In this document: positions 1-64,000 of the stretch, in pieces
Layout: every line of letters begins with the position of its first letter
How positions within the stretch are numbered: position 1 is the first letter of the stretch
Source of the DNA: a virus
Direction: 5' to 3' (one strand)
Virus record (IMG/VR): IMGVR_UViG_3300043449_002510
Location: 1-64,000 of that record
DNA length: 64,000 bases
Program-made: the position numbers and the translations under genes
Notes under the pieces: generated by a model
The model's input: the letters and a program-made list of their open reading frames with translations, nothing else
Told to the model about the DNA's origin: nothing
Databases searched by the model: none

Positions 1-332
1 TCGTCCCGCTTGGCCCACCAAGCCAGAATCTCTTCTGTCTCGTCCTTCTCCATATGAACGGCACGGGTGACAGTGGCGTTGCCTTCTTCCGTCACCGTCA
101 CCTCGTCCCAAGTGACAATGAACTTGACGAACAGTTCCTTGGGAATCAGGAAGTCGATGCCGTGACCTTCGACAATGACCTCGCCGCCCATCTCATAGAG
201 CCCCCAAGTATTCGCCCGATGCCCCTTCTCATAGGTGTGAGGACCAGACATGAAGTTTACCTTGTAGTCGCTGCCGAGAATGGCGACGTGTTTTTCGTTC
301 TTGATGACCGGAGCGTTCATTTCATTTTTCAT
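1..332 (-). CDS. Small hypothetical early protein (MKNEMNAPVIKNEKHVAILGSDYKV...), runs off the window start
   Basis: Open minus-strand frame from ATG at 332. A sigma70-like promoter TTGCTT-17-GATACT ends 6 nt upstream. Absent from the ORF track because it is truncated. Confidence 0.75.
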   Translation of the reverse strand, partial: MKNEMNAPVIKNEKHVAILGSDYKVNFMSGPHTYEKGHRANTWGLYEMGGEVIVEGHGIDFLIPKELFVKFIVTWDEVTVTEEGNATVTRAVHMEKDETEEILAWWAKRD

Positions 333-338
333 GTCCAA

Positions 339-390
339 AGTATCGGCTAAAGTTCACAAGGAAGCAAGAAGTTTTTTCGACTTTTTTCAG
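339..390 (-). promoter_or_regulatory. sigma70-type promoter with A-tract UP element, leaderless transcript
   Basis: -35 TTGCTT (367-362), 17 bp spacer, -10 GATACT (344-339), 6 nt to ATG, two A-tracts upstream. Confidence 0.75.
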
Positions 391-397
391 GTCATGA

Positions 398-606
398 AGC
401 AGGTCCTGTGCCAAGCAAGTTTCTTTTTGGGTTGGCACGGACCTTGCTTTGGGTTGCTTGTGTAAGTCGTTGAGTATCAACCACTTACAGGGCCCTCCCC
501 CCTACCCCCCACGTAAGTCCTTGATTATCAAGGGTTTACGTAAGCTTTGCGAACAGCAAAAAGCGTGCCACGTCAAGTTTTTTCTTGACTTGGCACAGAG
601 TGTGCT
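398..606. repeat. Regulatory module 1: sigma54 site pair / two IHF-like palindromes / sigma54 site pair
   Basis: TGGCAC-N5-[TGC]TGCT at 398-414(-), 432-448(+), 555-571(-), 590-606(+). Palindromes TAAG-N3-TTGA-N3-TCAA-N4-TTA at 463-487 and 514-538. Confidence 0.85.
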
Positions 607-613
607 AGGGAGC

Positions 614-808
614 CTACTCCCTATCGGCCACCGGGAACCACTTGCCGGTGTCGGGGTCCTGCTCCCACTCGCTGGAGTGGCGACTCTGGTAGCGGCTGTA
701 ACGCCGACGCGCAGAGTATTGCTGAAGCCCCTCTTGCCAAGTAAGCGGGCGAGGGGCGGGAGTCTGGTTGTTGCTGCTGCTGCTGTTGTTGTTGCTTTCG
801 TTTTGCAT
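614..808 (-). CDS. Small hypothetical protein, 64 aa (MQNESNNNSSSSNNQTPAPRPLTWQEG...)
   Basis: Start reassigned from the ORF track (1102) to ATG 808, which lies 6 nt below promoter TTGACC-17-TACTCT. Confidence 0.7.
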   Translation of the reverse strand: MQNESNNNSSSSNNQTPAPRPLTWQEGLQQYSARRRYSRYQSRHSSEWEQDPDTGKWFPVADRE

Positions 809-814
809 GTGTAA

Positions 815-900
815 AGAGTAGTTCAGGATTCGGCTTTGGTCAAGGATTTTTTTCAGATTTTTTTGTATTCTCCCACGGTCGCCAGCAGGAAGAATGCCAA
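815..900 (-). promoter_or_regulatory. sigma70-type promoter plus co-oriented upstream sigma54 motif
   Basis: -35 TTGACC (843-838), -10 TACTCT (820-815), A-tracts; TTGGCATTCTTCCTGCT at 900-884. Confidence 0.75.
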
Positions 901-929
901 CATGATGAGAATGAACATGGGCACAGTTT

Positions 930-1067
930 TTAGTTGCCCTTGTTAAGCTCTTCGCGAAGCTCGCACTCGGCGAGCCACTGTTGGTATTCCTCATGTTCTT
1001 CCGGCGTGAACTGCGCGAAGGAGTAGGTTTCGCTTTGCGGGTCAAGGTTGCTGTTCGTGTTTTGCAT
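930..1067 (-). CDS. Small acidic hypothetical protein, 45 aa (MQNTNSNLDPQSETYSFAQFTPEEHEEYQQWLAECE...)
   Basis: ATG 1067 lies 6 nt below promoter TTGCGT-17-GATACT. Confidence 0.7.
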   Translation of the reverse strand: MQNTNSNLDPQSETYSFAQFTPEEHEEYQQWLAECELREELNKGN

Positions 1068-1073
1068 GTAAGG

Positions 1074-1112
1074 AGTATCGTCTGAACTGCGCCCGGACGC
1101 AAGAGATTTTTC
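1074..1112 (-). promoter_or_regulatory. sigma70-type promoter, leaderless
   Basis: -35 TTGCGT (1102-1097), 17 bp spacer, -10 GATACT (1079-1074). Confidence 0.7.
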
Positions 1113-1141
1113 GCACTCTTCGAAAATTTTTTCCTTGACGG

Positions 1142-1340
1142 TTGGCACGCCAGGTGCTAGCTAGCAGGCTCCGTGCCAAGTGAGATTTTTTTTGGGTTGG
1201 CACAGGTCTTGTTTTTAGCGTGTGTAAGTCGTTGATTATCAACCACTTGTGGGGCCCCCCGCGTAAGTCGTTGATAGTCAAGCACTTACGTAAGCTGCTA
1301 AGAAACAGTGTGCCAACGGTAGCTTGGCACAGATTCTGCT
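1142..1340. repeat. Regulatory module 2: five sigma54 motifs and two IHF-like palindromes
   Basis: sigma54 motifs at 1142(+), 1163(-), 1197(+), 1300(-, degenerate), 1324(+); palindromes at 1225-1249 and 1264-1288. Confidence 0.85.
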
Positions 1341-1345
1341 ATCTT

Positions 1346-1606
1346 TTACCGGCGAGCCACTCGGCGGGGCTTGTCAAACTTTCCGGCCATGATGATGTCG
1401 AAACAACGCACCACGAACTCTTCGGCCTCTTCGTAAAGGTCCGTCCGGTCATCGCCTTCCTTGTCTTCGACGCTAAGGATTTCAACCTCGTCCCCTTCCT
1501 CTTCCCACTCGTCATCGGGACCGTTTTCAGCAGGAACAAGGGTAAAGGTGACGCGCATAACTTCGTAGATGTCCGGTCCGAGTTCGATGTAGAATTGTTT
1601 TTGCAT
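1346..1606 (-). CDS. Small very acidic hypothetical protein, 86 aa (MQKQFYIELGPDIYEVMRVTFTLVPAENGPDDEWEEEGDEVE...)
   Basis: ATG 1606 lies 6 nt below promoter TTGTGT-17-GATACT. The upstream extension in the ORF track crosses the repeat module. Confidence 0.75.
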   Translation of the reverse strand: MQKQFYIELGPDIYEVMRVTFTLVPAENGPDDEWEEEGDEVEILSVEDKEGDDRTDLYEEAEEFVVRCFDIIMAGKFDKPRRVARR

Positions 1607-1612
1607 GCCCAA

Positions 1613-1665
1613 AGTATCGTCGAGAGTTCGCATGGACACAAGGATTTTTTTCAGTTTTTTTTCAG
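1613..1665 (-). promoter_or_regulatory. sigma70-type promoter with UP element, leaderless
   Basis: -35 TTGTGT (1641-1636), 17 bp spacer, -10 GATACT (1618-1613), two A7-8 tracts. Confidence 0.7.
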
Positions 1666-1672
1666 AGGGTGA

Positions 1673-1955
1673 AGCATGTCCCATGCCAAGCGAGATTCTT
1701 TTTAGATTGGCACGGGTTTTGTTTTGGAACATTTGTAAGTCCTTGATTATCAAGCACTTAGGCGGGGGGCCCCATAACATGTTGATACTCAAGCACTTAC
1801 GTAAGCTTCTAACAAGTATCATGCCAACCGTGCCTTGGCACAAGAGCTGCTCCCCCAGCAGGTATCATGCCAAGCTTGCGTTGGCATAGAAACTGCTTCC
1901 CCTAGCAGAGAGTATGCCAAGCCCACTTTTTTGTGAGCTTGGCACGGAGGCTGCT
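1673..1955. repeat. Regulatory module 3: eight sigma54 motifs and two IHF-like palindromes
   Basis: sigma54 motifs at 1673(-), 1707(+), 1811(-), 1835(+), 1857(-), 1881(+), 1904(-), 1939(+); palindromes at 1736-1760 and 1775-1799. Confidence 0.85.
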
Positions 1956-1958
1956 AAC

Positions 1959-2207
1959 TTAGCGGGATTCCTCCCATGCGATGCGTGCGTTTCTAGCATC
2001 TTCCTCTGCGCGTTCGCGCAGGTAGTCCTGCTCCTCTTCCATCCACTCTTGCGCCACCTCATGGAGTTCGGGGTAGCTAACACCCTTGACGGTGACGCCT
2101 TCCAGCTCGAAGGCGTATTCGTCGACATCCCAAGTGACATCAACATAGAGGGTGCAGAGGACGTAGTCGCCTTCCTTGGTCTGGAGTTCAATCTTTTCTA
2201 GTTTCAT
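1959..2207 (-). CDS. Small acidic hypothetical protein, 82 aa
   Basis: ORF track. Promoter TTGCAC-16-TACACT (TG-extended -10) ends 7 nt upstream of the ATG. Confidence 0.8.
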   Translation of the reverse strand: MKLEKIELQTKEGDYVLCTLYVDVTWDVDEYAFELEGVTVKGVSYPELHEVAQEWMEEEQDYLRERAEEDARNARIAWEESR

Positions 2208-2214
2208 TGGAGAC

Positions 2215-2263
2215 AGTGTAGCACCCCGGAGAGAGAGTGCAAGAGATTTTTTTGTTTTTTTTG
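2215..2263 (-). promoter_or_regulatory. sigma70-type promoter with UP element, leaderless
   Basis: -35 TTGCAC (2242-2237), TGc-TACACT (-10 at 2220-2215), A-tracts. Confidence 0.7.
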
Positions 2264-2287
2264 AGATTTATTTGATTGACAAGCGGA

Positions 2288-2503
2288 TTAGTAGTCGTCA
2301 CAGAATGACTCCACTTTCTTGGCGCTGCATTCTTCGCCAATCTTTTTTGCGTCAGCGATTAGACCTTCAAAGTATTCGGCAACCGCGTCTTTGCCTTCAC
2401 TTCTGCAACGTTCAGCCGTTGCAATTAGCGCGCCACTAAGGCGAGCGATTGCGCTATGCATGTCCCAGAATTGCTTATCAGAGAGCTTGTAGCCTTCTTT
2501 CAT
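2288..2503 (-). CDS. Small hypothetical protein, 71 aa
   Basis: ORF track; co-oriented 30 nt downstream of the 2534-2752 gene. Confidence 0.7.
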   Translation of the reverse strand: MKEGYKLSDKQFWDMHSAIARLSGALIATAERCRSEGKDAVAEYFEGLIADAKKIGEECSAKKVESFCDDY

Positions 2504-2508
2504 AGTAT

Positions 2509-2534
2509 GTGTGTGTGTGTGTGTGTGTGTGTGT
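2509..2534. repeat. (GT)13 / (AC)13 microsatellite forming an intercistronic leader
   Basis: Direct reading. Confidence 0.95.
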
Positions 2535-2752
2535 TACCAGACCCGGGCAACGACCTTTTCATAGAGCCACTGCGGTTCAGTAGAGGTAAGCCACTCCAGC
2601 TCCCCTTCCGTCAATTCCCGGAAGGATTTGCCGTCTTCGCTCATGTAGATGCCAGCGGAAAAGTAGGCGTCCGAAAACTCGGGGGCGTCTTTGAAGTCGA
2701 TGCCGTCCACTTCAAGGTCTTTGATGCGTTTCCAATCTAGGTTGTATTTCAT
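2534..2752 (-). CDS. Small acidic phage hypothetical protein, 72 aa (MKYNLDWKRIKDLEVDGIDFKDAPEFSDAYFSAG...)
   Basis: ATG 2752 lies below promoter TTGCGC-17-GATACT (2796-2768). Confidence 0.75.
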   Translation of the reverse strand: MKYNLDWKRIKDLEVDGIDFKDAPEFSDAYFSAGIYMSEDGKSFRELTEGELEWLTSTEPQWLYEKVVARVW

Positions 2753-2767
2753 ATTTAAGATACCAAG

Positions 2768-2894
2768 AGTATCGGTGAGAGTTAGCTTGGGCGCAAGTTT
2801 TTTTTCAATTTTTTTTCGGAGGGGGAGAGCAGATGCCATGCCAACCACCCCCCATTTTTGAAAAAATTTTTTCGAGTTTGGCACGCGGGCTGCC
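2768..2894. promoter_or_regulatory. sigma70-type promoter (-) and last divergent sigma54 motif pair
   Basis: -10 at 2773-2768, -35 at 2796-2791; sigma54 motifs at 2828-2844(-) and 2878-2894(+). Confidence 0.7.
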
Positions 2895-2940
2895 GGGGGG
2901 GCTTATATATGAGTCTCCCCAAATAAATTAAACCAAACAT

Positions 2941-2964
2941 AATAATAATAATAATAATAATAAT
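2941..2964. repeat. (AAT)8 microsatellite at the GC-rich/AT-rich junction
   Basis: Direct reading. Confidence 0.9.
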
Positions 2965-3139
2965 ATAAAATAATAATTAAATACTATATCTCTTTATACC
3001 TCCCCCTATTTCCCAAAAAAGTTAAAGAAATTAAAATAAATTAAAATTAACGAGGCTAAAAAAATCCCGGGACCCCTTTTTTCCTAGACTATTTTCTTGC
3101 AAAGTGTAAAATAATATAGGCACAGGTTAACAAATCTTA

Positions 3140-3886
3140 ATGAAAAAAAATAAAAAAAACAAAAATATCGATAAATCTCCATATGTTCATCAAGACGAAA
3201 AGTTAAAAGGCAAACTCCAATTTAAAAATAAAATTCAATGGACAGAAAAACAAAGAAAATTCCTTGAATTAGCCTCTAACAAAGACACTAAAGTTATTTT
3301 TGTAAAAGGGCCTGCTGGCTCTAGCAAGTCTATTCTTACAGTTTTTGCCGCGCTTCAAATGTTAGACGATAAAAAAGTATCAGAAGTGATGTATATCCGT
3401 TCTGCTGTTGAAAGCTCTGAGTCTAAAATAGGCTATCTCCCCGGCACAAATGATGAAAAAATGATGTATTACAATTTACCTTTCATGGAAAAATTAAGCG
3501 AACTTCTTTATAGTCCCGACATTGAAATGCTTAAAAAAGAAGAGCGGGTAACTTGTTTTTCAACAAATTTCGCTCGTGGCATGAGCTGGAATGCCAAAGC
3601 TATTATAATGGACGAAACCCAAAACTCGTCCCGTAAAGAAATTATTACCATTTTAACCAGAATAGGGCAGTTTTCTAGATGTTTTGTACTTGCCGACCCT
3701 CTTCAAACAGACCTTACCAATGGTAAATGCGGCGGATTTGAAGAATTATTTCAACTTTTTAACAATCAAGAAGGGCGCGATAATGGTATTTATACTTTTG
3801 AGTTTACTGAAGAAGACATTATGCGCTCCGAACTTGTAAAATATATAGTTAAAAGAGTGGGGCAGCTCCCAATTAAGAAAATTTAA
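3140..3886 (+). CDS. phoH: PhoH-family ATPase
   Basis: GPAGSSKS Walker A, IGYLPG, ARGMSW, IIMDETQN, LTRIG, D..QTDL, DIMRS motifs. Confidence 0.92.
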   Translation: MKKNKKNKNIDKSPYVHQDEKLKGKLQFKNKIQWTEKQRKFLELASNKDTKVIFVKGPAGSSKSILTVFAALQMLDDKKVSEVMYIRSAVESSESKIGYLPGTNDEKMMYYNLPFMEKLSELLYSPDIEMLKKEERVTCFSTNFARGMSWNAKAIIMDETQNSSRKEIITILTRIGQFSRCFVLADPLQTDLTNGKCGGFEELFQLFNNQEGRDNGIYTFEFTEEDIMRSELVKYIVKRVGQLPIKKI

Positions 3887-4322
3887 TTTTATTAATTAAT
3901 TCTTCTTTATTATATATTCTAGGATTGCCATTTTTAACTAATAAAAGATATTTAATTTTATCTTCATTTGTTTCTTTGATAAATTTTAAAGTATCTTCCC
4001 ATTTTCGACAAGCTACAAAATCAAGACTAACCGCATTGTAATTAGGGTTAGGCTCCTTATAAGCATTTTTTATTAATTCATTATTAATATCTTTTGGATC
4101 TTCTATGAAAATATGATTCCATAGAACAAAAACATAATCATCGCAATAAAAATATCCTTTATACCTTTTTATTTGATTATAAAATGTCTCTATTGCTTCT
4201 TGCAAATTGTTTTCCCTTATTAAAAATTGACTATCTGGATAATATTTTATTAATAATTTTTGACAATTAACAAAAAAATCGACTTTTTCTTCGATTGATA
4301 AAGAATTAAAAAGTTTTTTCAT
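3873..4322 (-). CDS. Hypothetical protein, 149 aa
   Basis: Fills the gap between plus-strand genes; a long ORF in AT-rich DNA. Confidence 0.7.
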   Translation of the reverse strand: MKKLFNSLSIEEKVDFFVNCQKLLIKYYPDSQFLIRENNLQEAIETFYNQIKRYKGYFYCDDYVFVLWNHIFIEDPKDINNELIKNAYKEPNPNYNAVSLDFVACRKWEDTLKFIKETNEDKIKYLLLVKNGNPRIYNKEELINKIKFS

Positions 4323-4377
4323 AAAAGTGTAAATTATTTAATGTATTACGGTCTTTTTATTATAAAATAATTTAAAT

Positions 4378-4812
4378 ATGAACATCAAAAATAAATATTG
4401 TCATAATTGCGGAATTAAATTGGTTTCAACCGCAAAATTTTGCACAGACTGCGGAACTTCACAAGCTTCACTTTCTGCAAAGCCGCCGCAGCCCGAAGAA
4501 TCAGCACCTAGACCCTTACAAAAAAATTTACAAAGACCTCAAAATACTTTTACACCAGTTTCAAACATCGACGATGATGACGAAGATAGTTATATAGATC
4601 ATATTGATCATTTGGAAGTTTCTATTTCTTCTCTTGATGTTGATTTTGGTAGATCAAATTCTAGAAAAGAAACAGTTGGTCAATTAATGAACGAAGGTTC
4701 AGCTTTGCCTCCAAATGCCGAAAACTTTACAAGAGCTAATCCTGCTGCGGTAGATGAAAAAGCATTCTTAGAGCAATTTAGAAATGAAGCTGGCACATTA
4801 AGAAACAAATAA
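4378..4812 (+). CDS. Zinc-ribbon domain protein
   Basis: N-terminal YCHNCG...AKFCTDCG. Confidence 0.75.
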   Translation: MNIKNKYCHNCGIKLVSTAKFCTDCGTSQASLSAKPPQPEESAPRPLQKNLQRPQNTFTPVSNIDDDDEDSYIDHIDHLEVSISSLDVDFGRSNSRKETVGQLMNEGSALPPNAENFTRANPAAVDEKAFLEQFRNEAGTLRNK

Positions 4813-4813
4813 A

Positions 4814-5494
4814 ATGTCCAAAATTAAACGCCCAAAATTTGAAGACTGTTTAGATTTAATAAATATAGAAATAAATAAAAGAAAATCAAAATGGAATTTG
4901 TCTTCCATTGCTTGGATGGACTTTGATGATGTTTCTCAAATTATTAGATTTCATATACATCAAAAGTGGAAGCAATACAATCCTGAAAAACCATTACAAC
5001 CATGGGTTAGCATAATAATAACTAATCAGTTAAGAAATTTAATAAGAAATCATTATACAAATTATGCTAGACCATGTTTAAGATGTGATGCCGCTATTGA
5101 TAGTGATGGTTGCAAAATTTATAAAGAACAATGCGAATCTTGTCCACTTTATTCTCATTGGAAAAAACATAAACAACCTGCTACTTTTGTAAAACTTCCC
5201 GTTTCAATAGAAAATCACAATTATGAAGTTCATAGCATAGAAGACAATCATTCATATGGAGCAGAAGATATTCAAAAACTTCATGATATAATGAAAAAAA
5301 TATTAAAACCAATAGAATATCAAGTTTACAAAGGTTTATATATTGACCATTTGGATGAAGCTGCCGTTGCTAAAAAATTAGGTTTTATTTCAAATGAAAA
5401 AGGAAGGTCTCCCGGCTATAGACAAATTAAAAATATAACTAAATCAATAATCATAAAAGCAAAAACTTATATAGAAAAAGAAGGTTTAGATTAA
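4814..5494 (+). CDS. Phage RNA polymerase sigma factor (sigma70/ECF-like), probable late sigma
   Basis: Region 2-like DFDDVSQIIRFHIHQKWKQYNPEKPLQPWVSIIITNQLRNLIR; region 4-like LKPIEYQVY...VAKKLG; Cys-rich insert. Confidence 0.75.
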   Translation: MSKIKRPKFEDCLDLINIEINKRKSKWNLSSIAWMDFDDVSQIIRFHIHQKWKQYNPEKPLQPWVSIIITNQLRNLIRNHYTNYARPCLRCDAAIDSDGCKIYKEQCESCPLYSHWKKHKQPATFVKLPVSIENHNYEVHSIEDNHSYGAEDIQKLHDIMKKILKPIEYQVYKGLYIDHLDEAAVAKKLGFISNEKGRSPGYRQIKNITKSIIIKAKTYIEKEGLD

Positions 5495-5495
5495 T

Positions 5496-6602
5496 ATGGA
5501 AACTCCAAAAGAATTAGAGCTAACTCCAGAACAAGAAAAACAAATGCTAGATCTTTGGAATAAAAATCCAAGTTCTCCCCCAGGATTAAAAGAAATTACG
5601 AAAGAAATTTTTGGTGGCGATTTTGACGGCAGAAGCGCTCAAGGAAGAGCGGTAAAAAAATCATTGTTAAAATTTAATCTTCGAGCAAAAGCAACAAGCG
5701 ATTATACTCCTAAAACGGCGGAATTTCAATTAACAGAAGATCAGAAACAATTTATTATTAATAATGTTTCTACAATGAATTCTTTAGAGATTTCAAAAAT
5801 TCTTTTTCAAAATCCAACCCTCACTAATTTAAATGTTGAAACTCGTGCTGTAAATGATTTTGTAAAAACTCTAGATACAAAAGTTGTTTACAATCAAAGT
5901 CAAAATGAAGATATTCCAACCGAGGATTATCAGCCGCCTGCTACCTTAGAAAAAGTATTAAGAAGAGTTAATAAATATGTTAATTGCAATTTAGATAAAG
6001 AAAAACTCAATAATAATCAAAAAAAAGGATTAGAGGCCTTAATTAACTATCTTCATACATTTAGATTCATCAAACAAATGAATACTTATGATAGTCAAGA
6101 TGATAGAACCCTTTGTGAAGATGCTTTTATTCGTTATACTTACGATAAACCAGATTTAAATCAAGAAGAGGTAGATCAATATATTGAACTTTCTAATCAA
6201 GTTGTTCAAGGATTTAAAGTTCTCAGAAGAAGTGAAAGAATGCAATTCGCGCTTGAACAAATCACCGGTAATGACCCAGAAACAATGAAGGTTTCTATGG
6301 GTCTTGTAGAAGCAATTGGAAAAGCTAGTACTGAATACGATCAATGTATTAAACGCCAACAAAAATTATTAGAAGATTTAAAAGAAAAAAGAAGTACAAG
6401 ACTTTCAAAACAAATAAAAGAAACCGCATCCATTTTAAATCTTGTTCAACTATGGCGAGACGAAGAGGAACGGATAAAGATGATAAAATATGCTGAGATT
6501 GAACAACAAGCCATAGCTCAAGAAGTTGAAAAATTAACTAGTATGGATGAAATAAAAGCTAGAATATTTGGATTAGATAAAAATGAAATTCTAAATGGCT
6601 AA
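5496..6602 (+). CDS. Hypothetical helical protein, possible terminase small subunit
   Basis: HTH-like N-terminus and coiled-coil C-terminus; overlaps the next gene upstream of terL. Confidence 0.4.
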   Translation: METPKELELTPEQEKQMLDLWNKNPSSPPGLKEITKEIFGGDFDGRSAQGRAVKKSLLKFNLRAKATSDYTPKTAEFQLTEDQKQFIINNVSTMNSLEISKILFQNPTLTNLNVETRAVNDFVKTLDTKVVYNQSQNEDIPTEDYQPPATLEKVLRRVNKYVNCNLDKEKLNNNQKKGLEALINYLHTFRFIKQMNTYDSQDDRTLCEDAFIRYTYDKPDLNQEEVDQYIELSNQVVQGFKVLRRSERMQFALEQITGNDPETMKVSMGLVEAIGKASTEYDQCIKRQQKLLEDLKEKRSTRLSKQIKETASILNLVQLWRDEEERIKMIKYAEIEQQAIAQEVEKLTSMDEIKARIFGLDKNEILNG

Positions 6603-7524
6603 TATGGAAGTTATATGCAAGATTTGTCAATTAAAGTTTGATAGCGATTTATCTTTCCATGCCCATTTAAAATCTCATAAAATTAGACAGGCTGAATATT
6701 ATCAAACTCATTATCCTAGATATGATAAATTTGATAAATCAATTATAAAATTTAAAAATAAAGAACAATATTTTAATACTGAGTTTAATTCAAGATTATC
6801 TTTTAAAAATTGGATTTTATCTGCTTCTTCAATAATTGCAGAATCTTATTCAAAAGAAGTTCTTTTAAAAAGAAAAGAAAAAGGCAAAATAAAATTTGCT
6901 CCCACTCAAGTTGAACTAAAAACAATGATGATGCCGGGAATTAAATTTATTAACGAAAAAATAAAAAATTATAATAACTTTTGTAAAGAGTTGGGGCTTG
7001 AAATTAAATTCTCAAAAGAATCTTTAAATGAAAATAATTTTAAAAATATAACTAATAAATATATTTTTACAGATTCGAGAGAACAAAAAGCTTTGGAGTT
7101 TGATAATCGTACAAGAGTCAAGGGTATGTCTTTTGGTGATTATAGAATGAAAGATTCTTCTATTTATATAGAAAGAAAATCAATAAATGATGCTTGGGGA
7201 ACTTTAACTGGAGGATATGAAAGATTTGAAAAGGAAATTATTAGAGCGAAAGAAGCTGAAGGTTATTTAGTTATTTTAGTTGAAGGTCCGTTTAATGAAT
7301 TAGAAAAATTTCCGACTCAAAGACAAGTTTATGGAAAAATTAAAATTCCTGTAGAATTTTTATATCATAATATTAGAGAGCTTTGTCAAAAATATAATCA
7401 TATTCAATTTTTATTTGTTAAAAATAGAGAAGAAGCAAGTAGAGTTATACAAAAAATTTTTGCAGCTGACGAACAAGTTAAAGATGTTGATCTTCAATAT
7501 CTTTACGACATAGGAAAATTATAA
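6595..7524 (+). CDS. C2H2 zinc finger + ERCC4/XPF-type nuclease
   Basis: CKIC..HLKSH; DSREQ, GDY and IERKS..D motifs. Confidence 0.8.
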   Translation: MANMEVICKICQLKFDSDLSFHAHLKSHKIRQAEYYQTHYPRYDKFDKSIIKFKNKEQYFNTEFNSRLSFKNWILSASSIIAESYSKEVLLKRKEKGKIKFAPTQVELKTMMMPGIKFINEKIKNYNNFCKELGLEIKFSKESLNENNFKNITNKYIFTDSREQKALEFDNRTRVKGMSFGDYRMKDSSIYIERKSINDAWGTLTGGYERFEKEIIRAKEAEGYLVILVEGPFNELEKFPTQRQVYGKIKIPVEFLYHNIRELCQKYNHIQFLFVKNREEASRVIQKIFAADEQVKDVDLQYLYDIGKL

Positions 7525-9368
7525 TGTGGTATAGTCCTCCTAAATACGAAAAAAATATAATAGATGTAAATAAAGATTTTTTAAATCTAAAGGGTGAGCT
7601 TGACGAAAAACAAGCTAGAATAACTTTAGCAAAATTTCTTTATAGAAATATTGGCTTTACGACAGAGCTTTTAACAGGAATAAAACTTTATCCAGATCAA
7701 GTTATCAACATCAAAGGAATGTTGAACAGCAACTATACTATGTGTGTTTGGGGACGTGGTTTAGGAAAAACATTTTCAGCGGCAATGTTTTGTATTTTAC
7801 AAAGTATATTCTTTCCAAAGTCAAAAATTCTTATAGCTGGCCCCACATTTAGAACTGCGCGTTTTATATTCAATTATATTGAAAAAACTTGTGATAGCCC
7901 TGGGGCTCAAATGTTATTTCAAGCAATGGGAGTTAAATCAAAGAGAAATGATGAATTTAGATGGAATATTAATGGTGGAGAAATCGTCGCGATCCCTCTT
8001 AATGGAGAAAAGATTCGTGGTTTTCGTGCGAATGTACTTGTTATTGATGAATTTCTTTTAATGAGCGAAGATATCGTGGAGAAAGTTTTAATGCCATTCC
8101 TTTTAGCTCCACAAGATATTGATGAAAGACAAAGAATACGCAGAAAAGAAGATGAATTAATTAGAAGGGGTCTTTTAAAAGAAGAGGATAAAATGAAATT
8201 TCCTAATAAGGCAAAATTCATTGGACTTTCTTCCGCCAGCTATACTTGCGAATTTTTATATAAAAAATATGACGAATTCATAAAAAAAATATATGATCCA
8301 AGTATGCCAGAAACTGGAGAAAAATATTTTATTAGTCAGTTAGCTTGGAATGCTATTCCAGAAGATCGTATAGATAAATCAATTATTGAATTAGCGAGTA
8401 GTAATGAATCTAATCAAGCAACTTTCAAACGCGAATATGGCGCTCAATTTATTGATGGTTCTGATAGTTATTTTTCAATGAAGAAAATGTTGGAATGTTC
8501 AGTTCCAGATGGTGAATCTCCTTCTATACAAATTAAAGGAGAAAAAGATAAAAAATATATTTTAGCAATTGATCCAAACTTTTCCAATTCTCCTACTGCC
8601 GACCATTTTGCAATGTGTTTAATAGAAATGGATGAAGATCCAAATAAAATTTCTGGAACAGTTATCCATAATTATGCAAAAGCAGGAAAAGATTTAAAAG
8701 ATCATATTAAATATTTTTATTATTTAATAAAAAATTTTAATATAGAAATGATTATTATTGATTATGCTGGTTATCAATTCATTGAATCAGCTAATGAAAG
8801 CGAATGGTTTAAAAAAGATAAAATAGAAATTAAAATTTTTGAATTTTATGCAGAAAAAGACGGATCTGAATTAGAAGATCAATTAAAAAATGCAAGAAGG
8901 CTTTATAATAAAGAAATTAATAGAATTGCTTTTACTCAATATTTTACTACTGACTTTATTAGAAAAGGTAACGAATGGTTGCAAGGATCTATCGATTATA
9001 AAAAAATATGGTTTGGCTCTAATATAAAAGCCGATGCTTCAACTTTTGATAAAGCAATATCTACAGAGATGGGAGAAGATTTAAAATTGGTTGATGAAGA
9101 TTCCTTGGGAGATTTAATAGATGAACAAGAAGTTTTAATGAGGCAAACAAAATATCAATGCGCGTCTATAGAAGTAAAATCTACGGCAAAAGGTACTCAA
9201 AGCTTTGATCTTCCACAAATCATGAAAAGAGATCATTCTGCCAACAGAATGAGAAGAGATAGTTATACTGCCTTAATGTTGGGTTGTTGGGGAATGAAGT
9301 GCTATAAAGACATTACCAAAGTCACTGAAAATGATTCTCAATCGACATTTGAACCTATTTTTCTTTAA
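7524..9368 (+). CDS. terL: Terminase large subunit
   Basis: GRGLGKT Walker A, IRGFRANVLVIDE Walker B, FKREYGAQF, RNase H-like ILAIDP, RDSYTAL. Confidence 0.92.
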   Translation: MWYSPPKYEKNIIDVNKDFLNLKGELDEKQARITLAKFLYRNIGFTTELLTGIKLYPDQVINIKGMLNSNYTMCVWGRGLGKTFSAAMFCILQSIFFPKSKILIAGPTFRTARFIFNYIEKTCDSPGAQMLFQAMGVKSKRNDEFRWNINGGEIVAIPLNGEKIRGFRANVLVIDEFLLMSEDIVEKVLMPFLLAPQDIDERQRIRRKEDELIRRGLLKEEDKMKFPNKAKFIGLSSASYTCEFLYKKYDEFIKKIYDPSMPETGEKYFISQLAWNAIPEDRIDKSIIELASSNESNQATFKREYGAQFIDGSDSYFSMKKMLECSVPDGESPSIQIKGEKDKKYILAIDPNFSNSPTADHFAMCLIEMDEDPNKISGTVIHNYAKAGKDLKDHIKYFYYLIKNFNIEMIIIDYAGYQFIESANESEWFKKDKIEIKIFEFYAEKDGSELEDQLKNARRLYNKEINRIAFTQYFTTDFIRKGNEWLQGSIDYKKIWFGSNIKADASTFDKAISTEMGEDLKLVDEDSLGDLIDEQEVLMRQTKYQCASIEVKSTAKGTQSFDLPQIMKRDHSANRMRRDSYTALMLGCWGMKCYKDITKVTENDSQSTFEPIFL

Positions 9369-9418
9369 AAAGTGTATTTACACATAAATTAATATAATAA
9401 ATTGGACTAAGGAATCAA

Positions 9419-11863
9419 ATGGATAGTTTAATTAGATTAAATCAAATTTATCAACCAGAATTATCTGGATACATTGCCAGTATAGTAAATTCTTTGTTGA
9501 CTTTTAACACTTCTGGTGATATAATTCCTTCTGGATCTGGAATAAAAAATCTCGGATCCGAAACGAATTATTATAAAAATCTTTATGTTAATGGAATTTC
9601 CGTCCCTTCTGGTAGTGGAATTACAATTGGAAATACTTTCTTTACTGCTTATTCTTCTGGCGGAGCAGGAATAGTTCAAGTTGGTGATTATAAAATAACT
9701 TCTTCTGGAAATTTTATTTCTATTCAAGGACCACAAGGTATTCAAGGTCCAACTGGCGCAACTGGAGAAAAAGGAGCAACGGGAATAGGAATAACTGGCG
9801 TTAATTATAATCAATTAAATTATGAATTAACTTTTAATTTATCAAATAATACAAATCAAATAGTCAATATTCCTCCATTAAGTGGAGCAACTGGAATTAG
9901 TATAACTGGTTTTTATAAAAGTGGTAATTTCATTTATCCTCAATTTGATAATTTTAAAGGAATTGGAGAGGCTATAGAATTACCGAGTGGGGCGCAAGGG
10001 ATTCAAGGTGCCCCGGGGACAGTCACTTTATATTTTAATTCTGGAACAGGATTAAATTCAGGTTCTTTTTCCGAGGTTGAGTTTCCTAAATTTGTACAAA
10101 TAAAAGAATATTATACTGAAGATCCATATCCTCCAATTTCTTTGATGAGAGGAATGTCTTATACATTTAATTCTTCTGGATTGTATACTCATCAAATAAC
10201 TGAATTAGATTATATATTAATAACTGGAATTTTAAATAATCCAAATGTGCCAATTGATATAATTGGCTCTTTAGTAAATTATTATTCTGACCCACTAAAC
10301 GGAACTGGATATTGGAGGGTTTCTTTTTTCGATTCTGGAGCTGCAACTGGAATATATAGCGGCTTGTACGATAGTGAAACAGGATTTTTTAACGCGATAT
10401 CTGGGAAAAATAATGAAATATATGGAAGCGATTTCTATACTGACATCTATAGAACTTCATTAACTTTTAATACAAAATTCACAGCAAAAGATCAATACAA
10501 ATATGGTTTCGTTGTTTATTCATTAGGAGAATTAGGGGATGAGGCATTAAACAACGGATCAATTGAAGGTTCCAAATCGATAGCTATAATTGTTGGTGAC
10601 ACTTATGTTTCTTCTGGAGTTGGACCTAGAGGCCCAATTGGACCTCAAGGCACAGAAGGTCCTCCGGGAACTGGAGTGGGTCCAAAAGGAGACCCAGGAG
10701 CCGGAATTATAGCTATAAATCAAGGAGATTTTCAAATACAATTTGTTTTTGCGGACGATACTGTTTCCGACTGGATTAATTTGCCTCAAGGTGGTCCTTC
10801 TGGCGCACAAGGCCCACCGGGATCTTTAATAAATTATTTCAGTGGAGAATACTCTTCAAATATTATTTATAAGTTGAACGACACAGTATCTAGACTTGGT
10901 TCTACATACATATATACAGGTTCATCTCCTCAATCTGGATACATTCCAGAGAATGGAATTAATTGGCAATTACTTGCAAAAAGTGGAGAAAAAGGTCAAA
11001 CAGGCGCGACTGGAGAAAGAGGAATTGCTGATAAGTATAGTTCAAGTTTTAATGTAGTTTCTGGATTTCCGACTGGAATTGAAAGTTATCAATTCAATAT
11101 AACTGGGATTACGGTTGATGGAGTATCTCTTAGTGGAACTGGAGCTATTTTTAAAGTTGGACAAAAAATTTCATTTAAAAACTCTGGAATAAATGGATAT
11201 TCTTATACTCCATATCAAAACATAGTCGTTTCTTCAAACTCTATTAATAATTCATATTTTTATGGATCTATTAATAACTACAATTCTAATAGTGGAATTA
11301 TTAGTTTTACAGTGCTTTCTGGAGGAACTGGAATAATTAATTCTACAATATCTGGAGATTATTATTTATGGTACAATTATCAACATTCTACCATTAATTT
11401 AGGGGCTAATTTAATGAGTGGGGCAGTTGGTCCACAAGGTCCAATTGGCCCCCAAGGTCCAGCTGGAAATCCATCTTTATTAAGAAACTCTGGAATTTTA
11501 TATTTAGATCGCAATGTGGGAGGAAATTTTATTTTAAATCCTTCTGGTTTTGATGTATTTAATATTACAATAACTGGAGATGATACCGCTGGAAACACTC
11601 CGATAGGAATTGATTTTGATTGGGATTATTTTCAAACTGGAAAATGCGTTTTAGTTAGAATAAGAAATAGTGGTATTTCTAATGGAAACATTGATCCTCC
11701 TTTATTTTATTTTACGGGAGTAAATGGAGCTTCAATAAAATGGCCGGGTGAAATTTATACTAGACCTAATAGTGGAGAATTTTATATTTATTCAATATTA
11801 AGGTTTATGGACGAAGACGATCAATCTTTATGTTTTGGAACTTATTCTAATCCATATAAATAA
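9419..11863 (+). CDS. Collagen-like repeat virion fibre with possible CBM5/12-like module
   Basis: Several Gly-X-Y blocks; YSSNIIYKLNDTVSRLGSTYIY...WQLLA. Confidence 0.7.
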   Translation: MDSLIRLNQIYQPELSGYIASIVNSLLTFNTSGDIIPSGSGIKNLGSETNYYKNLYVNGISVPSGSGITIGNTFFTAYSSGGAGIVQVGDYKITSSGNFISIQGPQGIQGPTGATGEKGATGIGITGVNYNQLNYELTFNLSNNTNQIVNIPPLSGATGISITGFYKSGNFIYPQFDNFKGIGEAIELPSGAQGIQGAPGTVTLYFNSGTGLNSGSFSEVEFPKFVQIKEYYTEDPYPPISLMRGMSYTFNSSGLYTHQITELDYILITGILNNPNVPIDIIGSLVNYYSDPLNGTGYWRVSFFDSGAATGIYSGLYDSETGFFNAISGKNNEIYGSDFYTDIYRTSLTFNTKFTAKDQYKYGFVVYSLGELGDEALNNGSIEGSKSIAIIVGDTYVSSGVGPRGPIGPQGTEGPPGTGVGPKGDPGAGIIAINQGDFQIQFVFADDTVSDWINLPQGGPSGAQGPPGSLINYFSGEYSSNIIYKLNDTVSRLGSTYIYTGSSPQSGYIPENGINWQLLAKSGEKGQTGATGERGIADKYSSSFNVVSGFPTGIESYQFNITGITVDGVSLSGTGAIFKVGQKISFKNSGINGYSYTPYQNIVVSSNSINNSYFYGSINNYNSNSGIISFTVLSGGTGIINSTISGDYYLWYNYQHSTINLGANLMSGAVGPQGPIGPQGPAGNPSLLRNSGILYLDRNVGGNFILNPSGFDVFNITITGDDTAGNTPIGIDFDWDYFQTGKCVLVRIRNSGISNGNIDPPLFYFTGVNGASIKWPGEIYTRPNSGEFYIYSILRFMDEDDQSLCFGTYSNPYK

Positions 11864-11871
11864 TAAAATTT

Positions 11872-13986
11872 ATGAAAAAGAAAAAATCTTTAAAAAAGAT
11901 AGAAACAAATGCTGCTGAATCCAATGAATCTTCATTGGAGAACAAAAAAATAATTAAGAGAAATAAAAAAAGCAAAAGCTTTAATCCAGAAATGGTGGCT
12001 GAAGCTTCAGCTAATACAGATATGCGTCGTAATATATCTTCGACAATAGAGAGAACGGATAGGTTCAAAAATATTGATGATGGACTAGTTCCCTTTAGAA
12101 ATTCCAATGCTATATATGGCCCAGATAAATCAGCCGTAGACATTAGAGATGCCGTTATTTTGTGTCAAAAATGTTATTATAATTTTGCTCTTTTTAGAAA
12201 CATTATTGATTTAATGACTGAATTTTCTATTGATAATATTTACTTCAAAGGAGGAAATAAGCAATCAAGAGCCTTTTTTGATGCGTTATTTAAAAAAATA
12301 AACATTTGGGATCTCCAAGATAAATTTTATCGTGAGTATTATCGTAGTGGAAATGTTTTTATATATCGTTTTGATGCAGAAGTAAAACCTAACGATATTA
12401 GGAAATTAATTCAGAGTGTCGCTGCCAAAAAAGATCCATATGCCGACAAACGTGTTAGTCCAATTGGAGATCCAGTTTTAGATCAAAACAAAATAATGGG
12501 AGATCCAGGGTTAGACAAAAATAATCAAATGGGTTATCCAACCGGCTATCCAACCAACAAAAAAGCTCCAGAAAATCCTCTTTTACAACAGGGAGATGTT
12601 GAGTTGGAAATTGAGCCAATGAAAATGCCAGCCAGATATATAATTTTAAATCCTGCTGACATTAATATGTTGGGTACAGCGAACTTTTCTTATGGTATTT
12701 ATTATAAAATTTTAACTGAGTATGAAGTTTCTAGACTTCGCAATCTTCAAACAGAAGAAGATATTGAAGTTTTTAATTCTTTACCGACTTTTACAAAAGA
12801 TCAAATTCGTGCGGGTGTTCGTAGCGTTTATATACCATTAGATACTAAAAAAGTAAAAATAGTTTTTTATAAAAAACAAGACTATGAACCATTTGCAGTT
12901 CCAATGGGATATCCAGTTCTCGAAGATATAAATGCTAAAATTGAATTACGTCGTATTGATATGGCAATTTCAAGAACAATGCAGCAAATTATTTTATTAG
13001 TTACCGCTGGAACTGAACCAGAAAAAGGCGGTATCAATCAAAAAAATCTTGAAGCATTAAAAACTCTTTTCACTAATCAATCTGTTGGAAGAGTTTTGAT
13101 TGCTGATTATACAACAAAAGCGGAATTTATAGTTCCCAAAATTGCTGAACTTTTAGATCCTAAAAAATATGAAATTATTGATAAAGATATTAACGTTGGC
13201 CTCAATAATATTTTCTTGGGTGGAGAAAAATTTGCCAACCAACAAAAGAAAATAGAAATTTTTGTTAAAAGACTTGAGCAAGCAAAACAGGCTTTTTTAA
13301 ATAATTTCTTAATACCAGAAATTAAAAGAATATCAAAATCTCTTAATTTTAAAAGTTATCCAACTCCTTATTATGACGATACTCTTCAAAAGGATGATCC
13401 AGCTTATACCAAAATATATTCTCATCTCTTAGATATTGGTATATTGACTCCAGAGCAAGGTATCGAAGCAATACAAACCAATCGTTTACCAGAAATAGAC
13501 GAATTAGAAGAGGGTCAAAAAAGATATAAAAATCAGAGAGACGCTGGTCTTTATACTCCTTTGATTGGGGGTTCAAAAATGGGAGAGGCTGGTCGTCCAA
13601 CAGGCTCTTCTGCACCACAAACTACCAAAAAAGTTTCTCCAATGGGATCAAAAGCCAATGAAGAAAAGCCAGAAATGCAATTTAGTCTTTCTAAATTAAA
13701 AGACAATATGGCTTATTCTCAAAAAATCGAACAAGAAATTATTTCTTTTTTAAAGAAAAAACATAAAATTAAAAAATTATCTGAAACGCAATTATCAATT
13801 GCTTCAGAAGTTTTAAATGTCATTATTGCCAATGAGGAAGTTGAAAATTGGAAAAACTGTGTTGAAAAATACTGCAATGATCCGACCGACAAAAATCAAG
13901 AAAGAATAAATAAAATTCTTTCTATAGCTGCCGAACATCAAGTTGATACCTATATGGCTGCACTTTTATATGCAAGCAAAAAATGA
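11872..13986 (+). CDS. Portal protein
   Basis: Lies between terL and the protease; portal-like RNIIDLMTEF, FYREYYRSGNVFIY, YPVLEDI segments. Confidence 0.8.
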   Translation: MKKKKSLKKIETNAAESNESSLENKKIIKRNKKSKSFNPEMVAEASANTDMRRNISSTIERTDRFKNIDDGLVPFRNSNAIYGPDKSAVDIRDAVILCQKCYYNFALFRNIIDLMTEFSIDNIYFKGGNKQSRAFFDALFKKINIWDLQDKFYREYYRSGNVFIYRFDAEVKPNDIRKLIQSVAAKKDPYADKRVSPIGDPVLDQNKIMGDPGLDKNNQMGYPTGYPTNKKAPENPLLQQGDVELEIEPMKMPARYIILNPADINMLGTANFSYGIYYKILTEYEVSRLRNLQTEEDIEVFNSLPTFTKDQIRAGVRSVYIPLDTKKVKIVFYKKQDYEPFAVPMGYPVLEDINAKIELRRIDMAISRTMQQIILLVTAGTEPEKGGINQKNLEALKTLFTNQSVGRVLIADYTTKAEFIVPKIAELLDPKKYEIIDKDINVGLNNIFLGGEKFANQQKKIEIFVKRLEQAKQAFLNNFLIPEIKRISKSLNFKSYPTPYYDDTLQKDDPAYTKIYSHLLDIGILTPEQGIEAIQTNRLPEIDELEEGQKRYKNQRDAGLYTPLIGGSKMGEAGRPTGSSAPQTTKKVSPMGSKANEEKPEMQFSLSKLKDNMAYSQKIEQEIISFLKKKHKIKKLSETQLSIASEVLNVIIANEEVENWKNCVEKYCNDPTDKNQERINKILSIAAEHQVDTYMAALLYASKK

Positions 13987-14739
13987 ATGTCATTTCAAAC
14001 ATTTAATTTATTTAACTTTTTCCAACAGCCAAATACTGGAAAAATTCCAGAGCCTAATTCTTTTGTAACAATTCCTTCAATTGATTCTATAAAGAGTGGA
14101 AAAGTTGCTGATTATAACTGGTCTTTCCCTTATATAAACAGAAGTATACCAGAAGCAATCTTTAAATCAAATCAAGAAGGTGTATTTCCAATAAGTTTAT
14201 TTTCAGATGCACTTTTTGAAGGTTTAATTGGAATAAGAAGACCATTAATTTTTAATAATATATCAGGTGGATTCTATGAAGACATAAACAAAGAATTTTA
14301 TAATTTAAATATTTCTGGATATTTTTTCCCACATGAAAAAGACTTTTCTAATTCAAAAATTATTTTGTCTGGTCAAATAAAAGAAGACCCATCTCAATTA
14401 AATCTATTTAAAAATTATATTAGTGGGGAAATTTTAAGTGGCGGTTCTGACTTTAATATTTTAAATCAAAAAATATCCGGAGAAATAATTGATGCAAAAA
14501 CAAACTTTGGTAAATCTGAGATTAAAATTTCTGGCAAAATAAACGACGAAAGACCTTTTAAAAATATTAATTTTTTTAAAATAAGTGGAAATTTTTTCCC
14601 ATTACAAAAGGATTCAGCAAATATTGAATATGAAATAACTGGATATTCGGTTGGAATAAGTCCTCCTAAATATAACGTTGAAAAATCTGATGAAATTACT
14701 TCTTTAAATTATTATATAAGCGAGTATAGCGTAGAATAA
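13987..14739 (+). CDS. Hypothetical virion protein with periodic ISG repeats
   Basis: ORF track; xISGxI/F recurs about every 16 aa. Confidence 0.6.
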   Translation: MSFQTFNLFNFFQQPNTGKIPEPNSFVTIPSIDSIKSGKVADYNWSFPYINRSIPEAIFKSNQEGVFPISLFSDALFEGLIGIRRPLIFNNISGGFYEDINKEFYNLNISGYFFPHEKDFSNSKIILSGQIKEDPSQLNLFKNYISGEILSGGSDFNILNQKISGEIIDAKTNFGKSEIKISGKINDERPFKNINFFKISGNFFPLQKDSANIEYEITGYSVGISPPKYNVEKSDEITSLNYYISEYSVE

Positions 14740-14771
14740 TAATTTAATATTAATTAGTGTATTTATAAAAA

Positions 14772-17546
14772 ATGAATTATAATTTAAATCTTGGATTAAA
14801 AGGGGAATATAAAGTAGATATTTATAGTGGCAAAAAGTTTGTAGAAACTACTGATTGGTTTTCTAATGATATAACTAATTGGGGACTGACTTATCCTTTT
14901 ACGTATTCTTTCGCAAGATGCTTTATGTTTCTTTCTTTAGGAAGCGTGGCTGGAACAAATAATCAAACTGGGACAGGTTTATTGAATCCTATAAAAGAGT
15001 TTGATGTTGTTTCAAATAATGGAGAAGGGCAATTAAAAAAACAATCAGGTCAATACATAGGTTGGGAAGGTTACGAAATCGGAGCAGATAAAAATTCTTC
15101 TTTGGATGAAGTTGGAGCAACAACTTGCGGTACAATTATAACTAATAAAGGCGTAAGAATGTATCGGGGCTGGACTATTCCAACTGGAAATTCTTCTGAG
15201 GAAAACGTAATTGGAGGAAATGGATTAACTATAAATCAATTTATGGTTTCTCCTTCGAGCGGTTCAGATGAAAAGGGGAATAAAGCTTTTAGTTTAGTAA
15301 ATAGAGAAATTGTTATTCCTTCTGGATATTCAGCAACTATTACTTATCAGTTAAGTATTGATTTTATAAATTATTCTGATCCTTATACATTTTTTTCTGG
15401 AAAAAATGTCGCAGGAACTAATGGATTTTTTGACACAGGAAAAGCTGTTACTGGAGTTAATGGGTCAAATGAAATAGAACTTTTAAGTAGTTGGAGTAAT
15501 TTAAGTGGAATTTTTCGTCAAGTGTCCCCAGGATTTGAAATTGTAGATGGAGTTGGAGCATGTATTCGTCCAACCAACATGGGAAATGATTTAGAGCCTT
15601 ATAGGGTAAATTGTTCTAATACATTTTTTTATTTATCTCCAGATATTTCTCAATTTTGTTTAAATAAAATTGGAACATATTCAGATCAATTAAAGGCATA
15701 TAATTCAATTGGTTTAATGGCAAATTATTATGAATTTGCAAGCGAAAATAATTATATATTGAGTATCAGTTCTAATTCTCAAAATGCTTCCGCTTATGTA
15801 AATCCAGAAGAATGGTTTTATTCTGGAGAATCAATCGGATCAGTAAATAGAGCTACGACAACTGAATTTGCAATGCCAGAAAATCCCCGTTTAAATGGAA
15901 TTATTAATATTAGTAATTACGCAACTGGAGAATTAGACCCAAATGGATTAACTTATAAAACAAAAAATTATACTGGAGCAAAAAATTTCCCCGTAGCATT
16001 TGCAACTCCAGGGAAAATTGGATTCAACGCTTCTTTTCCGGATTTTGGTCAAAAATTTGTTAGATCTACTTCTTTAAAAAGGCTTCCGATAGATCCAGTT
16101 ATAAAAGGGACCGGAACAAGATTCAAATACGTAACTAAAAAAGCAATTATTTCTCCTCTTTATTGTTATGGTACTAATAGTAGATATGGATCTTTGACTC
16201 TCGGATACAATAGTCAAAATACAAATGATATAGACGAACTTTCAATTTATCCATATATAGACTTTTTGTTTTTTGACAATGAAGGTCGTGGTGCAAATAT
16301 GGCGCATTATAGATATGTTCCAACTATTTATTTAAAAGATAGAGGAACTGGAATAGCAAAAATAAGGTTTGATATAATTGGAGAAGATGGAAATAAACCA
16401 GATTCAATAAACAGATTTTATTCTGTTTATGGATTTATGGGAAGCGGAGTCAATACAAATATAAATTCAAGTGGATTAGATCAAAGTAACCCTTTAATAT
16501 CTCTGGATAATATAATGCAAGACGGCGGCGATTTTGTGCCACCTGGCCCCAAAACTAGTGGATTTTTATTTCCAGGTCAAGTATTAAATGAAAATGTTCC
16601 GGGAGACATAAATTATAATAATGGAACTGGATATGGATCAGTATATGGAATAATTGCAAATAGTGGATTTTACACTTATTCATATGATCTTTGTCTTCTT
16701 GACATCCCAAATTGGAGTGGTTTAAATGGAAACCCAAGTGGAACTATAATTTATAATTTTTCTGGATCAACAGGTTTTACTGGAAATTTATGTTGGCCAC
16801 ATTATTCTAAAAAAATAAAATTAAAATTTGAAGAATTAGAATATATAAATCAATTTTCTGGAATAAGCAATTTAGGAAACATTTCTGATTCAGGGGGGAG
16901 CTTTGGAGAGCCAAATAAAAAATTAATTTTTGACATAACTGGAACGGGGCTAGATTACAGTAGTTTATTTAACAATAATAATTATACTAATACGAAAAGA
17001 ATTTGGATAGCGACTGGAAATGGAACTTCAATTAATGATGTACTAAGAACCGTTGATGTTGCGTCATATACAAATCTTAATTTTATATTTTCTGGTTCTT
17101 TGAATAGAGTTTGCACTGGATATATGACAACCGGAGCTTCTGGTAATTATATTTTCTTTTCTGGATTTAAAGATAATTTTCCATTATCTGGAAGAGGTAG
17201 TGGGTTAGGATTTTCAAATAGTGATATAAATGGATTTTTTATTTCAGGAATAAATACTACGGCTTTAAAACCAATATCATTGTTATATGGTTCACCTATT
17301 TCTTTACAGAAGCTTCCATATTCAGCAATAAAATGCGTCTCAGATAATTTAAAACGTCCAGAAGCTTATATTTATCATGTAGAAACCACTGGAGGTAATA
17401 TAGGATATAGAATATTACCAAATTATGCTATTGCAAATACTGGAAATTCAAATAAATACAATGCTGTAACTGGAGGAACTTTTCCGGGCTTGAGTATTGA
17501 AAATGGCATGGAATTATATTTAACATTATCTTGGACTGGAGTTTAA
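14772..17546 (+). CDS. Putative virion structural protein, 924 aa
   Basis: G/S/T/N-rich; N-terminus paralogous to the next gene. Confidence 0.6.
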   Translation: MNYNLNLGLKGEYKVDIYSGKKFVETTDWFSNDITNWGLTYPFTYSFARCFMFLSLGSVAGTNNQTGTGLLNPIKEFDVVSNNGEGQLKKQSGQYIGWEGYEIGADKNSSLDEVGATTCGTIITNKGVRMYRGWTIPTGNSSEENVIGGNGLTINQFMVSPSSGSDEKGNKAFSLVNREIVIPSGYSATITYQLSIDFINYSDPYTFFSGKNVAGTNGFFDTGKAVTGVNGSNEIELLSSWSNLSGIFRQVSPGFEIVDGVGACIRPTNMGNDLEPYRVNCSNTFFYLSPDISQFCLNKIGTYSDQLKAYNSIGLMANYYEFASENNYILSISSNSQNASAYVNPEEWFYSGESIGSVNRATTTEFAMPENPRLNGIINISNYATGELDPNGLTYKTKNYTGAKNFPVAFATPGKIGFNASFPDFGQKFVRSTSLKRLPIDPVIKGTGTRFKYVTKKAIISPLYCYGTNSRYGSLTLGYNSQNTNDIDELSIYPYIDFLFFDNEGRGANMAHYRYVPTIYLKDRGTGIAKIRFDIIGEDGNKPDSINRFYSVYGFMGSGVNTNINSSGLDQSNPLISLDNIMQDGGDFVPPGPKTSGFLFPGQVLNENVPGDINYNNGTGYGSVYGIIANSGFYTYSYDLCLLDIPNWSGLNGNPSGTIIYNFSGSTGFTGNLCWPHYSKKIKLKFEELEYINQFSGISNLGNISDSGGSFGEPNKKLIFDITGTGLDYSSLFNNNNYTNTKRIWIATGNGTSINDVLRTVDVASYTNLNFIFSGSLNRVCTGYMTTGASGNYIFFSGFKDNFPLSGRGSGLGFSNSDINGFFISGINTTALKPISLLYGSPISLQKLPYSAIKCVSDNLKRPEAYIYHVETTGGNIGYRILPNYAIANTGNSNKYNAVTGGTFPGLSIENGMELYLTLSWTGV

Positions 17547-17550
17547 TAAT

Positions 17551-19395
17551 ATGTCTGCTGGCTTAAAATTGCAGGGTCAATTTAGATTTGATTTATATGA
17601 TATAAGCGGAAATTTATTAAAGAGTCATGACTATGTAAATAATTTCATAACTAATTCTGGATTAGTTTATCCTCTTCATTTCGCATTTGCAGACTGTTTT
17701 CGTTTTTTAAGCGTTGGGTCAGGAGATGCACAAAATTCAATAATTGACTTGGGAACAACTGGATTAGATATACCAATTCCAGAACTTTCTTATGTTGGAA
17801 GTAGAAACGACTTTTATAATTCTAATTCCACAAATTACGCTCCAGTTCCTTCTTGTGGTTATAGGTTTCCAAATTCAAACATCGTTGAATTATATAGAGG
17901 ATGGACTTTGCCAAATAATTCGGGGGGAGAAGATGGAGTATTTAAAACTGAAGGAACTTTTAAAGAATTTATGGTTACTCCCGGTAGACCATACGAAACT
18001 GGAGAGAATGGAGTAAAATATTGTTCCTGTAACGAACCTTTCCAAATAGGGAAAGATTGCTCTTCTATTGCTGATTATTATGTTTATGTAAGTAGTTTAA
18101 ATTCAAAAAGATTGAATATTTGCGATGCGACAAATGCATTTGCAAGAGTTGTTTTAAATGATCCAATTAATTATGTTTCAGGAAGTGTTTTAAATGTAAC
18201 TTATAAATTAACTATATCTATAAACACTGGTTTACGTTATCAAGAAATGTATTATTCTAATCCTGGATCAGAAAATTTTAATGGAAATTGGAGTCTTGTA
18301 CAAGGAATAACTCAACCCGGAATAAAATTAATAAATGACGGATTTATAAATAGCAAACAGCCATACGCTCCAAATAATCAGTTAAGATTACAACATTTCA
18401 AATATGATAATTCAAGTTATGTGTATGATTTTACAAAGGAATATGGAGAATCTTTTATTCCTGCTCATGGAATTCCATTAGAGCCCTCTATTCATAATTT
18501 TCCAGAAGCCAACGAAAATGGAATTAACTCTTTTCATAGTATAGTTTATTATTTTTCTCAAGATAATATCCAATTTTTAGTTTCAGAAAGCGGTGGAAAA
18601 TTTAATCAAACAGGAGAATTTGCCCCTTGGAATATCTATTCGTCTGGAAAAATTTATTCTTCTGGAGATTATGCTTATACTGGAAATCTCACATACAAAT
18701 ATATAAATCAAACTTCTGCATCTGGAATTCCATTTGAAAGTGGAACACATTGGGAAAATTTAGGATATTTAAAAGTGATTTCTGTTTTAAATAGTGGAAT
18801 AAAAAAATACAAAAATGACACAGAAAAAGCTTTATCTGATTCATATTTATATTGGTATAACAATCCAAGCGAATTTAACATTAGATATAATAATAAAAAA
18901 ATACCTTATTTTGAAAACGTTTTACAAGAAGTTAATTTTTCAAATTCTCCCGCAAGGAATTTCAGCAGAGGTGGAGTTTTAACTGGTTTTAATGTAAGCG
19001 AAAGAACTGTTGTTTTAAACAGGGCAATTAACTTTTTCCAATATCCTTTTGCTCAAGATTTTTATATTAAAAGTTTCGTGGCGGCTTACAGAGATGCACC
19101 AATTGGAGTAAACAATGGTTATGGTGGCGGAGATAGCGGTAATTTTATACCGTTTTTAGATTGTATATTTTCAGGAAGTGGAGAAAATATTTTTATTCCA
19201 CAAGTTATAACTGGTCAGAAAGATTATGATCCAGATTTCGAAGTATATAATGATACTGGCGCTTTTATTTCAGGATCAAATAGTAATGAATATTTTTATT
19301 TAAATTCCAATATTCCAAAATATCCAATATTAACTCCTACATTAAAATGGAGTTCAAATTGTCCTTCAAGTGTATTAGGATGTCCTTCTTCATAA
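17551..19395 (+). CDS. Putative virion structural protein, paralog of 14772-17546
   Basis: Shared L.G....D.Y, N.ITN.GL.YP....FA.CF.FLS.GS, YRGWT.P, FMV.P, TY.L.I motifs. Confidence 0.6.
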   Translation: MSAGLKLQGQFRFDLYDISGNLLKSHDYVNNFITNSGLVYPLHFAFADCFRFLSVGSGDAQNSIIDLGTTGLDIPIPELSYVGSRNDFYNSNSTNYAPVPSCGYRFPNSNIVELYRGWTLPNNSGGEDGVFKTEGTFKEFMVTPGRPYETGENGVKYCSCNEPFQIGKDCSSIADYYVYVSSLNSKRLNICDATNAFARVVLNDPINYVSGSVLNVTYKLTISINTGLRYQEMYYSNPGSENFNGNWSLVQGITQPGIKLINDGFINSKQPYAPNNQLRLQHFKYDNSSYVYDFTKEYGESFIPAHGIPLEPSIHNFPEANENGINSFHSIVYYFSQDNIQFLVSESGGKFNQTGEFAPWNIYSSGKIYSSGDYAYTGNLTYKYINQTSASGIPFESGTHWENLGYLKVISVLNSGIKKYKNDTEKALSDSYLYWYNNPSEFNIRYNNKKIPYFENVLQEVNFSNSPARNFSRGGVLTGFNVSERTVVLNRAINFFQYPFAQDFYIKSFVAAYRDAPIGVNNGYGGGDSGNFIPFLDCIFSGSGENIFIPQVITGQKDYDPDFEVYNDTGAFISGSNSNEYFYLNSNIPKYPILTPTLKWSSNCPSSVLGCPSS

Positions 19396-19425
19396 TTTAA
19401 ATTTTAAGTGTAATTATATTAAATT

Positions 19426-20961
19426 ATGAATTTTAAGAATCTGCCATTTAGACAATCATTTTCGTCTGTCGTAAAGCCAGTTGTTTCTAAAGAAAAGGAT
19501 GAATTACTTGCCATCGCTTCATTAAACGAGCTTTCTCATTTTATACCTAACATAGATGCCTCTCAGCACATTGACCTTCTTCCAATAGCTTTTAATGCTT
19601 GTGTCGTTAATAGAGTAAATAAAAATGGAGATGTTATAAATACAGAGACAGCTTTAGCTATTTATAAAAATTTTATTAATAAATTCATTGACACAGAGCA
19701 CAATAGACAAAAGGTAATCGGAGTTATTTTAACTTCTTCGTTGAGCGAATTTGGAACAGATAAGCCATTAACAGAAAGTGAAGTAATTGGAACAGATAGA
19801 CCATTTAATATTACATTAGGTGGAGTGGTTTGGAAAGCTGTTAATGAAAATCTTTGTGATTTAATTGAAGAATCTAATGACCCAACTTCAGAACATTATT
19901 TAAATATAGCAGCCAGTTGGGAATTAGGATTTTCTGGATATAAAATTATTGAACTTGAAGCTGGAGAAAAAAATTTAGTAAATCCAGTAGAAATAACTGA
20001 TCCAGAACACAAAGAAACTATTAAAAAATATTTAAAATGCTTTGGTGGAGTTGGTGTTAAAGATGGAAAAAATTATTATCGTATGCCTCATGAAGATGTT
20101 ATACCCATGGGAGTCGCTCTAACTGAAAAACCAGCGGCAGATGTTGTCGGTGTTGCCATAAATAAAACTGAAACAAATGCTAGCATTTCTGAAGTTAATG
20201 CCAGTTCATCAGAAGAAAATATTTCACATTTAAATAAAAATAATGTAAATCAAGAAAGAATAACTATTATGAAAATTACGTCCATTCAAGATATAACCGA
20301 CGAGAATTTAAAGCAATGTACTGCTTCAGCAGTTACAGAATTCATTGCTTCTGAAATTAAAAAAGCTAGCGAAGTTTATGCAACTGAGAAAGCTGAAAAA
20401 GAAGATATGCATAAGAAATTGCAATCTCAACACGAAGAGCTTTCCAAAAGTGTTGCGCAAATGCAAGATGTAATTGCAGCTCTTAATAAAGAAAAAGAAG
20501 AGCGTGTCGCAATGGATACTTTTAATGCTCGCATGGGAGAAGTTTGTGGTAAATATGATCTTCCTCATGACGTAGCCAAAGTTGTCGCTGAAGATGTTAA
20601 ATCTTGCGCCAATGAAGACATGTATGCCACTTGGCAATCTAAGGCTGAAGCTCTTCTTAGACCTTATTTAAAGAAGGCTAAAGCTGAAGATATGGAAGTA
20701 GAAGCATCTGCCTCCACTGAAAATAATTCAGAAACTAAAGTTGAGAAGACTGAAGAATCTAAGGCTTCCGTTGAACAATCAAAAGAAGAGATTAAGGAAG
20801 AAAAGAAAGAGGAAGCTATTGCAAATGTTGTCGAAGAAGTTTTAGACAATGCAAAAGAAGAAAAAGCTGGGGTTCCAAATACTTCTAGCGCGAGTGCGCC
20901 GGGATTAAAAGAAAGATTCCAAGCCGCTTTTGCTGAAGAAAATTTTGTTATTAAATTATAA
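19426..20961 (+). CDS. Prohead protease fused to scaffold
   Basis: NKNGD, IDTEH and ASWEL motifs; acidic coiled-coil C-terminal half; upstream of decoration and capsid genes. Confidence 0.75.
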   Translation: MNFKNLPFRQSFSSVVKPVVSKEKDELLAIASLNELSHFIPNIDASQHIDLLPIAFNACVVNRVNKNGDVINTETALAIYKNFINKFIDTEHNRQKVIGVILTSSLSEFGTDKPLTESEVIGTDRPFNITLGGVVWKAVNENLCDLIEESNDPTSEHYLNIAASWELGFSGYKIIELEAGEKNLVNPVEITDPEHKETIKKYLKCFGGVGVKDGKNYYRMPHEDVIPMGVALTEKPAADVVGVAINKTETNASISEVNASSSEENISHLNKNNVNQERITIMKITSIQDITDENLKQCTASAVTEFIASEIKKASEVYATEKAEKEDMHKKLQSQHEELSKSVAQMQDVIAALNKEKEERVAMDTFNARMGEVCGKYDLPHDVAKVVAEDVKSCANEDMYATWQSKAEALLRPYLKKAKAEDMEVEASASTENNSETKVEKTEESKASVEQSKEEIKEEKKEEAIANVVEEVLDNAKEEKAGVPNTSSASAPGLKERFQAAFAEENFVIKL

Positions 20962-20990
20962 AAAACAAACAAAAAACAAGGAGATAAATT

Positions 20991-21548
20991 ATGCCATTAT
21001 TAAAACCATTTAGAGATTACAGCGAAAAGGATGTAATCAATCTTTATACCTTTTCTGGACAAACATCCAAAGAACAAATTATCAACAAGGGTACCCTTGT
21101 TAAGGTTGTTGGAGAAGGATGGAGACCAGATGTTGAGCCAACTGAGTTGCTTGGCAGCTATGGTGATTTTAGCGTAAACAACGTTCAAGCTCAACGCTAT
21201 GGAACACCAGCTAAAGTTACTTTTTGCGGAACCGGCGCAACTGATTATCCAATCGGATTAACACTTTTTGATATTCGTGAGCTTGATGAAAACGGTATTC
21301 CACTCAAGTATAACCCACGTAAAGCTGCTGAATTAGAGGCTTGTATTTCTGGTCAAACAGTTCCAATTGTTACCCATGGTATTTTCCTTTATAGCGGTTT
21401 AACTGGAGCAATAACCCCAGGAGCCCCAATTTATGCTGAAACAAACGGCGGAATTTCTGCCACTCAAAAGGGTAGCGGAAAACAAGTAGGCGTTGCACTT
21501 GGCGTCACTGGAGTCGATGGTTCATGCTTAATCAGACTTAGCTTATAA
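20991..21548 (+). CDS. Head decoration/cement protein
   Basis: Small G-rich beta protein between scaffold and capsid genes; SD AAGGAG. Confidence 0.65.
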   Translation: MPLLKPFRDYSEKDVINLYTFSGQTSKEQIINKGTLVKVVGEGWRPDVEPTELLGSYGDFSVNNVQAQRYGTPAKVTFCGTGATDYPIGLTLFDIRELDENGIPLKYNPRKAAELEACISGQTVPIVTHGIFLYSGLTGAITPGAPIYAETNGGISATQKGSGKQVGVALGVTGVDGSCLIRLSL

Positions 21549-21575
21549 TTTAAATAAAAATAAAGGAGACAATTT

Positions 21576-22766
21576 ATGGAAATCAAATTAAAAAATACAC
21601 CAGAGCAAGTAGAGCTTATCAAGGCAATGGGTTCAAAGAACTCTGCCGTTGCCCGTGAAGCTACTGAAGCAATTGCCGCTTTCTTAGCGCCAGTTGTCAA
21701 GAAAGTTCTTTTAACTGCTGGAACAGCCTCCACAGTTTATCGCGATGTTGAATTCGATGAGGATTCTGATCCTTCGATTCCACTCGATCTTTTCTACAAT
21801 GAAGGAGCTGGATATGTTACCGTTTGGAGCCAAACCCAAGCTGGTGGACTTCCAACTTCGCAAGTAGAAGGCATGAAGGAAGTTAAGTTCGGTACTTACC
21901 GCCTTGACTCTGCCGTTTCTTTCAACAAAAAGTATGCTCGTAAGAGCCGCCTCGATGTTGTAAGCAAAGCTATTGAGCGTATGGTTAACGAAGTTCTCGT
22001 TAAGCAAGAGCGCAATGCTTGGGCAGTTATTCTCAAGGCTCTTGCCGAAGCTTCTACTCCAATTTATGCTGGTGCCGCTGGAACTACTGCCGCAACTTAT
22101 CAACATACAATCAACTCTGTTGCTTTAAAGAAGTTCCTTTTACAAGATTTAAATAATCTTATTGTTCGTATTAAGAGAATTAATGAATCTTACTCTGGAA
22201 ACACCCCAATTCAACCATATTCTCATGGTATTACTGATTTGTATGTTTCTCCAGAAGTTAAGGCTCAAATTCGCGCTTTTGCTTATAATCCAATTGCTAC
22301 TGATGGCAGTGCAGATAGTTTAGCAAAAACTCAATTCTTAAGTGATAATCTCCGTGATGAGATTTTCAAGAGCGCTGGTATGCAAAGCATTTATGGGGTT
22401 AATATCGTTGAATTAGTCGAATTTGGTCTTAGCCAAAAATATAATACTTTATTCGGTACATTCACAAATGCTACTAATCAAAATGGTGGATCAGGAGTAT
22501 ATGATACAGATCCTGGAGATGGTGGAAAATGGACAAGTACTTCAGGTTCTCAAATCTGTGTCGGTATTGATAATACTCGCGGAGCTTACGTTCGTCCAGT
22601 TGCTGTTCAAGCTGAGTCAGGTGGAACATTCTCTGTTCTTCCAGATGGTCAATTTGATATGTATGGATCCAGAGTCCAAAAGGTTGGATTCTACGGCTTC
22701 CTCGAAGAAGGTCGTGTTTGTTTAGATGCCCGTTCTACAGTCGGCATCATAATCAACGAAGCTTAA
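21576..22766 (+). CDS. Major capsid protein (HK97 fold)
   Basis: Size, synteny, SD AAGGAG, downstream terminator, DLYVSPE motif. Confidence 0.85.
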   Translation: MEIKLKNTPEQVELIKAMGSKNSAVAREATEAIAAFLAPVVKKVLLTAGTASTVYRDVEFDEDSDPSIPLDLFYNEGAGYVTVWSQTQAGGLPTSQVEGMKEVKFGTYRLDSAVSFNKKYARKSRLDVVSKAIERMVNEVLVKQERNAWAVILKALAEASTPIYAGAAGTTAATYQHTINSVALKKFLLQDLNNLIVRIKRINESYSGNTPIQPYSHGITDLYVSPEVKAQIRAFAYNPIATDGSADSLAKTQFLSDNLRDEIFKSAGMQSIYGVNIVELVEFGLSQKYNTLFGTFTNATNQNGGSGVYDTDPGDGGKWTSTSGSQICVGIDNTRGAYVRPVAVQAESGGTFSVLPDGQFDMYGSRVQKVGFYGFLEEGRVCLDARSTVGIIINEA

Positions 22767-22787
22767 TTATAAAATTAAAACATCGAC

Positions 22788-22819
22788 AAACGGGGAGCCT
22801 AAAAACTCCCCGTTTTTTT
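22788..22819 (+). terminator. Rho-independent terminator
   Basis: AAACGGGGAG-cctaaaaa-CTCCCCGTTTTTTT. Confidence 0.9.
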
Positions 22820-22865
22820 ATTTTCATTTTAAACAAAAACAACTATAATAAATAAAGGATAAAAT

Positions 22866-23219
22866 ATGCCCAAAAAGAAAAACCAAAAATTAAACTCTCT
22901 TTCTCAAACTCATGCCAAAGTTGAAACTAAAGAATTAACTTCTCTTGATCAGGTATGGGGATTTAATGAACTTTCAAGATATGGCACTCTTGATGAAAAT
23001 GAATATCAACAACGTCTCATAAATATGACTCGTTCAGATTTGGAAAATCATGCCCGCAGTATGGGCGCTCTTGTTGTGGAAAGTTCTGACAGATTAAGAG
23101 ATCTTCTTTTAAAACAATTTCGCGCTTATATTCTTTCTTTAAATAAGCCAGCTTCTCAAAATCCATCTAAAACTAAATTATCTCCAGAAGCCGAAAAAGT
23201 TTTACGAGAAGGTCGCTAA
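22866..23219 (+). CDS. Hypothetical protein, 117 aa
   Basis: ORF track; SD-like AAGGA. Confidence 0.75.
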   Translation: MPKKKNQKLNSLSQTHAKVETKELTSLDQVWGFNELSRYGTLDENEYQQRLINMTRSDLENHARSMGALVVESSDRLRDLLLKQFRAYILSLNKPASQNPSKTKLSPEAEKVLREGR

Positions 23220-23250
23220 TATTTATACTATTTTAGTGTAAATATAAAAT

Positions 23251-26200
23251 ATGGCGACTTATGACAGTACAGTAAGGCTAAGGCAGTTAAATAAACCAGA
23301 ACTTTCAGGATATATAGTAGAAGTAATAGGAGAAATTCCTAATACTGGAAATTTAACTGGTTCATTTTATCCATTAAACTCTAATCCAAGTGGGTTTGTT
23401 ACAACTAGTCAAACTGGGGATTTTATAACTCAAATTGATTTAGATAGTAATTATTACAATACATTAGTTTATGTAGGTCAAAATTATTATCCATCAAATA
23501 ATCCAAGTGGATATGTCGCTAATTTATCTCCAATAGTTTATGCAACTGGAAATCAAACGATTTCTGGTGTTAAAAATTTTAATTCTCGCCCCCTTGTAAA
23601 TGGAGTCCCAGTTTTGATTTATGGAGAGGGTTCTGGATCCGGATCTCTTTCTGGAGCAGTTTTATTGGTAGGAGATCAAACAATTAGTGGAGTAAAAACA
23701 TTTGCAAATCAAGTCAATGTTTTAGGAAGTTTTGTCGTAGGAAATCAAATATTTGAAGTAGATAATGTAGGAAATGTATCAATTCTTGACACAGTAATTG
23801 ATCAAAATTCTTTTCAATTTACAAATGGATCATCTTTTAATATTTTAGGAATAAGTGGGACTTCAATACAACTTTATGAAAGTTTGATTACTGGATTTAA
23901 AAATATTTCAGCTACAAATATTTATAAAAGTGGATATCCAGTTATAGCCTCAAATCAATTGACTGGCGGAACTGGAATAAAAATAGAACAAATAAACAAT
24001 CTCATAAAAATTTCTGTAACTGGAATTCAAGGGGGTAGCACAGTTGTTTCAGGAATTCAAAACGTTGTCTATACAACTGGTCAACAGATAATAAGTGGAG
24101 CAAAAACTTTTGTTAATCAAATAAATATTCCTTCTTTAGATGAAAATTCAATGCTCATTGCTGTCCCTGGGGCTATTACTATTTATGATAGCACTTTAAG
24201 TAAAAATATTTTTGAATTTGATGAAATTGGTGAAAGCTTTAATCTTTTTGGAAAAGACTATACAGCAATTAAACTTTATGACAAAATAATTACAGGTTTT
24301 AATAATGTTTCATCAAAAGACATAGAAGTAACTGGAAATTTATATGTAAGCGGAAATATTATTGGAGGAAATGTTCAAAATGTCGTTTTTACAACTGGTC
24401 AACAAACGATAAGTGGTTATAAAACTTTTAATAGCGGAGCAAATTTCTTAACAGCACTTTATTACAACAGTAATCAAGTAGTTACTGGAAGTGTAGTGCG
24501 TCCGTCTGATATTTCTGATGTTGTATATTTAACTGGAGTTCAAACAATAACTGCGCAAAAGAACTTTTCTAATGGAGCTAATTTTTCTGGAAGGCTTCAA
24601 CTCAGTGGAAATTCAGTAATTACTGGTGCCGAAAATTTAGGGAATGGAGAAAAAATATTTACGGGAATAAATAGTAAAAGCGAAATAAAATTAAGAACTT
24701 TGAGGGCCGGTAGTGGAATAAGAATAACTGGAAATTCAAATGAATTATTTATTGATTTTACTGGATCATTTTCTGGTGAAATAGTTATTCCTCCTGTAGA
24801 AAATGTGGTTTATACAACAAATGTGAATCAAACAATTAGTGGAGAAAAAACTTTTGTTGGAAAATTAATCACCAATCAAATATATAATAATTCTTCTAAT
24901 TATGTTTATTCAAATTACATAGGAACAAATGCTGGAATTGGAGATATTTCGGCGACAAATTATAATTCAAATTATATTGGATATTATTCTGCAAATAATA
25001 ATTATGGAACAAATGATTACTCTAATATAATTGGTAACTTTGCAGGAGCAAATTCTTATTATTTAGATAATTCAAATTATATAGGAAATTATGCGGGATA
25101 TTATACATTTGAATGTTTTTATTCTAATTTTATAGGATCAAATGCTGGGGCAAATTCTGTAAGTTGTAATTTTTCTAATTTCATTGGAAATGATGCTGGT
25201 GTTAATGCTAACACTTGCCAGCTTTCAAATTTTATAGGATATAGGGCTGGATATGATACAGATTTATCTGATCATTCTAATTTTATAGGAAGAGAAGCGG
25301 GAGTTAGTGCTGATCAAAGTAATGACTCTAATTTTATTGGAACTAAAGCCGGATATTTAGGATTAAATTCTTCAAAATCAAATTTTATAGGTTATAGTGC
25401 TGGAGAGTCTGCTTTAAATGCAAAAAATAGCATCTTTATAGGAACAAATGCTGGATACAGCAATAATTTAAATAATGGAGAAAATGATTTTTCGATATTA
25501 ATTGGTAATTATACAAGCGGCAAGAAAAATAGTATTGCAATAGGTCAAGGTGCAGCTAATAGTTATGAAAAACAATTAAACATTGGAAATGTCATATATG
25601 CTAGTGGAATAAATACTGGAATAAATCCATCTTCTTCTCCAGCTTTAGGAAGAGTTGGCGTTCTAGTTGAAAGTCCACTTTATACTTTAGATGTTAATGG
25701 TTCTGGAAATTTTAGAAGCGGACTTTTTGTTAGTGGAATTTCGGTATTAACTGGAATAAATACTAGTTCATTTATAACTACAAGTCAAACTGGTAATTTT
25801 GTAAATCTTAATACTTCGCAAGTTATAAGCGGAATTAAAACATTTTTAACGGGAGTTGTTGTAAGCGGAGTCTTATCTGGAAAAAATATTATTAGTGAGA
25901 ATCGGGGATATGGTGCTGGAATTTACACATTCCAAAAAGAATTATCATCAAATACTAGTGGAGATATTTTTAAAATTGAAAATCTTGGTATTGATTATTC
26001 TAGTATAGTATGTGATGTAATGATTAATTCTTCATGGTATGTTGGCAAAAAATATTCAGTTATATATAATCCGTTAAACTTAGATGGTCCTGCTACATCT
26101 TCTTTGACTTTAAATAATGGCCCAATCACAAGCATTGGTTATACACATGATTTTGATGTAAAATTTCAAGGACTATACGCCGGAAATGGGTTTAAAATGA

Positions 26201-26301
26201 ATATAAAAAATACCGGTAATTATCCTCAACCAACAAATTATTTGATTACATTATTTTTGGGAGGTATTTACGACAGATTAAATGTAACAGATTATTCTTA
26301 A
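23251..26301 (+). CDS. Fibre/adhesin protein with VYTTGxQTISGxKTF repeats and a 14-aa beta-roll repeat block
   Basis: Repeats visible in translation; SN[FY]IGxxAG block at ~24910-25460. Confidence 0.75.
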   Translation: MATYDSTVRLRQLNKPELSGYIVEVIGEIPNTGNLTGSFYPLNSNPSGFVTTSQTGDFITQIDLDSNYYNTLVYVGQNYYPSNNPSGYVANLSPIVYATGNQTISGVKNFNSRPLVNGVPVLIYGEGSGSGSLSGAVLLVGDQTISGVKTFANQVNVLGSFVVGNQIFEVDNVGNVSILDTVIDQNSFQFTNGSSFNILGISGTSIQLYESLITGFKNISATNIYKSGYPVIASNQLTGGTGIKIEQINNLIKISVTGIQGGSTVVSGIQNVVYTTGQQIISGAKTFVNQINIPSLDENSMLIAVPGAITIYDSTLSKNIFEFDEIGESFNLFGKDYTAIKLYDKIITGFNNVSSKDIEVTGNLYVSGNIIGGNVQNVVFTTGQQTISGYKTFNSGANFLTALYYNSNQVVTGSVVRPSDISDVVYLTGVQTITAQKNFSNGANFSGRLQLSGNSVITGAENLGNGEKIFTGINSKSEIKLRTLRAGSGIRITGNSNELFIDFTGSFSGEIVIPPVENVVYTTNVNQTISGEKTFVGKLITNQIYNNSSNYVYSNYIGTNAGIGDISATNYNSNYIGYYSANNNYGTNDYSNIIGNFAGANSYYLDNSNYIGNYAGYYTFECFYSNFIGSNAGANSVSCNFSNFIGNDAGVNANTCQLSNFIGYRAGYDTDLSDHSNFIGREAGVSADQSNDSNFIGTKAGYLGLNSSKSNFIGYSAGESALNAKNSIFIGTNAGYSNNLNNGENDFSILIGNYTSGKKNSIAIGQGAANSYEKQLNIGNVIYASGINTGINPSSSPALGRVGVLVESPLYTLDVNGSGNFRSGLFVSGISVLTGINTSSFITTSQTGNFVNLNTSQVISGIKTFLTGVVVSGVLSGKNIISENRGYGAGIYTFQKELSSNTSGDIFKIENLGIDYSSIVCDVMINSSWYVGKKYSVIYNPLNLDGPATSSLTLNNGPITSIGYTHDFDVKFQGLYAGNGFKMNIKNTGNYPQPTNYLITLFLGGIYDRLNVTDYS

Positions 26302-26358
26302 AATAAAAATATATTTTCGTTTGTTTTTTTATAAAATATATAGTGTAATTAAAAATAT

Positions 26359-26613
26359 ATGAATATTGAATCAAAAACAATAACAGACTCAAGAACAATA
26401 AACATGACTTTCACTTTAAATACTTTGAGTGATTTTCATGTAACTAGCGACGATCCCTTTAGGAAGATTTTAAGAGTCTCTCTTAGCGAAGCTAACCCTC
26501 CCCAACAAGTATCAGTCACAGGTAATGATTATGATACCCTCGGCCAATGGACTGATCAATCATTAAACGACTATTTAATAAACAAGTATGGATTAGTTGT
26601 AATTAATCCATAA
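26359..26613 (+). CDS. Hypothetical protein, possible fibre chaperone
   Basis: ORF track; preceded by GTGTAA motif. Confidence 0.6.
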   Translation: MNIESKTITDSRTINMTFTLNTLSDFHVTSDDPFRKILRVSLSEANPPQQVSVTGNDYDTLGQWTDQSLNDYLINKYGLVVINP

Positions 26614-26663
26614 TCTTAATAAAAAAATAAACAGTAATATACGTTTGCCGTGTAATTATATAT

Positions 26664-27005
26664 ATGGCAAACGTATATGATATTTCTATAGAGCAGGGGT
26701 CTAGTTTTAACTTAACTTTAACTGCTAAAGATTCCAATGGAACACCTCTTAATCTTAGTGGTTATAATGCTAGAGGATGGATGAAGTATGGATATGGTTC
26801 TACCGGATATCTTATAAATTTAAATCCAATTGTTCATCCGAGTTATATTAGTGGTTTAATAACAGTTTCTCTTTCAGCTTCTGGGACTTCATCTTTGCCA
26901 GTTACAAAAGCTGTATATGATATTGAAGTATATAACGAAAATAATTATACATTCAAAGCGATAAGAGGATACGCAAACATAATTCCAGAAGTAACCAATT
27001 TCTAA
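26664..27005 (+). CDS. Small Ig-like virion adaptor (BppU N-terminal-like)
   Basis: DISIEQGSSF..., PLNLSGY, G.ITVSLSA..T..L, AVYDIEV pattern. Confidence 0.6.
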   Translation: MANVYDISIEQGSSFNLTLTAKDSNGTPLNLSGYNARGWMKYGYGSTGYLINLNPIVHPSYISGLITVSLSASGTSSLPVTKAVYDIEVYNENNYTFKAIRGYANIIPEVTNF

Positions 27006-27009
27006 AATT

Positions 27010-28698
27010 ATGCCAGATATTGAAGTAACAGTAACAACAACTCCTATTGATGTATATATCAATAGTGATCCTACTGTTTATATTGATACTGCTAATCAAG
27101 GGATACAGGGGCCTGCTGGTCCCACTGGCGATTTTGTATTAAAGTCTGAGACGGGAATTTTTGTTAATAAATCAGAAACAGGATTATTTTATCCTGCAAG
27201 TAATCCAAGCGGTTTTGTTCCAAGTAGCCAGCCAATATTTGAAATTAGGCCTCAAGTAGAACAAGGAGGCGGAGAGTTATTAGGTTTAGCTTATGTTACT
27301 GAGGTTGGAGATAAATTACCAATTGCTACATATCCATCAGAAGTAGTAAAATGGAATGGTACAGAATGGATATCTCAAAAAATAGACTATTCAGAAATAG
27401 AAAATCCTCCAGTAATTCCTCCTGACAGATTACCTTTAACAGCGAATGATGGAGATGCTTTATTCTGGGATAATTCTTTTGAGATTTGGACGAATCGACC
27501 AGTAACAACTGGAGATGTAAATGGTTTAAATACTTTATTAGGAAATTATTTTCAAATTGGTGGTGATTCAAAAGGTCAATCTTTAATTTTAGGAACAAAT
27601 GATCCTTATGATTTAAATTTTGAAACAAGTGGTACAACTAAAATGTCCATTTCTAAAAATGGACTTGTAACAGTTGGTGGCACAGGTTCTCAAAGAATTT
27701 ATATTGATACAACTATAGATGGATCTCCACAAATTAGATGGTCTGGCTCAATACCAAATAAAGGCTCAAGATTAACTTCGAAAGATGGCGGCGGTTATTG
27801 GGTAACCTTAGATCGCGTCGATGGATCTGCAGAAAATTTAAATGTAGCTGGTAATCTTCAGGTTGGTTCTGGTTCTGGAATACAAGCTCAAAGACTTTAT
27901 GTTCGTGGTAACGCTTTAATCACCAACGATTTAACAGTAAACACAAGTGGAAATTTTCTTAGTGGTCTTTTTGTCAATAGGATTCCTGTTTTAACTGGAA
28001 CAAGCGGCACTCAATCTCAAATCAATAATTTATCAATAAGTCTCTCTGGAGCTTATGTTACTTTAGGAACAAATCAAACAATTTCTGGCGACAAAACTTT
28101 TGTCAATGCTTTAATCCTTCAATCTCAAGCAACTGGAAATAATCAAGCTGTAAGAGCAGACAGAAACATTTTTGCTGGCAGCGGTTTAGTTGGAGGCGGA
28201 GATTTAACAACAGATAGAACATTTGATATAGGTCAAGGTTATGGAATATCTGTTTTAAATGATTCTATTGCAGTTAATACGAATGACGTTGTAGTAACTG
28301 CGGGTTATCAACAAATTTATGGTAATAAAGTCTTTGAAGATCAAGCAAATTTTAATTCAACACTAAATGTAGGTTATGTAGATTTGCAAGCTAGTTATAC
28401 ATTAATGGCTGGACCAAGTCAATTTTATATAGCAGATTATGCTAACGAAAAATATGCATTAAAATTTGTTGATGGTACATTTTTTAATTTAAATGGTAAT
28501 GGATCAACTCAAATTAGATTTTATGAAAGCGGCGCTTCTGGATCTTTAATTACTGGTTTTGACAATATTTCTGCTACAAATTTACAAATTAATGGAGATG
28601 GTAATTTTTCCAATAATTTATATATTAATAACTCAAGAGTAGCCACAGAAGCTGAATTAACTAAAAAAATGATAGCTTTTGCCATTGCTTTAGGTTAA
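27010..28698 (+). CDS. Fibre protein
   Basis: Short collagen stretch, QTISGDKTF, AGSGLVGGGDLT, C-terminal IAFAIALG. Confidence 0.7.
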   Translation: MPDIEVTVTTTPIDVYINSDPTVYIDTANQGIQGPAGPTGDFVLKSETGIFVNKSETGLFYPASNPSGFVPSSQPIFEIRPQVEQGGGELLGLAYVTEVGDKLPIATYPSEVVKWNGTEWISQKIDYSEIENPPVIPPDRLPLTANDGDALFWDNSFEIWTNRPVTTGDVNGLNTLLGNYFQIGGDSKGQSLILGTNDPYDLNFETSGTTKMSISKNGLVTVGGTGSQRIYIDTTIDGSPQIRWSGSIPNKGSRLTSKDGGGYWVTLDRVDGSAENLNVAGNLQVGSGSGIQAQRLYVRGNALITNDLTVNTSGNFLSGLFVNRIPVLTGTSGTQSQINNLSISLSGAYVTLGTNQTISGDKTFVNALILQSQATGNNQAVRADRNIFAGSGLVGGGDLTTDRTFDIGQGYGISVLNDSIAVNTNDVVVTAGYQQIYGNKVFEDQANFNSTLNVGYVDLQASYTLMAGPSQFYIADYANEKYALKFVDGTFFNLNGNGSTQIRFYESGASGSLITGFDNISATNLQINGDGNFSNNLYINNSRVATEAELTKKMIAFAIALG

Positions 28699-28728
28699 GT
28701 GTATTTATAATAAAATAAGAAGAAAAAA

Positions 28729-29307
28729 TTGAAAACATTAATAACAGGTTATTTTTTTAATGCCACGGGCCAAAAGGTTATTCTCACTGATTATCCACAA
28801 GTGAGTCTGGAAAGCCTTTTATTAATTACCAATGTAACAAACAATCAAATAATATATAATTTTGCAGATCCATTGGCGGGGGGCTCAGTATCTGGAAATT
28901 CAATTACTCTAGATTATAATACTTCTGGAATGAATAATTCTGATTGTTTGCAGATTTATTATGATACCCCCTATACTCCAGCAACTAATGAAACTTTAAA
29001 TATAATGAGCGGCCAGCTTCAAGCATTGCAAGAACAAAATCTTTTAATGCGTAGAATGCTAAAAGTCACTGAATCTTTATCAATTATTGATACCAACCAA
29101 AGACAAAGGGTTAATATTGATTCATGGGGATTGGGTGGAGGTACTACTTTGGGAAATGTAATTCCAAGAGATGCTGGTAATACAGCAGTAAATAATATTA
29201 ACGGAAATTCTTTTACTTCATCTTTTGCAGCCCCAGATGTTTGGAGAACAATCGATATAGCCAGAAATACTTATCAAAACGCTATAAGAAACAATTTACT
29301 ATTTTAA
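28729..29307 (+). CDS. Virion fibre-associated protein
   Basis: LLLITNVTNNQIIYNFADP motif; TTG start. Confidence 0.6.
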   Translation: MKTLITGYFFNATGQKVILTDYPQVSLESLLLITNVTNNQIIYNFADPLAGGSVSGNSITLDYNTSGMNNSDCLQIYYDTPYTPATNETLNIMSGQLQALQEQNLLMRRMLKVTESLSIIDTNQRQRVNIDSWGLGGGTTLGNVIPRDAGNTAVNNINGNSFTSSFAAPDVWRTIDIARNTYQNAIRNNLLF

Positions 29308-29322
29308 AAACAATTAAAACAT

Positions 29323-32220
29323 ATGCCAGTCACATCAAATTTAAAAAAACAAGTAGATTTGCCTATATACGAGTGGTTAAGACCAGTACCAACTGCCACG
29401 ACTGCAATTTCTTCTTCAACAAGTTCTAGCGCTTTAGCTGGTAGATATTTGTATTATGTTGTTTCTACTCTTTTTTATAGATATGATACTTATTCAGATT
29501 CTTGGCATTTATTAGCGAGTCCAATAACAACTTTAGCAACATTAACAGAAATTCAATATAACTCTTCTTTAGGTTATTATGGTCAAGCAATAGGGCCTGG
29601 AACTGGAAGTAATACAATTGAAATGGCTGCATTTAATGGTAAATCATTAGTTGGTTACAAAATTAGAATTTTATCAGGAAAAGGCGCTGGTCAAGAAAGA
29701 ACAATTACAGATGTAAGTGATCCAATAATAAAAGATAGAGGAATTATAACTACTGTTTCTCAATTGGTTATAACTGACGCCAGCACTGGAGTAAATGCAA
29801 AACAATGGAAGAGTAATGAATACAAAAATTATCAAGTAAGAATAGATTATGGAGCGGGCGTCAATTACGTTCGTAAAATTTTATATAATAATGCTACAAC
29901 ATTAACTATTTATGATCCCGCTTGGACATGTGTTACTCCTTGGTGGGGCGGTGTATTCCCTGTTGCAACTAGTACAACTAACACTTCCTATACTAATTAT
30001 CAAATAGAATCTAATGTCGTAACAGTAGATTCTGCTTGGGATATAAATCCAGATTCAACTTCTAAATTTGTTGTTTTATCTGGAGGAATTTGGTGTGTAT
30101 CTTCGCAAGGTGGAAATCCTTATTTTAACCTTCAATACTATGATGTTATTGCAGATACATGGTATAGAAAATCTGTTCAAGCAGGTCATCTTACTGGAGG
30201 TTTAGGCACAGATATAAGTTTTGAAAGATTTAATGAAAATGGTGGACCTATTACTTCTGGAACTTCCACAAGTATAACTTCTAGAGCTTTATATAATACC
30301 GGAATTTTGATGGAAACTGGAAGATATGCAAATCTTCAATTAAGAATAAAAAATGGTTCTGGCAATGGTCAATTTAGAACAATTTTAACAAATACTTCTA
30401 CTGGAATTTATTTAACTAGAGATTGGGATATAACTCCAAATCAAAACTCTAATTACGAAATTTATAGAGATATAGAAAGTATTTATATGATTGGACATGG
30501 CATTTCTACAATGTTCCAATATAATTTATCTACAGATCAATGGACTCCATCTAAACAATTAGACTTTGGAGTCGCTAGAAATATATCTTATTTTATAAGC
30601 GGAGAGAATGATCCAATTGGTATTTCCAGCATCGCAAGAACTACAAACGGAATATATAGTGCAAGCGTCAATCCTATAAGTGGTGGAACTGGCTATTTAC
30701 TTGATCAAGTTCTTACAATTGCTGGAGGCTCGACAAATGGAACAGCAAGGATAACTTCAGTTAATCTTTCTGGGGCAGTTTTATCTATATCTATGCAAAC
30801 TCCTGGAGCTGGATATACTTCTACTGGAGCAAAAACTACTACAGTAAATCCATTAGGTGGTGCTGGATGCGCTATTGATATAATTTCAACCGGAGATGTA
30901 GGCACTATAACCACCGCCATTAATCATAATGCAAAAATTGATGATGTTATTTTTATAACTGGCGTAACTGGTGCTGCTGGATTTGAAGTTTATAATGGAT
31001 ATAAAAGAGTAGTTGGATCTTTGAATAGCTCGTCTACTGTATTTTATATTACTGGAAATTTTCCAGTTGGAACTCCATTATCAGACGCTCAATCTACAAC
31101 TAGATTAGTAGATGTTAATAAAAATTGGATTTCTGGAGAACATGTTGGGAAGCTTGTTCAAATAGCTGGGGCTGGTCCAGATTCAATTGCTCAAGCTAGG
31201 AGAATTTTATCTAATACTCAAAATGCATTAACTTTTGCAACAGCAACCGCGCCAACAAATGGTGTTTCTAAATATGTTATTCATGATGTGAAACTATTTG
31301 GTACTGATAGAAGTATTATTAGTAAAAAATCTGGAAGTGGTAGAGCAGGAATTGCAACGGGAGGAACAACTACTTCTTTAACTGATTCAACTAAAAATTG
31401 GCCGTCTTTTTATTGGGCTAATACTTCTCCATCTGGAGCTAGTAATACTGGAAGAAAAGTTCGTATAGTTTCTGGAACTGGCGCAGGAAATGAAATGATT
31501 ATTCTTTCTAATGATAGTAATACATTATATTTTGCAGCCCAATCTTTTGTTCCTGATCAAACTTCTGTTTATGTAATAATGGAAAATTTTGGAACCGTAA
31601 CAAGTGGATCTGCAACGACATTAGTAGATACAACTCAAAATTGGATTACAAATTATTGGGTTGGAAAAAGAGTCAGAATAACTTCTGGAACAGGTCAAGC
31701 TAACGAATATCTTATCACAGCTAATACCCAAACAACTTTAACTTTTGGTTCTGCAACTGCTCCAGACTCAACTTCAACGTATGCAATTTTAGATATGGCA
31801 CCAAGAGGTGCTGGAATTCATATTGATGCAATAACAAATTCAAGCGATTCAACATTAAACAATAAATATCTTTATTTCTGGCGCGGTGGCGCAACTACTG
31901 AATTAGCAAGATATAATTATATAACCGAAGATATTGAGTACATTACTTATGTGCCATATGGTGAAACTTTAAGTACTGGTTCAATGTATGTTTATGATGG
32001 TGGCGATAGAATTTATTTTACAAAAGATGCAACTGGCCGTGTTTATTATTTTGATATTACAAAAAATATAGTAGTACCATCTACAACTATTCCTTATGGT
32101 ATGGGTTCTGCAATAATTGGTAATAGAATAGAAATTATTCAAACAGAAGATGGCTTAAAATATCTTTATATAATGCGTCACAGCAGCCAAGAGTTTTGGA
32201 GAACCTTATTATATTTATAA
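29323..32220 (+). CDS. Large virion protein with Kelch/beta-propeller-like segments and repeated inserted beta modules
   Basis: YRYD...DSW motifs; repeated (V)RIxSGTGxGxE/Q...I..N modules. Confidence 0.6.
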   Translation: MPVTSNLKKQVDLPIYEWLRPVPTATTAISSSTSSSALAGRYLYYVVSTLFYRYDTYSDSWHLLASPITTLATLTEIQYNSSLGYYGQAIGPGTGSNTIEMAAFNGKSLVGYKIRILSGKGAGQERTITDVSDPIIKDRGIITTVSQLVITDASTGVNAKQWKSNEYKNYQVRIDYGAGVNYVRKILYNNATTLTIYDPAWTCVTPWWGGVFPVATSTTNTSYTNYQIESNVVTVDSAWDINPDSTSKFVVLSGGIWCVSSQGGNPYFNLQYYDVIADTWYRKSVQAGHLTGGLGTDISFERFNENGGPITSGTSTSITSRALYNTGILMETGRYANLQLRIKNGSGNGQFRTILTNTSTGIYLTRDWDITPNQNSNYEIYRDIESIYMIGHGISTMFQYNLSTDQWTPSKQLDFGVARNISYFISGENDPIGISSIARTTNGIYSASVNPISGGTGYLLDQVLTIAGGSTNGTARITSVNLSGAVLSISMQTPGAGYTSTGAKTTTVNPLGGAGCAIDIISTGDVGTITTAINHNAKIDDVIFITGVTGAAGFEVYNGYKRVVGSLNSSSTVFYITGNFPVGTPLSDAQSTTRLVDVNKNWISGEHVGKLVQIAGAGPDSIAQARRILSNTQNALTFATATAPTNGVSKYVIHDVKLFGTDRSIISKKSGSGRAGIATGGTTTSLTDSTKNWPSFYWANTSPSGASNTGRKVRIVSGTGAGNEMIILSNDSNTLYFAAQSFVPDQTSVYVIMENFGTVTSGSATTLVDTTQNWITNYWVGKRVRITSGTGQANEYLITANTQTTLTFGSATAPDSTSTYAILDMAPRGAGIHIDAITNSSDSTLNNKYLYFWRGGATTELARYNYITEDIEYITYVPYGETLSTGSMYVYDGGDRIYFTKDATGRVYYFDITKNIVVPSTTIPYGMGSAIIGNRIEIIQTEDGLKYLYIMRHSSQEFWRTLLYL

Positions 32221-32224
32221 AATT

Positions 32225-32383
32225 ATGACTATAGACGAATTATTATCAATTTTAAATAATAAAATGAATAATCTAGTATCACAAAAAGGCAATGCTTTTC
32301 TTTCTGGTGATGCAGAAACAGTTTTAAAAATTGAATCTGAAATTGCAAATTTGCAATTAATTATCGATAAATTAAAATCTTAA
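32225..32383 (+). CDS. Small coiled-coil protein, 52 aa (MTIDELLSILNNKMNNL...), not in ORF track
   Basis: Fills the gap between neighbours; ATG to TAA in frame. Confidence 0.7.
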   Translation: MTIDELLSILNNKMNNLVSQKGNAFLSGDAETVLKIESEIANLQLIIDKLKS

Positions 32384-32384
32384 T

Positions 32385-32651
32385 ATGCCATACACTTCTC
32401 CACAAGCAGCTTTAGTAAAATCAGTTGGTGGATTTGGTTCTATTTTTGTAAATACGACCGGTCTTTATACTGGAAATTTTTGCGCTATTCAAGCGGTGGA
32501 AGATTGTAGATTTTTATCTTTAGTTTGTCCAGAAATGGAAAATGCAAGCGGTTGGGTAACAAGCAATCAACTTTTGCCAGCAGGAATGATGATAGCTTCA
32601 AACTTTACTTCTGTTAGTATTACTGGTGTTGCAGTACTTTACAAACATTAA
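32385..32651 (+). CDS. Small hypothetical virion protein
   Basis: ORF track; tight operon spacing. Confidence 0.65.
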   Translation: MPYTSPQAALVKSVGGFGSIFVNTTGLYTGNFCAIQAVEDCRFLSLVCPEMENASGWVTSNQLLPAGMMIASNFTSVSITGVAVLYKH

Positions 32652-32654
32652 TAT

Positions 32655-35600
32655 ATGATAGGAATTTCCAGTTCAAATGTAGGATATTCGAGATCTGCTG
32701 TTGACGCAAAAATCGCAGCAATACCAAAGGTTTCTGGAGTTGTTTATACAACTGGAAATCAAAGCATTAGTGGGTCTAAAACATTTTTAAATGGCTTAAA
32801 TGTTTCTGGAACTGAGGTTATTAGTTCAACAGGTGTATCAAATGTACCCTTAATTGTATCTGGAGTCAGCGGTCAAAGCGCCCACTTATTTAGGACGATA
32901 AACGGAGCAAATGGAAGAATATTGACTTCATCAAGAAGTGATGGAACTCTTGCCGCCAATAAATTAGTTTTATTTAGAGATTCATATGGAAGTGATTTAG
33001 ACATTATTACGATGTCTATTAAAGATAATAATCAAGGTTTGTTAATTTATACTTATGGATCATATTATTGTTTTTCAAATCAAACTCCTGGAAAATTAGT
33101 CTCTGTTGGCGGATATATCGGCGGAACTGGAGATGAAGGATATTTTGCTTTAGGCGGGACAACCGTAACTCCAACTACAAATGGAGATGTATTTTTAAGG
33201 CGTGATGCAGCAAATATTTTTGCTCAACAAAATGGTGTAAATTCCCAGACTTTTAGAGTCTACAATACTTATACCAATACAAATAATTTTGAAAGAGCCA
33301 AAGTTGGCTGGAATAATAACGCCTTAGAAATTGGCACAGAGCAGGGTTCTACAGGTGGGCTTCCTAGAGACATAAAATTTTTGACGAGTGGAGTAGAAAG
33401 AGGTTATTTATCTGCGGATGGTTCATTATTTGCAGTGTCAGGAGTTTTGCAAGCTGGAGTCGGAAACAATAATAGCGCTCCGCAGATAAGAATGGGTGGA
33501 GTTTCTTCTAGCCAATATGCAGGATTTTCAAGAGGAAGTGGCGGCGGAGGCAATGGAGACATACTTGTCTGGAATGGTGGAGTAATGAAAACAGTTTTTT
33601 CTTATCAAGGAGTTTTAATTTCCTCTGATAATGCTTTAATGTTTTCAGATGGAACAAATCCAATTGGTATAAATTCAAAAAATGTTACACTCAGAAGAGA
33701 TGGAAATGGAATCTTGGCTCTAAGAAGTCATACTTTTGATACTAATAATACTCCACAACAATTTAGAATTTATAAAGATGTAAGTGCTACTACTGGCCAA
33801 TTTGGATTAGCAGGTTGGTCTGGTGATAATTTTGTTTTAGGGGCGCAGGCTTTTACTGGCGGAGTTGTATGGAATACAATTATTACTGGTAATTCAATTA
33901 ATTTACTTCCAAAGACTGGGATAGTTAATGTTAGTGGTCAAATTTTGACTAATCAGCGTCCATTGGTCAATGGAACAGGAGTTCTTCTTAGCGGCGAAGC
34001 AGCATCTTTGCCAACTACAATTGTTTATACCACTGGCAGCCAAACCATCTCTGGAAACAAAACTTTCACCGCAGATTTAAAAGCCAGTTCTCTTATCATA
34101 GAACCAGGAAGTTTTAGAATTTTTGATAATGTATTTTCTGGAGACGTTTTGAGTTTAACAGAAGGTTCATCTTTTGTTTTGGGAGCTGGCGCTTCTCAAA
34201 TCGATATATATAATCAAACAATTACTGGTTTTGGAATCTATTCTGATAACATTTATCAAAATGGAAACTTAGTAATAACAACTGCTGATACTGGAAACTT
34301 TTTAACAACATCATCTAATGTTGTTTATACTACTGGATCACAAAATATTACTGATTTAAAAACATTTGAATCTATTCGAATAGGAAATGATGCTGGAATA
34401 TATTTAACTGGTGGAAATAGTCAAATTATTTTCTATGATTCTTATTCTCCATTAGAAGCTCTTAGACTTGAACAAGAATTATTTGATTTAAAAGGGCCAG
34501 GTAATCAAATAATTAGAGTATATAATGGATTAATTGCAGGATTTAGTGAAATTTATTCTGAATATGTATATGGAGATAATTTAGTTTATTTAACCGGCAA
34601 CCAAACAATAACTGGAACTAAATATTTTAATAATGTTTACGCCAATAATCTTTATGTAAATGGTACTGAAACTATTGTTAACACAACTAGTTTAAATGTT
34701 GCAGATAATTTTATCTATTTAAATGCCACTGGAGGAGTAAGAGATGCTGGAATATTTATTAATTTTGCCTCTGATTCAGGAAGCGGCGCTTATATTGGTT
34801 GGGATATACCATCCAACTCATGGAGATTTGGAAGTGGAGTTTCTGAAACTGATTTAGGAACTTTAGATTACATTGCTTCTCAAAGCTGGGTAATAGGTCA
34901 ATCTTATGTAAATACTGGTCAAACTGGTATATTTTTAACTGCTGCTTCTAACGTAGTATATACCACTGGAAATCAAAATATAAGTGGAGTTAAAATTTTT
35001 AATGATGAAGTTATCGCTACTGGATCTTTGACTTTATCTGGAAATGGTGCCCTTTTAAAAGAGGCGGGAACATTTGGAGTACGTTTAGTACCGGCTTACG
35101 GCAGTAGCGCTTGGAGAGTTTCTCTTAACAACGTTCCCAACAATACATATTGCTATTTTGGTTATCATGGTGGCTTTAGAAATGGTTTTTGGAATAATTA
35201 TCTCGGAACTTTTGGGTGGACAGCAGATGGTAATGCTGCTAATACACCAGATACACTTTTAAGTAGAGATGCTGCTGGTATAATAGCTCAACAAAATGGA
35301 GTAAACGCCCAAACATTTAGGGTTTATAATACATACTCCACAACTGGAAGTTTCGAAAGAGCTAAATTAGGTTGGAACTCTAATGTTCTTGAAATTGGTA
35401 CTGAGCAAGGTTCTACTGGCGGAGTTGCAAGAAATTTAGCTTTAGTAACCAGCGGTCAACAAAGAGTTACTGTTGATACTATTGGCAGAGTTGGCATCAA
35501 TACAACTTCTCCTTCGGAAAGATTAAGTGTTAATGGTAACATATTAGTAACTGAATATATAATTAATGCCTCCAATTTAAGCGGCTTAAACACAAATTCT

Positions 35601-38600
35601 ATAGGCGTCAATGCGGGAATCAATGCAACAGGAGCAACTTATTCAAATTTCTTAGGAAATTATGCTGGTTATCAAGCGACCAACGCATTAAAATCAAACT
35701 TTTTAGGTGGATATGCTGGAAACGCTGCAATAAATTCTTCACAAAGTAATTTCTTGGGATATTATGCTGGATTTGGAGCAACAAATGCGAATGATTCAAA
35801 TTTTATTGGTCAACAAGCTGGTCAAAATGCAAATAACGCCAATAATTCTAACTTTTTAGGAAATTATGCTGGTGGTTTTGCAGTTAGTGCATCTAACTCA
35901 ACTTTTATAGGATCATTAGCTGGTTATGAAGCTGTCAGTGGAAACGATAGTAATTTTCAAGGAAATAGAGCTGGTTATCAAGCAAGCGGCGCGAATAATT
36001 CAAACTTTTTAGGTTATCAAGCTGGTTATCAAGCTTCATTAGCAAGGAATAGTAATTTTCAAGGTTATCAAGCTGGTTATCAAGCGACAAGTGGAAACGA
36101 TAGTAATTTCCAAGGATATCGCGCTGGTTATCAAGCTACTAGCGCTAATCGCTCTAACTTTTTAGGATATCAAGCTGGATATCAAGCAACAAATGCATTT
36201 GAATCAAACTTTTTTGGTTATTATGCTGGTTTATCAGCAACAACTGCTAATAATTCTAATTTCTTGGGAACTTTCGCTGGATGGAATGCAGTGAATGGTA
36301 ATAATTCTAACTTTTTTGGATATGCTGCCGGTACTGCTGCAACAAATGCATATCGTTCAAACTTTTTAGGATATTATGCTGGATATGCAGCAACAAATGC
36401 TTATAACTCAAATTTCTTAGGATTTTATGCTGGATATCAAGCTATAAATACTATTAATTCTAATTTCTTGGGATCAGAAGCTGGATATCAAGCAAGTGGT
36501 GCTGACAATAGTAATTTCCAGGGTTTCCAGGTGGGCTATCAGGCAACGAATGCTAATAGTTCTAGTTTTTTTGGTTATCGTGCCGGTTACCAAGCTGCGA
36601 GCGCTAATAACTCTAATTTCTTGGGACAAGAAGCAGGCTATCAAGCTTCTGGCGCTAATAGAAGCAATTTTCAAGGTTATCGTGCTGGTTACCAAGCGGC
36701 AAGCGCAAATCAATCAAATTTCTTGGGATATCAGGCTGGATATGTTGCGACAAATGCATATAGCTCTAACTTTTTTGGATTTCTTGCTGGTTATAATGCT
36801 ATAAATGCAAACAATTCTATTTTTATAGGAGATTATGCTGGTTATAGTTCTACAAATGCAAATAACTCTAATTTCTTAGGAAAACAAGCTGGAAGAGAAA
36901 CTAATGTAGTTTACTCAAACTTTTTAGGAGCTTCAGCTGGATATTTAGCTGCTAGCGCTAGTTATTCTAATTTCTTAGGAAATTACGCTGGATATTCTGG
37001 AGCACTCGCAAGTAATTCTAACTTCTTAGGAAATAACGCTGGGTATTTGGCAGTATATGCATATTACTCAAATTTCTTAGGCTATAGGGCTGGAAATCTT
37101 GCATCGAACGCTGATAATTCCAATTTCTTAGGACAAGATGCAGGATATCAAGCAACAAGCGGCAATAATAGTAATTTTCAAGGTTATCAAGCGGGATATC
37201 AAGCGACTGGCGCTAATAATTCAAATTTCTTAGGAAATCAAGCTGGATATCAAGCGACAAGTAGTAACAATTCAAACTTTTTAGGATATAGAGCGGGTTA
37301 TCAAGCTACAAGTGCTAGTAATTCTAATTTCGTTGGAAATACCGCAGGTCAATCTGCGCCAAATGCTAATCGTTCAAATTTCTTTGGACAACAAGCTGGA
37401 TATTTTGCAACAAGCGGTAATGATTCTAACTTTTTAGGATATCAAGCTGGAAGAGAAGCAGTAAGCGCTAATAACTCAAATTTCTTTGGGTATCAGGCCG
37501 GTTATCAAGCAACAAATGCTTTTAATTGTAATTTCTTGGGACAATATGCAGGGTATCAAGCAAGCGGCTTAAAACAATCAAACTTTTTAGGTAATGCTGC
37601 TGGTCAAAATGCAACTAATGCTGAATTTTCAAACTTTTTGGGTGCTAGTGCCGGTTTTAATTCTACAAATGCATATCATTCAAATTTCTTTGGAAGCAAT
37701 GCGGGTAGAGATGCAGCAACTGGACAATATTCAAACTTCTTTGGATTTAACGCTGGTAGAGAAGCGGTAAATGCTAATAATTCAAACTTTTTCGGATGGT
37801 TTGCGGGTTATCAAGCAAGTGGAGCTAGTAATTCTAATTTCTTAGGAAATTATGCTGGACAACAAGCCACAAATGCAAATAGATCAAATTTCTTTGGCTT
37901 AAATGCTGGTAATGGAGCGAGAAATGCAGCTGATTCAAATTTCTTTGGAAATTTAGCTGGCCAAAGTGCAATAGCTGCTGTATATTCTAACTTTTTAGGA
38001 TTTCAAGTTGGTTATCAAGCGAGTGGTGCAGAAATTTCTAATTTCTTAGGATATCAAGCAGGATATCAAGCAAGCGGCGCAAGTCATTCATTCTTTGCTG
38101 GTTACAGAGCTGGATATCAAGCTCCCAACGCCAATAACAGCATCTTCATTGGTCGAAGTGCTGGTGTTAATGATACAGTTAACAATGCAACTAATAAATC
38201 CTCCATTCTCATTGGTAACTATACTTCTACCAGCGGATATTCTGACAGTATTGCAATTGGTCAAGGTGTTGCAAACAGTGCAACACAACAGTTAAACATT
38301 GGAAATGTTTTATACGCAACAAATATAAACAATGCAACTACTCCAACTTCAACTCCTGTATTAGGAAGAGTTGGTGTGCGCGTAGCAAATCCTCAATATA
38401 CTCTTGACATAAATGGCTCTGGCAATTTCTCCAGCGGCATTTATGTAAGTGGTAATTCTACTTTCTACAACAATTTATCGATAAGCGGCCACTTATCTGC
38501 AACATCCAAAGCATTCAAAATAAATCATTTATCCAAGCCAGGAAAATATTTAATTCACGGCGCTTCTGAAGCTCCAGAGTGGACTGTTTTCGTCAGAGGG

Positions 38601-38825
38601 AAAACGGATGAACCAATAATCAGCTTACCAGATTACTGGTCATGGCTTGTTCACGAAAATTCTGTCACTTGCACAATAACGCCAATTGGCAAGCCAATGA
38701 ACTTATACATTGTAGAACAAACAAATGAAAAAATAGTAATTGGCGGCTTGGAAGCTGGCGGCAGCTACAATTATATTGTTTACGGCGAAAGAAAAGATAT
38801 TGACAAATTAATTCCTGAAATTTAA
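32655..38825 (+). CDS. Giant fibre/adhesin, 2056 aa, with ~60 14-aa repeats
   Basis: SNFLGYQAGYQATxA repeats; C-terminal KAFKINH...HGASEAPE...RG...LPDYW domain typical of fibre ends. Confidence 0.8.
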   Translation: MIGISSSNVGYSRSAVDAKIAAIPKVSGVVYTTGNQSISGSKTFLNGLNVSGTEVISSTGVSNVPLIVSGVSGQSAHLFRTINGANGRILTSSRSDGTLAANKLVLFRDSYGSDLDIITMSIKDNNQGLLIYTYGSYYCFSNQTPGKLVSVGGYIGGTGDEGYFALGGTTVTPTTNGDVFLRRDAANIFAQQNGVNSQTFRVYNTYTNTNNFERAKVGWNNNALEIGTEQGSTGGLPRDIKFLTSGVERGYLSADGSLFAVSGVLQAGVGNNNSAPQIRMGGVSSSQYAGFSRGSGGGGNGDILVWNGGVMKTVFSYQGVLISSDNALMFSDGTNPIGINSKNVTLRRDGNGILALRSHTFDTNNTPQQFRIYKDVSATTGQFGLAGWSGDNFVLGAQAFTGGVVWNTIITGNSINLLPKTGIVNVSGQILTNQRPLVNGTGVLLSGEAASLPTTIVYTTGSQTISGNKTFTADLKASSLIIEPGSFRIFDNVFSGDVLSLTEGSSFVLGAGASQIDIYNQTITGFGIYSDNIYQNGNLVITTADTGNFLTTSSNVVYTTGSQNITDLKTFESIRIGNDAGIYLTGGNSQIIFYDSYSPLEALRLEQELFDLKGPGNQIIRVYNGLIAGFSEIYSEYVYGDNLVYLTGNQTITGTKYFNNVYANNLYVNGTETIVNTTSLNVADNFIYLNATGGVRDAGIFINFASDSGSGAYIGWDIPSNSWRFGSGVSETDLGTLDYIASQSWVIGQSYVNTGQTGIFLTAASNVVYTTGNQNISGVKIFNDEVIATGSLTLSGNGALLKEAGTFGVRLVPAYGSSAWRVSLNNVPNNTYCYFGYHGGFRNGFWNNYLGTFGWTADGNAANTPDTLLSRDAAGIIAQQNGVNAQTFRVYNTYSTTGSFERAKLGWNSNVLEIGTEQGSTGGVARNLALVTSGQQRVTVDTIGRVGINTTSPSERLSVNGNILVTEYIINASNLSGLNTNSIGVNAGINATGATYSNFLGNYAGYQATNALKSNFLGGYAGNAAINSSQSNFLGYYAGFGATNANDSNFIGQQAGQNANNANNSNFLGNYAGGFAVSASNSTFIGSLAGYEAVSGNDSNFQGNRAGYQASGANNSNFLGYQAGYQASLARNSNFQGYQAGYQATSGNDSNFQGYRAGYQATSANRSNFLGYQAGYQATNAFESNFFGYYAGLSATTANNSNFLGTFAGWNAVNGNNSNFFGYAAGTAATNAYRSNFLGYYAGYAATNAYNSNFLGFYAGYQAINTINSNFLGSEAGYQASGADNSNFQGFQVGYQATNANSSSFFGYRAGYQAASANNSNFLGQEAGYQASGANRSNFQGYRAGYQAASANQSNFLGYQAGYVATNAYSSNFFGFLAGYNAINANNSIFIGDYAGYSSTNANNSNFLGKQAGRETNVVYSNFLGASAGYLAASASYSNFLGNYAGYSGALASNSNFLGNNAGYLAVYAYYSNFLGYRAGNLASNADNSNFLGQDAGYQATSGNNSNFQGYQAGYQATGANNSNFLGNQAGYQATSSNNSNFLGYRAGYQATSASNSNFVGNTAGQSAPNANRSNFFGQQAGYFATSGNDSNFLGYQAGREAVSANNSNFFGYQAGYQATNAFNCNFLGQYAGYQASGLKQSNFLGNAAGQNATNAEFSNFLGASAGFNSTNAYHSNFFGSNAGRDAATGQYSNFFGFNAGREAVNANNSNFFGWFAGYQASGASNSNFLGNYAGQQATNANRSNFFGLNAGNGARNAADSNFFGNLAGQSAIAAVYSNFLGFQVGYQASGAEISNFLGYQAGYQASGASHSFFAGYRAGYQAPNANNSIFIGRSAGVNDTVNNATNKSSILIGNYTSTSGYSDSIAIGQGVANSATQQLNIGNVLYATNINNATTPTSTPVLGRVGVRVANPQYTLDINGSGNFSSGIYVSGNSTFYNNLSISGHLSATSKAFKINHLSKPGKYLIHGASEAPEWTVFVRGKTDEPIISLPDYWSWLVHENSVTCTITPIGKPMNLYIVEQTNEKIVIGGLEAGGSYNYIVYGERKDIDKLIPEI
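35610..38170 (+). repeat. Degenerate 42-bp coding tandem repeat, about 60 units
   Basis: tcwaayttyttwggwtatcaagcwggwtatcaagc recurs every 42 nt; count estimated from span. Confidence 0.9.
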
Positions 38826-38831
38826 AAAAAT

Positions 38832-39107
38832 ATGAACTACGAAAATAGACAATATATGATATTTAATGTTAGTGAATTATCTAATATTAATTTTTCGGAA
38901 GTTTTAGAAACTTCTTCGGAAACAGTCCGAAAAAGCGTGGATGGTAGTAAAACTTTTGTTAAATGGGATGGCGAAAATACTCCACCCTCTGTTGAAGCTT
39001 TAGTTACAAAAGAGGGGCCATATACTTACTCAGAAATTTTGTCAATTTTGCAAACTCCAGAATGGACGCCGCCCGCCACAATTGGAGAATTAGCAAATGG
39101 CAACTAA
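38832..39107 (+). CDS. Small phage hypothetical protein
   Basis: ORF track; overlaps the start of the next gene. Confidence 0.7.
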   Translation: MNYENRQYMIFNVSELSNINFSEVLETSSETVRKSVDGSKTFVKWDGENTPPSVEALVTKEGPYTYSEILSILQTPEWTPPATIGELANGN

Positions 39108-39759
39108 TTACTCGCCTTCAATTGTTAAAGATGGATTGGTGCTTCATTTAGATGCAGCAAGCCCAAAAAGTTATGCTAGTGGAAGTGTCGTTTGGTATGA
39201 TTTAAGTAAAAATGGAGTTAATGGCGCTTTAACGAATGGTCCAACTTTTGATTCAAGTAACGCAGGAAATATAACTTTTGATGGATCTAATGATTATGTT
39301 AATTTCGGAACATATTCTCCTAATATTAATACAGTCGATGTATGGTTTAAATTATATGGTACAAATTCAATTGTTTGTCTTGGTAATGATGCAAATGACT
39401 CTAGCCAGTGGAGTTGGAGTATTTTTAGATACATAAATTCATTATATATTAGAGGAAATCCAGGTGGTATGGGAAGTATAAGTATAGATGTTTCTAATAT
39501 TTTATCTAAATGGACAAATGTAGTAATGATAAGAAGAAGAGCGTCTGACAGTAAATGTGCAGCATATATAAATGGCAAATTTTATAATTCGTCAAATGAC
39601 TCTACACTAACTGATACATATCCAAATTTAAGAATTGGAAAAGGTGGTACAAATTATACAAGCATGTCATTAAGTTGTTTAAGATTATACAATAGAGAAT
39701 TATCAGAATCAGAAATTTTTCAAAATTATAATGCCACCAAAGGGAGATTCAATTTATAA
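39097..39759 (+). CDS. LamG/concanavalin A-like lectin protein, copy 1
   Basis: GLVLHLDAA, WYDLS, FDGSNDY, YING, LYNRELS. Confidence 0.85.
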   Translation: MATNYSPSIVKDGLVLHLDAASPKSYASGSVVWYDLSKNGVNGALTNGPTFDSSNAGNITFDGSNDYVNFGTYSPNINTVDVWFKLYGTNSIVCLGNDANDSSQWSWSIFRYINSLYIRGNPGGMGSISIDVSNILSKWTNVVMIRRRASDSKCAAYINGKFYNSSNDSTLTDTYPNLRIGKGGTNYTSMSLSCLRLYNRELSESEIFQNYNATKGRFNL

Positions 39760-39761
39760 TT

Positions 39762-40439
39762 ATGGCAACAATAGGAGGCCCCCCAATTATAACAAATGGA
39801 TTGGTTTTGCATTTGGATGCAGCCAATGAAAAAAGCTTTAAATCGGGGAATACTATTTGGCGTGACTTGAGTAAAAATGGCAATAATGGAACATTAACTA
39901 ATGGGCCGACTTTTAGTTCTGCTAATAATGGAAGTATTGTTTTTGATGGAGTTGATGATTATGTAACTGGAAGCATTTCATCGATATCTAATTGGACATT
40001 GAATATATGGCTTTTATCAACAAATATTTCATCTAAGTTTGTATATTATCCATTTTCATGTGCAATTAATTCAAGTACTACATATGGTGCGGGAATAGGT
40101 TTTGGAGGAACTTTTGATAGTATTGTACAAAATAAATGGTATTTTTATGATGGAAATATATCGTTTAGTAGCGATGCAACTTCAGTAGTTATTAACAAAT
40201 GGTATAATTTAGTAGTAACTAAAAATTCAACTTCTTATAATTTATATACAAATGGATTATTTTCTTTAAATGCAACCGGAGTTAACTTGACATGTAGCCA
40301 ATATTCATTAGGTAGACGATTAGATGGTATATGGAATTCAGTTGGATCAATATCTCAAGCGATGATTTATAATAGAGAATTGACAGCGCAAGAAGTATTA
40401 CAAAATTATAACTCAACCAAAGGAAGATTTAATTTATAA
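39762..40439 (+). CDS. LamG/concanavalin A-like lectin protein, copy 2
   Basis: Same motifs; KWYNLVVT, LYTNG, IYNRELT. Confidence 0.85.
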   Translation: MATIGGPPIITNGLVLHLDAANEKSFKSGNTIWRDLSKNGNNGTLTNGPTFSSANNGSIVFDGVDDYVTGSISSISNWTLNIWLLSTNISSKFVYYPFSCAINSSTTYGAGIGFGGTFDSIVQNKWYFYDGNISFSSDATSVVINKWYNLVVTKNSTSYNLYTNGLFSLNATGVNLTCSQYSLGRRLDGIWNSVGSISQAMIYNRELTAQEVLQNYNSTKGRFNL

Positions 40440-40442
40440 AAT

Positions 40443-41168
40443 ATGGCCTTTAAACATTCACCAACGATCATCACAGATGGGCTCGTCTTATGTTTGGACG
40501 CGGCCAGTCCAAAAAGCTATACCAGTGGTAGCGCCACTTGGTATGACTTAAGCAGAAACGGCAACAATGGCACTTTAACAAATGGCCCGACTTTTAGTTC
40601 TGAAAACAGGGGAAGTATTGTATTTGATGGGACAAATGATTATGGAAGTGTTCCATGTTCAAAATTTCAATCTGGCAATAACGAATTTTCTATGGCAGTC
40701 TGGTTTAAATGGAGAGGAGATGGATCGGCTAATATAGATGGTATTTTCGGTTATGGATTGGATGCGCCGGGAGGTGGTCAATGCGCAGTTATAGCTATAG
40801 ATGCTTCTAGTTTTTTAGCATTTGATTTCGGGTCTGGGGCTGGGTTGGTTAAAAGTTTATCAACTATGTCTCAAAATATTTGGTATTATGCAATTTATGT
40901 TTATGATAAAAGTACATCAAAATTATATTTAAATGGAAAAATAGAAAATTTTACAAATTACTCTTCTGCAAATGTAAACTTAACCGGAAGTAATGGCGCA
41001 AATGCTGGAATAGGTTGTCTTTTTAGTCCTTATGGCAACGTTTCTAGTCCTCAACGATATGGCACATTTAATGGAAATATTTCTATAATTAAATATTATA
41101 ATCGTGCTTTATCAGCGTCTGAAGTTCTCCAAAATTATAATGCAACTAAAGGTAGATTTAATTTATAA
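40443..41168 (+). CDS. LamG/concanavalin A-like lectin protein, copy 3
   Basis: Same motifs; LYLNG, FNGNI, YYNRALS. Confidence 0.85.
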   Translation: MAFKHSPTIITDGLVLCLDAASPKSYTSGSATWYDLSRNGNNGTLTNGPTFSSENRGSIVFDGTNDYGSVPCSKFQSGNNEFSMAVWFKWRGDGSANIDGIFGYGLDAPGGGQCAVIAIDASSFLAFDFGSGAGLVKSLSTMSQNIWYYAIYVYDKSTSKLYLNGKIENFTNYSSANVNLTGSNGANAGIGCLFSPYGNVSSPQRYGTFNGNISIIKYYNRALSASEVLQNYNATKGRFNL

Positions 41169-41204
41169 AATAAACCATTAAAAAAGTGTAAAATATATAT
41201 ATAA

Positions 41205-43274
41205 ATGCCCAACATTTTAATTAATCCAAGCTCAGGAATACTGGAATTCAATACAGGAATAGCCGGTGGATCATCTTTTTCTTCACTTTCTGGCGCGTCG
41301 AGGTTTACTTTTAATAGCGGCGAGATTAATCTTGCCAGTTACGCAACTGGCGTAAAAGACCGTTTTACTATTGATGGTTCGGCTGGCCGCTTATTTTCTG
41401 TCTCTGATGCATTAACGGGCACAATTTTTTCTGTTAACGATATAGCGGGCCTTCCGCTTATTGAAGTTGTTTCAACCAGCGGCGACACCATTACAATGGG
41501 GCCTTATAATACCAGCACTTTTGTAATAAAAGATACCAAAGTTGGCATTGGAACTGGAAATCCATCTTATATTTTAGATGTAAATGGATCAGCAAAAATC
41601 TTATCAATTTATGCAGATGGAGATAATGGAACTAGAATGGGAGCTATTGCAGAAGGTTTTGTAACAAATAGAACTTTATCTGTTGGAACTGTTACCTCTG
41701 GTCCTAATTATGCAAATTGTCAAGCTGTTATTATAGGTACAACTTCGACAAGGCATGCTTTAGTTGTTCAAGGATTAGATTCAACTTATACAGCAAATCT
41801 TTTGAGATTTAGAGTCGGAACAAATGTTGTTGGATTTATTAATTCTGGAGCTAACTTTTTTGCAATGGGTGGTACAGGAAATACTTCTGCCGCCATTAAA
41901 AGTTCTGGAATCTCTATTCAGGCAAGATTAGCTGATGATAGTGATTTTGCAGATTTTCAAGCAAAAAATATAACAGCAAATTCAAGCGGTATATTCGGAA
42001 GTGGATTTTTTAGAAGTGGCTTGTCTGCCAGTGGAACTTCAACATTTTATAATCAATTAAATGTTTCTGGAATAAAGTATGATGTATTGACGGGAACACA
42101 AATCCCACCAGCTTATCAAGAAGGTTTCTCTTGGTATGATGATGATAATAAAGCTTTATCTTATTATAATGATGTAAATGGAGTTCCAGTTCATATGGGA
42201 CAACAGCAGCTTGTAAGAGGAACTAATAATCTTCCATTTACTTTAACAAAAGGACAAGTAGTTTATATAACAGGCGCGGGTGGAGGAGACAAGTTCCCAG
42301 GTTTTAGTTTGGCTTTAGCTACTGGCGACAATACCTCCGCAAGAACTATTGGAGTAATTGCAAACGACATTACTTCAAATGGAAAAGGTTATGCAATTTC
42401 ATTCGGCAAATTGGAAGGAATAGATACGAGCGCATATAACGTTGGAGATACTCTTTATCTTTCTTGGACATCTAGCGGAAGTTTTACTGGAGCTAAACCT
42501 CAAGCACCATATCACATGGTCAGAGTCGGCACTGTTTTAAGACAAGGCAACTCTTCCAATGGAGTTATCTTTGTTACCATTCAAAACGGTTATGAATTAG
42601 AAGAATTACATGATGTAAGAATTACCAATCCGCAAAATAATCAAGCAATATTATGGAATTCAACAAGCGGAGTTTGGGCAAATGAACAAATAAGTACTGG
42701 AGACATAAATGGAATTAATAATTTGGTTACCGTTAGTGGAAATCAAACAATTTATGGAAATAAAACATTTGCCGCTGACTTAAATGCAAGCTCTCTTATT
42801 ATAGAACCAGGAAATTTAAGAATTTTTGATAGCGTACTTTCTGGTGATGTTTTTAATTTAACCGAAGGTTCAAATTGCATTGTAAATGGAATTGGTTGTC
42901 AAATTGATTTGTATAGTCAAGTAATTAGCGGATTTGAAATTTATTCTCAAAACATCTACCAAAATGGAAGCTTGGTTATTACTTCAAACGATACTGGTGA
43001 CTTTTTATCAGTATATTCTAATGTAGTTTATACTACTGGAAACCAAACAATCAATGGAATTAAAAATTTTACAAATTCTGTCGGAATTAATAATATATCT
43101 CCATCATATACATTTGACGTAAATGGAAGCGGCAATTTCACTAGTGGCATTTTGACAAGTGGAAATTTTGAATCTTCAACTGCTTCCAATGGAATAATAT
43201 TAAAGTCCCCAAATGGTTCCAGATACAAAATAACAGTAAATAACGATGGATCTTTAAGTACAACATTAATATAA
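41205..43274 (+). CDS. Fibre protein
   Basis: VGIGTGNP..LDVNG, ELEELHDV, QTIxGxKxF repeats, C-terminal ILKSPNGSRYKITV. Confidence 0.7.
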   Translation: MPNILINPSSGILEFNTGIAGGSSFSSLSGASRFTFNSGEINLASYATGVKDRFTIDGSAGRLFSVSDALTGTIFSVNDIAGLPLIEVVSTSGDTITMGPYNTSTFVIKDTKVGIGTGNPSYILDVNGSAKILSIYADGDNGTRMGAIAEGFVTNRTLSVGTVTSGPNYANCQAVIIGTTSTRHALVVQGLDSTYTANLLRFRVGTNVVGFINSGANFFAMGGTGNTSAAIKSSGISIQARLADDSDFADFQAKNITANSSGIFGSGFFRSGLSASGTSTFYNQLNVSGIKYDVLTGTQIPPAYQEGFSWYDDDNKALSYYNDVNGVPVHMGQQQLVRGTNNLPFTLTKGQVVYITGAGGGDKFPGFSLALATGDNTSARTIGVIANDITSNGKGYAISFGKLEGIDTSAYNVGDTLYLSWTSSGSFTGAKPQAPYHMVRVGTVLRQGNSSNGVIFVTIQNGYELEELHDVRITNPQNNQAILWNSTSGVWANEQISTGDINGINNLVTVSGNQTIYGNKTFAADLNASSLIIEPGNLRIFDSVLSGDVFNLTEGSNCIVNGIGCQIDLYSQVISGFEIYSQNIYQNGSLVITSNDTGDFLSVYSNVVYTTGNQTINGIKNFTNSVGINNISPSYTFDVNGSGNFTSGILTSGNFESSTASNGIILKSPNGSRYKITVNNDGSLSTTLI

Positions 43275-43315
43275 TTTTTCAGTGTAATTAAAATAAACAA
43301 CAATATAATAAATAT

Positions 43316-43651
43316 ATGCCATTACCATTACCAAACCCAGTAGTTATACCTTCAACTCAAGAAAAGCAATATGATACAGCTTGGATTTATAATTTAAGCG
43401 TTCATGCGCCCGCCAACAATGCTGGCCGCATAAGTATAGAAGTGTTGCCATACAATCAACAAACCCAAGAAATAGCGCCCGGTTCTTACGTTCAAACAAT
43501 ACACACTGATAAGTTGTTTGAAGCAATGGCTGCTGTTCCAGAAGTTCAACAAGCTTTTGGCGCAATTCTTAACGCCATTGAACCATTAAGAACTTGGATT
43601 GCTGCGCAACAAACTCCTGCCCCTGCTCCAGAGCCAACTCCAGAGCCATAA
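43316..43651 (+). CDS. Hypothetical protein, possible fibre chaperone
   Basis: ORF track; Pro-rich tail. Confidence 0.65.
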   Translation: MPLPLPNPVVIPSTQEKQYDTAWIYNLSVHAPANNAGRISIEVLPYNQQTQEIAPGSYVQTIHTDKLFEAMAAVPEVQQAFGAILNAIEPLRTWIAAQQTPAPAPEPTPEP

Positions 43652-43663
43652 TAGGAACATAAA

Positions 43664-45505
43664 ATGCCGCGCCACATAATTGATTCAGGAATTCAGTTCA
43701 TTAATGCCATAAATACATCAGGGGTTCCCTTGACTATTTCTGGCGTTAGTGGACAGAGTTCCAATTTGCTTAGAACAATAAACGGCGCAGATGGATCAGT
43801 TTTAACTTCTTTAAGAAGCAATGGATATGTTGGCTCAAAAGGTTTAAAAATAACAAATGATTCAAATGCTGATATAATAACTCTTTCATTATATAATAAT
43901 TATGGATTAATGGTTGATTGTTACGGTGGTCAAACATTTTTTAGCAATTCAAATGGAACAATAGTAACATTAGGTGGTTATATAGGTGGAACAACTAATG
44001 GATACTTTGCATTAGGAGCAACTACCTTAAATAATAGTGTTAATGCTGGTCAAGACACGATTTTTTATCGTGACGCCGCTGGAATATTCGCCCAAAGAAA
44101 TGGTGTAAATTCTCAAACTTTTAGAGTTTATAATACTTATTCAACAACTGGCAATTTTGAAAGAGGCAAAATAGGTTGGAACAACAACGCTTTTGAAATT
44201 GGAACCGAACAAGGTACAACTGGTGGAGTTGCAAGAGATTTGCGCTTTTTAACTAGCGGCTCTGGAAGAATGACGATTACTAGTGGCGGAAATGTAGGAA
44301 TAGGTACAATTAATCCTACAGCTAATTTAGATGTAGATGGTAGTGTAAAAATTGCTAGCGCCAGAAATAATCAATTTCCTCTTTCTATTTACGGAGGTAA
44401 TAGTTCCGCTCAAGCGTGTCATATAATATTGTACAACAATGTTCCTGTTGGAGTTATTAAAGCAGGTGGCAATGGTACAGTTGGGCAAGGATTCGCTAAT
44501 TCAAGTTATAATTACCAACTTTTTGTTAGATGGTCAGATGGTAATGTTGGAATAAATACAACATCACCAAATTATACTTTAGATGTCAATGGCTCTGGAA
44601 TTTTCCAAAGTGGTTTATCAGTTAGCGGTCAAATCATAACAAATCAACGTCCATTAATAAATGGCACCCCAGTTCTTCTCAGCGGAGAGGGCGGCGGAGC
44701 TACTCCAGCAAATTTAGTTTATACAACTGGTACCCAAACAATAGCTGGAGAAAAAACTTTCAGTAATAAAGCCAATTTTTATTCTGGTTTTTCTGTTGGT
44801 AATAATTATTTAAACGCTGACTTTAATAGTTTCGAAATTTTCGATGATCCAAATTTCCTTACTGTAATGAAGTATGCTGAAAATACTGAATTTTATTTTG
44901 AAGGGCCATCTGGAGCAAAAGTTGATGTATGGAATAGCAATGTTTCTAATTTTGATAAAATTTCTTCAAATTTAATTTCTGGCACTAACCTCAGTTTAGA
45001 AAGTGGAATTAAATTTAACGGAGGCATTTCTAATAAAAGCTTCGAGATCTATAAAGATGACAAAACTTACAATTTTAGCATGGGGCCTACTGGAACTTGG
45101 GGCGCTTTTGGTTCAACTTTAATTTCTTTAACTAGTGGTGGCCCAAACATTAGTAATAATTTTACTCCATCTTTTAAATTAATAGATCAATCAAATTCTC
45201 AATTTTTTGAAATTGGTGGATATTCTGATGATGAACAATATGGTTCATTTAGCACTTTTAGAATGGGGAGCGAGGGGCTTGGATATTGGAGTGCAGGTGG
45301 TGGAATTTTTGCTGTAAGAGGAACAAATGTAGGTATAGGTACTGCTTATCCTGGTCATAAATTAGATGTAGATGGTAATATTAATGCCACTAGTTTTTCT
45401 TCAAGTGGAAACGCAGGAATGACAACTTCCGTCTCTGTTATAGATAATAGCAACAATGTAATTACATTAAACTTTGAGAACGGATTACTTATATCAATAA
45501 CTTAA
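43664..45505 (+). CDS. Fibre protein sharing modules with 32655-38825
   Basis: RDAAGIFAQRNGVNSQTFRVYNTY module; GNVGIGT repeats. Confidence 0.7.
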   Translation: MPRHIIDSGIQFINAINTSGVPLTISGVSGQSSNLLRTINGADGSVLTSLRSNGYVGSKGLKITNDSNADIITLSLYNNYGLMVDCYGGQTFFSNSNGTIVTLGGYIGGTTNGYFALGATTLNNSVNAGQDTIFYRDAAGIFAQRNGVNSQTFRVYNTYSTTGNFERGKIGWNNNAFEIGTEQGTTGGVARDLRFLTSGSGRMTITSGGNVGIGTINPTANLDVDGSVKIASARNNQFPLSIYGGNSSAQACHIILYNNVPVGVIKAGGNGTVGQGFANSSYNYQLFVRWSDGNVGINTTSPNYTLDVNGSGIFQSGLSVSGQIITNQRPLINGTPVLLSGEGGGATPANLVYTTGTQTIAGEKTFSNKANFYSGFSVGNNYLNADFNSFEIFDDPNFLTVMKYAENTEFYFEGPSGAKVDVWNSNVSNFDKISSNLISGTNLSLESGIKFNGGISNKSFEIYKDDKTYNFSMGPTGTWGAFGSTLISLTSGGPNISNNFTPSFKLIDQSNSQFFEIGGYSDDEQYGSFSTFRMGSEGLGYWSAGGGIFAVRGTNVGIGTAYPGHKLDVDGNINATSFSSSGNAGMTTSVSVIDNSNNVITLNFENGLLISIT

Positions 45506-45521
45506 GTGTAATTATAAATAT

Positions 45522-46031
45522 ATGAAAGTTGTTGACATTGCCAACGAAATTTATCTTGAAAACGCCCAACCATCCGACACGAGCATTCCCGCCATTGCTT
45601 TTTGGATTAGATCAAATATTGGCAAATTAAATAATTTAATTTATACAAATTATTCAATTAATCAAACTAATTTAGAAGTAGTTGATTCTTCTGGTAACGA
45701 AATTGATATTTTAGCCGCCGCAATAGTAAAAACAATGTATAAAGTTTATAGAGTTGAACTTGACATAAGAGGTATATTGGGAGGTATAGGAGTTGATTCA
45801 GTTCTCGAAGCAAGAGATCAAGACTTTTCAGTCAAGAAAATAAACAAAAGTGAATTATTAAAAACAATGACGGCTTTCAAAAAAGACTCACTCAAAGAAC
45901 TTCATGATTTAGTTCATAACTACAGAAGTTACAATGGTTCGCCTTCTCAAGTCGCTGGAGATGATACTGTCGTTGGTTATTATGCAGGTATAACTTCTCA
46001 ATATGTAAGATCAAGCGTTGGCGGAACTTAA
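45522..46031 (+). CDS. Putative head-tail adaptor
   Basis: Synteny and size only. Confidence 0.45.
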   Translation: MKVVDIANEIYLENAQPSDTSIPAIAFWIRSNIGKLNNLIYTNYSINQTNLEVVDSSGNEIDILAAAIVKTMYKVYRVELDIRGILGGIGVDSVLEARDQDFSVKKINKSELLKTMTAFKKDSLKELHDLVHNYRSYNGSPSQVAGDDTVVGYYAGITSQYVRSSVGGT

Positions 46032-46043
46032 TGAAAAATATTT

Positions 46044-46502
46044 ATGCCAAGTTTAGTTTCAAATTCAGAAAAACAGATTCTTACGGGTTTGTATAGAGAT
46101 ACATTTGATACTTTCTCCCGCGATATAGTCATTTTTAAAGAGCCAATAAAACAACAATTAATAACTGGTCCATCTAATCCGGGGCTTTTTGGTTTTGGAG
46201 ACGGGCAAATTCAACAAGAATACACTTACATTCCTGTAAGCGGAGTTTTTCCAGCAATTGTTCGTTATATTAATTTTAAAGGAAATATTTCAAGTAAAGA
46301 AGTGATTGATGAAACAAATGCTTTTATGCCATTTGGCGAAGTTATTATAAAAATAAAGCCAGATTGTCATGAATTTATTCAAAACGGAAAAACAGAGAAA
46401 TTTTCTTTTGATGATAGAGATTTTTATTTTGACGGTGAAGCAAAAGCCATGCCATTCTTAGGCGCCCTTTATTATACATATCAATTAAAAGCAAAATCAT
46501 AA
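46044..46502 (+). CDS. Putative head-closure protein
   Basis: Synteny and size only. Confidence 0.45.
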   Translation: MPSLVSNSEKQILTGLYRDTFDTFSRDIVIFKEPIKQQLITGPSNPGLFGFGDGQIQQEYTYIPVSGVFPAIVRYINFKGNISSKEVIDETNAFMPFGEVIIKIKPDCHEFIQNGKTEKFSFDDRDFYFDGEAKAMPFLGALYYTYQLKAKS

Positions 46503-46503
46503 A

Positions 46504-47121
46504 ATGTCTAACGTTTCATTTAAAGTTAATTATATTGAATTGGGAAAAATCTTTGAACAAAAGATTGATTCTGATTCAAGGGTTGGCAATTTAGTGGACA
46601 ATTATATCAAAAATTTTTTTCAAAAGAATAAAAATTTATTAATCTCAGAATTTAATAATCATAAAATTACTGTTGAATTAAGAAATGGTCCTGGGGCTTC
46701 AAATATTAGTAATACATTAGGTGGATATGGTAATTTATTTTCATTTTTTGGATTCTTTCAATCTAAAAATCCAACAAAAGAATTAGAAGATTTATTGTCT
46801 TCGATGTCTATAAGAAAAACAACAAGAAAAGGTAGAGTTTTTTATTATACAATCAACTTACCAACAAAATCTCAAATAGCGGAAGCAACAAGAATGGATT
46901 GGGGTTCTGGGACAAGTTGGGCTTATGCCGTTGAAAGCGGTGGATTTGGTGGAGATGCAGATTTATCACATTATATTTATAAAACTTGGTTAAAAGGCAG
47001 ATCGAAAAAAGGTGTTCAAATTAAAGCAAATTATTCAGAAAAAAACTTTTCTCCAAAACCTTATCTTACTCCTATTTTTGAAAATTTTCAAAAAAGAATC
47101 AATGCTAATATACAAGTGTAA
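46504..47121 (+). CDS. Putative neck/tail-completion protein
   Basis: WAYAVESG and PKPYLTP resemble HK97 gp10-like motifs; synteny. Confidence 0.45.
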   Translation: MSNVSFKVNYIELGKIFEQKIDSDSRVGNLVDNYIKNFFQKNKNLLISEFNNHKITVELRNGPGASNISNTLGGYGNLFSFFGFFQSKNPTKELEDLLSSMSIRKTTRKGRVFYYTINLPTKSQIAEATRMDWGSGTSWAYAVESGGFGGDADLSHYIYKTWLKGRSKKGVQIKANYSEKNFSPKPYLTPIFENFQKRINANIQV

Positions 47122-47131
47122 TTAATTTAAT

Positions 47132-47965
47132 ATGCACCCGCAATTAGATAATAAAATAATAACAAGCTTCCTTTTGTATATTGATAATAGAATTCAACAA
47201 GTGGGAGAAGCGTATTATAATACAAATGGATTATTTTATCCAACAATAAGCAATGTAAATGGTTTATATGCTTATACTTGCCCATATAAACAATTATGTA
47301 ATGATCTTTCGGTATCAAATGCAACAGTAATGTCTGGCGTTTATTTAAATAATACATATGTTTCTGTTGGACAATCTGGTTTAGTAGCTATAAATCATTA
47401 TGATGGAGCCGTTTATTTTAATTCAGGTTTACCCAAAAATACTATTGTAAGTGGAAATTTCGGAATTAAAGAATTTTCTGTCTATTTATCTGATCAACCT
47501 GATTATAAATTATTATTTGAAACCAAATATTATCCAAATCCCAGATATGGAAATATACCCAAGAGTGGACTTGCTTTAGATACAAAAACAGCTCCCGCTG
47601 TATATTTAACAATAAAAAGTCAAGAAAATAAACCTCTTGCTTTTGCTGGTTTAGATGATAATTCAATACAATTAAGGGCAGTTATTGTTGCCGAAAATGT
47701 TTATCAAAAGATTGCTGTTTGTAATATATTAAAAAATTTATATATGCGACCATTTAAATTAATAGAATCTACTCCAATTGATTATTTGGGCAATATGACT
47801 GGAATTAATTATAATTATGCCGAACTTCCGGCTAGTACTTTTTATAAACCATTAGTATTAAAAAGTAAAGTTTCTGAAATTAATCTTGATGGTGAGTTTT
47901 TGGATATGAAAAAGCAATTTGCCTTTGTTGACTTTGATATCTCCACTTGGAATGGTAATGTTTAA
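47132..47965 (+). CDS. Putative tail terminator protein
   Basis: Immediately upstream of the tail tube candidate. Confidence 0.4.
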   Translation: MHPQLDNKIITSFLLYIDNRIQQVGEAYYNTNGLFYPTISNVNGLYAYTCPYKQLCNDLSVSNATVMSGVYLNNTYVSVGQSGLVAINHYDGAVYFNSGLPKNTIVSGNFGIKEFSVYLSDQPDYKLLFETKYYPNPRYGNIPKSGLALDTKTAPAVYLTIKSQENKPLAFAGLDDNSIQLRAVIVAENVYQKIAVCNILKNLYMRPFKLIESTPIDYLGNMTGINYNYAELPASTFYKPLVLKSKVSEINLDGEFLDMKKQFAFVDFDISTWNGNV

Positions 47966-48064
47966 AAAGGATATTTTTTCACATAAGTTATTAAAAAATG
48001 TATCTATAATTAGATTTAAGATTTTAAAATCATTATAAAAAATTAATAAATAAAGGAATTTTAT

Positions 48065-48991
48065 ATGCCAACATCAATACCAAGAGTCGCTTATTTTGCA
48101 CAATCTGGAAAGTTAGTTCTTCCAAGAACTGGAATCGGTCAATCTGGAGAAACTATTTATGTTTTACCAGTTAATTCTGCAAATATTGAAGTAACTAGGC
48201 CAATTGAAGCCGTAACTGCTTTCGGACAATTTGATTCTTTAAATACTGCCCAAACTAATATTACCACTTGCAAGAGCACTCTCAAAGTTTATTTGGGAAC
48301 AGGAAATTTAATTTCTGGGTTAACAAGTACTCTTCTTGATGAATTAATTTCGACAACTCAAAGTGGAAAAATTGGAATTATAGTTGAACCTGCCGGTTTT
48401 AAAATGACTGGAATTCTTTCCAGTATTGGAATCGATATTTCTCTTGGAAGCTTTGCAATGGCAGATTTAAGCTTCGATGGAGTAGGAAACCCAGAAATTA
48501 CTGATGGCACATCGTCTGCTACAAGTCCAGGAACCAGAGCTATGACAATTGCTCCTGTCACCACTTTGTCTATTGGCAGTGGTCAAGCTTTATCTGGAAT
48601 TTTTGCTACTTCAATAAAATTCTCTTATGATCTTCCAACTGAAACCCTTGGCGCCCTTGGAGAAAATCCAAACGCAATTCAATCAGAAATGAGAAGTATC
48701 ATTGCTACTAAAGCGCCATATAAATCAAGTATTACTGTTGAAGGATATGGAATTGATCTTTCTAGCGGAAGACTTGATACTAGTATTACTGGAGTTTTCG
48801 GAATTGGAAATATAGGGGTTTCTCTTCCAAAGGCAAAGATTAGTTCTAAATCGTTAAATAACGCCGCCGGTCAAGTTAGTGCAACATTTAGTATTACTGC
48901 TGAAGACGTTGGAGCTACATTTAGTACAATTGGTGTCTCGGGTTACGCTCAAAACTTCTCACAATCTGGTCTTCCAATGTACGGCGGTTAA
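48065..48991 (+). CDS. Major tail tube protein
   Basis: S/T/G-rich beta protein; SD AAGGA; followed by a terminator; upstream of chaperones and TMP. Confidence 0.65.
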   Translation: MPTSIPRVAYFAQSGKLVLPRTGIGQSGETIYVLPVNSANIEVTRPIEAVTAFGQFDSLNTAQTNITTCKSTLKVYLGTGNLISGLTSTLLDELISTTQSGKIGIIVEPAGFKMTGILSSIGIDISLGSFAMADLSFDGVGNPEITDGTSSATSPGTRAMTIAPVTTLSIGSGQALSGIFATSIKFSYDLPTETLGALGENPNAIQSEMRSIIATKAPYKSSITVEGYGIDLSSGRLDTSITGVFGIGNIGVSLPKAKISSKSLNNAAGQVSATFSITAEDVGATFSTIGVSGYAQNFSQSGLPMYGG

Positions 48992-49022
48992 TATTGAAAT
49001 TATATTTAATATTAAAAACATT

Positions 49023-49050
49023 AAACCCCAAATTATTTTGGGGTTTTTTG
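49023..49050 (+). terminator. Rho-independent terminator
   Basis: AAACCCCAAA-ttat-TTTGGGGTTTTTT. Confidence 0.85.
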
Positions 49051-49085
49051 TTTTTATGTGTATATCCTTTTAAGGAAAAAGGATT

Positions 49086-49364
49086 ATGGTGGAAAACAAT
49101 CTCATCTCTCTTCAGATAGAGAAGGAAATAACTTCTCTCTTCAAATTTTATTTAGAAGAACTTGAGCAACTCAAGTTAGATCCAGAAAAACACGAAATAC
49201 TCCGCAAAAAAATATTAGACCATGGTAATGATACTATAAGAAATACTTTAATTTTCTTGGGATATTTTGATTTTACAATAAATACCAAAAAAGTAGAAGA
49301 AGCTTCAAAAAATAGAATTGTTTATAAAAAAACCATTATTTCTAATCCGATTTTTATAAAATAA
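49086..49364 (+). CDS. Hypothetical protein, 92 aa
   Basis: ORF track; SD AAGGA. Confidence 0.7.
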   Translation: MVENNLISLQIEKEITSLFKFYLEELEQLKLDPEKHEILRKKILDHGNDTIRNTLIFLGYFDFTINTKKVEEASKNRIVYKKTIISNPIFIK

Positions 49365-49368
49365 ATAT

Positions 49369-50199
49369 ATGGAAAAAGAAAAGCAAAAATACATCTACGA
49401 AACAACTGTAAAAAAAGAAGTTTTTGAAAAGGTAACTGAAGAACGCGAAGAAAATGGACAAAAAATTCAAGTTACAAAAGAAGTAAAAAAAGAAAAGCCA
49501 GCAAAAATAGCTATTTTAAAACCAGATCGTAAAAAATATAAAGAAGCTGAAATTTTTTACGCAAAAACTCTTTCTAATTATTTAAAAGAAGGCTTGCTTC
49601 CTCATTCATTAGTTTCTAAAAGATATATAAACGATGGTGGTCCATTAACTGAAAGTGAAAAGAAAACTCTTAATGCAATGCGTGATAGATATAACGAATT
49701 GCAAGAAGAATATTTTAAAATGGAGAATCCATTAACTGATGAACAAAACAAAAGACGTGGAGAAATTATTCTCGAAATGAGCGAAATTAATCGTTTAGTA
49801 AAAGAAATTAAAAATTCTTATTCTGATATTTTTGAAAATACTGCAGAAGCTAAAGCTAAAAATGACACCATTGAATGGTGGGTTTTAAATTTGAGCTTAA
49901 TTAATGAAGATAATTCTGAGTACAAGTTATTTTATGGTGATGGAGATTTAGATTCTAAAATTAATTCTTTGGAAAATATTGAATCAAAAGATGACCCTTT
50001 TTATAACGAAGTAATAAAAAAATTATCTTATTTTATTAGCTTTTGGTATGCTTCTGGTGCTAATGCTAGTTTAGAAGATTTTAAATCAGCAGAAGAACAC
50101 TATAATTTAAATATTTCAACCTACTTAAAAGAAGAAATTACCCCCTCTGAAATAGATAAAAAAGTAGAAGAATTAAAAAAGGAAGATAAAAATTCTTAA
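49369..50199 (+). CDS. Putative tail assembly chaperone
   Basis: Charged helical protein between tail tube and TMP. Confidence 0.5.
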   Translation: MEKEKQKYIYETTVKKEVFEKVTEEREENGQKIQVTKEVKKEKPAKIAILKPDRKKYKEAEIFYAKTLSNYLKEGLLPHSLVSKRYINDGGPLTESEKKTLNAMRDRYNELQEEYFKMENPLTDEQNKRRGEIILEMSEINRLVKEIKNSYSDIFENTAEAKAKNDTIEWWVLNLSLINEDNSEYKLFYGDGDLDSKINSLENIESKDDPFYNEVIKKLSYFISFWYASGANASLEDFKSAEEHYNLNISTYLKEEITPSEIDKKVEELKKEDKNS

Positions 50200-50208
50200 A
50201 TTTGAAAA

Positions 50209-51069
50209 GTGGACAATAAAGAAGAATTAAATATTTCAGAAGTAGACGAATTAAAACTTTTTTATTATGAAATTTTGAATGGTTCGTCTTTTATTTCAGA
50301 CAATTCTTTTTTTATAAAACACTTCTCAGAAAGAGAAAGTTATTTAATTCAAAAAAAGAAAATTGAGCTTTTCTATTACTACGCAAAAGAGGGGGTTCCT
50401 CATGAATCTGAAGTTTTAGAAAATTCTTTAAAAAATGGGGAATGGACAAAAGAAAAAGAAAACAAAATCCTTGAATTAAAATTTGCTATTTCTGATAACG
50501 AAAGAAATATTCAAAATATAATAATCGAACAGCGACCTTTGATTCAGGCCGCTATAGATGAGAATAAAAAAGAATTATCTGAATTAATTATTGAAAGAAA
50601 ACAAGTTTTAGGTAAAAGTGTTGAAGATTTAGTTGATGATGATATAAATGACTATATTTCTTTTATATCCTTTTTTAAAGATGAAAAATGTAAAATCTCA
50701 GCATTTGAATCTTTCGAAGAATTTGAAAAAATTGATTTTTATCAAATTTTAAAATTAAACAAAATCCTTTCTTCTCATTATGAGAAAATATCAGAATTAG
50801 TTATTAAGAAAATAGCTGCAATGCCATTTTTTTTAAATAAATTTTCTTATGCAAAAGAAGATATAAGTTCTTTTTTGGGAGTTCCATTAAATGATTTAAC
50901 TCATAATCAAAATCATTTATTTTCTATTGGAATAAGAAATTTAAATGTTTTATCCAATACAAACGGGAATCCTCCAGATTTATCATTGGGAGCAAAACCA
51001 ATAAACTTAGTAAATTGGTACGATATTCAAAATTCTATACTTATTTCAAAAAGAAATCAATCAAAATAA
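50209..51069 (+). CDS. Putative second tail assembly chaperone
   Basis: Position directly before TMP; GTG start. Confidence 0.45.
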   Translation: MDNKEELNISEVDELKLFYYEILNGSSFISDNSFFIKHFSERESYLIQKKKIELFYYYAKEGVPHESEVLENSLKNGEWTKEKENKILELKFAISDNERNIQNIIIEQRPLIQAAIDENKKELSELIIERKQVLGKSVEDLVDDDINDYISFISFFKDEKCKISAFESFEEFEKIDFYQILKLNKILSSHYEKISELVIKKIAAMPFFLNKFSYAKEDISSFLGVPLNDLTHNQNHLFSIGIRNLNVLSNTNGNPPDLSLGAKPINLVNWYDIQNSILISKRNQSK

Positions 51070-51112
51070 GTGTAATTTACTTTATAGTTATAAACTATAA
51101 AGGTAAAAGAAT

Positions 51113-54100
51113 ATGGCAATGCAATTAAATGTTACGGTTAATCCCGTATTTAATAATTCTCAATTTACGGCAGCAGGAGTTCAGGCAGGATCTAATTTTG
51201 CTAATGGATTAAATTCTGCTATTTCTAAATCTCAACCATTAGGCAGAATAACTGGTCAAGTCTCTGAATTTGAAAAATCAATGGAAGCTGCAAACGCTCG
51301 CGTTTTAGCTTTCGGTGCTTCTGCTGGATCTATTTACTTGATAAAAAGCGCATTTGATAAATTGTTTTTCTCTACAGTTCAAGTTGAAAAAGCTTTAGCT
51401 GACATTAATGCGATTCTTGGAGTTGGAAGTTCTCTTTTAAAATCTTTTTCTAACGAAATATTCAAAGCCGCCTCTTTTACTGGTCAAACATTCGAAACGG
51501 CGGCAAAAGTAGCTCTTGAATTTGCTCGCCAAGGTGCTGGAGCGGAAGAAGCTGCAAAAAGGATGAAGGCTGCCCTAGAATTAATGAGAATTTCAGGTTT
51601 AAACGCAGATGAAGCCGTCAATTCTATAACTTCTTCCTTAAATGCTTTTTCAAAAGAAGCTTTAACAGCAGAAGATGTTGTAAATAGATTAACCGCTGTT
51701 GATACTAAATTCGCAGTTAGTTCAAAAGACTTGGCTAATGCACTTCAGCGTGTTGGGGCCGTTGCTAGTGACGCCGGAATTCAATTTAATGAACTCTTAG
51801 GTTTAGTTACCGCCGCTCAAACTATAACTGCTCGCGGTGGAGCAGTTATTGGTAACGCATTTAAATCTATTTTTACTAGATTAGCTAGACCTCAAGTTTT
51901 AGATGACTTGGAGGCCGTGGGAGTTACAACAAGAAATGCTTCTGGACAAATTCTTCCAATGATAAGCGTTTTAAAAAATCTTGCTAATCAATACAACTCT
52001 CTTGGTTCAGCACAGAAATCTTTTATATCTGAATCTGTTGGCGGAGTTTATCAAGTCAATATTTTAAAAGCGGCCTTGGCTGATTTAGGTGATGGCATTT
52101 CTATTTTTGATAAAGCAACAATTGCGGCAGGTCAATCTACTGGATTAATTCAAAAAAGAATGGAAGAGCTTAATGAAACAATTTCTTCCAAACTTAATAC
52201 TTCTGCTGTGGAATTGACAAAATTATTCGCTGATCTTGGACAAAAAGCTTTTGGTTCAAGCGCAAAAGGAGCAATAGACGCCTTTAATAAAAATATATCA
52301 TTTTTAAGTAATGCATTAAGTGACGTAGAGCCAGATGATAATGTTGGAGAACAAATAGGTAAAACCATTGCTCAAGGAATTGTTAAAGGAATAGGGGGAA
52401 TTATATCTGGCCCAGGAGTTCAAATCGCAGCAGTTTTATTAACAAAAATGTTTTCCAACATCGGGAAGTTTGCCATTGAGGCTTCTCGTGATTTTATGGG
52501 AGCAAATGAGGCTTTAAAAAAGCAGGAAAGTATTGTTAGTAGCATTCAAAACTTCTTAAGTAAAAATCCAACTATCCTCCAAGCAATAAAAGCTGGACAA
52601 TTAAATGTAAATCAAGCTCATTTAATTTATTTACAGCAGTTGCAACAAGAAAATCAACTTAGGGCTCAGAATGCTGCTATAGCTACAACAATTGCGACTA
52701 ATGCTGCACCTTATATAACTACTTCTAAAAAACAAACTCCTGGAGCTGGTTATATTCCTAATTTTGCCCAAGATGAAAGTAGTACTGAAAAAAGAATTGC
52801 TCTTAATCATGGATATGCTCCAGGCCCCACTTATAAAAAAATAATTCATGATGGAAAAGGTGGAGCTTTTTTAACTACAGTAAATGGAGCAGAAAATATA
52901 TATAACTTTACTAATAAAAAGGGTTATAAAGCTACAATGGTTGTTCCACCTAATGGATTTGGAGAAAACACAATGATGGCTGGCTCTGGTTTTATTCCAA
53001 ATTTTGCTAAAATTTCTCGAACTGGAACACAAATATCAAATAATAAAAGTTTTTCAACATTAATTAGTGGAAAACATGCAAATGGAATAGATACATTTAG
53101 TGCAAGCTATAATTTATTTACTTTAAATGAAACTAATAAACAGATTGAGAGAGAAGCGAAGGCAAAAAATATAAGTAAAGGAAGATTAACTGAATTAAAG
53201 GCAATTGAATATTTAAAGAAAAAATCTCCAAACAAAAAAGCCAATGACCTTAATGAAATTAATAGTACATATCCTTTTGATTTAGAACAGGGTGGTAATT
53301 TTTATGAAGTAAGGGGAAGAAGAAATGTTGGAGCGACCGCTCTCGTAGCAAAAGCTGCAAGATATAAAATAAATAAAAATAATAAATTTAATAATGTTAC
53401 TTTTGATTCTCCTCCCAAAAAACAATCAGAAGAATTAGGAAATTTTAATTTAATAACTTTAAAAAATTCTATATTAGCTAGCGAATTCTTAAATAAAGGA
53501 AGTGGATTTATTCCAAATTTCGCAGAGTCTTCTTTGCCGCCAATTCCATTTCAAATAGTTGGATTAAATAAAAAATTAAAAAATCTCAAAGAAAAAGCAA
53601 AACAAGATCCAAAACTTTGGGATCAATTTAGAATGGCGTATCAAGACCATGCCATAAAAATTTTTGAAAAAAAATTAACACAATTATATCCGGGAACAGT
53701 AATAAAAAGTTCTACTCCAACTGCAAACATTAGTGGAGCTGGACTTGGATTCACTGGTAAAAAAAGTTTTCCTGGATTCGATGGAGTTACAGAAATACAA
53801 ACAGTTAATCCAGATTTATTACAAATATTAGGATGGCCACCTAACAAAAATTCAGGAAAAATTCTTATTTCAGCAAAATCTGGATCTGAAAAAGGAGCAG
53901 ATGTAAGAGAACAATTCGGAAAAGGAGTAAGCGCTCTTTCTTCATCTGGATATTTAAAACCGGAAGAACCTTTTTATTCACTTGTAGCTGGACTTGTTCC
54001 TGGATCTGGTTTAAAACCAAATAATCCACTTCATCCTTTGGGACACGCCTATGCGTCTGGTTTTATTCCAAATTTTGTTTCTGAAAATGCAATTAATGCA

Positions 54101-57100
54101 CTGAGAGAAATTGCAAGTGGAAAGCGTGGTGGTACGAAAGCAGAAATTGCGAACGCACAAGAAAAAATAAATAAAATTTTAGGCTCAGATAAATTAAGTA
54201 AATCTTTAATATTAACGAACAGATCTTTATTTGGCAAAAAATTAGACTCTGATGCTTTGGCATATATTTCTAAAACTTCTCCAGAACAATTAACCAAAGA
54301 CTTAAAAAGTGGTTATTTAGAGGGATCAATTGGCCACGATCTTTCTAATTTTAGAAATTCAATATTTAGCGCTGGTTCTGGTTTTCTTCCAAATTTTGCT
54401 TATGGTTATTATTCTAAATATAGTTCTTCATATGGCAAACAAAGTGGATATAAACCTAGTAAAAGTTTACAAAAAGAAAAGGAAGAAAAGAGAAGACAAA
54501 AAGAATTATATGGAAATTATTATAAAAGCCCAGAAATAACAAGTAATCCTTGGTCAAAAAATTTCGGTAAAGATTTTTCTGCTTCAGGATTTCTACCAAA
54601 CTTTGGTTACTTAAAAAAAGTAATGGGATTAGAAAAAACTCTTAGCGGCAAGGAGCCAATTTTAGATACCACTACTGGTCCATTTCCTTTTATTAGGAAT
54701 ACAGACCAACCGAATTTTGCAGCAGCGGTCGCTGATCATGGAGGATTAAAAAATGCCTTAAAAGATTCTTCTAAAAATCAAAAAGCCGCTGGAATAATGG
54801 CTGGAGGTGGTTTTATTCCAAATTTTGGAGTAGAAGAAAGTTTAATGCTTGGCGTTGTTCAAGCTTTTTCTGGACAATTATCTTCAAAATTAAAACCTCT
54901 TTCTTTTGGATATGATAAACAAATTGAAGAAAGTCAAAAAGTAGTTTCTGCAGCTCAACCATTAGCCGACGCTTTTGACGAATTAAAAAATAAATTGGCT
55001 TCCGTAAGCAAACAATATAAAGAAGAAGCTAAAAAACGACAAACGCCAAAGAGAAGAGCCGAGCAACAAGCAAGAATCTCAGAAATGAAATCTGTCTCTG
55101 CAGAAATGCGTGTAAAACGAACTGAATATAAAAAAGAAACGGGATTAGATATTAACAGACAAAAAAGAGAAGATCAAGCTAAAAAATTTGTTGAATATGA
55201 ACAAAAATTAACAGGAACAAGAGAAAAAATACAGGGTATCAGTGGTATCGCTTCTATTGTTTCTCCAATGGCTGGAGGTATGGCGGCCTCTGCATTAAAA
55301 ACACTTGGAGTCTCACCAGATACCACAAAGGGAGTAGAAACTTTATTTGAAGGAGCAGGTATGGCTGGACAAGCATTAATGGCCATGCCTAATCCAATCG
55401 GAATAGCAGTTGCTGGACTTTTAGGCGTCACCAAAATAAACACAGCCTTAAATGAATTTACTTCTGGTCTTGAAAAGGCAAAAGCGTCTTATGAAAGAGA
55501 AATGCAATCAATAGAAAAAACAACTAATGCATTAAATTCAATTCAACAAAATTATCAAAATTTAGATAATATTTTAAAATCTGGAACCGCTTCTCTTTCT
55601 CAATTTTTATCTGCAAATAGAAAATTTTCAGAATCAATGGTTAAACTAGCTTCTGCTAATCCACAATTAGCAGAAAAAATGAGAAAAGCCACTACAGAAG
55701 AAGAAAGAATGGCAATTCAGAGTGAATTTTCAGAGGCTTCTGAATTAAAAAAGAGACAAAAAGAATTCGACGTAATGTACGCCGAGAGGAAAAAAGAAAC
55801 AAATGTTTTAGGGTCAAATGTTCTTGCGATGGGTCGTGAAAGAGGGAGATTTTCTGTTGGAATGTTTGCTGGAAAAGAAGAGGAAAAAAAAGTAGAAAGC
55901 GAATTAAAAGAAGCCGCAACATTAATTCAATCTGAAGTTATAGATGCTCTTTCAAAGAGTGAGAAAAAAGAAGAAAGAGATTTAGCGGCAGAAATAACCA
56001 GAGGTTTATCAAAAGGATACATTACTGAAGAAAACAAAAAAGAATTATTAAGTTATGCTGAATATGGAAGAGAAGGAAAACAGTATTCTGAAACTATTGG
56101 CAAAATGGATATTTATGCAGAAATAAAGGCTTCTTTACAAGAGTTATCTAAAATTCTCGATACTTTTGGAATGAGTGCAAGCAGTGTTGAACAATACGAA
56201 AATCTTCTAAAAGAACAAAACGAAATAACTAGTAAACAAAATGCAATAAGAAGAAAACATAACCAAGATTTACAAAACTCACTAAATAGAGGTATTACGC
56301 TTGGGATGATTGAAAATAAAAGACGCCAACAATCATTAGAACAAAAAGAAAGAGATACGGGCATGAAATATGCTTTTGAAGAATCTAATATAAATTTAGA
56401 GTCTTTGGTTTCTTCCGAAGCGGATATACGTTATAGACGCGGAGTTTCGAGACAAAATCAAATAATTGAAGAAGGACAATTAAAACAAGAAAAAACAAAG
56501 AGTGTCTTTGAAGAAAATCGTCTTGGACAATTAATGGAAGTAGTTAAACAACAAATGGAGGCAAAAAATGCTTCTTCATTAAAAAGTGGTAAAGATGTTT
56601 ATAGTATAGAGCCATCTAAAGAATCCCAATCCCTTGCTAATTTTTTAGAATCAAAATCTAAAGAATTTTCTGGAGGAAATGTTGGAAAATTAACTGAATT
56701 ATTAAAATTGACTCCAGAAAAATTTACTGAAGCTTTTCTTGGTCCAAAAGAGAAAGCGCAAAAAGATTTTGGAATTTCGAGTTCAACTTATGACACATTA
56801 TTTACAGATATACAAACCCTTACTCTTTCGGGAAAAAATACAGAAGAAACTAATAATTATTTAAATGATTTATTAAGAACCGCGCAAGAAACCAAGAATA
56901 ATGCTGAAAAAAATGCTTTAGAAACTCAAACTGCAATTAAAGAAATTAGTTTCAAAGAACTAAGTCAATCATTAGGCGGTTTAAGTTTGCTGGAAAGAGG
57001 TGGAGTTAGAAAAGAGCGTAGAGAAATAAGAAGAGCTGAATTTCTTGCTGAACGCGGAGCAACTCCAGAAGCTAGAGCTAGAGGAGCTGCTGCTTTATTA

Positions 57101-57946
57101 AAACGTATACCAGAAACCATGAGAGATGTTAGAAATCCAATGGTTGCTGATTTACTTAAAACAGTTGAATTAGGATTTCGATCTGGCAATGAAAAAGTTT
57201 TATCTGGAACTAAATTAGGTGCTTCTGGTTTAATGGGAAGTCCTGAACAAATGATTCTAGCTCAAACATATGGAAATATAAAAACATCTGGATTAGGAGA
57301 AGACTTCTTTAAGAAAGCGGGATTAACTATTGAAAAAGGAGAGATTGGTCGAGGTCAATTTCAAGAATTAAACACTGAGCCTTTACAACAATCCATAACA
57401 AAAATATCTTCATCTTTATATATTTGGGAAACAAATCTTTTAAACTCAATCAAATCAGTAAATTTTAATTCAGTAAAAACACAACTTTCTGATTTGGAAG
57501 AAGCTTCAAAAGGCGTGACTGACGAATTGAGAAATTTAAAAGAAAGCCTTACTCCGAAAACTCCAGTGGAATCAAAAGGTTCACCAAAAGCTATTCCAAC
57601 TAGTTTCGCTAATTTACAAGCGGTAGTAAGTAAAAACGCACCCTCTGAAACTTTAAATGTTACTCAATCAACTCCAAAAGTTAAAAAAACACCAGCAGGA
57701 AAAGAAGAGGAGTCTAAAAAGACAGAAAATAAATCAGAACAAGGAACGTCTGCATTAAATGAGGAATTAATTGAAAATATAAGATCATTAACTTCTGTCA
57801 TGAATGAAGCTGCAAATGCTTTTAAAGAATCTAAATCAACAATGAGCGCTGATGAACTTAAACGGGCTTTCGGTCCAACTAATGAAATTTTAGGCTCAAT
57901 TCTTGGCGCAACTCAGTCAGATAAAAATTTACCAGTTTCAGTATAA
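51113..57946 (+). CDS. Tail tape measure protein (TP901-like N-terminal core) with internal motif-delimited domains
   Basis: EFARQG, LA.ALQRVG.VA, RGGAVIGNAFKSIFTRL, LEAVGV motifs; long helical A/Q/E/K-rich protein. Confidence 0.9.
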   Translation: MAMQLNVTVNPVFNNSQFTAAGVQAGSNFANGLNSAISKSQPLGRITGQVSEFEKSMEAANARVLAFGASAGSIYLIKSAFDKLFFSTVQVEKALADINAILGVGSSLLKSFSNEIFKAASFTGQTFETAAKVALEFARQGAGAEEAAKRMKAALELMRISGLNADEAVNSITSSLNAFSKEALTAEDVVNRLTAVDTKFAVSSKDLANALQRVGAVASDAGIQFNELLGLVTAAQTITARGGAVIGNAFKSIFTRLARPQVLDDLEAVGVTTRNASGQILPMISVLKNLANQYNSLGSAQKSFISESVGGVYQVNILKAALADLGDGISIFDKATIAAGQSTGLIQKRMEELNETISSKLNTSAVELTKLFADLGQKAFGSSAKGAIDAFNKNISFLSNALSDVEPDDNVGEQIGKTIAQGIVKGIGGIISGPGVQIAAVLLTKMFSNIGKFAIEASRDFMGANEALKKQESIVSSIQNFLSKNPTILQAIKAGQLNVNQAHLIYLQQLQQENQLRAQNAAIATTIATNAAPYITTSKKQTPGAGYIPNFAQDESSTEKRIALNHGYAPGPTYKKIIHDGKGGAFLTTVNGAENIYNFTNKKGYKATMVVPPNGFGENTMMAGSGFIPNFAKISRTGTQISNNKSFSTLISGKHANGIDTFSASYNLFTLNETNKQIEREAKAKNISKGRLTELKAIEYLKKKSPNKKANDLNEINSTYPFDLEQGGNFYEVRGRRNVGATALVAKAARYKINKNNKFNNVTFDSPPKKQSEELGNFNLITLKNSILASEFLNKGSGFIPNFAESSLPPIPFQIVGLNKKLKNLKEKAKQDPKLWDQFRMAYQDHAIKIFEKKLTQLYPGTVIKSSTPTANISGAGLGFTGKKSFPGFDGVTEIQTVNPDLLQILGWPPNKNSGKILISAKSGSEKGADVREQFGKGVSALSSSGYLKPEEPFYSLVAGLVPGSGLKPNNPLHPLGHAYASGFIPNFVSENAINALREIASGKRGGTKAEIANAQEKINKILGSDKLSKSLILTNRSLFGKKLDSDALAYISKTSPEQLTKDLKSGYLEGSIGHDLSNFRNSIFSAGSGFLPNFAYGYYSKYSSSYGKQSGYKPSKSLQKEKEEKRRQKELYGNYYKSPEITSNPWSKNFGKDFSASGFLPNFGYLKKVMGLEKTLSGKEPILDTTTGPFPFIRNTDQPNFAAAVADHGGLKNALKDSSKNQKAAGIMAGGGFIPNFGVEESLMLGVVQAFSGQLSSKLKPLSFGYDKQIEESQKVVSAAQPLADAFDELKNKLASVSKQYKEEAKKRQTPKRRAEQQARISEMKSVSAEMRVKRTEYKKETGLDINRQKREDQAKKFVEYEQKLTGTREKIQGISGIASIVSPMAGGMAASALKTLGVSPDTTKGVETLFEGAGMAGQALMAMPNPIGIAVAGLLGVTKINTALNEFTSGLEKAKASYEREMQSIEKTTNALNSIQQNYQNLDNILKSGTASLSQFLSANRKFSESMVKLASANPQLAEKMRKATTEEERMAIQSEFSEASELKKRQKEFDVMYAERKKETNVLGSNVLAMGRERGRFSVGMFAGKEEEKKVESELKEAATLIQSEVIDALSKSEKKEERDLAAEITRGLSKGYITEENKKELLSYAEYGREGKQYSETIGKMDIYAEIKASLQELSKILDTFGMSASSVEQYENLLKEQNEITSKQNAIRRKHNQDLQNSLNRGITLGMIENKRRQQSLEQKERDTGMKYAFEESNINLESLVSSEADIRYRRGVSRQNQIIEEGQLKQEKTKSVFEENRLGQLMEVVKQQMEAKNASSLKSGKDVYSIEPSKESQSLANFLESKSKEFSGGNVGKLTELLKLTPEKFTEAFLGPKEKAQKDFGISSSTYDTLFTDIQTLTLSGKNTEETNNYLNDLLRTAQETKNNAEKNALETQTAIKEISFKELSQSLGGLSLLERGGVRKERREIRRAEFLAERGATPEARARGAAALLKRIPETMRDVRNPMVADLLKTVELGFRSGNEKVLSGTKLGASGLMGSPEQMILAQTYGNIKTSGLGEDFFKKAGLTIEKGEIGRGQFQELNTEPLQQSITKISSSLYIWETNLLNSIKSVNFNSVKTQLSDLEEASKGVTDELRNLKESLTPKTPVESKGSPKAIPTSFANLQAVVSKNAPSETLNVTQSTPKVKKTPAGKEEESKKTENKSEQGTSALNEELIENIRSLTSVMNEAANAFKESKSTMSADELKRAFGPTNEILGSILGATQSDKNLPVSV

Positions 57947-57961
57947 TATTTAAATAAATGT

Positions 57962-59752
57962 ATGTCATTTAAAGGTTTAATAACGGGAACATTAGGATAT
58001 GAATTAAGAAAAGATTTCTTAGCTAATTCTTTAATGTATCGTGAATTAGAAACTTTTAATTATGATATTTATAGCGTAGATTTTTCTGGACTTAGTGCTT
58101 TAGAAATTCAAAAACAAATAAAAAATGAATTTAATAACATTTATTCTGGTGATATAAACGTTAAAGTTTTTAATACAGCTAATGCTTTACAATATCCAAG
58201 CGACAGTATTAGAGCCGCACGTTATACAGTTAATGTAGAGATAGCCAAATCTCTTTCATATTCACTTTTAACTGGCCAATTTCCAGAGCTTGAAACAAGT
58301 TATTTTAAAGGTATAGATTCTTTGTTTTGGGCTAATAATGGAAAATATATATTAGATTTTAAAGAAGATTATGGTTTTGGAATAAATAGTAATGGTAATA
58401 GAGAATTTAATCACAATCTTTCGTTTTCTTTGAGAAGTGGGAAAATTTCAGATCAAATTGAAAGAAAAAATCTTGCTCAGAAGATCGCGACGGGAATATT
58501 TGATCAGGACAAAAATACAACATTTGGAATATCTTTGCTTTCTGGAGAGATTTCTTCAGTAGGAGATGCTTCAACTTTTAGAAATTATTATAATGAATCT
58601 TACGATTACTTCAAAAATTCTTATTCTTTTTCGAGACGTAGAGAATTATTACCTTTTTCTGATGCCAACACAATTTTTAATATAAATCAAACATTGACAA
58701 TGAATGAAAATGGAATCATTGACATTATTGAAAAAGGTTTTACTTTAGGAAAAATAAATTTTTCATTAGCTAAAAATGATTTAGAAAATACTTTATCTCA
58801 ATCTTATAATCGTTGTACTGGATTTTATTATAAATTTTATAATACTGGAATATTATTGCAAGATTCTCAATATAAAGATAATTTACCATTTAATTTTCTT
58901 CCATTAATTAACACTCCAGTAAAATTAGTAAAAAATTATGATGTAAATGTTCTAGCCGCAAATTATGAAGTTACATATACTAATAACCCCCAATTTTCTG
59001 GAGACGGAACGGTGACTTCCCAAACTGTTGAATTCAACATCAATGAATTTAATAAAGTTGAAGCAACTCATTCTTATGATTATACTTTAAATAAAATAAT
59101 TAAAAATTCAGATTATTTTGTTACGGGATTATTCAAATATACCACTGGAGAAAGTCCTTCCTTAATGTTTAATTATTATACAGGAATTTACTCAAATATA
59201 TTTTCAGTATATCCAAATTTAAATTTAACAAAATCTTCAGCTAATTTTCCTAATATAAAAACAAAAGCATCTGTTAGATTTACATATAATAATGATCCAA
59301 CTTATTTTGTAAATGTAAATGGAAAAGAGTTTAAAATTTTTGATGTAACAATTGACAAAAAAAATCCAACAGATATTGTAAGTGAATACAAAATTATAAA
59401 TCGAACAACAAAAGATAAAAAATCTATATTATCTTATGCTTATCAGACAGAAAAAGGAAGTATCATAATAAAAATTGTTGCAAATATAGGAAAATATAGT
59501 AAGCAATTCATTTCTGACGGAGTGGGAGACTTTTTATTAGTTGGATCAGATCATTCTTTTAAATTAAGCGAATATCTTGAAGCGATTTATAAATTTGCTG
59601 GACAAGCATTTTTTAATAATTTTGGACAACCAATGTCTGCTTTTAATTGGTTTATTGAAGATTCAAATTATTCTTTTAGTTCTGAAGGAATAATTGATGT
59701 CTCAATAACTTATGCTTATACATTAAAGAAAAGGAATTCAAACAATTTTTAA
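57962..59752 (+). CDS. Putative distal tail/tail-tip protein
   Basis: Directly follows TMP; beta-rich. Confidence 0.5.
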   Translation: MSFKGLITGTLGYELRKDFLANSLMYRELETFNYDIYSVDFSGLSALEIQKQIKNEFNNIYSGDINVKVFNTANALQYPSDSIRAARYTVNVEIAKSLSYSLLTGQFPELETSYFKGIDSLFWANNGKYILDFKEDYGFGINSNGNREFNHNLSFSLRSGKISDQIERKNLAQKIATGIFDQDKNTTFGISLLSGEISSVGDASTFRNYYNESYDYFKNSYSFSRRRELLPFSDANTIFNINQTLTMNENGIIDIIEKGFTLGKINFSLAKNDLENTLSQSYNRCTGFYYKFYNTGILLQDSQYKDNLPFNFLPLINTPVKLVKNYDVNVLAANYEVTYTNNPQFSGDGTVTSQTVEFNINEFNKVEATHSYDYTLNKIIKNSDYFVTGLFKYTTGESPSLMFNYYTGIYSNIFSVYPNLNLTKSSANFPNIKTKASVRFTYNNDPTYFVNVNGKEFKIFDVTIDKKNPTDIVSEYKIINRTTKDKKSILSYAYQTEKGSIIIKIVANIGKYSKQFISDGVGDFLLVGSDHSFKLSEYLEAIYKFAGQAFFNNFGQPMSAFNWFIEDSNYSFSSEGIIDVSITYAYTLKKRNSNNF

Positions 59753-59761
59753 AATAATTTT

Positions 59762-61411
59762 ATGCCATTAGATAGAAGACTTTATGTTTATTATGATGAC
59801 AAGGAGTTGTATCCAACTCCTTTAATTAATTATAGTTATCAACCAATAAATTTTGGCTATATTTATGGATATAATACAGAAATAACTCTAGAAGGGATAA
59901 TTACAGGAATAGATAATAAGGAATCTGGGATATCAGAGATAACTGGAATATTTGCAAAACAATTTTCTACTTTAAAAGTGGAAAACGAAAAACATAGTGG
60001 AATTTATCAATGGAATAATGTAACTGTTGACAATATAAGTTTTGAACAAAGTCAATATTTAAAAGGGAGTTTTGTAAAATATAACGTTAAATGTTTTGTT
60101 TATGATATACCAAGTGGAGTAATAGATCCTTCAAACGAATATTCTTTTACACAAAATGAAGATGGGACAGTAAACGTTAATCACAAAATTAGTGCGAGAG
60201 GTGTAAGAAATAATTTAGGAGCATTTCAAAATGCAATAAATTTTGTAAAATCTTTTACTGGAAAAGATCCTTTTTCAAATTGTGTGCCCTACTTTGTCCC
60301 TAGTGGATCTGGAGTTTTATTAAATTTATCTGAAAATATAAATAGAGCAGATGGAATTTATTCTGTTACTGAGGTATATAAGTATAATACGGGAGTTATT
60401 TCTGAAGCTTTACATATTACATCATTAGATATTGATGAAAGCTTGGGGTCTGAATATAGTTCAATAAGTTATAATTTAAAAGTTATTGGTTCTCCAATTT
60501 ATAAGAATACAGACTCAATTATAAGTAATTATTTAAATTATAATCTTTTAAATGATATTCAAAATGATTTTGGTTTAAATACATCTGGCTGGGTAAAAAA
60601 TACATATTCTGCCGCCGTTGATTCTGGAGCCGCAACAATTGATATAAAAGTCGAATATCTTTCTGGCGCAAATCCTAGTGGTTTTTTTGATTATGTTATA
60701 TCTTGCGACAAGGATCATTTAATGGGAATAGAAAATTGGAAGATAGAGGGAGAATTTAAATGTTTCGGTCCTTTAGATTATAAAATTAATCAATTAAACG
60801 CTTTCAAATCTACAAATAAGAATAATTCTTGGAGAACGTATTTAATTAATTTGATAACTAATTCGCAAATTTACAATTCTTTACATGATGTAGACAAAGT
60901 TTTTTCTATAAACACAAACGTTAATCAGGATGAAAATTTAAAAATCGGAGCTTTAAAGTTATCTCTTACTTTAAATATGGGATACGAGCCTGATGGACTT
61001 GCTGATTTAAAATATTCAATTAATGGAAGTCCAAGCAAATGGATCTACGAACTTATGCCATCGGTTAATATAGAAGGGGCTTATGTTGTTCAAAGTTTGG
61101 AGACAAAAACGAATGGCGTAATTGAATTAAATGTTTCAGCTAAATCTCTTCAAAAAGAAAATGGATTGAATCTATGCAATAGTTATATAAATAATTTGGC
61201 AAATACTTACATTGATTCTGGAAATGATTTGAATGTGAAAGCATTTTTGATTGAAGATTTTTATTCTACTGGAACATACGATGTTTCTTACTCAAAAAAA
61301 TTTATAGGAAATATAAAAGATATAGATTCAACTTTGGTTAATTTACAATGTTTTGGAACATTTGATTATTCAGTGCCAACAAGAATAAAAGGATATAATT
61401 TTGGTTACTAA
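59762..61411 (+). CDS. Putative tail-tip/hub protein
   Basis: Synteny; PTPLINYS, ITLEG, VNHKISARG. Confidence 0.5.
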   Translation: MPLDRRLYVYYDDKELYPTPLINYSYQPINFGYIYGYNTEITLEGIITGIDNKESGISEITGIFAKQFSTLKVENEKHSGIYQWNNVTVDNISFEQSQYLKGSFVKYNVKCFVYDIPSGVIDPSNEYSFTQNEDGTVNVNHKISARGVRNNLGAFQNAINFVKSFTGKDPFSNCVPYFVPSGSGVLLNLSENINRADGIYSVTEVYKYNTGVISEALHITSLDIDESLGSEYSSISYNLKVIGSPIYKNTDSIISNYLNYNLLNDIQNDFGLNTSGWVKNTYSAAVDSGAATIDIKVEYLSGANPSGFFDYVISCDKDHLMGIENWKIEGEFKCFGPLDYKINQLNAFKSTNKNNSWRTYLINLITNSQIYNSLHDVDKVFSINTNVNQDENLKIGALKLSLTLNMGYEPDGLADLKYSINGSPSKWIYELMPSVNIEGAYVVQSLETKTNGVIELNVSAKSLQKENGLNLCNSYINNLANTYIDSGNDLNVKAFLIEDFYSTGTYDVSYSKKFIGNIKDIDSTLVNLQCFGTFDYSVPTRIKGYNFGY

Positions 61412-61444
61412 TTTTGTGTAATTATATTGGTAAAAAGGTAAAGA

Positions 61445-64000
61445 ATGAATAAGGATGTATTTTTAAATTGTTTGTCATATACTGGAATTAATACAGGAAT
61501 TTCAGTAATGGGTCTTTATTCTTTTTCTAGTGGTCTTTCTGGAGCTTGTTTCAATCAATTGTATTCATCTGGATATAATTATTTTAGTGGATTGCCGTAT
61601 GAAGGCGCTCTTCCATTAATTTATAATGGGGCTGGAAATCAAACTAGTGGTATTTTTTCTTCTAATCAGTCGTATCATATACCAATAAAAAATTTTAATA
61701 GTTTTGGTGCTTTAATTTCTTTAAATCATAGTGGCTGTTTAAATACTGGAAATACTAATTTAGTTTTATTCTCTACTGTTTCTGATTTCTCAGGAATAAA
61801 TTCTGGGATAGTATTGGGAATTACTCCTTCTAATAGGTTGTTTTTAAATGCTTCTGGATATCTTTCGACCATTTCAGAAGAAATAACTCCAAATGATTTT
61901 GTTTTCGTTAGTTTAGAAGAGAAAAGATTTGTTAATTTTGGAATATTTAACATAAAACATAATGAATTTTATAAAAAATCTTATGATTATAATTCTTCAG
62001 ATTTAATTATTGAGAAATTGTATTTTGGAGGGGTTTTGAAATATCCTTCTATTTATACGGGTTATTCTGGAAAATTAAATGAAATTTATTTTTTTAGTGG
62101 AGCTATAGATGATTTTTTGTTTAACTCTTGTATTGATTGCACTTATGCAACCGGATATTCTTATTCGCAATCAATAGATATTTTTAATCAAGTAAAAATA
62201 ACAGGTTCTTTCTGGAGTGGAATAAAAGAAACAAGAATTACTGGAAGCAAAAAAACAACGGGCACTTTTTTAAAAACCGATGGTTCAACTGGTAATTTTT
62301 ATTATGATTCTGGCTTAAGTGGAAGTGTAGAAGTTTATCAAAACTTATTTCCCGGAACAGGAATAGAAAATTTATATATAACAGGTAGTGGTATAGATTT
62401 TTATTTTGATTCTAGTAAAAAAATTTCTCAAACAAGTTTTGATTTATTTTTTGATCTGGGGTTAGATTCTGGAGATGTTCTGGAAATTTATACATATAAA
62501 AATTTTAATCCTAATGTTAACTTAAATATTATTGACGATTTTTTCCCATCTACAGATAATTATGTTCAATTATTTGCCAACGGTTTGGCCGAAACGAAGG
62601 ATGGAGAAAGTCAATATTTTTCAGATTTTTATACTGGTTTTAATAATAAAATTTATAATTTTGATTCGCAAGATATTCTTTCTTGTGATTTTACTACTGG
62701 AAATTCTATAACTATTCCTTACAATAATCAAGGTTGCATTACTGGTGAAGCCACTTCAAGCGAAGTGATTGATATATATCAAATAAACGCCTATCCCTTC
62801 TTCCCAGAGGTAAGTAGCGAAGAAGAAATTCCTCCTTTTATTTACGATCTTTATTTGAATGGCAAAAAATTAATAAGTGGTTTAGACTATATTATAACTG
62901 GAGTTCCGGGGGGTATTGATGGTTGGTCTAATCATATTTATCTTTCTGGAGATAATAGTTTGTTATTTAATTTAGAAAATCCTCAAGAATTTAAATTAGT
63001 TATATCTCAACCAAATTATGTAAGAAATTTATTTTATATAACTAAAGATACTCATTATTTAACTGGTTTGTCTGGATTTTCAGAGCAAATTTGGAAAAAT
63101 GGTATTCGTCAAAAAAATAAAATAGACTATTATATAAAGAATTCTTGTAATTTTTATTCTGGAGAATATTTAGATCCAAACTATTCTTTCCAATTATTAA
63201 ATTCTACAAATTCGTTTATTAATGATTTTACAAGTTTAGGTAATTATGTTTATAGAAATGCTCAACAACAAATAGAATCATTGACTCAAAATTCATCTGT
63301 TGATACGAAGAAAATTTTTTCAAATACTGATTTTATTAATTATGAAACTCAAACTTCTTTGCCTTCATGCGTTTTTAGTGGAAGTGGAGTAAATAAAAAT
63401 TTATACGTAACAAATATAAGCTCTGGAACAATAAAGAGTGGAATGTTTATATATGGGGCAAATTATCAAAATCAAATTATAACAGGATTTGTCCAAGGAA
63501 CCTATGGAAATACCGGTTTATATTCAACAAATACATCAGATAACTTTTCTCAAAAATTATTGACTGGCTATTCTATTCCAAATTTTGAAAGAAATACTGG
63601 TTGTTGGGTTTATCCTCTTGGAAAAGAATTGACATGTATCAGCCCATGGAATTCTCACAATTTATTTGAATCAAATACTAGAACTTGCACTTTAATAACT
63701 CCACAACATGTATTATGCGCCACTCACTTTCCACCAAATTCTGCCGGAAATACAATTGTTTTTGTAACGGAAGATAATCAAATAATTACAAGAAAAGTCG
63801 TAGATAATTCTTATGTCCAAAATTTCATGAGTGATTTACTTGTTATTTTGTTAGATTCTCCATTGCCAGATTCAATAAAACCATGTCTTTTATTACCTTC
63901 TAATTATTTAAATTATTTAAATTTTAAACCTATTATTAGTAACATTCAATATAGTTATAAACATACTTCTCCGGAAGTTTGCGGTCTTTTTTTAGACAAG
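61445..64000 (+). CDS. Large tail protein (partial) with LamG-like region and trypsin-like protease domain
   Basis: ATG 61445 follows GTGTAA and AAGG. In-frame LYFGG..YSGKLNEIYFF and TLITPQHVLCATHF...SDLLVILLDSPLP. Runs off the window end. Confidence 0.7.
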   Translation, partial: MNKDVFLNCLSYTGINTGISVMGLYSFSSGLSGACFNQLYSSGYNYFSGLPYEGALPLIYNGAGNQTSGIFSSNQSYHIPIKNFNSFGALISLNHSGCLNTGNTNLVLFSTVSDFSGINSGIVLGITPSNRLFLNASGYLSTISEEITPNDFVFVSLEEKRFVNFGIFNIKHNEFYKKSYDYNSSDLIIEKLYFGGVLKYPSIYTGYSGKLNEIYFFSGAIDDFLFNSCIDCTYATGYSYSQSIDIFNQVKITGSFWSGIKETRITGSKKTTGTFLKTDGSTGNFYYDSGLSGSVEVYQNLFPGTGIENLYITGSGIDFYFDSSKKISQTSFDLFFDLGLDSGDVLEIYTYKNFNPNVNLNIIDDFFPSTDNYVQLFANGLAETKDGESQYFSDFYTGFNNKIYNFDSQDILSCDFTTGNSITIPYNNQGCITGEATSSEVIDIYQINAYPFFPEVSSEEEIPPFIYDLYLNGKKLISGLDYIITGVPGGIDGWSNHIYLSGDNSLLFNLENPQEFKLVISQPNYVRNLFYITKDTHYLTGLSGFSEQIWKNGIRQKNKIDYYIKNSCNFYSGEYLDPNYSFQLLNSTNSFINDFTSLGNYVYRNAQQQIESLTQNSSVDTKKIFSNTDFINYETQTSLPSCVFSGSGVNKNLYVTNISSGTIKSGMFIYGANYQNQIITGFVQGTYGNTGLYSTNTSDNFSQKLLTGYSIPNFERNTGCWVYPLGKELTCISPWNSHNLFESNTRTCTLITPQHVLCATHFPPNSAGNTIVFVTEDNQIITRKVVDNSYVQNFMSDLLVILLDSPLPDSIKPCLLLPSNYLNYLNFKPIISNIQYSYKHTSPEVCGLFLDK

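Follow-up and report, generated by a model that had tools for sequence, protein, structure and literature searches.

A lattice of sigma-54-type -24/-12 sites in the early-gene arm of an uncultured freshwater phage, tentatively read as activator-gated sense and antisense promoters

A 2.9-kb arm of about 50% GC at the left end of a 124-kb phage record of about 30% GC carries 20 sites which, judged by their sequence, are probably genuine recognition sites of the sigma-54 (RpoN) -24/-12 type. The source is an uncultured freshwater phage with a genome of roughly 150 kb; the window was a stretch of 64,000 nucleotides of this record. The array is tentatively read as the visible part of a regulatory lattice in an early-gene arm, in which host sigma-54 sites would act as activator-gated sense and antisense promoters. 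Many other uncultured phages carry similar arrays. No description of such an element was found in the literature searched, in line with the original remark that no described phage element of this kind was known.

Site array and motif

The strict pattern TGGCAYNNNNNNTGC (TGGCAY-N6-TGC) was matched 18 times in the 64-kb window, with 0.60 matches expected (sd 0.74, largest 3), and none of 100 shuffles reached 18, so that the excess was confirmed against shuffled controls. Sixteen of the 18 matches were located within 399-2893. Beyond the arm, the whole record contained only two further strict sites, 46440(-) and 48505(+), with none past 48.5 kb, and a reversed-pattern control gave no match in the whole record. 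Allowing T[GTC][CT] at the -12 triplet added 1198(+), 1301(-), 1708(+) and 1812(-), resulting in a total of 20. Strict and relaxed scans confirmed the proposed positions, ten per strand in the order -,+,-,+; the earlier coordinates were one base further left because the flanking T had been counted in. All 20 sites are intergenic:

399-413, minus: TGGCACAGGACCTGC; faces gene 1 with its GC 66 nt upstream of the ATG (332); forms a back-to-back pair with 433(+)
433-447, plus: TGGCACGGACCTTGC; faces palindrome unit 1; predicted start at about 459, unit begins at 461-464
556-570, minus: TGGCACGCTTTTTGC; right-hand site facing palindrome unit 1; forms a back-to-back pair with 591(+)
591-605, plus: TGGCACAGAGTGTGC; faces into minus-strand gene 2, with 8 nt between its end and the stop codon (614-616)
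885-899, minus: TGGCATTCTTCCTGC; unpaired; GC 76 nt before the gene 2 ATG (808)
1143-1157, plus: TGGCACGCCAGGTGC; face-to-face with 1164-1178(-), 6 nt between both TGC ends
1164-1178, minus: TGGCACGGAGCCTGC; faces gene 3 with its GC 96 nt upstream of the ATG (1067)
1198-1212, plus: TGGCACAGGTCTTGT; TGT at -12; faces palindrome unit 2
1301-1315, minus: TGGCACACTGTTTCT; TCT at -12, the weakest such element; right-hand site facing palindrome unit 2
1325-1339, plus: TGGCACAGATTCTGC; ends 6 nt before the gene 4 stop codon (1346-1348); faces into gene 4
1674-1688, minus: TGGCATGGGACATGC; faces gene 4, GC 67 nt before the ATG at 1606
1708-1722, plus: TGGCACGGGTTTTGT; TGT at -12; faces palindrome unit 3
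1812-1826, minus: TGGCATGATACTTGT; TGT at -12; right-hand site facing palindrome unit 3
1836-1850, plus: TGGCACAAGAGCTGC; first of three pairs with a repeat period of 46-47 bp
1858-1872, minus: TGGCATGATACCTGC; face-to-face with 1836(+), back-to-back (N7 gap) with 1882(+)
1882-1896, plus: TGGCATAGAAACTGC
1905-1919, minus: TGGCATACTCTCTGC
1940-1954, plus: TGGCACGGAGGCTGC; ends 4 nt before the gene 5 stop codon (1959-1961)
2829-2843, minus: TGGCATGGCATCTGC; faces gene 7, GC 76 nt before the ATG at 2752
2879-2893, plus: TGGCACGCGGGCTGC; last site, at the GC/AT boundary; co-oriented with a PhoH-like ORF at 3140

Strict alternation held in the window because the sites are arranged in pairs, either back-to-back (TGCCAA-N7..18-TTGGCA) or face-to-face (TGC-N6/7-GCA); site 1164-1178(-) belongs to one pair of each type. 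Alternation was not kept in relatives, where locus L015 has co-oriented sites in runs of five, spaced by 26-28 bp, and locus L029 contains tandem pairs. The claim that plus-strand sites lack a co-oriented gene downstream stood for nine of ten and failed for 2879(+), which precedes the PhoH-like ORF. The spacers had been described as differing in almost every copy; the six-base spacers after TGGCA-Y were in fact distinct in all 20 sites. Among 22 TGGCAY words in 408-2884, 20 had a -12 element at the fixed distance.

Assignment to the sigma-54 consensus was supported by positions that had not been selected for and by the invariant internal spacing. Among the 464 distinct strict sites collected from the window and 77 viral loci, T preceded TGGCA in 87% and a purine followed Y in 96% (G in 68%), while T preceded TGC in 60% and followed it in 86%, giving TTGGCAYR-N4-TTGCT. 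17-mers from E. coli sigma-54 sites mapped by ChIP-seq are of like form (PMC4591121). TGGCAY-N6-TGC was found 625 times, compared to 2-29 times for other spacings in the range N2-N11. Paired patterns in IMG/VR gave 0 and 0 stretches with N7, and 77 and at least 119 with N6. The distance between sites varied from 3 to 20 bp; that within sites did not vary.

Selection on the bipartite site, likewise predicted, was evident from 766 site alignments between relatives: TGGCA and TGC showed 5-6% mismatches and the flanking T 9-10%, whereas spacer and flanks differed at 20-35%. A strain variant in one run differed in site 399-413 at four spacer bases and at the Y position (C to T), with GC and TGCCA kept. 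A loss of the GC at the -12 spacing in relatives had been named as evidence for a different binder; homologous arrays keep the GC there.

Genes, promoter modules and palindromes of the arm

Seven small genes were predicted in the arm:

3-332, minus: gene 1; 110 aa in the window, 3' end at or just past the contig start; no family match
614-808, minus: gene 2; 64 aa; no family match
930-1067, minus: gene 3; 45 aa; weak DUF4880 match below cut-off (E 0.014)
1346-1606, minus: gene 4, acidic; 86 aa; no family match
1959-2207, minus: gene 5; 82 aa; no family match
2288-2503, minus: gene 6; 71 aa; weak DUF3853 match below cut-off (E 0.041)
2534-2752, minus: gene 7; 72 aa; no family match

Relatives in other arms were found for gene 3 alone (L024, L050, L055, L076; 56% identity over 32 aa). 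Promoter-like modules and A-tracts were located as follows:

339-368, minus: cTTGCTT-N17-GATACT; gene 1 ATG 6 nt after GATACT
815-843, minus: TTGACC-N17-TACTCT; 6 nt before the gene 2 ATG; read by eye
1074-1103, minus: cTTGCGT-N17-GATACT; 6 nt before the gene 3 ATG
1613-1642, minus: cTTGTGT-N17-GATACT; 6 nt before the gene 4 ATG
2215-2242, minus: TTGCAC-N16-TACACT; 7 nt before the gene 5 ATG; read by eye
2768-2797, minus: cTTGCGC-N17-GATACT; 15 nt before the gene 7 ATG
372-391, minus: double A-tract A6-N4-A6 between sigma-54 site and -35-like element; further copies at 849-868, 1647-1666, 2247-2266 and 2801-2820

Since the gene 1 ATG lies only 6 nt past GATACT, its mRNA would be leaderless; leaderless promoter modules of the same kind were found in L029. 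Sigma70 promoters had been proposed for most small genes. The recurrent module cTTGnn-N17-GATACT supports them (five matches with 0.03 expected, four preceding genes), but a generic consensus scan does not call them.

Three palindrome units lie between inward-facing sites:

461-541, unstranded: unit 1; inverted repeats at 464-486 and 515-537, each 23-27 bp long and built as AAGTssTTGA-N3-TCAAssACTT, split by a G/C-rich spacer; at about -88/-139 of the minus site at 413 and -142/-91 of 591(+)
1223-1290, unstranded: unit 2; repeats 1226-1248 and 1265-1287, spacer GGGGCCCC; at about -85/-124 of the minus site at 1178 and -114/-75 of 1325(+)
1734-1801, unstranded: unit 3; repeats 1737-1759 and 1776-1798; at about -86/-125 of the minus site at 1688 and -114/-75 of 1836(+)

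Six palindromes were present in the window, with 0.09 expected. The predicted start of all six inward-facing sites falls within about 4 nt of a palindrome edge, and the offset of 14-15 nt to that edge was also found in L029 and L041. A search of 401 genomes from a single phylum did not recover the palindrome, and therefore there was no sign of a copied host enhancer.

Arrays in other phages and at the contig end

A search of related phage contigs, as had been suggested, identified a GC-rich arm with such sites in 23 of 77 viral loci. These share a block of PhoH, a sigma-like gene, genes for 368 aa and 309 aa, and TerL (about 53-60% identical), with the site cluster beyond PhoH. Five related records contained 29, 33, 16, 28 and 37 strict sites with no control match in any. 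Across 161 loci, in which at least two sites per locus are present by selection, 1039 sites were counted against 15 control matches. The motif occurs in phage lineages of 29-66% GC without detectable shared genes in the fetched loci. An unrelated phage (60% GC, 95% complete) carries a 13-site lattice at its ends, adjoining the first gene; its nearest isolates are Caulobacter phages, and the sigma-54 DNA-binding domain was present in Caulobacter in a control search. A location on first-injected DNA was not borne out, as a complete relative with terminal repeats has its cluster at 161-166 kb of 231 kb.

In the phage under study, a contig joint 1956->1 was found in three runs, two of which seem to be a single data set deposited twice. 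This joint would place a copy of the 1940(+) site immediately left of window base 1. None of the runs that carry the stretch is an RNA run. The array runs on past the contig end, and its visible part is truncated by the contig.

Possible functions of the lattice

We infer sigma-54 binding, an enhancer role of the palindromes, and firing in two directions. Host sigma-54 holoenzyme would occupy the sites as closed complexes. Inward-facing sites bracket four of five short early transcription units, presumably leaderless and with their own sigma70-type modules, and also each pair of 23-27-bp palindromes. The palindrome pairs precede the outward-facing sites by about 75-142 bp, with A/T tracts in the interval, which is how enhancers for sigma-54 activators are arranged. 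The sites may act as activator-gated promoters and would be served by a host enhancer-binding protein, because the phages encode none: the activator domain PF00158 was found in 0 of 13 phage records, including four with a completeness of 91% or more, and a tblastn search with six bacterial activators against 161 loci and the record itself gave no match. On firing, leadered sense RNA would start upstream and run across the leaderless promoter of the early units, and antisense RNA would start at early-unit stop codons; both outputs could form a temporal or physiological switch for early genes. If sigma-54 binds, the 30-40 sites per replicating genome should also soak up scarce host sigma factor.

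Several observations argue against promoters. Face-to-face sites 6-7 bp apart could hardly hold two holoenzymes at once, and the strong preference for pairs is needless for simple promoters. In E. coli the majority of sigma-54 sites are transcriptionally inactive (PMC4591121). No gene lies in the direction of half of the sites, the genes are already provided with promoter modules of their own, relatives contain sites within ORFs (L015, 7720 and 7768), and the phage records lack an activator. In a crude test across loci, unpaired intergenic sites showed no orientation bias (21 co-oriented, 25 opposed).

A pure sigma-54 sponge is a live, if unlikely, rival to the promoter reading: 30-40 replicated consensus sites per genome would bind host sigma-54, free or as holoenzyme, and titrate the scarce factor without ever being fired. 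The cell content of sigma-54 is low. Sigma-54-dependent host responses would then be shut down, or core polymerase shifted to a phage sigma factor, and a sigma70_r2-type phage factor is encoded beside the arrays in 50 of 161 loci. The missing activator genes and the sites within ORFs fit this explanation, as do the packing of one site per 22-28 bp, with both orientations and tandem runs represented, which is denser than promoter-using holoenzymes could exploit, and the presence of 29-37 sites in 5-14 kb compared to 135 mapped in the whole E. coli genome (PMC4591121). However, fixed pair geometry, strict intergenic placement in the window, stop-codon abutment, A/T tracts and paired palindromes are not needed by a pure decoy. 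Phages usually disable sigma factors with small proteins. None of the roles originally proposed (decoy, RNA polymerase reservoir or scaffold) was established; a regulatory architecture suits the geometry better than a plain decoy, because the sites in the window are only intergenic, plus-strand sites end 4-8 nt before stop codons of minus-strand genes, and paired palindromes lie at about -75 to -142 of the outward-facing sites.

It is distinctly unlikely that a phage-encoded or host dimeric protein binds the inverted pairs, polymerising head-to-head and tail-to-tail, with the likeness to sigma-54 being coincidence or mimicry. Partners at a distance of up to 70 bp exist for about four fifths of the sites (449 of 551), with preferred gaps of N7 back-to-back (61 cases) and N6/7 face-to-face (76 cases); a small protein would fit the face-to-face geometry better than two holoenzymes, and a conserved sigma-like gene is close by. 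Against such a binder, 102 of 551 sites are unpaired, co-oriented tandem runs exist, four unselected positions match the sigma-54 consensus, and the distance is invariant only within sites. The sigma-54 DNA-binding domain was found in 0 of 13 phage records, and the motif recurs in lineages of 29-66% GC whose fetched loci share no detectable genes. Established promoter geometry does not allow a sigma70-family factor to span two elements that lie only 6 bp from each other.

Closed sigma-54 complexes at gene ends could also serve as insulators or roadblocks that stop read-through between tightly spaced early units without ordinary terminators, which is considered quite improbable. Inward-facing sites bracket four of five transcription units, and a terminator scan gave seven matches, not above chance (4.3 expected). 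Under sigma-54 overexpression in E. coli, though, only three of 85 genes with internal sites were down, and the authors regarded a roadblock as unlikely (PMC4591121); the palindromes would be left unexplained.

Very improbable is the production of small structured RNAs of about 80-95 nt, each with two hairpins, from the palindrome units by sigma-54 promoters, acting on either strand or on both, with the remaining lattice being secondary. The predicted starts at the unit edges and the shared offset in L029 and L041 fit this proposal, and on both strands the folding of the units is better than that of shuffled sequences (z-scores -2.6 to -7.0). Yet folding shows no strand preference, Rfam gave no match, and L041 reads the same unit sequence from opposite sides. 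The central SS pair differs between halves (CG vs GC) in most palindromes, and therefore the stem is broken; this difference is kept in L029 and L041.

That the array is an artefact, either a chimeric contig or a functionless, recently spread repeat, is scarcely credible: GC drops from about 50% to about 30% at 2,900-2,940 beside an (ATA)n run, depth in one run falls from about 270-300 on the left of 2,930 to about 55-125 on its right, and no listed Logan contig bridges 2929-3002, but the GC-rich site-bearing arm adjoins the same PhoH, sigma-like and terminase block in 23 independent assemblies, and 20 distinct spacers around a kept core are the opposite of a recent repeat burst.

Sigma-54-type sites of the arm

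The source record was a 124,148-bp IMG/VR virus classed as linear and about 81% complete, and the window represents its first 64 kb. The GC content was 46-52% over the first 2.9 kb (termed the arm) versus 25-42% across the remainder of the record. With the strict sigma-54-type (-24/-12) pattern TGGCAYNNNNNNTGC, 18 matches were obtained in the window versus 0.60 expected, and 16 of them were located within 399-2893. Relaxation of the -12 element (TGT or TCT) added four sites in the arm. These 16 strict and four relaxed sites, whose two elements keep the fixed distance that is the criterion for sigma-54 sites (GG and GC exactly ten bases apart), are exactly the 20 sites of the original prediction. 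Its further claims of ten sites per strand and alternating orientation were borne out, and the spacer differs in every site. Two strict sites were located elsewhere in the record, and a reversed control pattern gave no match in the record.

Seven small ORFs (genes 1-7) were found in the arm, all on the minus strand, and all 20 sites are placed between them. A family search with these ORFs gave no matches, and ten representative arm-gene families yielded no DNA-binding or sigma-related family in Pfam. The 45-aa product of gene 3 (930-1067, minus strand) showed a weak match below the cut-off (E 0.014) to DUF4880, which is entered in the family search result as a domain of unknown function and which we take to be the N-terminal anti-sigma domain of FecR-like proteins. 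Among the arm genes, gene 3 alone had relatives in the arms of other phages (viral loci L024, L050, L055 and L076); gene 1 had no relative among the viral contigs searched. Rfam analysis of 1-3200 resulted in a single microRNA match (E 0.42) and nothing else, and a look-up of RNA runs containing 1-3200 returned none.

For base counts, 464 distinct strict sites were pooled from 77 viral loci and the window. At positions not forced by the pattern, T preceded TGGCA in 87% of the sites, a purine followed Y in 96% (G in 68%), and T was present before TGC in 60% and after TGC in 86%. The resulting consensus TTGGCAYR-N4-TTGCT matches, at the sequence level, the sigma-54 consensus YTGGCACGrNNNTTGCW reportedly given by Barrios and co-workers in 1999. 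In the 20 sites of the window, T precedes TGC throughout by construction of the patterns, and the base preceding that T is mostly C. The sigma-54 motifs derived from E. coli ChIP-seq are of the same form as the phage consensus in the available text of Bonocora et al. (2015; PMC4591121).

The spacing within sites was conserved, with an N6 spacer in 625 sites versus 2-29 sites at any other spacer from N2 to N11 (748,511 nt). Paired patterns with N6 retrieved 77 back-to-back and at least 119 face-to-face stretches from IMG/VR; when each site of the pair was lengthened by one internal base (N7), neither arrangement was retrieved. Between relatives, the mismatch rate was 5-6% for TGGCA and TGC, 9-10% for the flanking T and 20-35% for the spacer and the surrounding positions. 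These values were taken from 766 site alignments, after removal of duplicates, within HSPs that were at least 150 bp long and 70-96% identical; some of the alignments may pair paralogous copies. Loss of the GC at the -12 spacing in relatives, which the original prediction had named as speaking against sigma-54, was not observed: the N6 spacing was invariant, and TGC was kept. In a strain variant of site 399-413 from sequencing run X4, four spacer bases and the Y position were altered, and GC and TGCCA were unchanged. A total of 1039 strict sites versus 15 control matches was counted in 161 loci (1.46 Mb) that had been picked for containing a pair and partly overlap on the same contigs. Judged from these sequence comparisons, selection acts on the array motif, which is the sigma-54 consensus.

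Two decayed site copies, TTTGGCGCGAAAATTGTTT and TTTGGTATGAAAATTGTTT, were detected in viral locus L015 (7480-7525) downstream of five tandem consensus sites. The second is nearly identical to the E. coli ChIP-seq sigma-54 site TTGGTATGAAAATTGTA printed in the available text of PMC4591121.

The arm in related phages

IMG/VR was searched for back-to-back pairs using the pattern AGCA-N6-RTGCCAA-N6..22-TTGGCAY-N6-TGCT, resulting in the 77 stretches. In 23 of these, the pair lay 1-3 kb past a PhoH-like gene, in a stretch of locally raised GC content. The PhoH-like gene was followed, as in the window, by a sigma70_r2-like gene, genes for proteins of 368 and 309 aa, and the large terminase gene. The proteins of this shared block were 38-65% identical to those of the window. 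A search of related phage contigs for the same array, as had been proposed with the prediction, was successful, and strict sites were abundant in five related records: G408 (29 in 5 kb), G409 (33 in 13.7 kb), G410 (16 in 2.7 kb), G411 (28 in 10 kb) and G412 (37, 36 of them in 13 kb). The control pattern gave no match in any of the five. In two more distant large phages, the sites were grouped in one small-gene region (11 of 12 in G001, 7 of 10 in G002). The genome of G002 is complete and has terminal repeats; the cluster lies at 161-166 kb of 231 kb, away from its ends.

A chimeric contig had been considered on account of the GC jump and a step in depth, and because none of the Logan contigs listed spans 2929-3002. 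A chimeric join was excluded as the source of the arm because the same gene block lies beside GC-rich, site-bearing DNA in the 23 loci. The composition boundary at 2895-3000 is sharp (about 50% GC to the left, about 30% to the right) and is marked by a G run, an (ATA)n microsatellite and AT-rich low-complexity DNA, with 2940-2964 among the stretches concerned. A (GT)15 microsatellite is located at 2505-2534 between genes 7 and 6. In G412, GC-richness was confined to the intergenic modules, and the small genes were AT-rich. The contig depth in run X1 was approximately 270-300 over 1-2930 versus 55-125 over 3000-6000; only DNA contigs were available, and depth was not counted as evidence. The step could result from a terminal repeat, from GC bias or from an arm common to several strains.

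The arm was covered by Logan contigs of freshwater metagenomes. A contig joint from 1956 to 1 was present in three runs, of which X2 and X3 resemble one data set filed twice. This joint places a copy of the plus-strand site at 1940 after gene 1, immediately beyond the left end of the contig; assembly has therefore truncated the array. The first 40 bases of the window, used for a left extension of the arm, had no match in the metagenome contigs searched. Two variant joints were also observed. One, from 1298 to 1904, skips 605 bases and was found in three runs, two of them resembling one data set filed twice; the other, from 2262 to 2895, skips genes 6-7 and was of low depth. Both show arm variants differing in module number.

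Site pairs, palindromes and putative promoters

Distinct neighbour pairs were classified by orientation. The back-to-back form TGCCAA-N7-TTGGCA occurred 61 times; gaps of N5, N6 and N8 were represented as well, and another set of back-to-back pairs had gaps of N13-18. Face-to-face pairs (TGC-N6/7-GCA) occurred 76 times. A tandem arrangement at 25-28 bp was also preferred. Since about a fifth of the sites (102 of 551) were unpaired, the single asymmetric site is regarded as the unit and the pairs as a higher-order arrangement.

A palindrome, AAGTssTTGA-N3-TCAAssACTT (23-27 bp), was present in six copies in the window versus 0.09 expected. The copies form three two-palindrome units, located relative to genes and sites as follows.

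461-541: palindrome unit 1
1223-1290: palindrome unit 2
1734-1801: palindrome unit 3
413, 1178, 1688, 899 and 2843, minus strand: sites 66-96 nt before the ATG of genes 1, 3, 4, 2 and 7, respectively
591, 1325 and 1940, plus strand: sites ending 8, 6 and 4 nt before the stops of genes 2, 4 and 5, respectively, and pointing into those genes

In the window, a back-to-back site pair stands on either side of every unit. The inner sites point at the unit, and their predicted start (12 nt past GC) falls within about 4 nt of the unit edge in all six cases. The outer sites point away from the unit, with the palindromes at about -75 to -142 of these six outward sites and A/T tracts between. As a result of the placement of outer sites at gene starts and stops, four of the five transcription units are bracketed by inward-facing sites. 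Half of the minus-strand sites of the window (5 of 10) lie 66-96 nt ahead of an ATG; one of the ten plus-strand sites has a co-oriented ORF, and three face palindrome units. Across loci, 21 unpaired intergenic sites were co-oriented with and 25 opposed to genes, and ATGs were in modest excess 100-130 nt downstream of sites (67 versus 27), both being weak statistics from crude ORF calls.

Palindrome pairs were conserved in viral loci L029, L041, L047, L068 and L081, and in L029 and L041 the palindrome starts 14-15 nt past GC. Each intergenic module of L068 (record G412) opens with a stop codon and a back-to-back pair; GGGGCCCC-palindrome-GGGGCCCC and then A/T tracts come next, and a face-to-face pair followed by a promoter-like region leads up to the ATG. 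The palindrome occurred once across five genomes searched and in none of 401 genomes in the phylum of the Saprospiraceae MAG G003.

A putative promoter module, cTTGnn-N17-GATACT, was matched five times versus 0.03 expected, and four of the matches were located ahead of genes 1, 3, 4 and 7. The corresponding modules are TTGACC-N17-TACTCT for gene 2 and TTGCAC-N16-TACACT for gene 5. Double A-tracts are present directly upstream of the modules. None of them was called by a generic sigma70 consensus scan, because the -35 element fits only three of six positions. In five genes the ATG follows the -10-like element by only 6-7 nt, so leaderless mRNAs are expected. The same arrangement was found in L029. 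In the AT-rich part, a Shine-Dalgarno-like word was detected in only 20 of 92 large ORFs. The sequence AGTGTAAwTATA is located 10-16 nt before the ATG of structural-region genes (3103, 4326, 19407, 23235, 26342, 41185, 43281, 45505, 47115 and 51069) and was not over-represented genome-wide (25 versus 43 in shuffles). From the leaderless modules, the few Shine-Dalgarno words and the proximity of AGTGTAAwTATA to ATGs, short or absent leaders seem to be the rule for this phage. AGTGTAAwTATA may mark a class of promoters that the sigma-like factor of the phage itself reads and that give very short leaders.

Candidate binding factors and function of the array

Neither PF00158 (Sigma54_activat) nor PF04552 (Sigma54_DBD) was found in 13 site-bearing phage records, four of which are at least 91% complete. 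Six bacterial activators employed as tblastn queries gave no match in the 161 loci and the phage's own record. The gene commonest near arrays (50 of 161 loci; 36 of 79 in the first set and 14 of 82 in the second) encodes a 226-aa sigma70_r2-type factor with a four-cysteine insert; in the first set, 0.6-5.7 kb separate the gene from the closest site. Its copy in the window is located at 4814-5494 (plus strand, 226 aa). Sigma70_r2 was recognised in all 14 aligned relatives (best E 7e-7), and C88, C91, C107 and C110, between region 2 and the C-terminal part, were invariant or nearly so. The protein looks like a zinc-ribbon-bearing phage sigma factor. As reader of the array motif it was ruled out on geometry, because the sigma70 family cannot read elements only 6 bp apart; AGTGTAAwTATA is the likelier putative target.

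In the unrelated phage record G413 (about 60% GC, 95% complete), 13 of the 14 sites form a face-to-face lattice that occupies the two ends of the contig, by the first gene. Such a distribution points to sigma-54, a host factor shared by many bacteria. Locus L070 of G413 showed only a distant likeness to Caulobacter phages; Caulobacter, the control of the PF04552 search, carries the sigma-54 DNA-binding domain. Three TAGTGAGTACTCACTA-type palindromes are located upstream of the G413 lattice (L070 12,740-13,079; L028 1-330), and others occupy the interval from the last site to the first gene.

Tentatively, the lattice is read as a set of activator-gated sigma-54 promoters, which may well be correct. 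Host sigma-54 holoenzyme would sit on the sites as closed complexes, and a host enhancer-binding protein on the palindromes would activate the outward sites, possibly the inward ones too. Transcripts made in this way would cross the leaderless promoters from upstream and enter genes from their stop codons, and the early genes would thereby be switched by time or host state. Early-gene control would then be tied through the enhancer-binding protein to host physiology (nitrogen state, envelope stress, RNA damage). Enhancer-dependent sigma-54 promoters are exemplified by glnAp2 with NtrC and pspA with PspF. The phage sites resemble these in the GG and GC elements one helical turn apart at invariant spacing, in the match to the extended consensus, and in the paired inverted repeats, putative enhancers, that precede the outward-facing sites by about 75-142 bp, A/T tracts lying in the interval. 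They differ in density (20 sites in 2.5 kb, 29-37 per related arm), in back-to-back and face-to-face pairing, in that half of them aim at gene ends or palindromes, in the lack of an activator gene in the phages, and in that the phage genes have putative sigma70-type leaderless promoters of their own.

The main doubts about the promoter reading are that face-to-face sites can hardly both hold holoenzyme, that no activator was found, that unpaired sites have no orientation bias, and that some sites are located inside ORFs. The E. coli genome comprises about 4.6 Mb. According to the available text of Bonocora et al. (2015; PMC4591121), 135 mapped sigma-54 sites are scattered over it, and intragenic and antisense sites bind holoenzyme and are mostly transcriptionally silent. 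Silence of most E. coli sites in that text also counts against the promoter reading. Those sites share with the phage sites a consensus match without obvious promoter use and a frequent aim away from genes (PMC4591121, available text), and differ from them in that the phage sites are clustered, paired, intergenic and conserved as an array.

It is possible, if unlikely, that the arm assembles host sigma-54, as holoenzyme or free, into a regular lattice of back-to-back and face-to-face pairs around every early gene without a canonical activator. The lattice would either disable sigma-54-dependent host responses or be freed by a non-AAA+ phage factor as an activator-independent switch. Such a strategy would be common to a widespread clade of uncultured freshwater phages and to unrelated lineages. 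A pure sigma-54 sponge, a DNA-based means of disabling a sigma factor, would account for the site density and the missing activator, but the regular placement of the sites does not fit and this explanation is unlikely. That another binding protein reads the sites would agree with their pairing; the consensus match, the unpaired and tandem sites and the spread across lineages make it decidedly doubtful. Roadblocks are very unlikely in the light of the E. coli data (PMC4591121, available text). Small RNAs from the palindrome units are highly improbable given the conserved, non-complementary centre of the palindrome halves, and an artefact is given practically no weight.

The arm was also compared with other known systems. 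In the SPO1 terminal-redundancy module and the T5 pre-early region, which belong to large virulent phages, many very small genes, each with a strong promoter, are located at one genome end. The phage arm is likewise a terminal block of very small genes of unknown function with their own putative promoters. To our knowledge, only host sigma-A/sigma70 promoters and neither sigma-54 sites nor a composition jump have been described for these host-takeover regions, whereas the phage arm has both sigma-54-type sites and a composition jump. Promoter islands are dense clusters of sigma70 promoter-like sequences in DNA that E. coli gained by horizontal transfer, and they give rise to little productive transcription. 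The lattice would resemble them as a crowd of overlapping putative polymerase-binding signals in short foreign DNA, but it involves a different sigma factor, far better consensus matches, regular pairs and conservation across phage lineages. Iteron, centromere and terminase-binding arrays (plasmid origins, sopC, lambda cosB) consist of short repeated protein-binding sites. The phage sites are also short, repeated, present in both orientations and near a genome end and terminase genes. Unlike those arrays, they are spread over 5-14 kb between nearly all small genes rather than at one compact locus, have the sigma-54 consensus, and cluster off the genome ends in the complete relative G002.

Sigma-54 is normally viewed as a host factor for a small, tightly gated gene set. 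In an abundant uncultured freshwater phage clade, 16-37 consensus sites per early-gene arm were found in fixed pair geometry with no activator gene of its own, and the same kind of array was present in at least one unrelated lineage. The author of the original prediction knew of no described phage element of this kind; likewise, a full-text literature search, at the level of titles and abstracts, retrieved no report of phage sigma-54 site arrays. Sigma-54 sites, enhancer-like repeats and small early genes are already known as separate parts. New is their combination: tens of consensus sites, a back-to-back and face-to-face lattice and the enclosed, putatively leaderless early genes. Further new features are the location in an arm of shifted composition, the conservation throughout an uncultured clade, the reappearance in a separate lineage and the missing phage activator. 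Whether the sites act as promoters or as a sponge, the arrays are a sequence signature for spotting such phages, hint that their hosts carry rpoN, and offer a small natural collection of sigma-54 sites, differing in their spacers, on which holoenzyme binding and crowding can be studied.

No isolated phage with similar DNA was found for 1-3000 (distant mode), for 3000-23000 (near mode) or for viral loci L077 and L166. The large terminase of the window phage was at best 24-26% identical to those of isolates, which were phages of Firmicutes and Microcystis. Phage RW had no array (6 weak matches in its terminal repeats versus 3 control matches). None of 80 loci from genome contigs had a protein in common with the phage, and the site-richer ones, L150 and L151, were not arrays between small genes. 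At the right end of the record (124,074-124,145; L261 1075-1146), a few bases from its terminus, an Rfam tRNA match was obtained (40.4 bits, E 8e-7); it was not called by ARAGORN, which gave no other tRNA in the window or in 64,001-124,000. A replication and metabolism block is located on the minus strand at 84,725-111,371 of the record and encodes a DnaE-type polymerase III alpha subunit, a DnaB helicase, a PD-(D/E)XK nuclease, a GDP-mannose 4,6-dehydratase, a second epimerase/dehydratase and an IMPDH/GMP-reductase-like protein. The GDP-mannose dehydratase, used as an Atlas query, retrieved viral clusters for the most part.

Follow-up and report, generated by a model that had tools for sequence, protein, structure and literature searches.

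Paired palindromes resembling symmetrised IHF sites in the GC-rich island of a large phage contig

Introduction

IHF-assisted sigma54 promoters, for example Pu, nifH and glnHp2, combine an enhancer, an IHF bend and a -24/-12 promoter. IHF is known in Proteobacteria, the group to which Stenotrophomonas belongs, and an A/T-rich tract opposite the consensus is a feature of some of its sites only. Among the BIME/REP elements of enterobacteria, some carry an IHF site between two REPs (RIP/RIB). BIMEs have been proposed to act as topological insulators that block the diffusion of supercoils between transcription units (PMC6907758). Small regulatory modules have also been described in phages: the PeSL (promoter-early stem-loop) cassettes of the T4-type phages RB49 and phi1 are presented as a sigma70 promoter joined to a terminator hairpin (PMC2839356), and the repeats of Stenotrophomonas phage DLP6 are listed as 'phage promoters' predicted with PHIRE (PMC5349666).

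Here we analyse a paired palindromic element located in a GC-rich island of a phage contig. The element belongs to a family that is widespread in phages and barely described; searches of the full texts of articles (supplementary files being outside their scope) returned no description of the paired element, and a literature match in Riemerella consisted merely of two overlapping primers.

Results

The phage and its GC-rich island

The window analysed here is the first 64 kb of a contig of 124,148 bp, estimated to be 81% complete. Positions 1..2900 form an island of 51% GC with seven small minus-strand ORFs, which lies at the contig end of a phage of about 30% GC and runs off the contig. The island could not be explained as an assembly chimera, as the identical junction occurs in G002, G004 and L100. 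Four large contigs are kin of this phage through TerL (41-50% identity), and in the two analysed over their full length the modules again lie inside an island of 43-49% GC at a contig end of a genome of about 30% GC; for TerL-related phages in general the island is put at ~47-51% GC. All the contigs examined end within the island. Isolated phages include distant TerL relatives only (21-26% identity), so isolates give no host. TerL searches of bacterial genome contigs provided no confirmed match, and those of the five site-rich bacterial genomes described below no match at all. With blastn against isolated phages, positions 1-3000 had zero matches, and module-length queries had short matches only (best E = 0.06, others E = 0.7-9). 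The phage carries a PhageMin_Tail tape-measure protein and is not T4-type. A tRNA gene scan found none, and an Rfam scan yielded no family at gathering score (its sole listing is a miRNA model, E = 0.39).

Three of the island ORFs are preceded by putative sigma70-type blocks on the minus strand, which were not flagged by a generic promoter consensus scan. The block at 330..390 (repeat D1) reads as a double A-tract, TTGCTT, 17 nt, GATACT, 6 nt and the ATG (332-330) of ORF 3-332, the start of which is apparently leaderless; measured from the A of this start codon, the nearer palindrome centre is 143 bp upstream. The same block recurs at 1065..1125 (ORF 930-1067, ATG 1067-1065; palindrome centre 170 bp upstream) and at 1604..1664 (ORF 1346-1606, ATG 1606-1604; palindrome centre 142 bp upstream). 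Across 49 sequences, 154 module-promoter pairs have TTG-N17-TAnnnT-N6-ATG 53-269 bp downstream of the nearer palindrome centre; these distances are variable and only weakly periodic (mean resultant length of 0.19-0.22, from copies that are not independent). The possibility that a palindrome pair is itself an ECF-sigma promoter (AAC, 16-17 nt, CGT) was rejected, the spacing being, by eye, at least 19 nt in pair 2 and larger in pair 1.

Six palindromes in three rigid pairs

When up to three mismatches are allowed, TAAGTCSTTGANNNTCAANNACTTA matches the window 12 times, that is, at six sites on both strands, for 0.01 match expected from 100 shuffles. No further match exists anywhere else in the 64-kb window at this threshold, and a looser core, also with up to three mismatches, has no additional match in the whole 124,148-bp contig. 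The six sites are the 25-bp palindromes announced by the original prediction, at 463..487 (1a), 514..538 (1b), 1225..1249 (2a), 1264..1288 (2b), 1736..1760 (3a) and 1775..1799 (3b), and their plus strands show 0, 2, 1, 0, 0 and 3 mismatches to TAAGTCSTTGANNNTCAANNACTTA, respectively, 3b being the most degenerate copy. Palindrome 1a, with the sequence TAAGTCGTTGA-GTA-TCAACCACTTA, is a symmetrised IHF-type site.

Start-to-start distances within pairs are 51, 39 and 39 bp, as had been reported. The 12-bp difference corresponds to one helical turn only roughly (1.14 turns). Direct reading of the G/C spacers at 488..513, 1250..1263 and 1761..1774 confirmed the presence of GGGCCC in each of them, and direct reading beyond the pairs confirmed that TTACGTAAGCT follows all three. 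The spacers of pairs 2 and 3 have the core GGGGCCCC; that of pair 1 is C-rich on the plus strand and, read on the other strand, is similar to the G-rich spacers of L100.

The exact core word is present in at least 119 viral-contig stretches, where it is usually paired and repeated between small genes. Requiring a spacer with 70% G+C or more, we collected 236 paired modules from 68 loci. By position, modules are intergenic and follow the 3' end of a gene. Modal spacing is 40-42 bp at 12 loci, 45-47 at 5, 48-51 at 41, 53 at 4 and 58-60 at 6, and 91% of the modules in the 25 loci with at least four of them are at the modal spacing of their own locus. Spacing is rigid within a phage, but the family modes (near 41.5, 50 and 58) are not multiples of 10.5 bp, and spacing in helical steps, raised as a check for homologous arrays, is not supported.

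IHF-type words, geometry and register

Half-sites had been claimed to fit the IHF consensus, and WATCAANNNNTTR is indeed found in 9 of the 12 half-sites, with at least one match per palindrome: 1b, 2a and 3a have it on both strands, 2b and 3b on the minus strand. The whole window holds 23 matches, 14 of which are scattered over the other ~63.8 kb; as 12.6 are expected window-wide, this background is at about chance level. In the family, 391 of 478 palindromes carry a full WATCAANNNNTTR on at least one strand (a tally from centre counts), for about 25% expected with random centres by our own estimate.

A profile was built from 91 partner sites of 53 loci, picked by position and not by sequence. 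It retains TAA-N4-TTGA-tWa-TCAA-N4-TTA, with near-invariant columns T1 A2 A3, T8 T9 G10 A11, T15 C16 A17 A18 and T23 T24 A25, and W as the centre base in 89% of the sites. The columns that do not change within the family coincide with the positions of a mirrored IHF consensus. Information content is much higher than in the E. coli IHF consensus, as G4/T5, A21/C22 and CG flanks are also conserved. No A-tract is found opposite the consensus in these palindromes; the other half is the mirrored consensus, and the flanks, around which IHF would have to wrap the DNA, are CG, then G/C-rich.

The register of the two patterns can be compared through published IHF data. IHF intercalates its prolines at two AA steps separated by 9 bp, one of them within WATCAA (PMC1874591), and position 44 of H' is the middle T of TTR (10.1101/382655); taken together, these place the pseudo-dyad on W. 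The lambda sequence (NC_001416) agrees with this geometry, H' having a TT 9 bp to the left of the intercalated AA, and lambda H1 (AATCAACTACTTA, NC_001416) is identical to the family arm at 12 of 13 bases. With a 3-nt centre and W in its middle, the palindromes likewise offer two TT/AA steps (T8-T9 and A17-A18) 9 bp apart, as in the IHF kinks. Sequence and geometry thus support the view that each palindrome would be an IHF site mirrored about its pseudo-dyad and accommodating one dimer. The palindromes had been described as back-to-back IHF sites: the likeness to IHF stands, in both sequence and geometry, but not the count of two sites per palindrome, since these would overlap and could not be occupied together. 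For this reason, we prefer one symmetrised site per dimer.

Variation among copies bears on whether the arms pair with each other. Inner dinucleotides are self-complementary in only 102 of 478 palindromes, C-C and G-G oppositions are frequent in the arms, and covariation z-scores over 465 palindromes are -3.1, -0.2, 0.0 and -0.5 for position pairs 6/20, 7/19, 5/21 and 8/18, respectively. A conserved profile with no arm covariation indicates a protein site on duplex DNA, not a hairpin.

Sigma54-like elements around the pairs

Inward-facing sigma54-like elements resembling TGGCAC-N5-TTGC had been proposed on both sides of all three pairs, and this was borne out. Pair 1 is flanked by a -24/-12 element at 433..447 (plus strand) and by another one at 556..570 (minus strand), which forms with 591-605 a hairpin followed by a T-run, after ORF 614-808. 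Pair 2 is flanked by elements at 1198..1212 (plus strand, one mismatch) and 1301..1316 (minus strand); the latter is degenerate, with TTGGCAC kept and a poor -12 part (TTCT), and a terminator-like hairpin at 1309-1331 includes part of it. Those of pair 3 are at 1708..1722 (plus strand, one mismatch) and 1812..1826 (minus strand, a TGGCAT variant). Three outward elements lie on the minus strand: 399..413, back to back with 433..447 and upstream of the promoter of ORF 3-332; 1164..1178, upstream of the promoter of ORF 930-1067; and 1674..1688 (one mismatch), upstream of the promoter of ORF 1346-1606. At one mismatch or fewer, 22 of the 27 window matches to TGGCACNNNNNNTGC fall within positions 1-2900, for 4.84 expected window-wide.

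Inward elements also occur at 3-4 of the 9 modules of L100. On each of the 12 flanks with such an element, 11-16 nt separate the end of its -12 part from the palindrome edge. In other phage contigs, TTGGCAC/GTGCCAA lies within 150 bp of 36 of 227 modules and is absent from the remaining 191, an enrichment of about three times the background of 0.049 per 300 bp; the word points towards the modules, above all on their right flank (25 inward vs 1 outward). Even among close relatives, some pairs lack the word. The IHF and sigma54 motifs can hence hardly be said to strengthen each other, as had been argued. The canonical sigma54 layout is not found either: no palindrome takes up the position between enhancer and promoter, and the predicted inward starts fall on palindrome edges. 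Six-frame searches of the contig (estimated 81% complete) with PF00158 (Sigma54_activat) and PF04552 (Sigma54_DBD) gave no match.

Copies in bacterial chromosomes and candidate binders

Chromosomal sites were counted in a sample of about 240 genomes. Five bacterial genomes have 463 (a single Microscillaceae MAG), 200 (a WOR-3 genome), 101, 53 and 45 sites, and an Akkermansia MAG has 15. Among further genomes, matches occur in just 3 of 150 Bacteroidota and 2 of 80 Verrucomicrobiota, which led us to reject a lineage-wide nucleoid-protein site in these groups; a nucleoid protein present everywhere would fit such sporadic copies less well than a special or mobile factor. Some bacterial copies are longer perfect palindromes beside tRNA genes.

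Neither this contig nor five related ones (fragments estimated to be 22-83% complete) gave a match to the HU/IHF family (PF00216), and the matches of this family in the 463-site genome are weak (34 and 28 bits). The Y1/RAYT transposase family (PF01797) has no match in G006 and G007, the genomes with 200 and 101 sites, and none of its eight matches in G005, G008 and G009 is flanked by palindromes; a REP/RAYT reading was rejected on these grounds.

Discussion

The palindromes and their arrangement, as originally observed, are thus confirmed, while the interpretation attached to them is supported in part. The explanation that we favour, and to which we give about an even chance, is that each palindrome serves as a duplex docking site for one IHF/HU-type dimer, with paired modules playing an architectural role between early cassettes. 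Each palindrome would be a high-affinity site for a single dimer of a DNA-bending protein of this type, most likely encoded by the host. It would represent a two-fold symmetric IHF site (YAA-N4-TTGA-tWa-TCAA-N4-TTR) with TT/AA kink steps 9 bp apart and, owing to this symmetry, both halves of the dimer would contact consensus DNA. A module would consist of two such sites around a stiff G/C block, placed by the phage between small early-gene cassettes, past the end of one gene and 142-170 bp before the next putatively leaderless sigma70-type promoter. Its job is likely architectural: two sharp bends may act as a boundary by which adjacent strong transcription units are insulated from each other. 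The bends could also bring upstream DNA near the promoter, and conserved modules may provide homologous joints for cassette exchange among related phages. Anatomy, family, positions, the lack of hairpin covariation and the fit to IHF geometry are observations; which protein binds, that it bends the DNA and that the module insulates or activates are inferences from them. We consider it rather improbable that the palindrome is the word of a highly sequence-specific architectural protein of IHF/HU-like geometry, with sites expanded in scattered bacterial genomes, rigid pairs used by phages as boundaries of leaderless early cassettes and, in this phage lineage, convergent sigma54-type elements clamping them; holoenzyme and bender would then form a switchable barrier, or a source of short convergent transcripts.

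Alternatively, the palindromes may be operators or upstream activating sites of a dedicated, sequence-specific dimeric regulator of a different fold, whose gene would belong to the phage or to a mobile element; we regard this as unlikely though worth serious attention. In this phage, such a regulator could be an enhancer-binding protein acting on the outward sigma54-like promoters, the likeness to IHF being convergence. The information content of the sites does exceed the need of any IHF consensus, chromosomal copies are sporadic and genome-specific, and dyad sites lie ~75-91 and 114-142 bp upstream of the estimated starts of the outward elements, on either side, where enhancer-binding proteins usually sit. 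However, the mirrored IHF pattern is exact in both spacing and content, which we judge unlikely by chance, and the contig yielded neither PF00158 or PF04552 matches nor, among 58 ORFs (roughly half of the total) scanned against Pfam, any HTH regulator. The 191 of 227 modules elsewhere without a nearby sigma54-like word also speak against this regulator, as do hundreds of chromosomal sites, which exceed any plausible regulon of an enhancer-binding protein, and the 142-170 bp that separate the sites from sigma70-type promoters, which operators would overlap. The modules might also be recombination joints, either crossover sites of a recombinase or homology patches shuffling small cassettes in the PeSL manner; this seems to us quite improbable. 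They do lie between cassettes of a hyperplastic region in which only two of the seven ORFs have relatives among the loci compared, namely in L100 and L024. In G002 and G004 the islands are mosaic, with homology blocks that often end near modules, and dimer sites that come in pairs, 39-58 bp apart, are reminiscent of the res sites of resolvases. Regulatory cassettes that mediate shuffling also have a precedent in PeSL (PMC2839356). Yet no integrase, resolvase or transposase was detected among the same 58 ORFs compared with Pfam, or among 10 compared with PHROGs; variable positions are randomised while contact positions are kept, unlike what recent copying would leave; and the Y1 transposases are missing from the 200- and 101-site genomes and do not flank sites in the others. 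Exchange by homology, for its part, requires no special function and is compatible with the docking-site explanation.

The complete model of the original prediction, in which each palindrome holds two IHF sites and a turn-phased pair folds with two inward sigma54 holoenzymes into a loop, is in our opinion very doubtful. It accounts for the inward elements at all three pairs here and at part of the L100 modules, for the 11-16 nt between the -12 end and the palindrome edge, and for the enrichment and inward orientation of the word near modules elsewhere. It is at odds with overlapping sites that could not both be occupied, with spacings (39 and 51 bp here) that are not 10.5-bp multiples, and with the contig lacking any detected gene for sigma54 or an enhancer-binding protein; the word is missing from most family modules, and with palindromes spanning about +1 to +25 relative to the inward promoters, a protein bound there would block these promoters, not assist them. 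Least probable of all, and by a judgement close to dismissal, is a direct role of nucleic-acid structure, whether RNA hairpins (terminators or RNase III sites) or DNA cruciforms. The 11-3-11 symmetry invites this idea, as do whole modules that are themselves large imperfect palindromes (53-nt arms, 72% complementary, in the pair I2 repeat), a G/C part that forms a tetraloop hairpin in some phages and WOR-3 genomes, the terminator hairpin that follows the DLP6 sites and the longer perfect palindromes near tRNA genes in some bacteria. The hairpin or RNA reading was nonetheless rejected on the absence of covariation at variable arm positions: sequence is conserved, not pairing, and C-C and G-G oppositions abound. 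Moreover, the GGGGCCCC spacers of this phage allow no loop, separate intrinsic terminators precede the modules of some relatives, and no Rfam family reached its gathering score.

If docking of an IHF/HU-type protein is correct, the modules would be among the most information-rich natural sites of this class, and would constitute a ready-made pair of sharp bends. They would also reveal by what means arrays of strong early promoters are partitioned in large uncultured phages, and would serve as a sequence handle for locating early regions, the boundaries between cassettes and perhaps the hosts of metagenomic phage contigs. A direct way to the binder is offered by those scattered bacterial genomes that hold hundreds of copies. 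As to annotation, the result corrects the 'phage promoter' label given to the related DLP6 word in the published listing (PMC5349666).

That word allows a close comparison with a described phage. In DLP6, the arm AAATCAACGACTTA occurs as tandem pairs upstream of hairpin-plus-promoter units, a point in favour of the IHF reading in a phage of Stenotrophomonas; as in our modules, the arm TCAACGACTTA is repeated (28 times forward and 4 times reverse), mostly in pairs and upstream of gene clusters. By contrast, the DLP6 copies form direct repeats at a distance of 25 bp. Each of them is one asymmetric word fitting the IHF consensus, and a hairpin and a TATAAT-type promoter come next; the full palindrome was not found in this phage at up to three mismatches. 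BIME/REP elements are similarly many-copy, intergenic and palindromic, and are bound by architectural proteins, as our modules putatively are. REPs, however, are hairpins with compensatory changes that are spread by RAYT transposases, whereas the modules exhibit no covariation and no RAYT link, the palindrome itself being the IHF-like site. Like PeSL (PMC2839356), the modules are short conserved units, probably regulatory, between small and presumably non-essential genes of an apparently hyperplastic early region, and they may be tied to modular shuffling; they differ in having a palindrome pair around a G/C block as their core, with the promoter 142-170 bp away and no hairpin covariation.

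IHF-assisted sigma54 promoters resemble the modules in that IHF-type sites accompany TGGCAC-N5-TTGC elements, in this phage and in L100, and in that the -24 GG and -12 GC parts are at canonical spacing here. Their bend site, at about -40 to -70, lies between enhancer and promoter, which is not the case here, where the inward starts would be at the palindrome edge and the genes appear to use leaderless sigma70-type promoters. Finally, the lambda attP sites (H1, H2 and H') and the E. coli consensus WATCAANNNNTTR have the same TCAA, four bases and TTR, with W-A ahead, at the same distances as in the palindromes, together with kinkable AA/TT steps 9 bp apart and, in H1, near identity to one arm (12/13). 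The lambda sites are asymmetric, as only one of their halves carries the consensus and the opposite half of H' has an A-tract, whereas the palindromes carry the consensus in both halves, along with extra conserved positions, CG flanks, G/C-rich surroundings and an arrangement in fixed pairs.

The palindromes as putative symmetric IHF-type sites

The window carries six 25-bp palindromes arranged, as originally noticed, in three pairs (463 and 514, 1225 and 1264, 1736 and 1775), with start-to-start distances of 51, 39 and 39 bp. Within every pair lies a G/C spacer with the word GGGCCC, and after every pair comes TTACGTAAGCT. A search of the 64 kb that tolerates up to three mismatches retrieves just these six sites, against 0.01 expected. 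Of the 12 half-sites, 9 match WATCAANNNNTTR; the 14 remaining matches in the window are at about chance level.

Each palindrome had been read as two back-to-back IHF sites. The IHF words stand, but two such sites would overlap, and the sequence is better read as one symmetric site, in which each half of a dimer would meet the consensus. In H' numbering, position 44 corresponds to the middle T of TTR (10.1101/382655), and IHF prolines are described as intercalating at a pair of AA steps separated by 9 bp, with WATCAA containing one of the two (PMC1874591); together, these two statements place the pseudo-dyad on W. In lambda H' (NC_001416), the distance from the AA of TATCAA to a TT on its left is exactly 9 bp. 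Mirroring the consensus about W yields YAA-N4-TTGA-TWA-TCAA-N4-TTR, a 25-bp sequence in which three bases separate TTGA from TCAA, and this is the palindrome of the window. Of 478 palindromes, 359 have xTA or TAx as their central triplet, and 391 carry the full consensus on at least one strand (a tally from the centre counts). Lambda H1 (AATCAACTACTTA) and the family arm (AATCAACGACTTA) differ by a single base.

Palindromes might alternatively be kept for their ability to fold into hairpins. We derived a locus-weighted profile from 91 partner sites at 53 loci, picked by their position beside an exact copy rather than by their own sequence. Near-invariant columns are T1 A2 A3, T8 T9 G10 A11, T15 C16 A17 A18 and T23 T24 A25. 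W occupies the central position in 89%, and CG borders the site on either side. The arms vary independently at their inner dinucleotides, which are self-complementary in only 102 of the 478 palindromes, and covariation of variable pairs is absent or negative across 465 palindromes, with the sole exception of a mildly positive 4/22 pair (z = 3.9). Sequence is thus kept and pairing is not, the mark of a duplex protein site, which argues against the hairpin reading. Overall, the original prediction is partly supported, and we consider the chances evenly balanced that the palindromes are symmetric docking sites for a putative IHF/HU-type protein within boundary modules.

Conservation among phages

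A scan with the core word TAAGT-NN-TTGA-NNN-TCAA-NN-ACTTA retrieved at least 119 viral-contig stretches and at least 120 bacterial genome contig stretches. In the viral loci, 236 pairs have a spacer of 70% G+C or more; they are distributed among 68 loci, and in many cases pairs recur every 0.3-2 kb. Spacing is rigid in each phage, the modal value being found in 91% of modules (25 loci with at least four modules), and clusters across phages at about 41.5, 50 and 58 bp. These steps of about 8 bp, together with the mixture of 51 and 39 bp in the window, do not agree with the proposed quantisation at ~10.5 bp.

No close relative was found among the isolated phages searched, and a search of full texts, supplements aside, returned one relevant paper, on Stenotrophomonas phage DLP6 (KU682439). 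There, the arm forms tandem direct pairs (e.g. 45312-45347 and 74441-74476), designated PHIRE 'phage promoters' in that paper (PMC5349666). The tandem copies, 25 bp apart, read AAATCAACGACTTA with the full IHF consensus, and are followed by a GC hairpin and then by a GCTTTAC...TATAAT promoter.

The GC-rich island and its contig

The single viral contig, of which the window is the first 64 kb, is 124,148 bp long (completeness estimate 81%). G+C content is ~30% over most of the window vs 51% in its first 2.9 kb, an island of seven small minus-strand ORFs which runs off the contig end. None of the seven ORFs matched Pfam, and relatives in the fetched loci were detected for only two. Between ORFs 2288-2503 and 2534-2752, at 2505-2534, lies a (TG)n microsatellite with about 13 repeat units, possibly of variable length.

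Four large contigs encode a TerL 41-50% identical to that of this phage. Two of the four, G002 and G004, were fetched whole and have ~30% GC genomes with a 43-49% GC island at a contig end (about 91-104.7 kb and about 136-143.7 kb, respectively), pairs 50 bp apart and predicted leaderless promoter blocks downstream of the pairs. The island is thus common to phages with merely 41-50% TerL identity, and this contig, G002 and G004 all break within it. Another viral locus, L100, also passes from AT-rich to GC-rich sequence at such a junction; its G-rich spacers are near-identical, and its sigma54-like elements occupy matching places. As G002, G004 and L100 repeat the junction, an assembly chimera is excluded as the origin of the island.

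Elsewhere on the contig, three genes encode sigma70-family sigma factors (window 4814-5494; contig 109183-109812, minus strand; contig 116114-116632, plus strand). All have region 2, and the third, which adds region 4, looks ECF-like. Their presence suggests a phage-run transcription cascade following a host-dependent early island. A replication module (84725-104178, minus strand) comprises DNA polymerase III alpha, with its PHP domain on a separate ORF, DnaB, primase and a PD-(D/E)XK nuclease; it adjoins a cluster of GDP-mannose dehydratase, epimerase, glycosyltransferase and several methyltransferase genes, and a SET-domain protein is encoded at 105602-106507. The product of 118791-119477 (plus strand) combines a prepilin-type N-terminal methylation motif with DUF1559 (SBP_bac_10), a pairing typical of Planctomycetota and Verrucomicrobiota, and is a weak hint of a PVC-group host. 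The right end (124000-124148, 48% GC) resembles the 3' part of a tRNA with CCA; ARAGORN called no tRNA over the whole contig.

Probable promoter blocks and sigma54-like elements

Six of the seven island ORFs are preceded by a block consisting of two A-tracts, TTGnnn, 16-17 nt, (G/T)A(T/C)ACT and the ATG, the last gap being 6-7 nt (15 nt in one ORF). These blocks, read from the sequence as repeat family D1, lie on the minus strand at 330-390, 806-868, 1065-1125, 1604-1664, 2205-2270 and 2750-2820. They probably represent sigma70-type promoters carrying an UP-like element, with leaderless transcripts; a generic consensus promoter scan flagged none of them. The design is shared by G002, G004 and L100. 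For the three ATGs with a pair, the centre of the proximal palindrome lies 143, 170 and 142 bp upstream. Over the family (154 module-promoter pairs from 49 sequences), this distance ranges from 53 to 269 bp, with weak periodicity among copies that are not independent.

Inward-facing sigma54 sites had been proposed to fold each module into a nucleoprotein loop. Of the 27 window matches to the sigma54-like element TGGCAC-N5-TTGC (-24/-12), 22 lie in the 2.9-kb island (399-2893), mostly as inverted couples. They sit between pair and promoter and also on the far side of each pair; the couple member adjoining a pair always faces into it, and its -12 part stops 11-16 nt short of the palindrome. Behind ORF ends, some couples also resemble weak terminator hairpins. 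In L100, three paralogous cassettes have an element about 15 nt upstream of the ATG (about 10200, 10930 and 12040). The inward elements are kept within this phage lineage, but in other phage contigs TTGGCAC or GTGCCAA accompanies only 36 of 227 modules at a distance of up to 150 bp, about three times background; on the right flank, the word points inward in 25 of 26 cases. Nor is the canonical order of enhancer, IHF and promoter followed, as the predicted bend site would start at about +1 of the inward promoter. A search of the contig for an enhancer-binding protein or sigma54 gene found none.

Bacterial copies and the nature of the binder

Several observations weigh against IHF proper as the binder. 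Compared with the E. coli IHF consensus, the palindrome is far more specific; it lacks an A-tract and has G/C-rich flanks. A PF00216 search of the contig and five relatives, all fragments, gave no match. With at most one mismatch, bacterial genomes contain 463 (G005, a Microscillaceae MAG), 200 (G006, WOR-3), 101 (G007, Hydrothermia), 53 (G008), 45 (G009) and 15 sites (G163, an Akkermansia MAG), and the reversed-pattern control none. Among the other genomes sampled, just 3 of 150 Bacteroidota and 2 of 80 Verrucomicrobiota gave a match. With a few site-rich genomes and sporadic occurrence elsewhere, a special, perhaps horizontally moving binder fits better than a universal nucleoid protein; HU-family matches in the richest genome are weak.

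Bacterial sites are intergenic, falling in 60 tandem, 30 divergent and 14 convergent gaps (vs 180, 89 and 52 among all gaps); they show no preference for the starts or the ends of genes, and their N positions are randomised. Mobilisation by a REP/RAYT system is unsupported. In WOR-3 (L121-L235), the palindrome forms part of a composite repeat, roughly 250 bp long, intergenic and often in tandem, which includes the hairpin GGGGGGC-TTCG-GCCCCCC as well as a conserved word, TTGGACAAAGCA. At seven loci (L125, L126, L132, L145, L146, L164 and L183), a copy is extended to a longer perfect hairpin beside a tRNA/tmRNA gene end, and could be a terminator or attachment-site feature.

A possible boundary function

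Modules are placed behind the end of a gene and ahead of the next promoter, in some cases with a separate terminator preceding the module; in L100, one sits between two genes that converge. The islands of G002 and G004 have a mosaic make-up, and the ends of their blocks often fall close to modules. Given this placement and mosaicism, we favour the interpretation that modules may act as architectural boundaries. Strong early transcription units would be parted by a stiff G/C block with a sharp bend on either side, and cassette exchange at conserved joints would be a by-product. A comparable boundary role has been proposed for BIMEs (PMC6907758), and PeSLs provide a precedent for cassette exchange at conserved joints (PMC2839356).

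Follow-up and report, generated by a model that had tools for sequence, protein, structure and literature searches.

The largest open reading frame of the window (the whole stretch of viral DNA analysed here, 64,000 nucleotides) lies at 51113..57946 on the plus strand, as do all features of this gene described below, and encodes a tape measure protein (TMP) of 2277 aa (P0001), identified by its matches to Pfam family PF10145 and to PHROG. PF10145 (phage minor tail protein) matched aa 123-304 (51479-52024) with 88.9 bits (cut-off, 33.2), a score above the gathering threshold that assigns the protein to the TP901 family of TMPs, and 12 PHROG tape-measure families matched the protein as well (best E = 2.5e-39). 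Over its N-terminal 540 aa, the protein shares 23-28% identity with the TMPs of siphophages of Bacillus and Lactococcus. The ORFs adjoining the TMP gene received no PHROG or Pfam assignment.

The PF10145 match lies inside a conserved N-terminal region (aa 1-545; 51113..52747) that displayed many invariant columns in the alignment, contains a hydrophobic stretch around aa 423-448, and is 53-59% identical to that of the relatives L001-L006. At the other end, the putative ruler-like C-terminal region (aa 1239-2277; 54827..57946), delimited by alignment to relatives, is 23-27% identical to the C-terminal parts of L001-L007 and contains two hydrophobic, Gly/Ala-rich stretches (aa 1375-1449; 55235-55459), found, as was the N-terminal one, by hydropathy.

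A motif-delimited array in the middle third of the protein

The middle third of the TMP (aa 546-1238) is a modular array punctuated by a short peptide motif. The pattern G[FY][IL]PNF occurs 7 times in the protein, versus 0.0005 times expected per shuffle (2000 shuffles of the TMP), and is absent from all remaining frames of the window; a looser pattern, run over the 124-kb contig, yielded, beyond the TMP copies, one unrelated, chance-like match on the opposite strand. The copies read GYIPNF at aa 546-551 (52748..52765), GFIPNF at aa 626-631 (52988..53005), aa 798-803 (53504..53521), and aa 983-988 (54059..54076), GFLPNF at aa 1090-1095 (54380..54397) and aa 1159-1164 (54587..54604), and again GFIPNF at aa 1233-1238 (54809..54826), where the first position of each range is that of the core G and of its codon start. 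The original prediction had reported a seven-copy motif string in a TMP, and its coordinates for the 9-10-mers agree with these core positions. Across the family, the junction consensus is [AS]-x-G-[FY]-[IV]-P-N-F-[AG].

In the structures predicted by AlphaFold for the window array and for the TMP L042, the motif sits in short linkers that separate folded parts: the 7 copies of the window model and the 4 of the L042 model all fell in stretches with a pLDDT below 50, the parts between them reached a pLDDT of 97, and the linkers hardly exceed the motif in length. The six segments between the cores (74, 166, 179, 101, 63, and 68 aa) are mutually unrelated (best BLASTP E = 1.9; each in a different cluster) and all basic (pI 9.0-9.9), in line with the earlier description of unrelated, mostly basic segments. 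That description had also set them apart from the helical TMP flanks; as a partial check of this point, s1 and s6 were modeled as small alpha/beta domains, s2 and s3 as mixed, and s4 as helical.

The conserved "first" small alpha/beta domain, s1 (aa 552-625; 52766..52987), recognised by clustering and by its model (one helix and four strands; pLDDT 93-97), belongs to a cluster common to 27 TMPs, with 45 more related to it (hhalign E = 1.2e-9), and had no Pfam match. The conserved "last" small domain, s6 (aa 1165-1232; 54605..54808), belongs to a cluster of 58 TMPs and was modeled as helix-strands-helix at a pLDDT of about 58-75; a QPNFA pseudo-motif lies within it at aa 1198-1202. Between these two, s2 (aa 632-797; 53006..53503; pI 9.9) is a rare cassette with relatives found only in segments of the TMPs P0008 and P0012, and s3 (aa 804-982; 53522..54058) is a near-orphan related only to a segment of the TMP P0074 (E = 1.4e-9 with phmmer, 3e-12 with hhalign) and, weakly, to P0075. 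By eye, s2 contains an E..D..ExR pattern that recalls PD-(D/E)xK, with no tool support, and s3 an E..D..SxK pattern. The helical cassette s4 (aa 989-1089; 54077..54379; pLDDT about 50-70) belongs to a cluster of 6, i.e., the window and five other TMPs, and the order of this cassette relative to another one differs in P0011 from that in P0007 and P0016. Finally, s5 (aa 1096-1158; 54398..54586) is an orphan, a singleton in the clustering, with a high content of Tyr and Lys (19% aromatic, 21% K+R), and was modeled with low confidence. No Pfam or NCBIfam family matched s2-s5, and Foldseek searches of PDB and BFVD with the window array and L042 models returned no fold match at E <= 0.001, a test weakened by the multi-domain nature of both models. 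The array would, on these data, comprise conserved small first and last domains with variable, independently folding basic cassettes between them.

Cassette turnover by recombination at motif-coding repeats

Array and motif are found family-wide in uncultivated aquatic phages. A word-index search returned 73 homologues, 72 of which carry at least two motif copies. IMG/VR yielded 532 relatives, the best 80 of which were examined, and at least two strict motif copies were present in 134 of 148 unique related TMPs; the loose motif averaged 5.1 copies per protein versus 0.12 in shuffles. With up to 12 junctions per TMP, 643 inter-motif segments fell into 127 sequence clusters, 139 proteins displayed 101 distinct cassette architectures, and 94% of 606 segments had a pI above 8. 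Among the 11378 ends of 5689 internal BLASTP HSPs, 49% lay within 5 aa of a motif, compared to 7% for random positions.

The flanks stay constant while the segments vary, the very check that had been proposed for this array. In the relatives nearest to the window TMP in the N-terminal region, the six-segment string is replaced as a whole. In L006, a single ~90-aa segment between two motif copies stands in its place, and window aa 3-551 and 1234-2057 can still be aligned to this protein. TMPs with N-terminal flanks that are 94-99.7% identical hold different cassettes; L010 and P0055, for example, share 99.7% identity over 634 aa, after which their cassettes diverge. In one TMP subfamily, motif copies also flank a ruler segment of ~880-980 aa.

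Three DNA comparisons placed the breakpoints on the 21 nt that code for the motif. Two DNA HSPs between L019 and L020 share an overlap of 22 nt that corresponds to the motif-coding sequence, and L020 is longer by 483 nt, a cassette plus motif located between 21-nt repeats with 19/21 identical positions. L056 and L061 differ by the replacement of one cassette of ~780 nt, the breaks being at motifs 2 and 3, and the L016/L018 comparison revealed two additional cassettes between motif repeats. Recombination that falls exactly on motif-coding repeats adds, removes, and replaces cassettes, in keeping with the proposed role of the motif as an insertion point for swappable segments.

Breaks located so exactly at the 21-nt repeats could mean that the motif persists solely as a site of DNA recombination, providing microhomology for cassette shuffling, with no role for the peptide; other contigs from freshwater runs match the window at motif words only, which also favors this idea. 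We nevertheless consider it very improbable. Motif codons at 165 copies in 76 related genes track the background usage of the genes (G: GGA 48%, GGT 35%; P: CCT 53%, CCA 37%; A: GCA 50%, GCT 39%), from which it follows that the motif is conserved at the protein level and not as DNA; G, P, N, and F are fixed across TMPs whose N-terminal domains are only 25-40% identical; and a repeat of 18-21 nt needs neither a single reading frame nor invariant residues. Protein-level conservation had been proposed from synonymous codon differences within the window, and while the conservation stands on the 165 copies, the differences themselves are only modest, as GGTTTTATTCCAAATTTT is shared or one base off in 5 of the 7 copies. 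Taken by themselves, the modular architecture and the cassette swapping are, in our judgment, very probably right.

Cassette contents and the role of the junction

The enzyme-like cassettes of relatives are each confined to one inter-motif segment. They include a GNAT cassette (cluster of 20), matches to SNase and DUF7178, a match to HIGH_NTase1_ass/cytidyltransferase, a cluster of 10 with the Walker A sequence GPSGxGKTT, and two clusters in which HExxH is invariant (7/7 and 2/2 members), the HExxH cassettes being present in only 9/155 TMPs and absent from the window TMP. The commonest cassettes carry E..D..(D/E)xK signatures, with E272, D299, D324, and K326 invariant or nearly so in the commonest of all, and similar signatures occur in cassette clusters 8, 13, 14, and 15. 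These putative PD-(D/E)xK cassettes had no Pfam, NCBIfam, or PDB-sequence match, and as Foldseek gave none at E <= 0.001 for either model (both multi-domain), the assignment is one of sequence signatures. Among 40 cassette-cluster representatives, 37 had no Pfam match and 39 no PHROG match. The earlier reading of the segments as cargo or effector domains gains from the folded, non-ruler-like domains in the models and from the enzyme cassettes of relatives, and loses from the matchless s2-s5 of the window and from the 37 representatives without a Pfam family.

Since the majority of cassettes have no enzymatic signature, the segments could be structural, i.e., spacers, plugs, or envelope-penetration parts that vary with the host envelope and not with host defences. 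The first and last domains are conserved as structural parts would be, and TMPs carry envelope-acting domains, according to the available portions of work on mycobacteriophages (PMC1796659) and on T5 pb2 (10.1101/2022.09.20.507954). However, the GNAT, SNase, P-loop, HIGH-nucleotidyltransferase, and E/D/DxK signatures indicate cytoplasmic substrates and not the envelope, Pfam revealed no peptidoglycan-hydrolase family in the window TMP, and the number of architectures relative to that of proteins amounts to an unusual turnover for structural parts. We regard a structural role as unlikely.

We favor the reading in which the cassettes are accessory or effector domains that infection would deliver to the envelope or the cytoplasm of the host. 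It draws on the fact that TMPs lie in the tail tube and exit ahead of the DNA; as we found no cultured relative, the ejection of the cassettes is extrapolated from other TMPs. The T5 protein pb2 is, in the accessible part of its description, a trimer that fills the tube lumen and is expelled once the receptor is bound, and its hydrophobic stretch is separated by cleavage from its enzymatic domain (10.1101/2022.09.20.507954); passages on mycobacteriophages describe TMP processing as common and TMPs as bearing embedded enzymatic motifs (PMC1796659). By our own estimate, three folded domains of 160-280 aa in register exceed the ~4-nm lumen, so that the cassettes would be stored unfolded or located elsewhere. 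Their uniform basic charge would suit storage in the tube lumen or nucleic acid binding. The statement as a whole, namely that accessory domains are delivered as an array in which the motif serves as a junction or handling signal, appears to us evenly balanced between right and wrong.

The motif could serve as a recognition site for cutting the array into its domains, during tail maturation or after ejection, a role that we lean slightly against. A true polyprotein, which we find rather doubtful, would have its [IV]-P-N-F-[AG] junctions cut by a protease of the phage or of the host, or would cleave itself at the invariant Asn when triggered by assembly or ejection, and would with each infection release a lineage-specific, quickly reshuffled enzyme cocktail (nucleases, acetyltransferases, nucleotide-handling enzymes, and a peptidase) where and when the DNA enters. 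Cutting of a ruler must come late. Pfam scans of the window TMP, its segments, and the 40 cassette-cluster representatives found no protease family.

Short linkers and a strongly hydrophobic motif are at least as compatible with a docking peptide that is buried as with a cleavage site that is exposed. The motif may accordingly remain uncleaved, as a docking or packing peptide that leaves the cassettes in one chain, a tentative reading in which the junctions would bind a conserved pocket (in the tube lumen, a tail assembly chaperone, or the other two TMP chains), whereby bulky or unfolded cassettes would be threaded into the tail and retained there. It is favored by the composition of the motif (hydrophobic at F, I/V, and F; invariant at G, P, and N), which makes up practically the entire linker, and by the presence of one motif with each module, including the conserved small domains and, in the one subfamily, the ruler segment. 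Motif copies are also more alike within than between proteins (6.54 versus 6.25 of 11 positions, reached in 0/500 shuffles), a difference that is small and confounded by relatedness, and L007 has PNL in all 4 of its copies. Both points suggest one partner per phage, but the same facts are compatible with a single protease per phage. No partner was identified, and the genes adjoining the TMP gene lack a family assignment. Phage tail tube lumens are acidic, and the cassettes are all basic, as expected of cargo in the lumen.

Phages inject ready-made proteins from the head, and TMPs carry an occasional cell-wall enzyme. We found no mention in print of a TMP cassette array of this kind. If true, TMPs with up to a dozen exchangeable domains and a dedicated junction peptide go beyond known TMP enzymes and would form a new, highly plastic platform for delivery that counts at least 532 relatives in IMG/VR and, among the 155 proteins examined, about 127 cassette families. 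They would likewise provide a catalogue of mostly unmatched domains that likely act in the first seconds of infection, as well as a natural site, defined by the motif, for cloning in proteins that are to be loaded into phage tails. The rule by which the length of the TMP sets that of the tail would become more complicated. A polyprotein would, in addition, open a second, head-independent route for pre-made counter-defence proteins. The junction peptide offers a direct experimental handle.

Comparison with known systems

The TMPs of TM4 (PMC1796659), T5 (pb2), and lambda (gpH; 10.1101/2022.09.20.507954) belong to the same protein class and, in the portions of these sources at hand, likewise have extra domains inside the TMP. 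For T5, the available text describes processing that separates the enzymatic domain, and TMPs that are expelled from the tube at infection (10.1101/2022.09.20.507954). These TMPs carry one or two peptidoglycan-acting motifs and are not known to have a repeated junction peptide, whereas the window family displays up to 12 junctions, about 127 mostly unmatched cassette families, and no recognised peptidoglycan hydrolase.

With the nucleases, acetyltransferases, NTP-using enzymes, and zincin-like peptidase seen in relatives, the array may be the tail-borne equivalent of polyvalent proteins packaged in the head (Iyer et al. 2017, PMC5512222). As far as the accessible sections of that paper go, these too are giant polypeptides with many unrelated domains and extensive mosaicism, carry GNAT, nuclease, and zincin-like peptidase domains, and have been proposed to accompany the DNA into the host and to undergo processing into units. 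They are, however, packaged in the head or transferred by conjugation, whereas the array here is carried by a TMP (the term "tape measure" occurs 0 times in PMC5512222), and their processing is ascribed in those sections to an embedded MPTase domain, whereas here every junction is one conserved peptide. Several catalytic domains in one chain were seen in relatives, and the window cassettes had no family match; as for a zincin-like MPTase domain, the window TMP lacks HExxH, which was found in cassettes of 9/155 related TMPs.

In polymorphic toxins, a demarcating peptide precedes the variable domain, e.g., VENN in CdiA or PxxxxDPxGL in Rhs. The likeness lies in a short conserved peptide that marks the recombinational exchange point of variable domains, but polymorphic toxins have a single junction and a single C-terminal toxin, which is accompanied by an immunity gene, whereas the window family has many serial junctions inside a virion protein. 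MARTX toxins carry effector arrays that an internal cysteine protease domain (CPD) releases (PMC3153235). If the polyprotein reading were true, the array would be a phage-tail analogue of these toxins, in which a mosaic, strain-variable string of domains likewise lies between conserved regions, with release of the domains at the linkers that separate them. MARTX proteins, which have a defined CPD, are toxins that bacteria secrete against eukaryotic cells, and the window array resembles them in architecture only and is not a member of that group.

The motif array in the tape measure protein

[quoted passage not shown] The protein belongs to the TP901 family (Pfam PF10145, 88.9 bits, aa 123-304), is matched by 12 PHROG TMP families and, over its N-terminal 540 aa, shares 23-28% identity with TMPs from cultured siphophages of Bacillus and Lactococcus. 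We found seven copies of the junction motif G[FY][IL]PNF, starting at aa 546, 626, 798, 983, 1090, 1159, and 1233, where the original prediction had located them. The strict motif was absent from every other reading frame of the window, and a looser pattern gave a single additional, chance-like match over the 124-kb contig, on the opposite strand. Shuffled versions of the TMP are expected to hold 0.0005 copies, and across the family the loose motif averages 5.1 per TMP versus 0.12 in shuffles, which rules out chance or low complexity as its origin.

The motifs bound six segments (s1 to s6) of 74, 166, 179, 101, 63, and 68 aa, which, as anticipated, are unrelated to each other (best mutual BLASTP E = 1.9). 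They had been described as mostly basic; all six are basic (pI 9.0-9.9), and pI exceeded 8 in 94% of 606 segments. Within s6, we also noted a pseudo-motif, QPNFA (54704-54718, aa 1198-1202), whose position is kept as SQPxFxSA in the corresponding "last" domain of relatives.

Some further features of the contig deserve mention. GC content is 45-51%, versus ~30% elsewhere, at positions 1-3100 and also at the far end of the contig (its final ~150 nt, beyond the window). The ORFs in the former region are all short and overlap one another on both strands, and the region yielded no tRNA, Rfam family, or plasmid match; candidate explanations are a host flank, an end produced by chimeric assembly, and an atypical terminal region. 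A BppL_N motif (PF18338), scoring as high as 64.8 bits, occurs in each of four large ORFs, at 23251-26301 (1016 aa), 32655-38825 (2056 aa), 41205-43274 (689 aa), and 43664-45505 (613 aa), which suggests several putative fiber or receptor-binding proteins sharing one trimer-anchoring element. Outside the window, the plus strand has two adjacent long ORFs, one of 1635 aa at contig positions 74921-79828 and one of 1632 aa at 79840-84738.

Distribution of the array among giant tape measure proteins

The motif-bounded array is real and much broader than could be seen from the window sequence. A word-index search with aa 540-1245, comparing the ~8000 (7998) best word-sharing candidates, retrieved 72 other giant TMPs, and 2 to 12 motif copies were present in 72 of the 73 TMPs (query counted); the ~8000 scored candidates included no relative of this region in the size range of 30-1251 aa. 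IMG/VR contributed 532 relatives, the best 80 loci of which were compared. At least two strict copies occurred in 134 of 148 unique TMPs, and 442 copies gave the junction consensus [AS]-x-G-[FY]-[IV]-P-N-F-[AG], with G, P, and N imposed by the search pattern. Looser copies in the closest relatives read GGLVPNFA, SGYAPNFG, and NFVPNFG. In one related TMP (L007), PNL replaces PNF in all four junction copies, as if copies within one protein change together. In a subfamily of seven (L032, L049, L052, P0003, P0054, P0058, and P0064), motif copies bracket a ruler-like stretch of ~730-980 aa that is followed by further small segments, and the junction peptide is therefore not confined to the cassette string.

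The family appears to be aquatic in the data that we searched. Within genome collections, all of its occurrences were on MAG contigs from aquatic bins. None of 50,697 phage records matched the motif region in a tblastn search, and phage-record matches came with the N-terminal domain alone, to distant Bacillus and Lactococcus siphophage TMPs only. The whole TMP gene was contained in one freshwater DNA run, which may be its source; no RNA run was listed as containing the stretch. Three other water runs held small pieces or just motif-coding words, and other contigs in water runs matched the TMP gene at motif-coding words only. The small pieces in these other water metagenomes included identical ones of 151 nt (53484-53634 and 54674-54824) and one from s4 that is 94% alike. 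Apparent "joints" in the runs were rejected as variants of the window phage: their sides were shorter than 30 nt and derive from other TMPs.

Cassette exchange at the motif

Comparison of related TMPs revealed extensive reshuffling of the inter-motif segments. BLAST-based clustering of 643 segments from 155 TMPs gave 127 clusters, including 59 singletons, and 139 TMPs displayed 101 distinct segment orders. The commonest plan consists of four motifs around a ~76-aa "first" domain, one cassette of ~250-280 aa, and a ~67-aa "last" domain. The window array has homologs of the first (s1) and last (s6) domains with four cassettes between them: s2 is common to two other TMPs, s3 to one, and s4 to five (in a different order in P0011), and s5 is an orphan. 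A phmmer search of s2-s3 against 1.84 billion representatives returned four TMPs only. When s2, s3, and s4 were compared by hhalign with the 126 other clusters, the only matches were of s3 to a segment of P0074 and of s4 to segments of P0019 and P0002, with no significant relation of s2 or s3 to the common cassettes with E/D/DxK patterns. A homology between the first and last domains was likewise not supported (E = 0.086).

It had been proposed that the motif is an insertion point for swappable cassettes, with constant flanks and varying segments, and this is what we observed. One relative, L006, aligned to aa 3-551 (57% identity) and aa 1234-2057 (26%) of the window TMP and has one ~90-aa segment in place of six, and cassettes differed even between TMPs with N-terminal flanks that are 94-99.7% identical. 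Over the family, 49% of HSP ends fell within 5 aa of a motif versus 7% for random positions. In three DNA comparisons, the breakpoints lay on the 21 nt coding for the motif. L020 carries an extra 483 nt relative to L019, i.e., a cassette plus a motif, between repeats identical at 19 of 21 positions, and the overlap of the two HSPs is exactly the motif; L018 has two additional cassettes between motif repeats relative to L016; and in L056 and L061, the stretch from motif 2 to motif 3 is occupied by unrelated cassettes of ~780 nt.

Such breakpoints raise the question of whether the motif might be a junction at the DNA level only, a reading that we consider very improbable: Across 76 genes, which together have 165 motif copies, synonymous codon usage at the motif was similar to that in the rest of these genes. 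Judging from this codon usage, the motif is conserved as protein, not as DNA, in line with the original prediction. The motif-coding repeat still supplies microhomology for the observed recombination.

Cassette content and the role of the junction peptide

Among relatives, recognizable cassettes, each within one inter-motif segment, comprised a GNAT acetyltransferase (a cluster of 20), staphylococcal-nuclease-like and DUF7178 domains, and a cytidyltransferase-related region. Cluster consensuses further displayed putative signatures, which are our own readings and were not confirmed by profile or fold searches: an HExxH invariant among all members of two clusters (7 of 7 and 2 of 2); GPSGxGKTT, read as a Walker A loop; G..G.GK together with TKGH and SGT..R; and, in the commonest cassettes, E..D..(D/E)xK patterns. 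The cassette with P-loop (G..G.GK) and HIGH-type nucleotidyltransferase (TKGH, SGT..R) signatures, 421 aa long and located at 13028-14290 of L029/L031, matches Pfam HIGH_NTase1_ass and has PHROG cytidyltransferase hits; it might be an enzyme of nucleotide or cofactor synthesis borne by a TMP. Of 40 cassette-cluster representatives, 37 had no Pfam match and 39 no PHROG match. Pfam and NCBIfam scans of the window segments gave nothing above noise, ESM Atlas searches with s2 and with the common cassette gave no usable match, and a PDB sequence profile search with A3 gave nothing below E = 0.3. The proposal of effector cargo is partly supported at the family level, through the enzyme cassettes of relatives, and s2 to s5 of the window itself are without a family match. 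That the segments are structural rather than effectors seems improbable to us.

AlphaFold modeled s1 as a confident small domain of one helix and four strands (pLDDT 93-97), s6 at pLDDT ~58-75, and s2 to s5 as only partly resolved, in a model of aa 540-1245 built on 54 alignment rows (mean pLDDT 53) with shallow alignments for s2 to s5. In a model of the minimal array of a relative, L042, built on 45 rows, the mean pLDDT was 77.7 and each of the three modules was confidently folded. Fold searches with both multidomain models returned nothing significant. Because all motifs in both models sit in stretches of pLDDT < 50, the motif is, on these predictions, a linker joining independently folded units.

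This linker position, together with the small residues that precede the site and precedent in other TMPs, makes it plausible, though less likely than not, that the motif is a cleavage site, as originally proposed. A docking or packing peptide, a somewhat doubtful alternative, would fit the hydrophobic motif and very short linkers as well as a cleavage site does; the low-pLDDT stretches of L042 (89-97 and 360-366) barely exceed the motif in length. The neighboring genes (candidate tube, chaperones, and distal tail) gave no family match, and therefore, no motif partner could be nominated.

Literature searches placed the motif strings in no relevant paper, and the abstracts retrieved on TMPs with polyvalent, polyprotein, ejection-protein, effector, acetyltransferase, nuclease, or mosaic themes describe no such array. 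The T5 TMP is reported to fill the tube as a trimer, to be expelled on receptor binding, and to undergo a cleavage that separates a hydrophobic stretch from an enzymatic domain (10.1101/2022.09.20.507954). For other phages, both the processing of TMPs and the presence of enzymatic motifs within them have been described (PMC1796659). By analogy with T5 and these other TMPs, we infer that the array would be a set of accessory domains that the TMP carries into the host. Head-packaged polyvalent proteins have a domain repertoire resembling that of the relatives of the window TMP; tape measures are not mentioned in the polyvalent-protein paper (PMC5512222). The array is akin to two known kinds of system, polyvalent proteins and TMPs with embedded domains.
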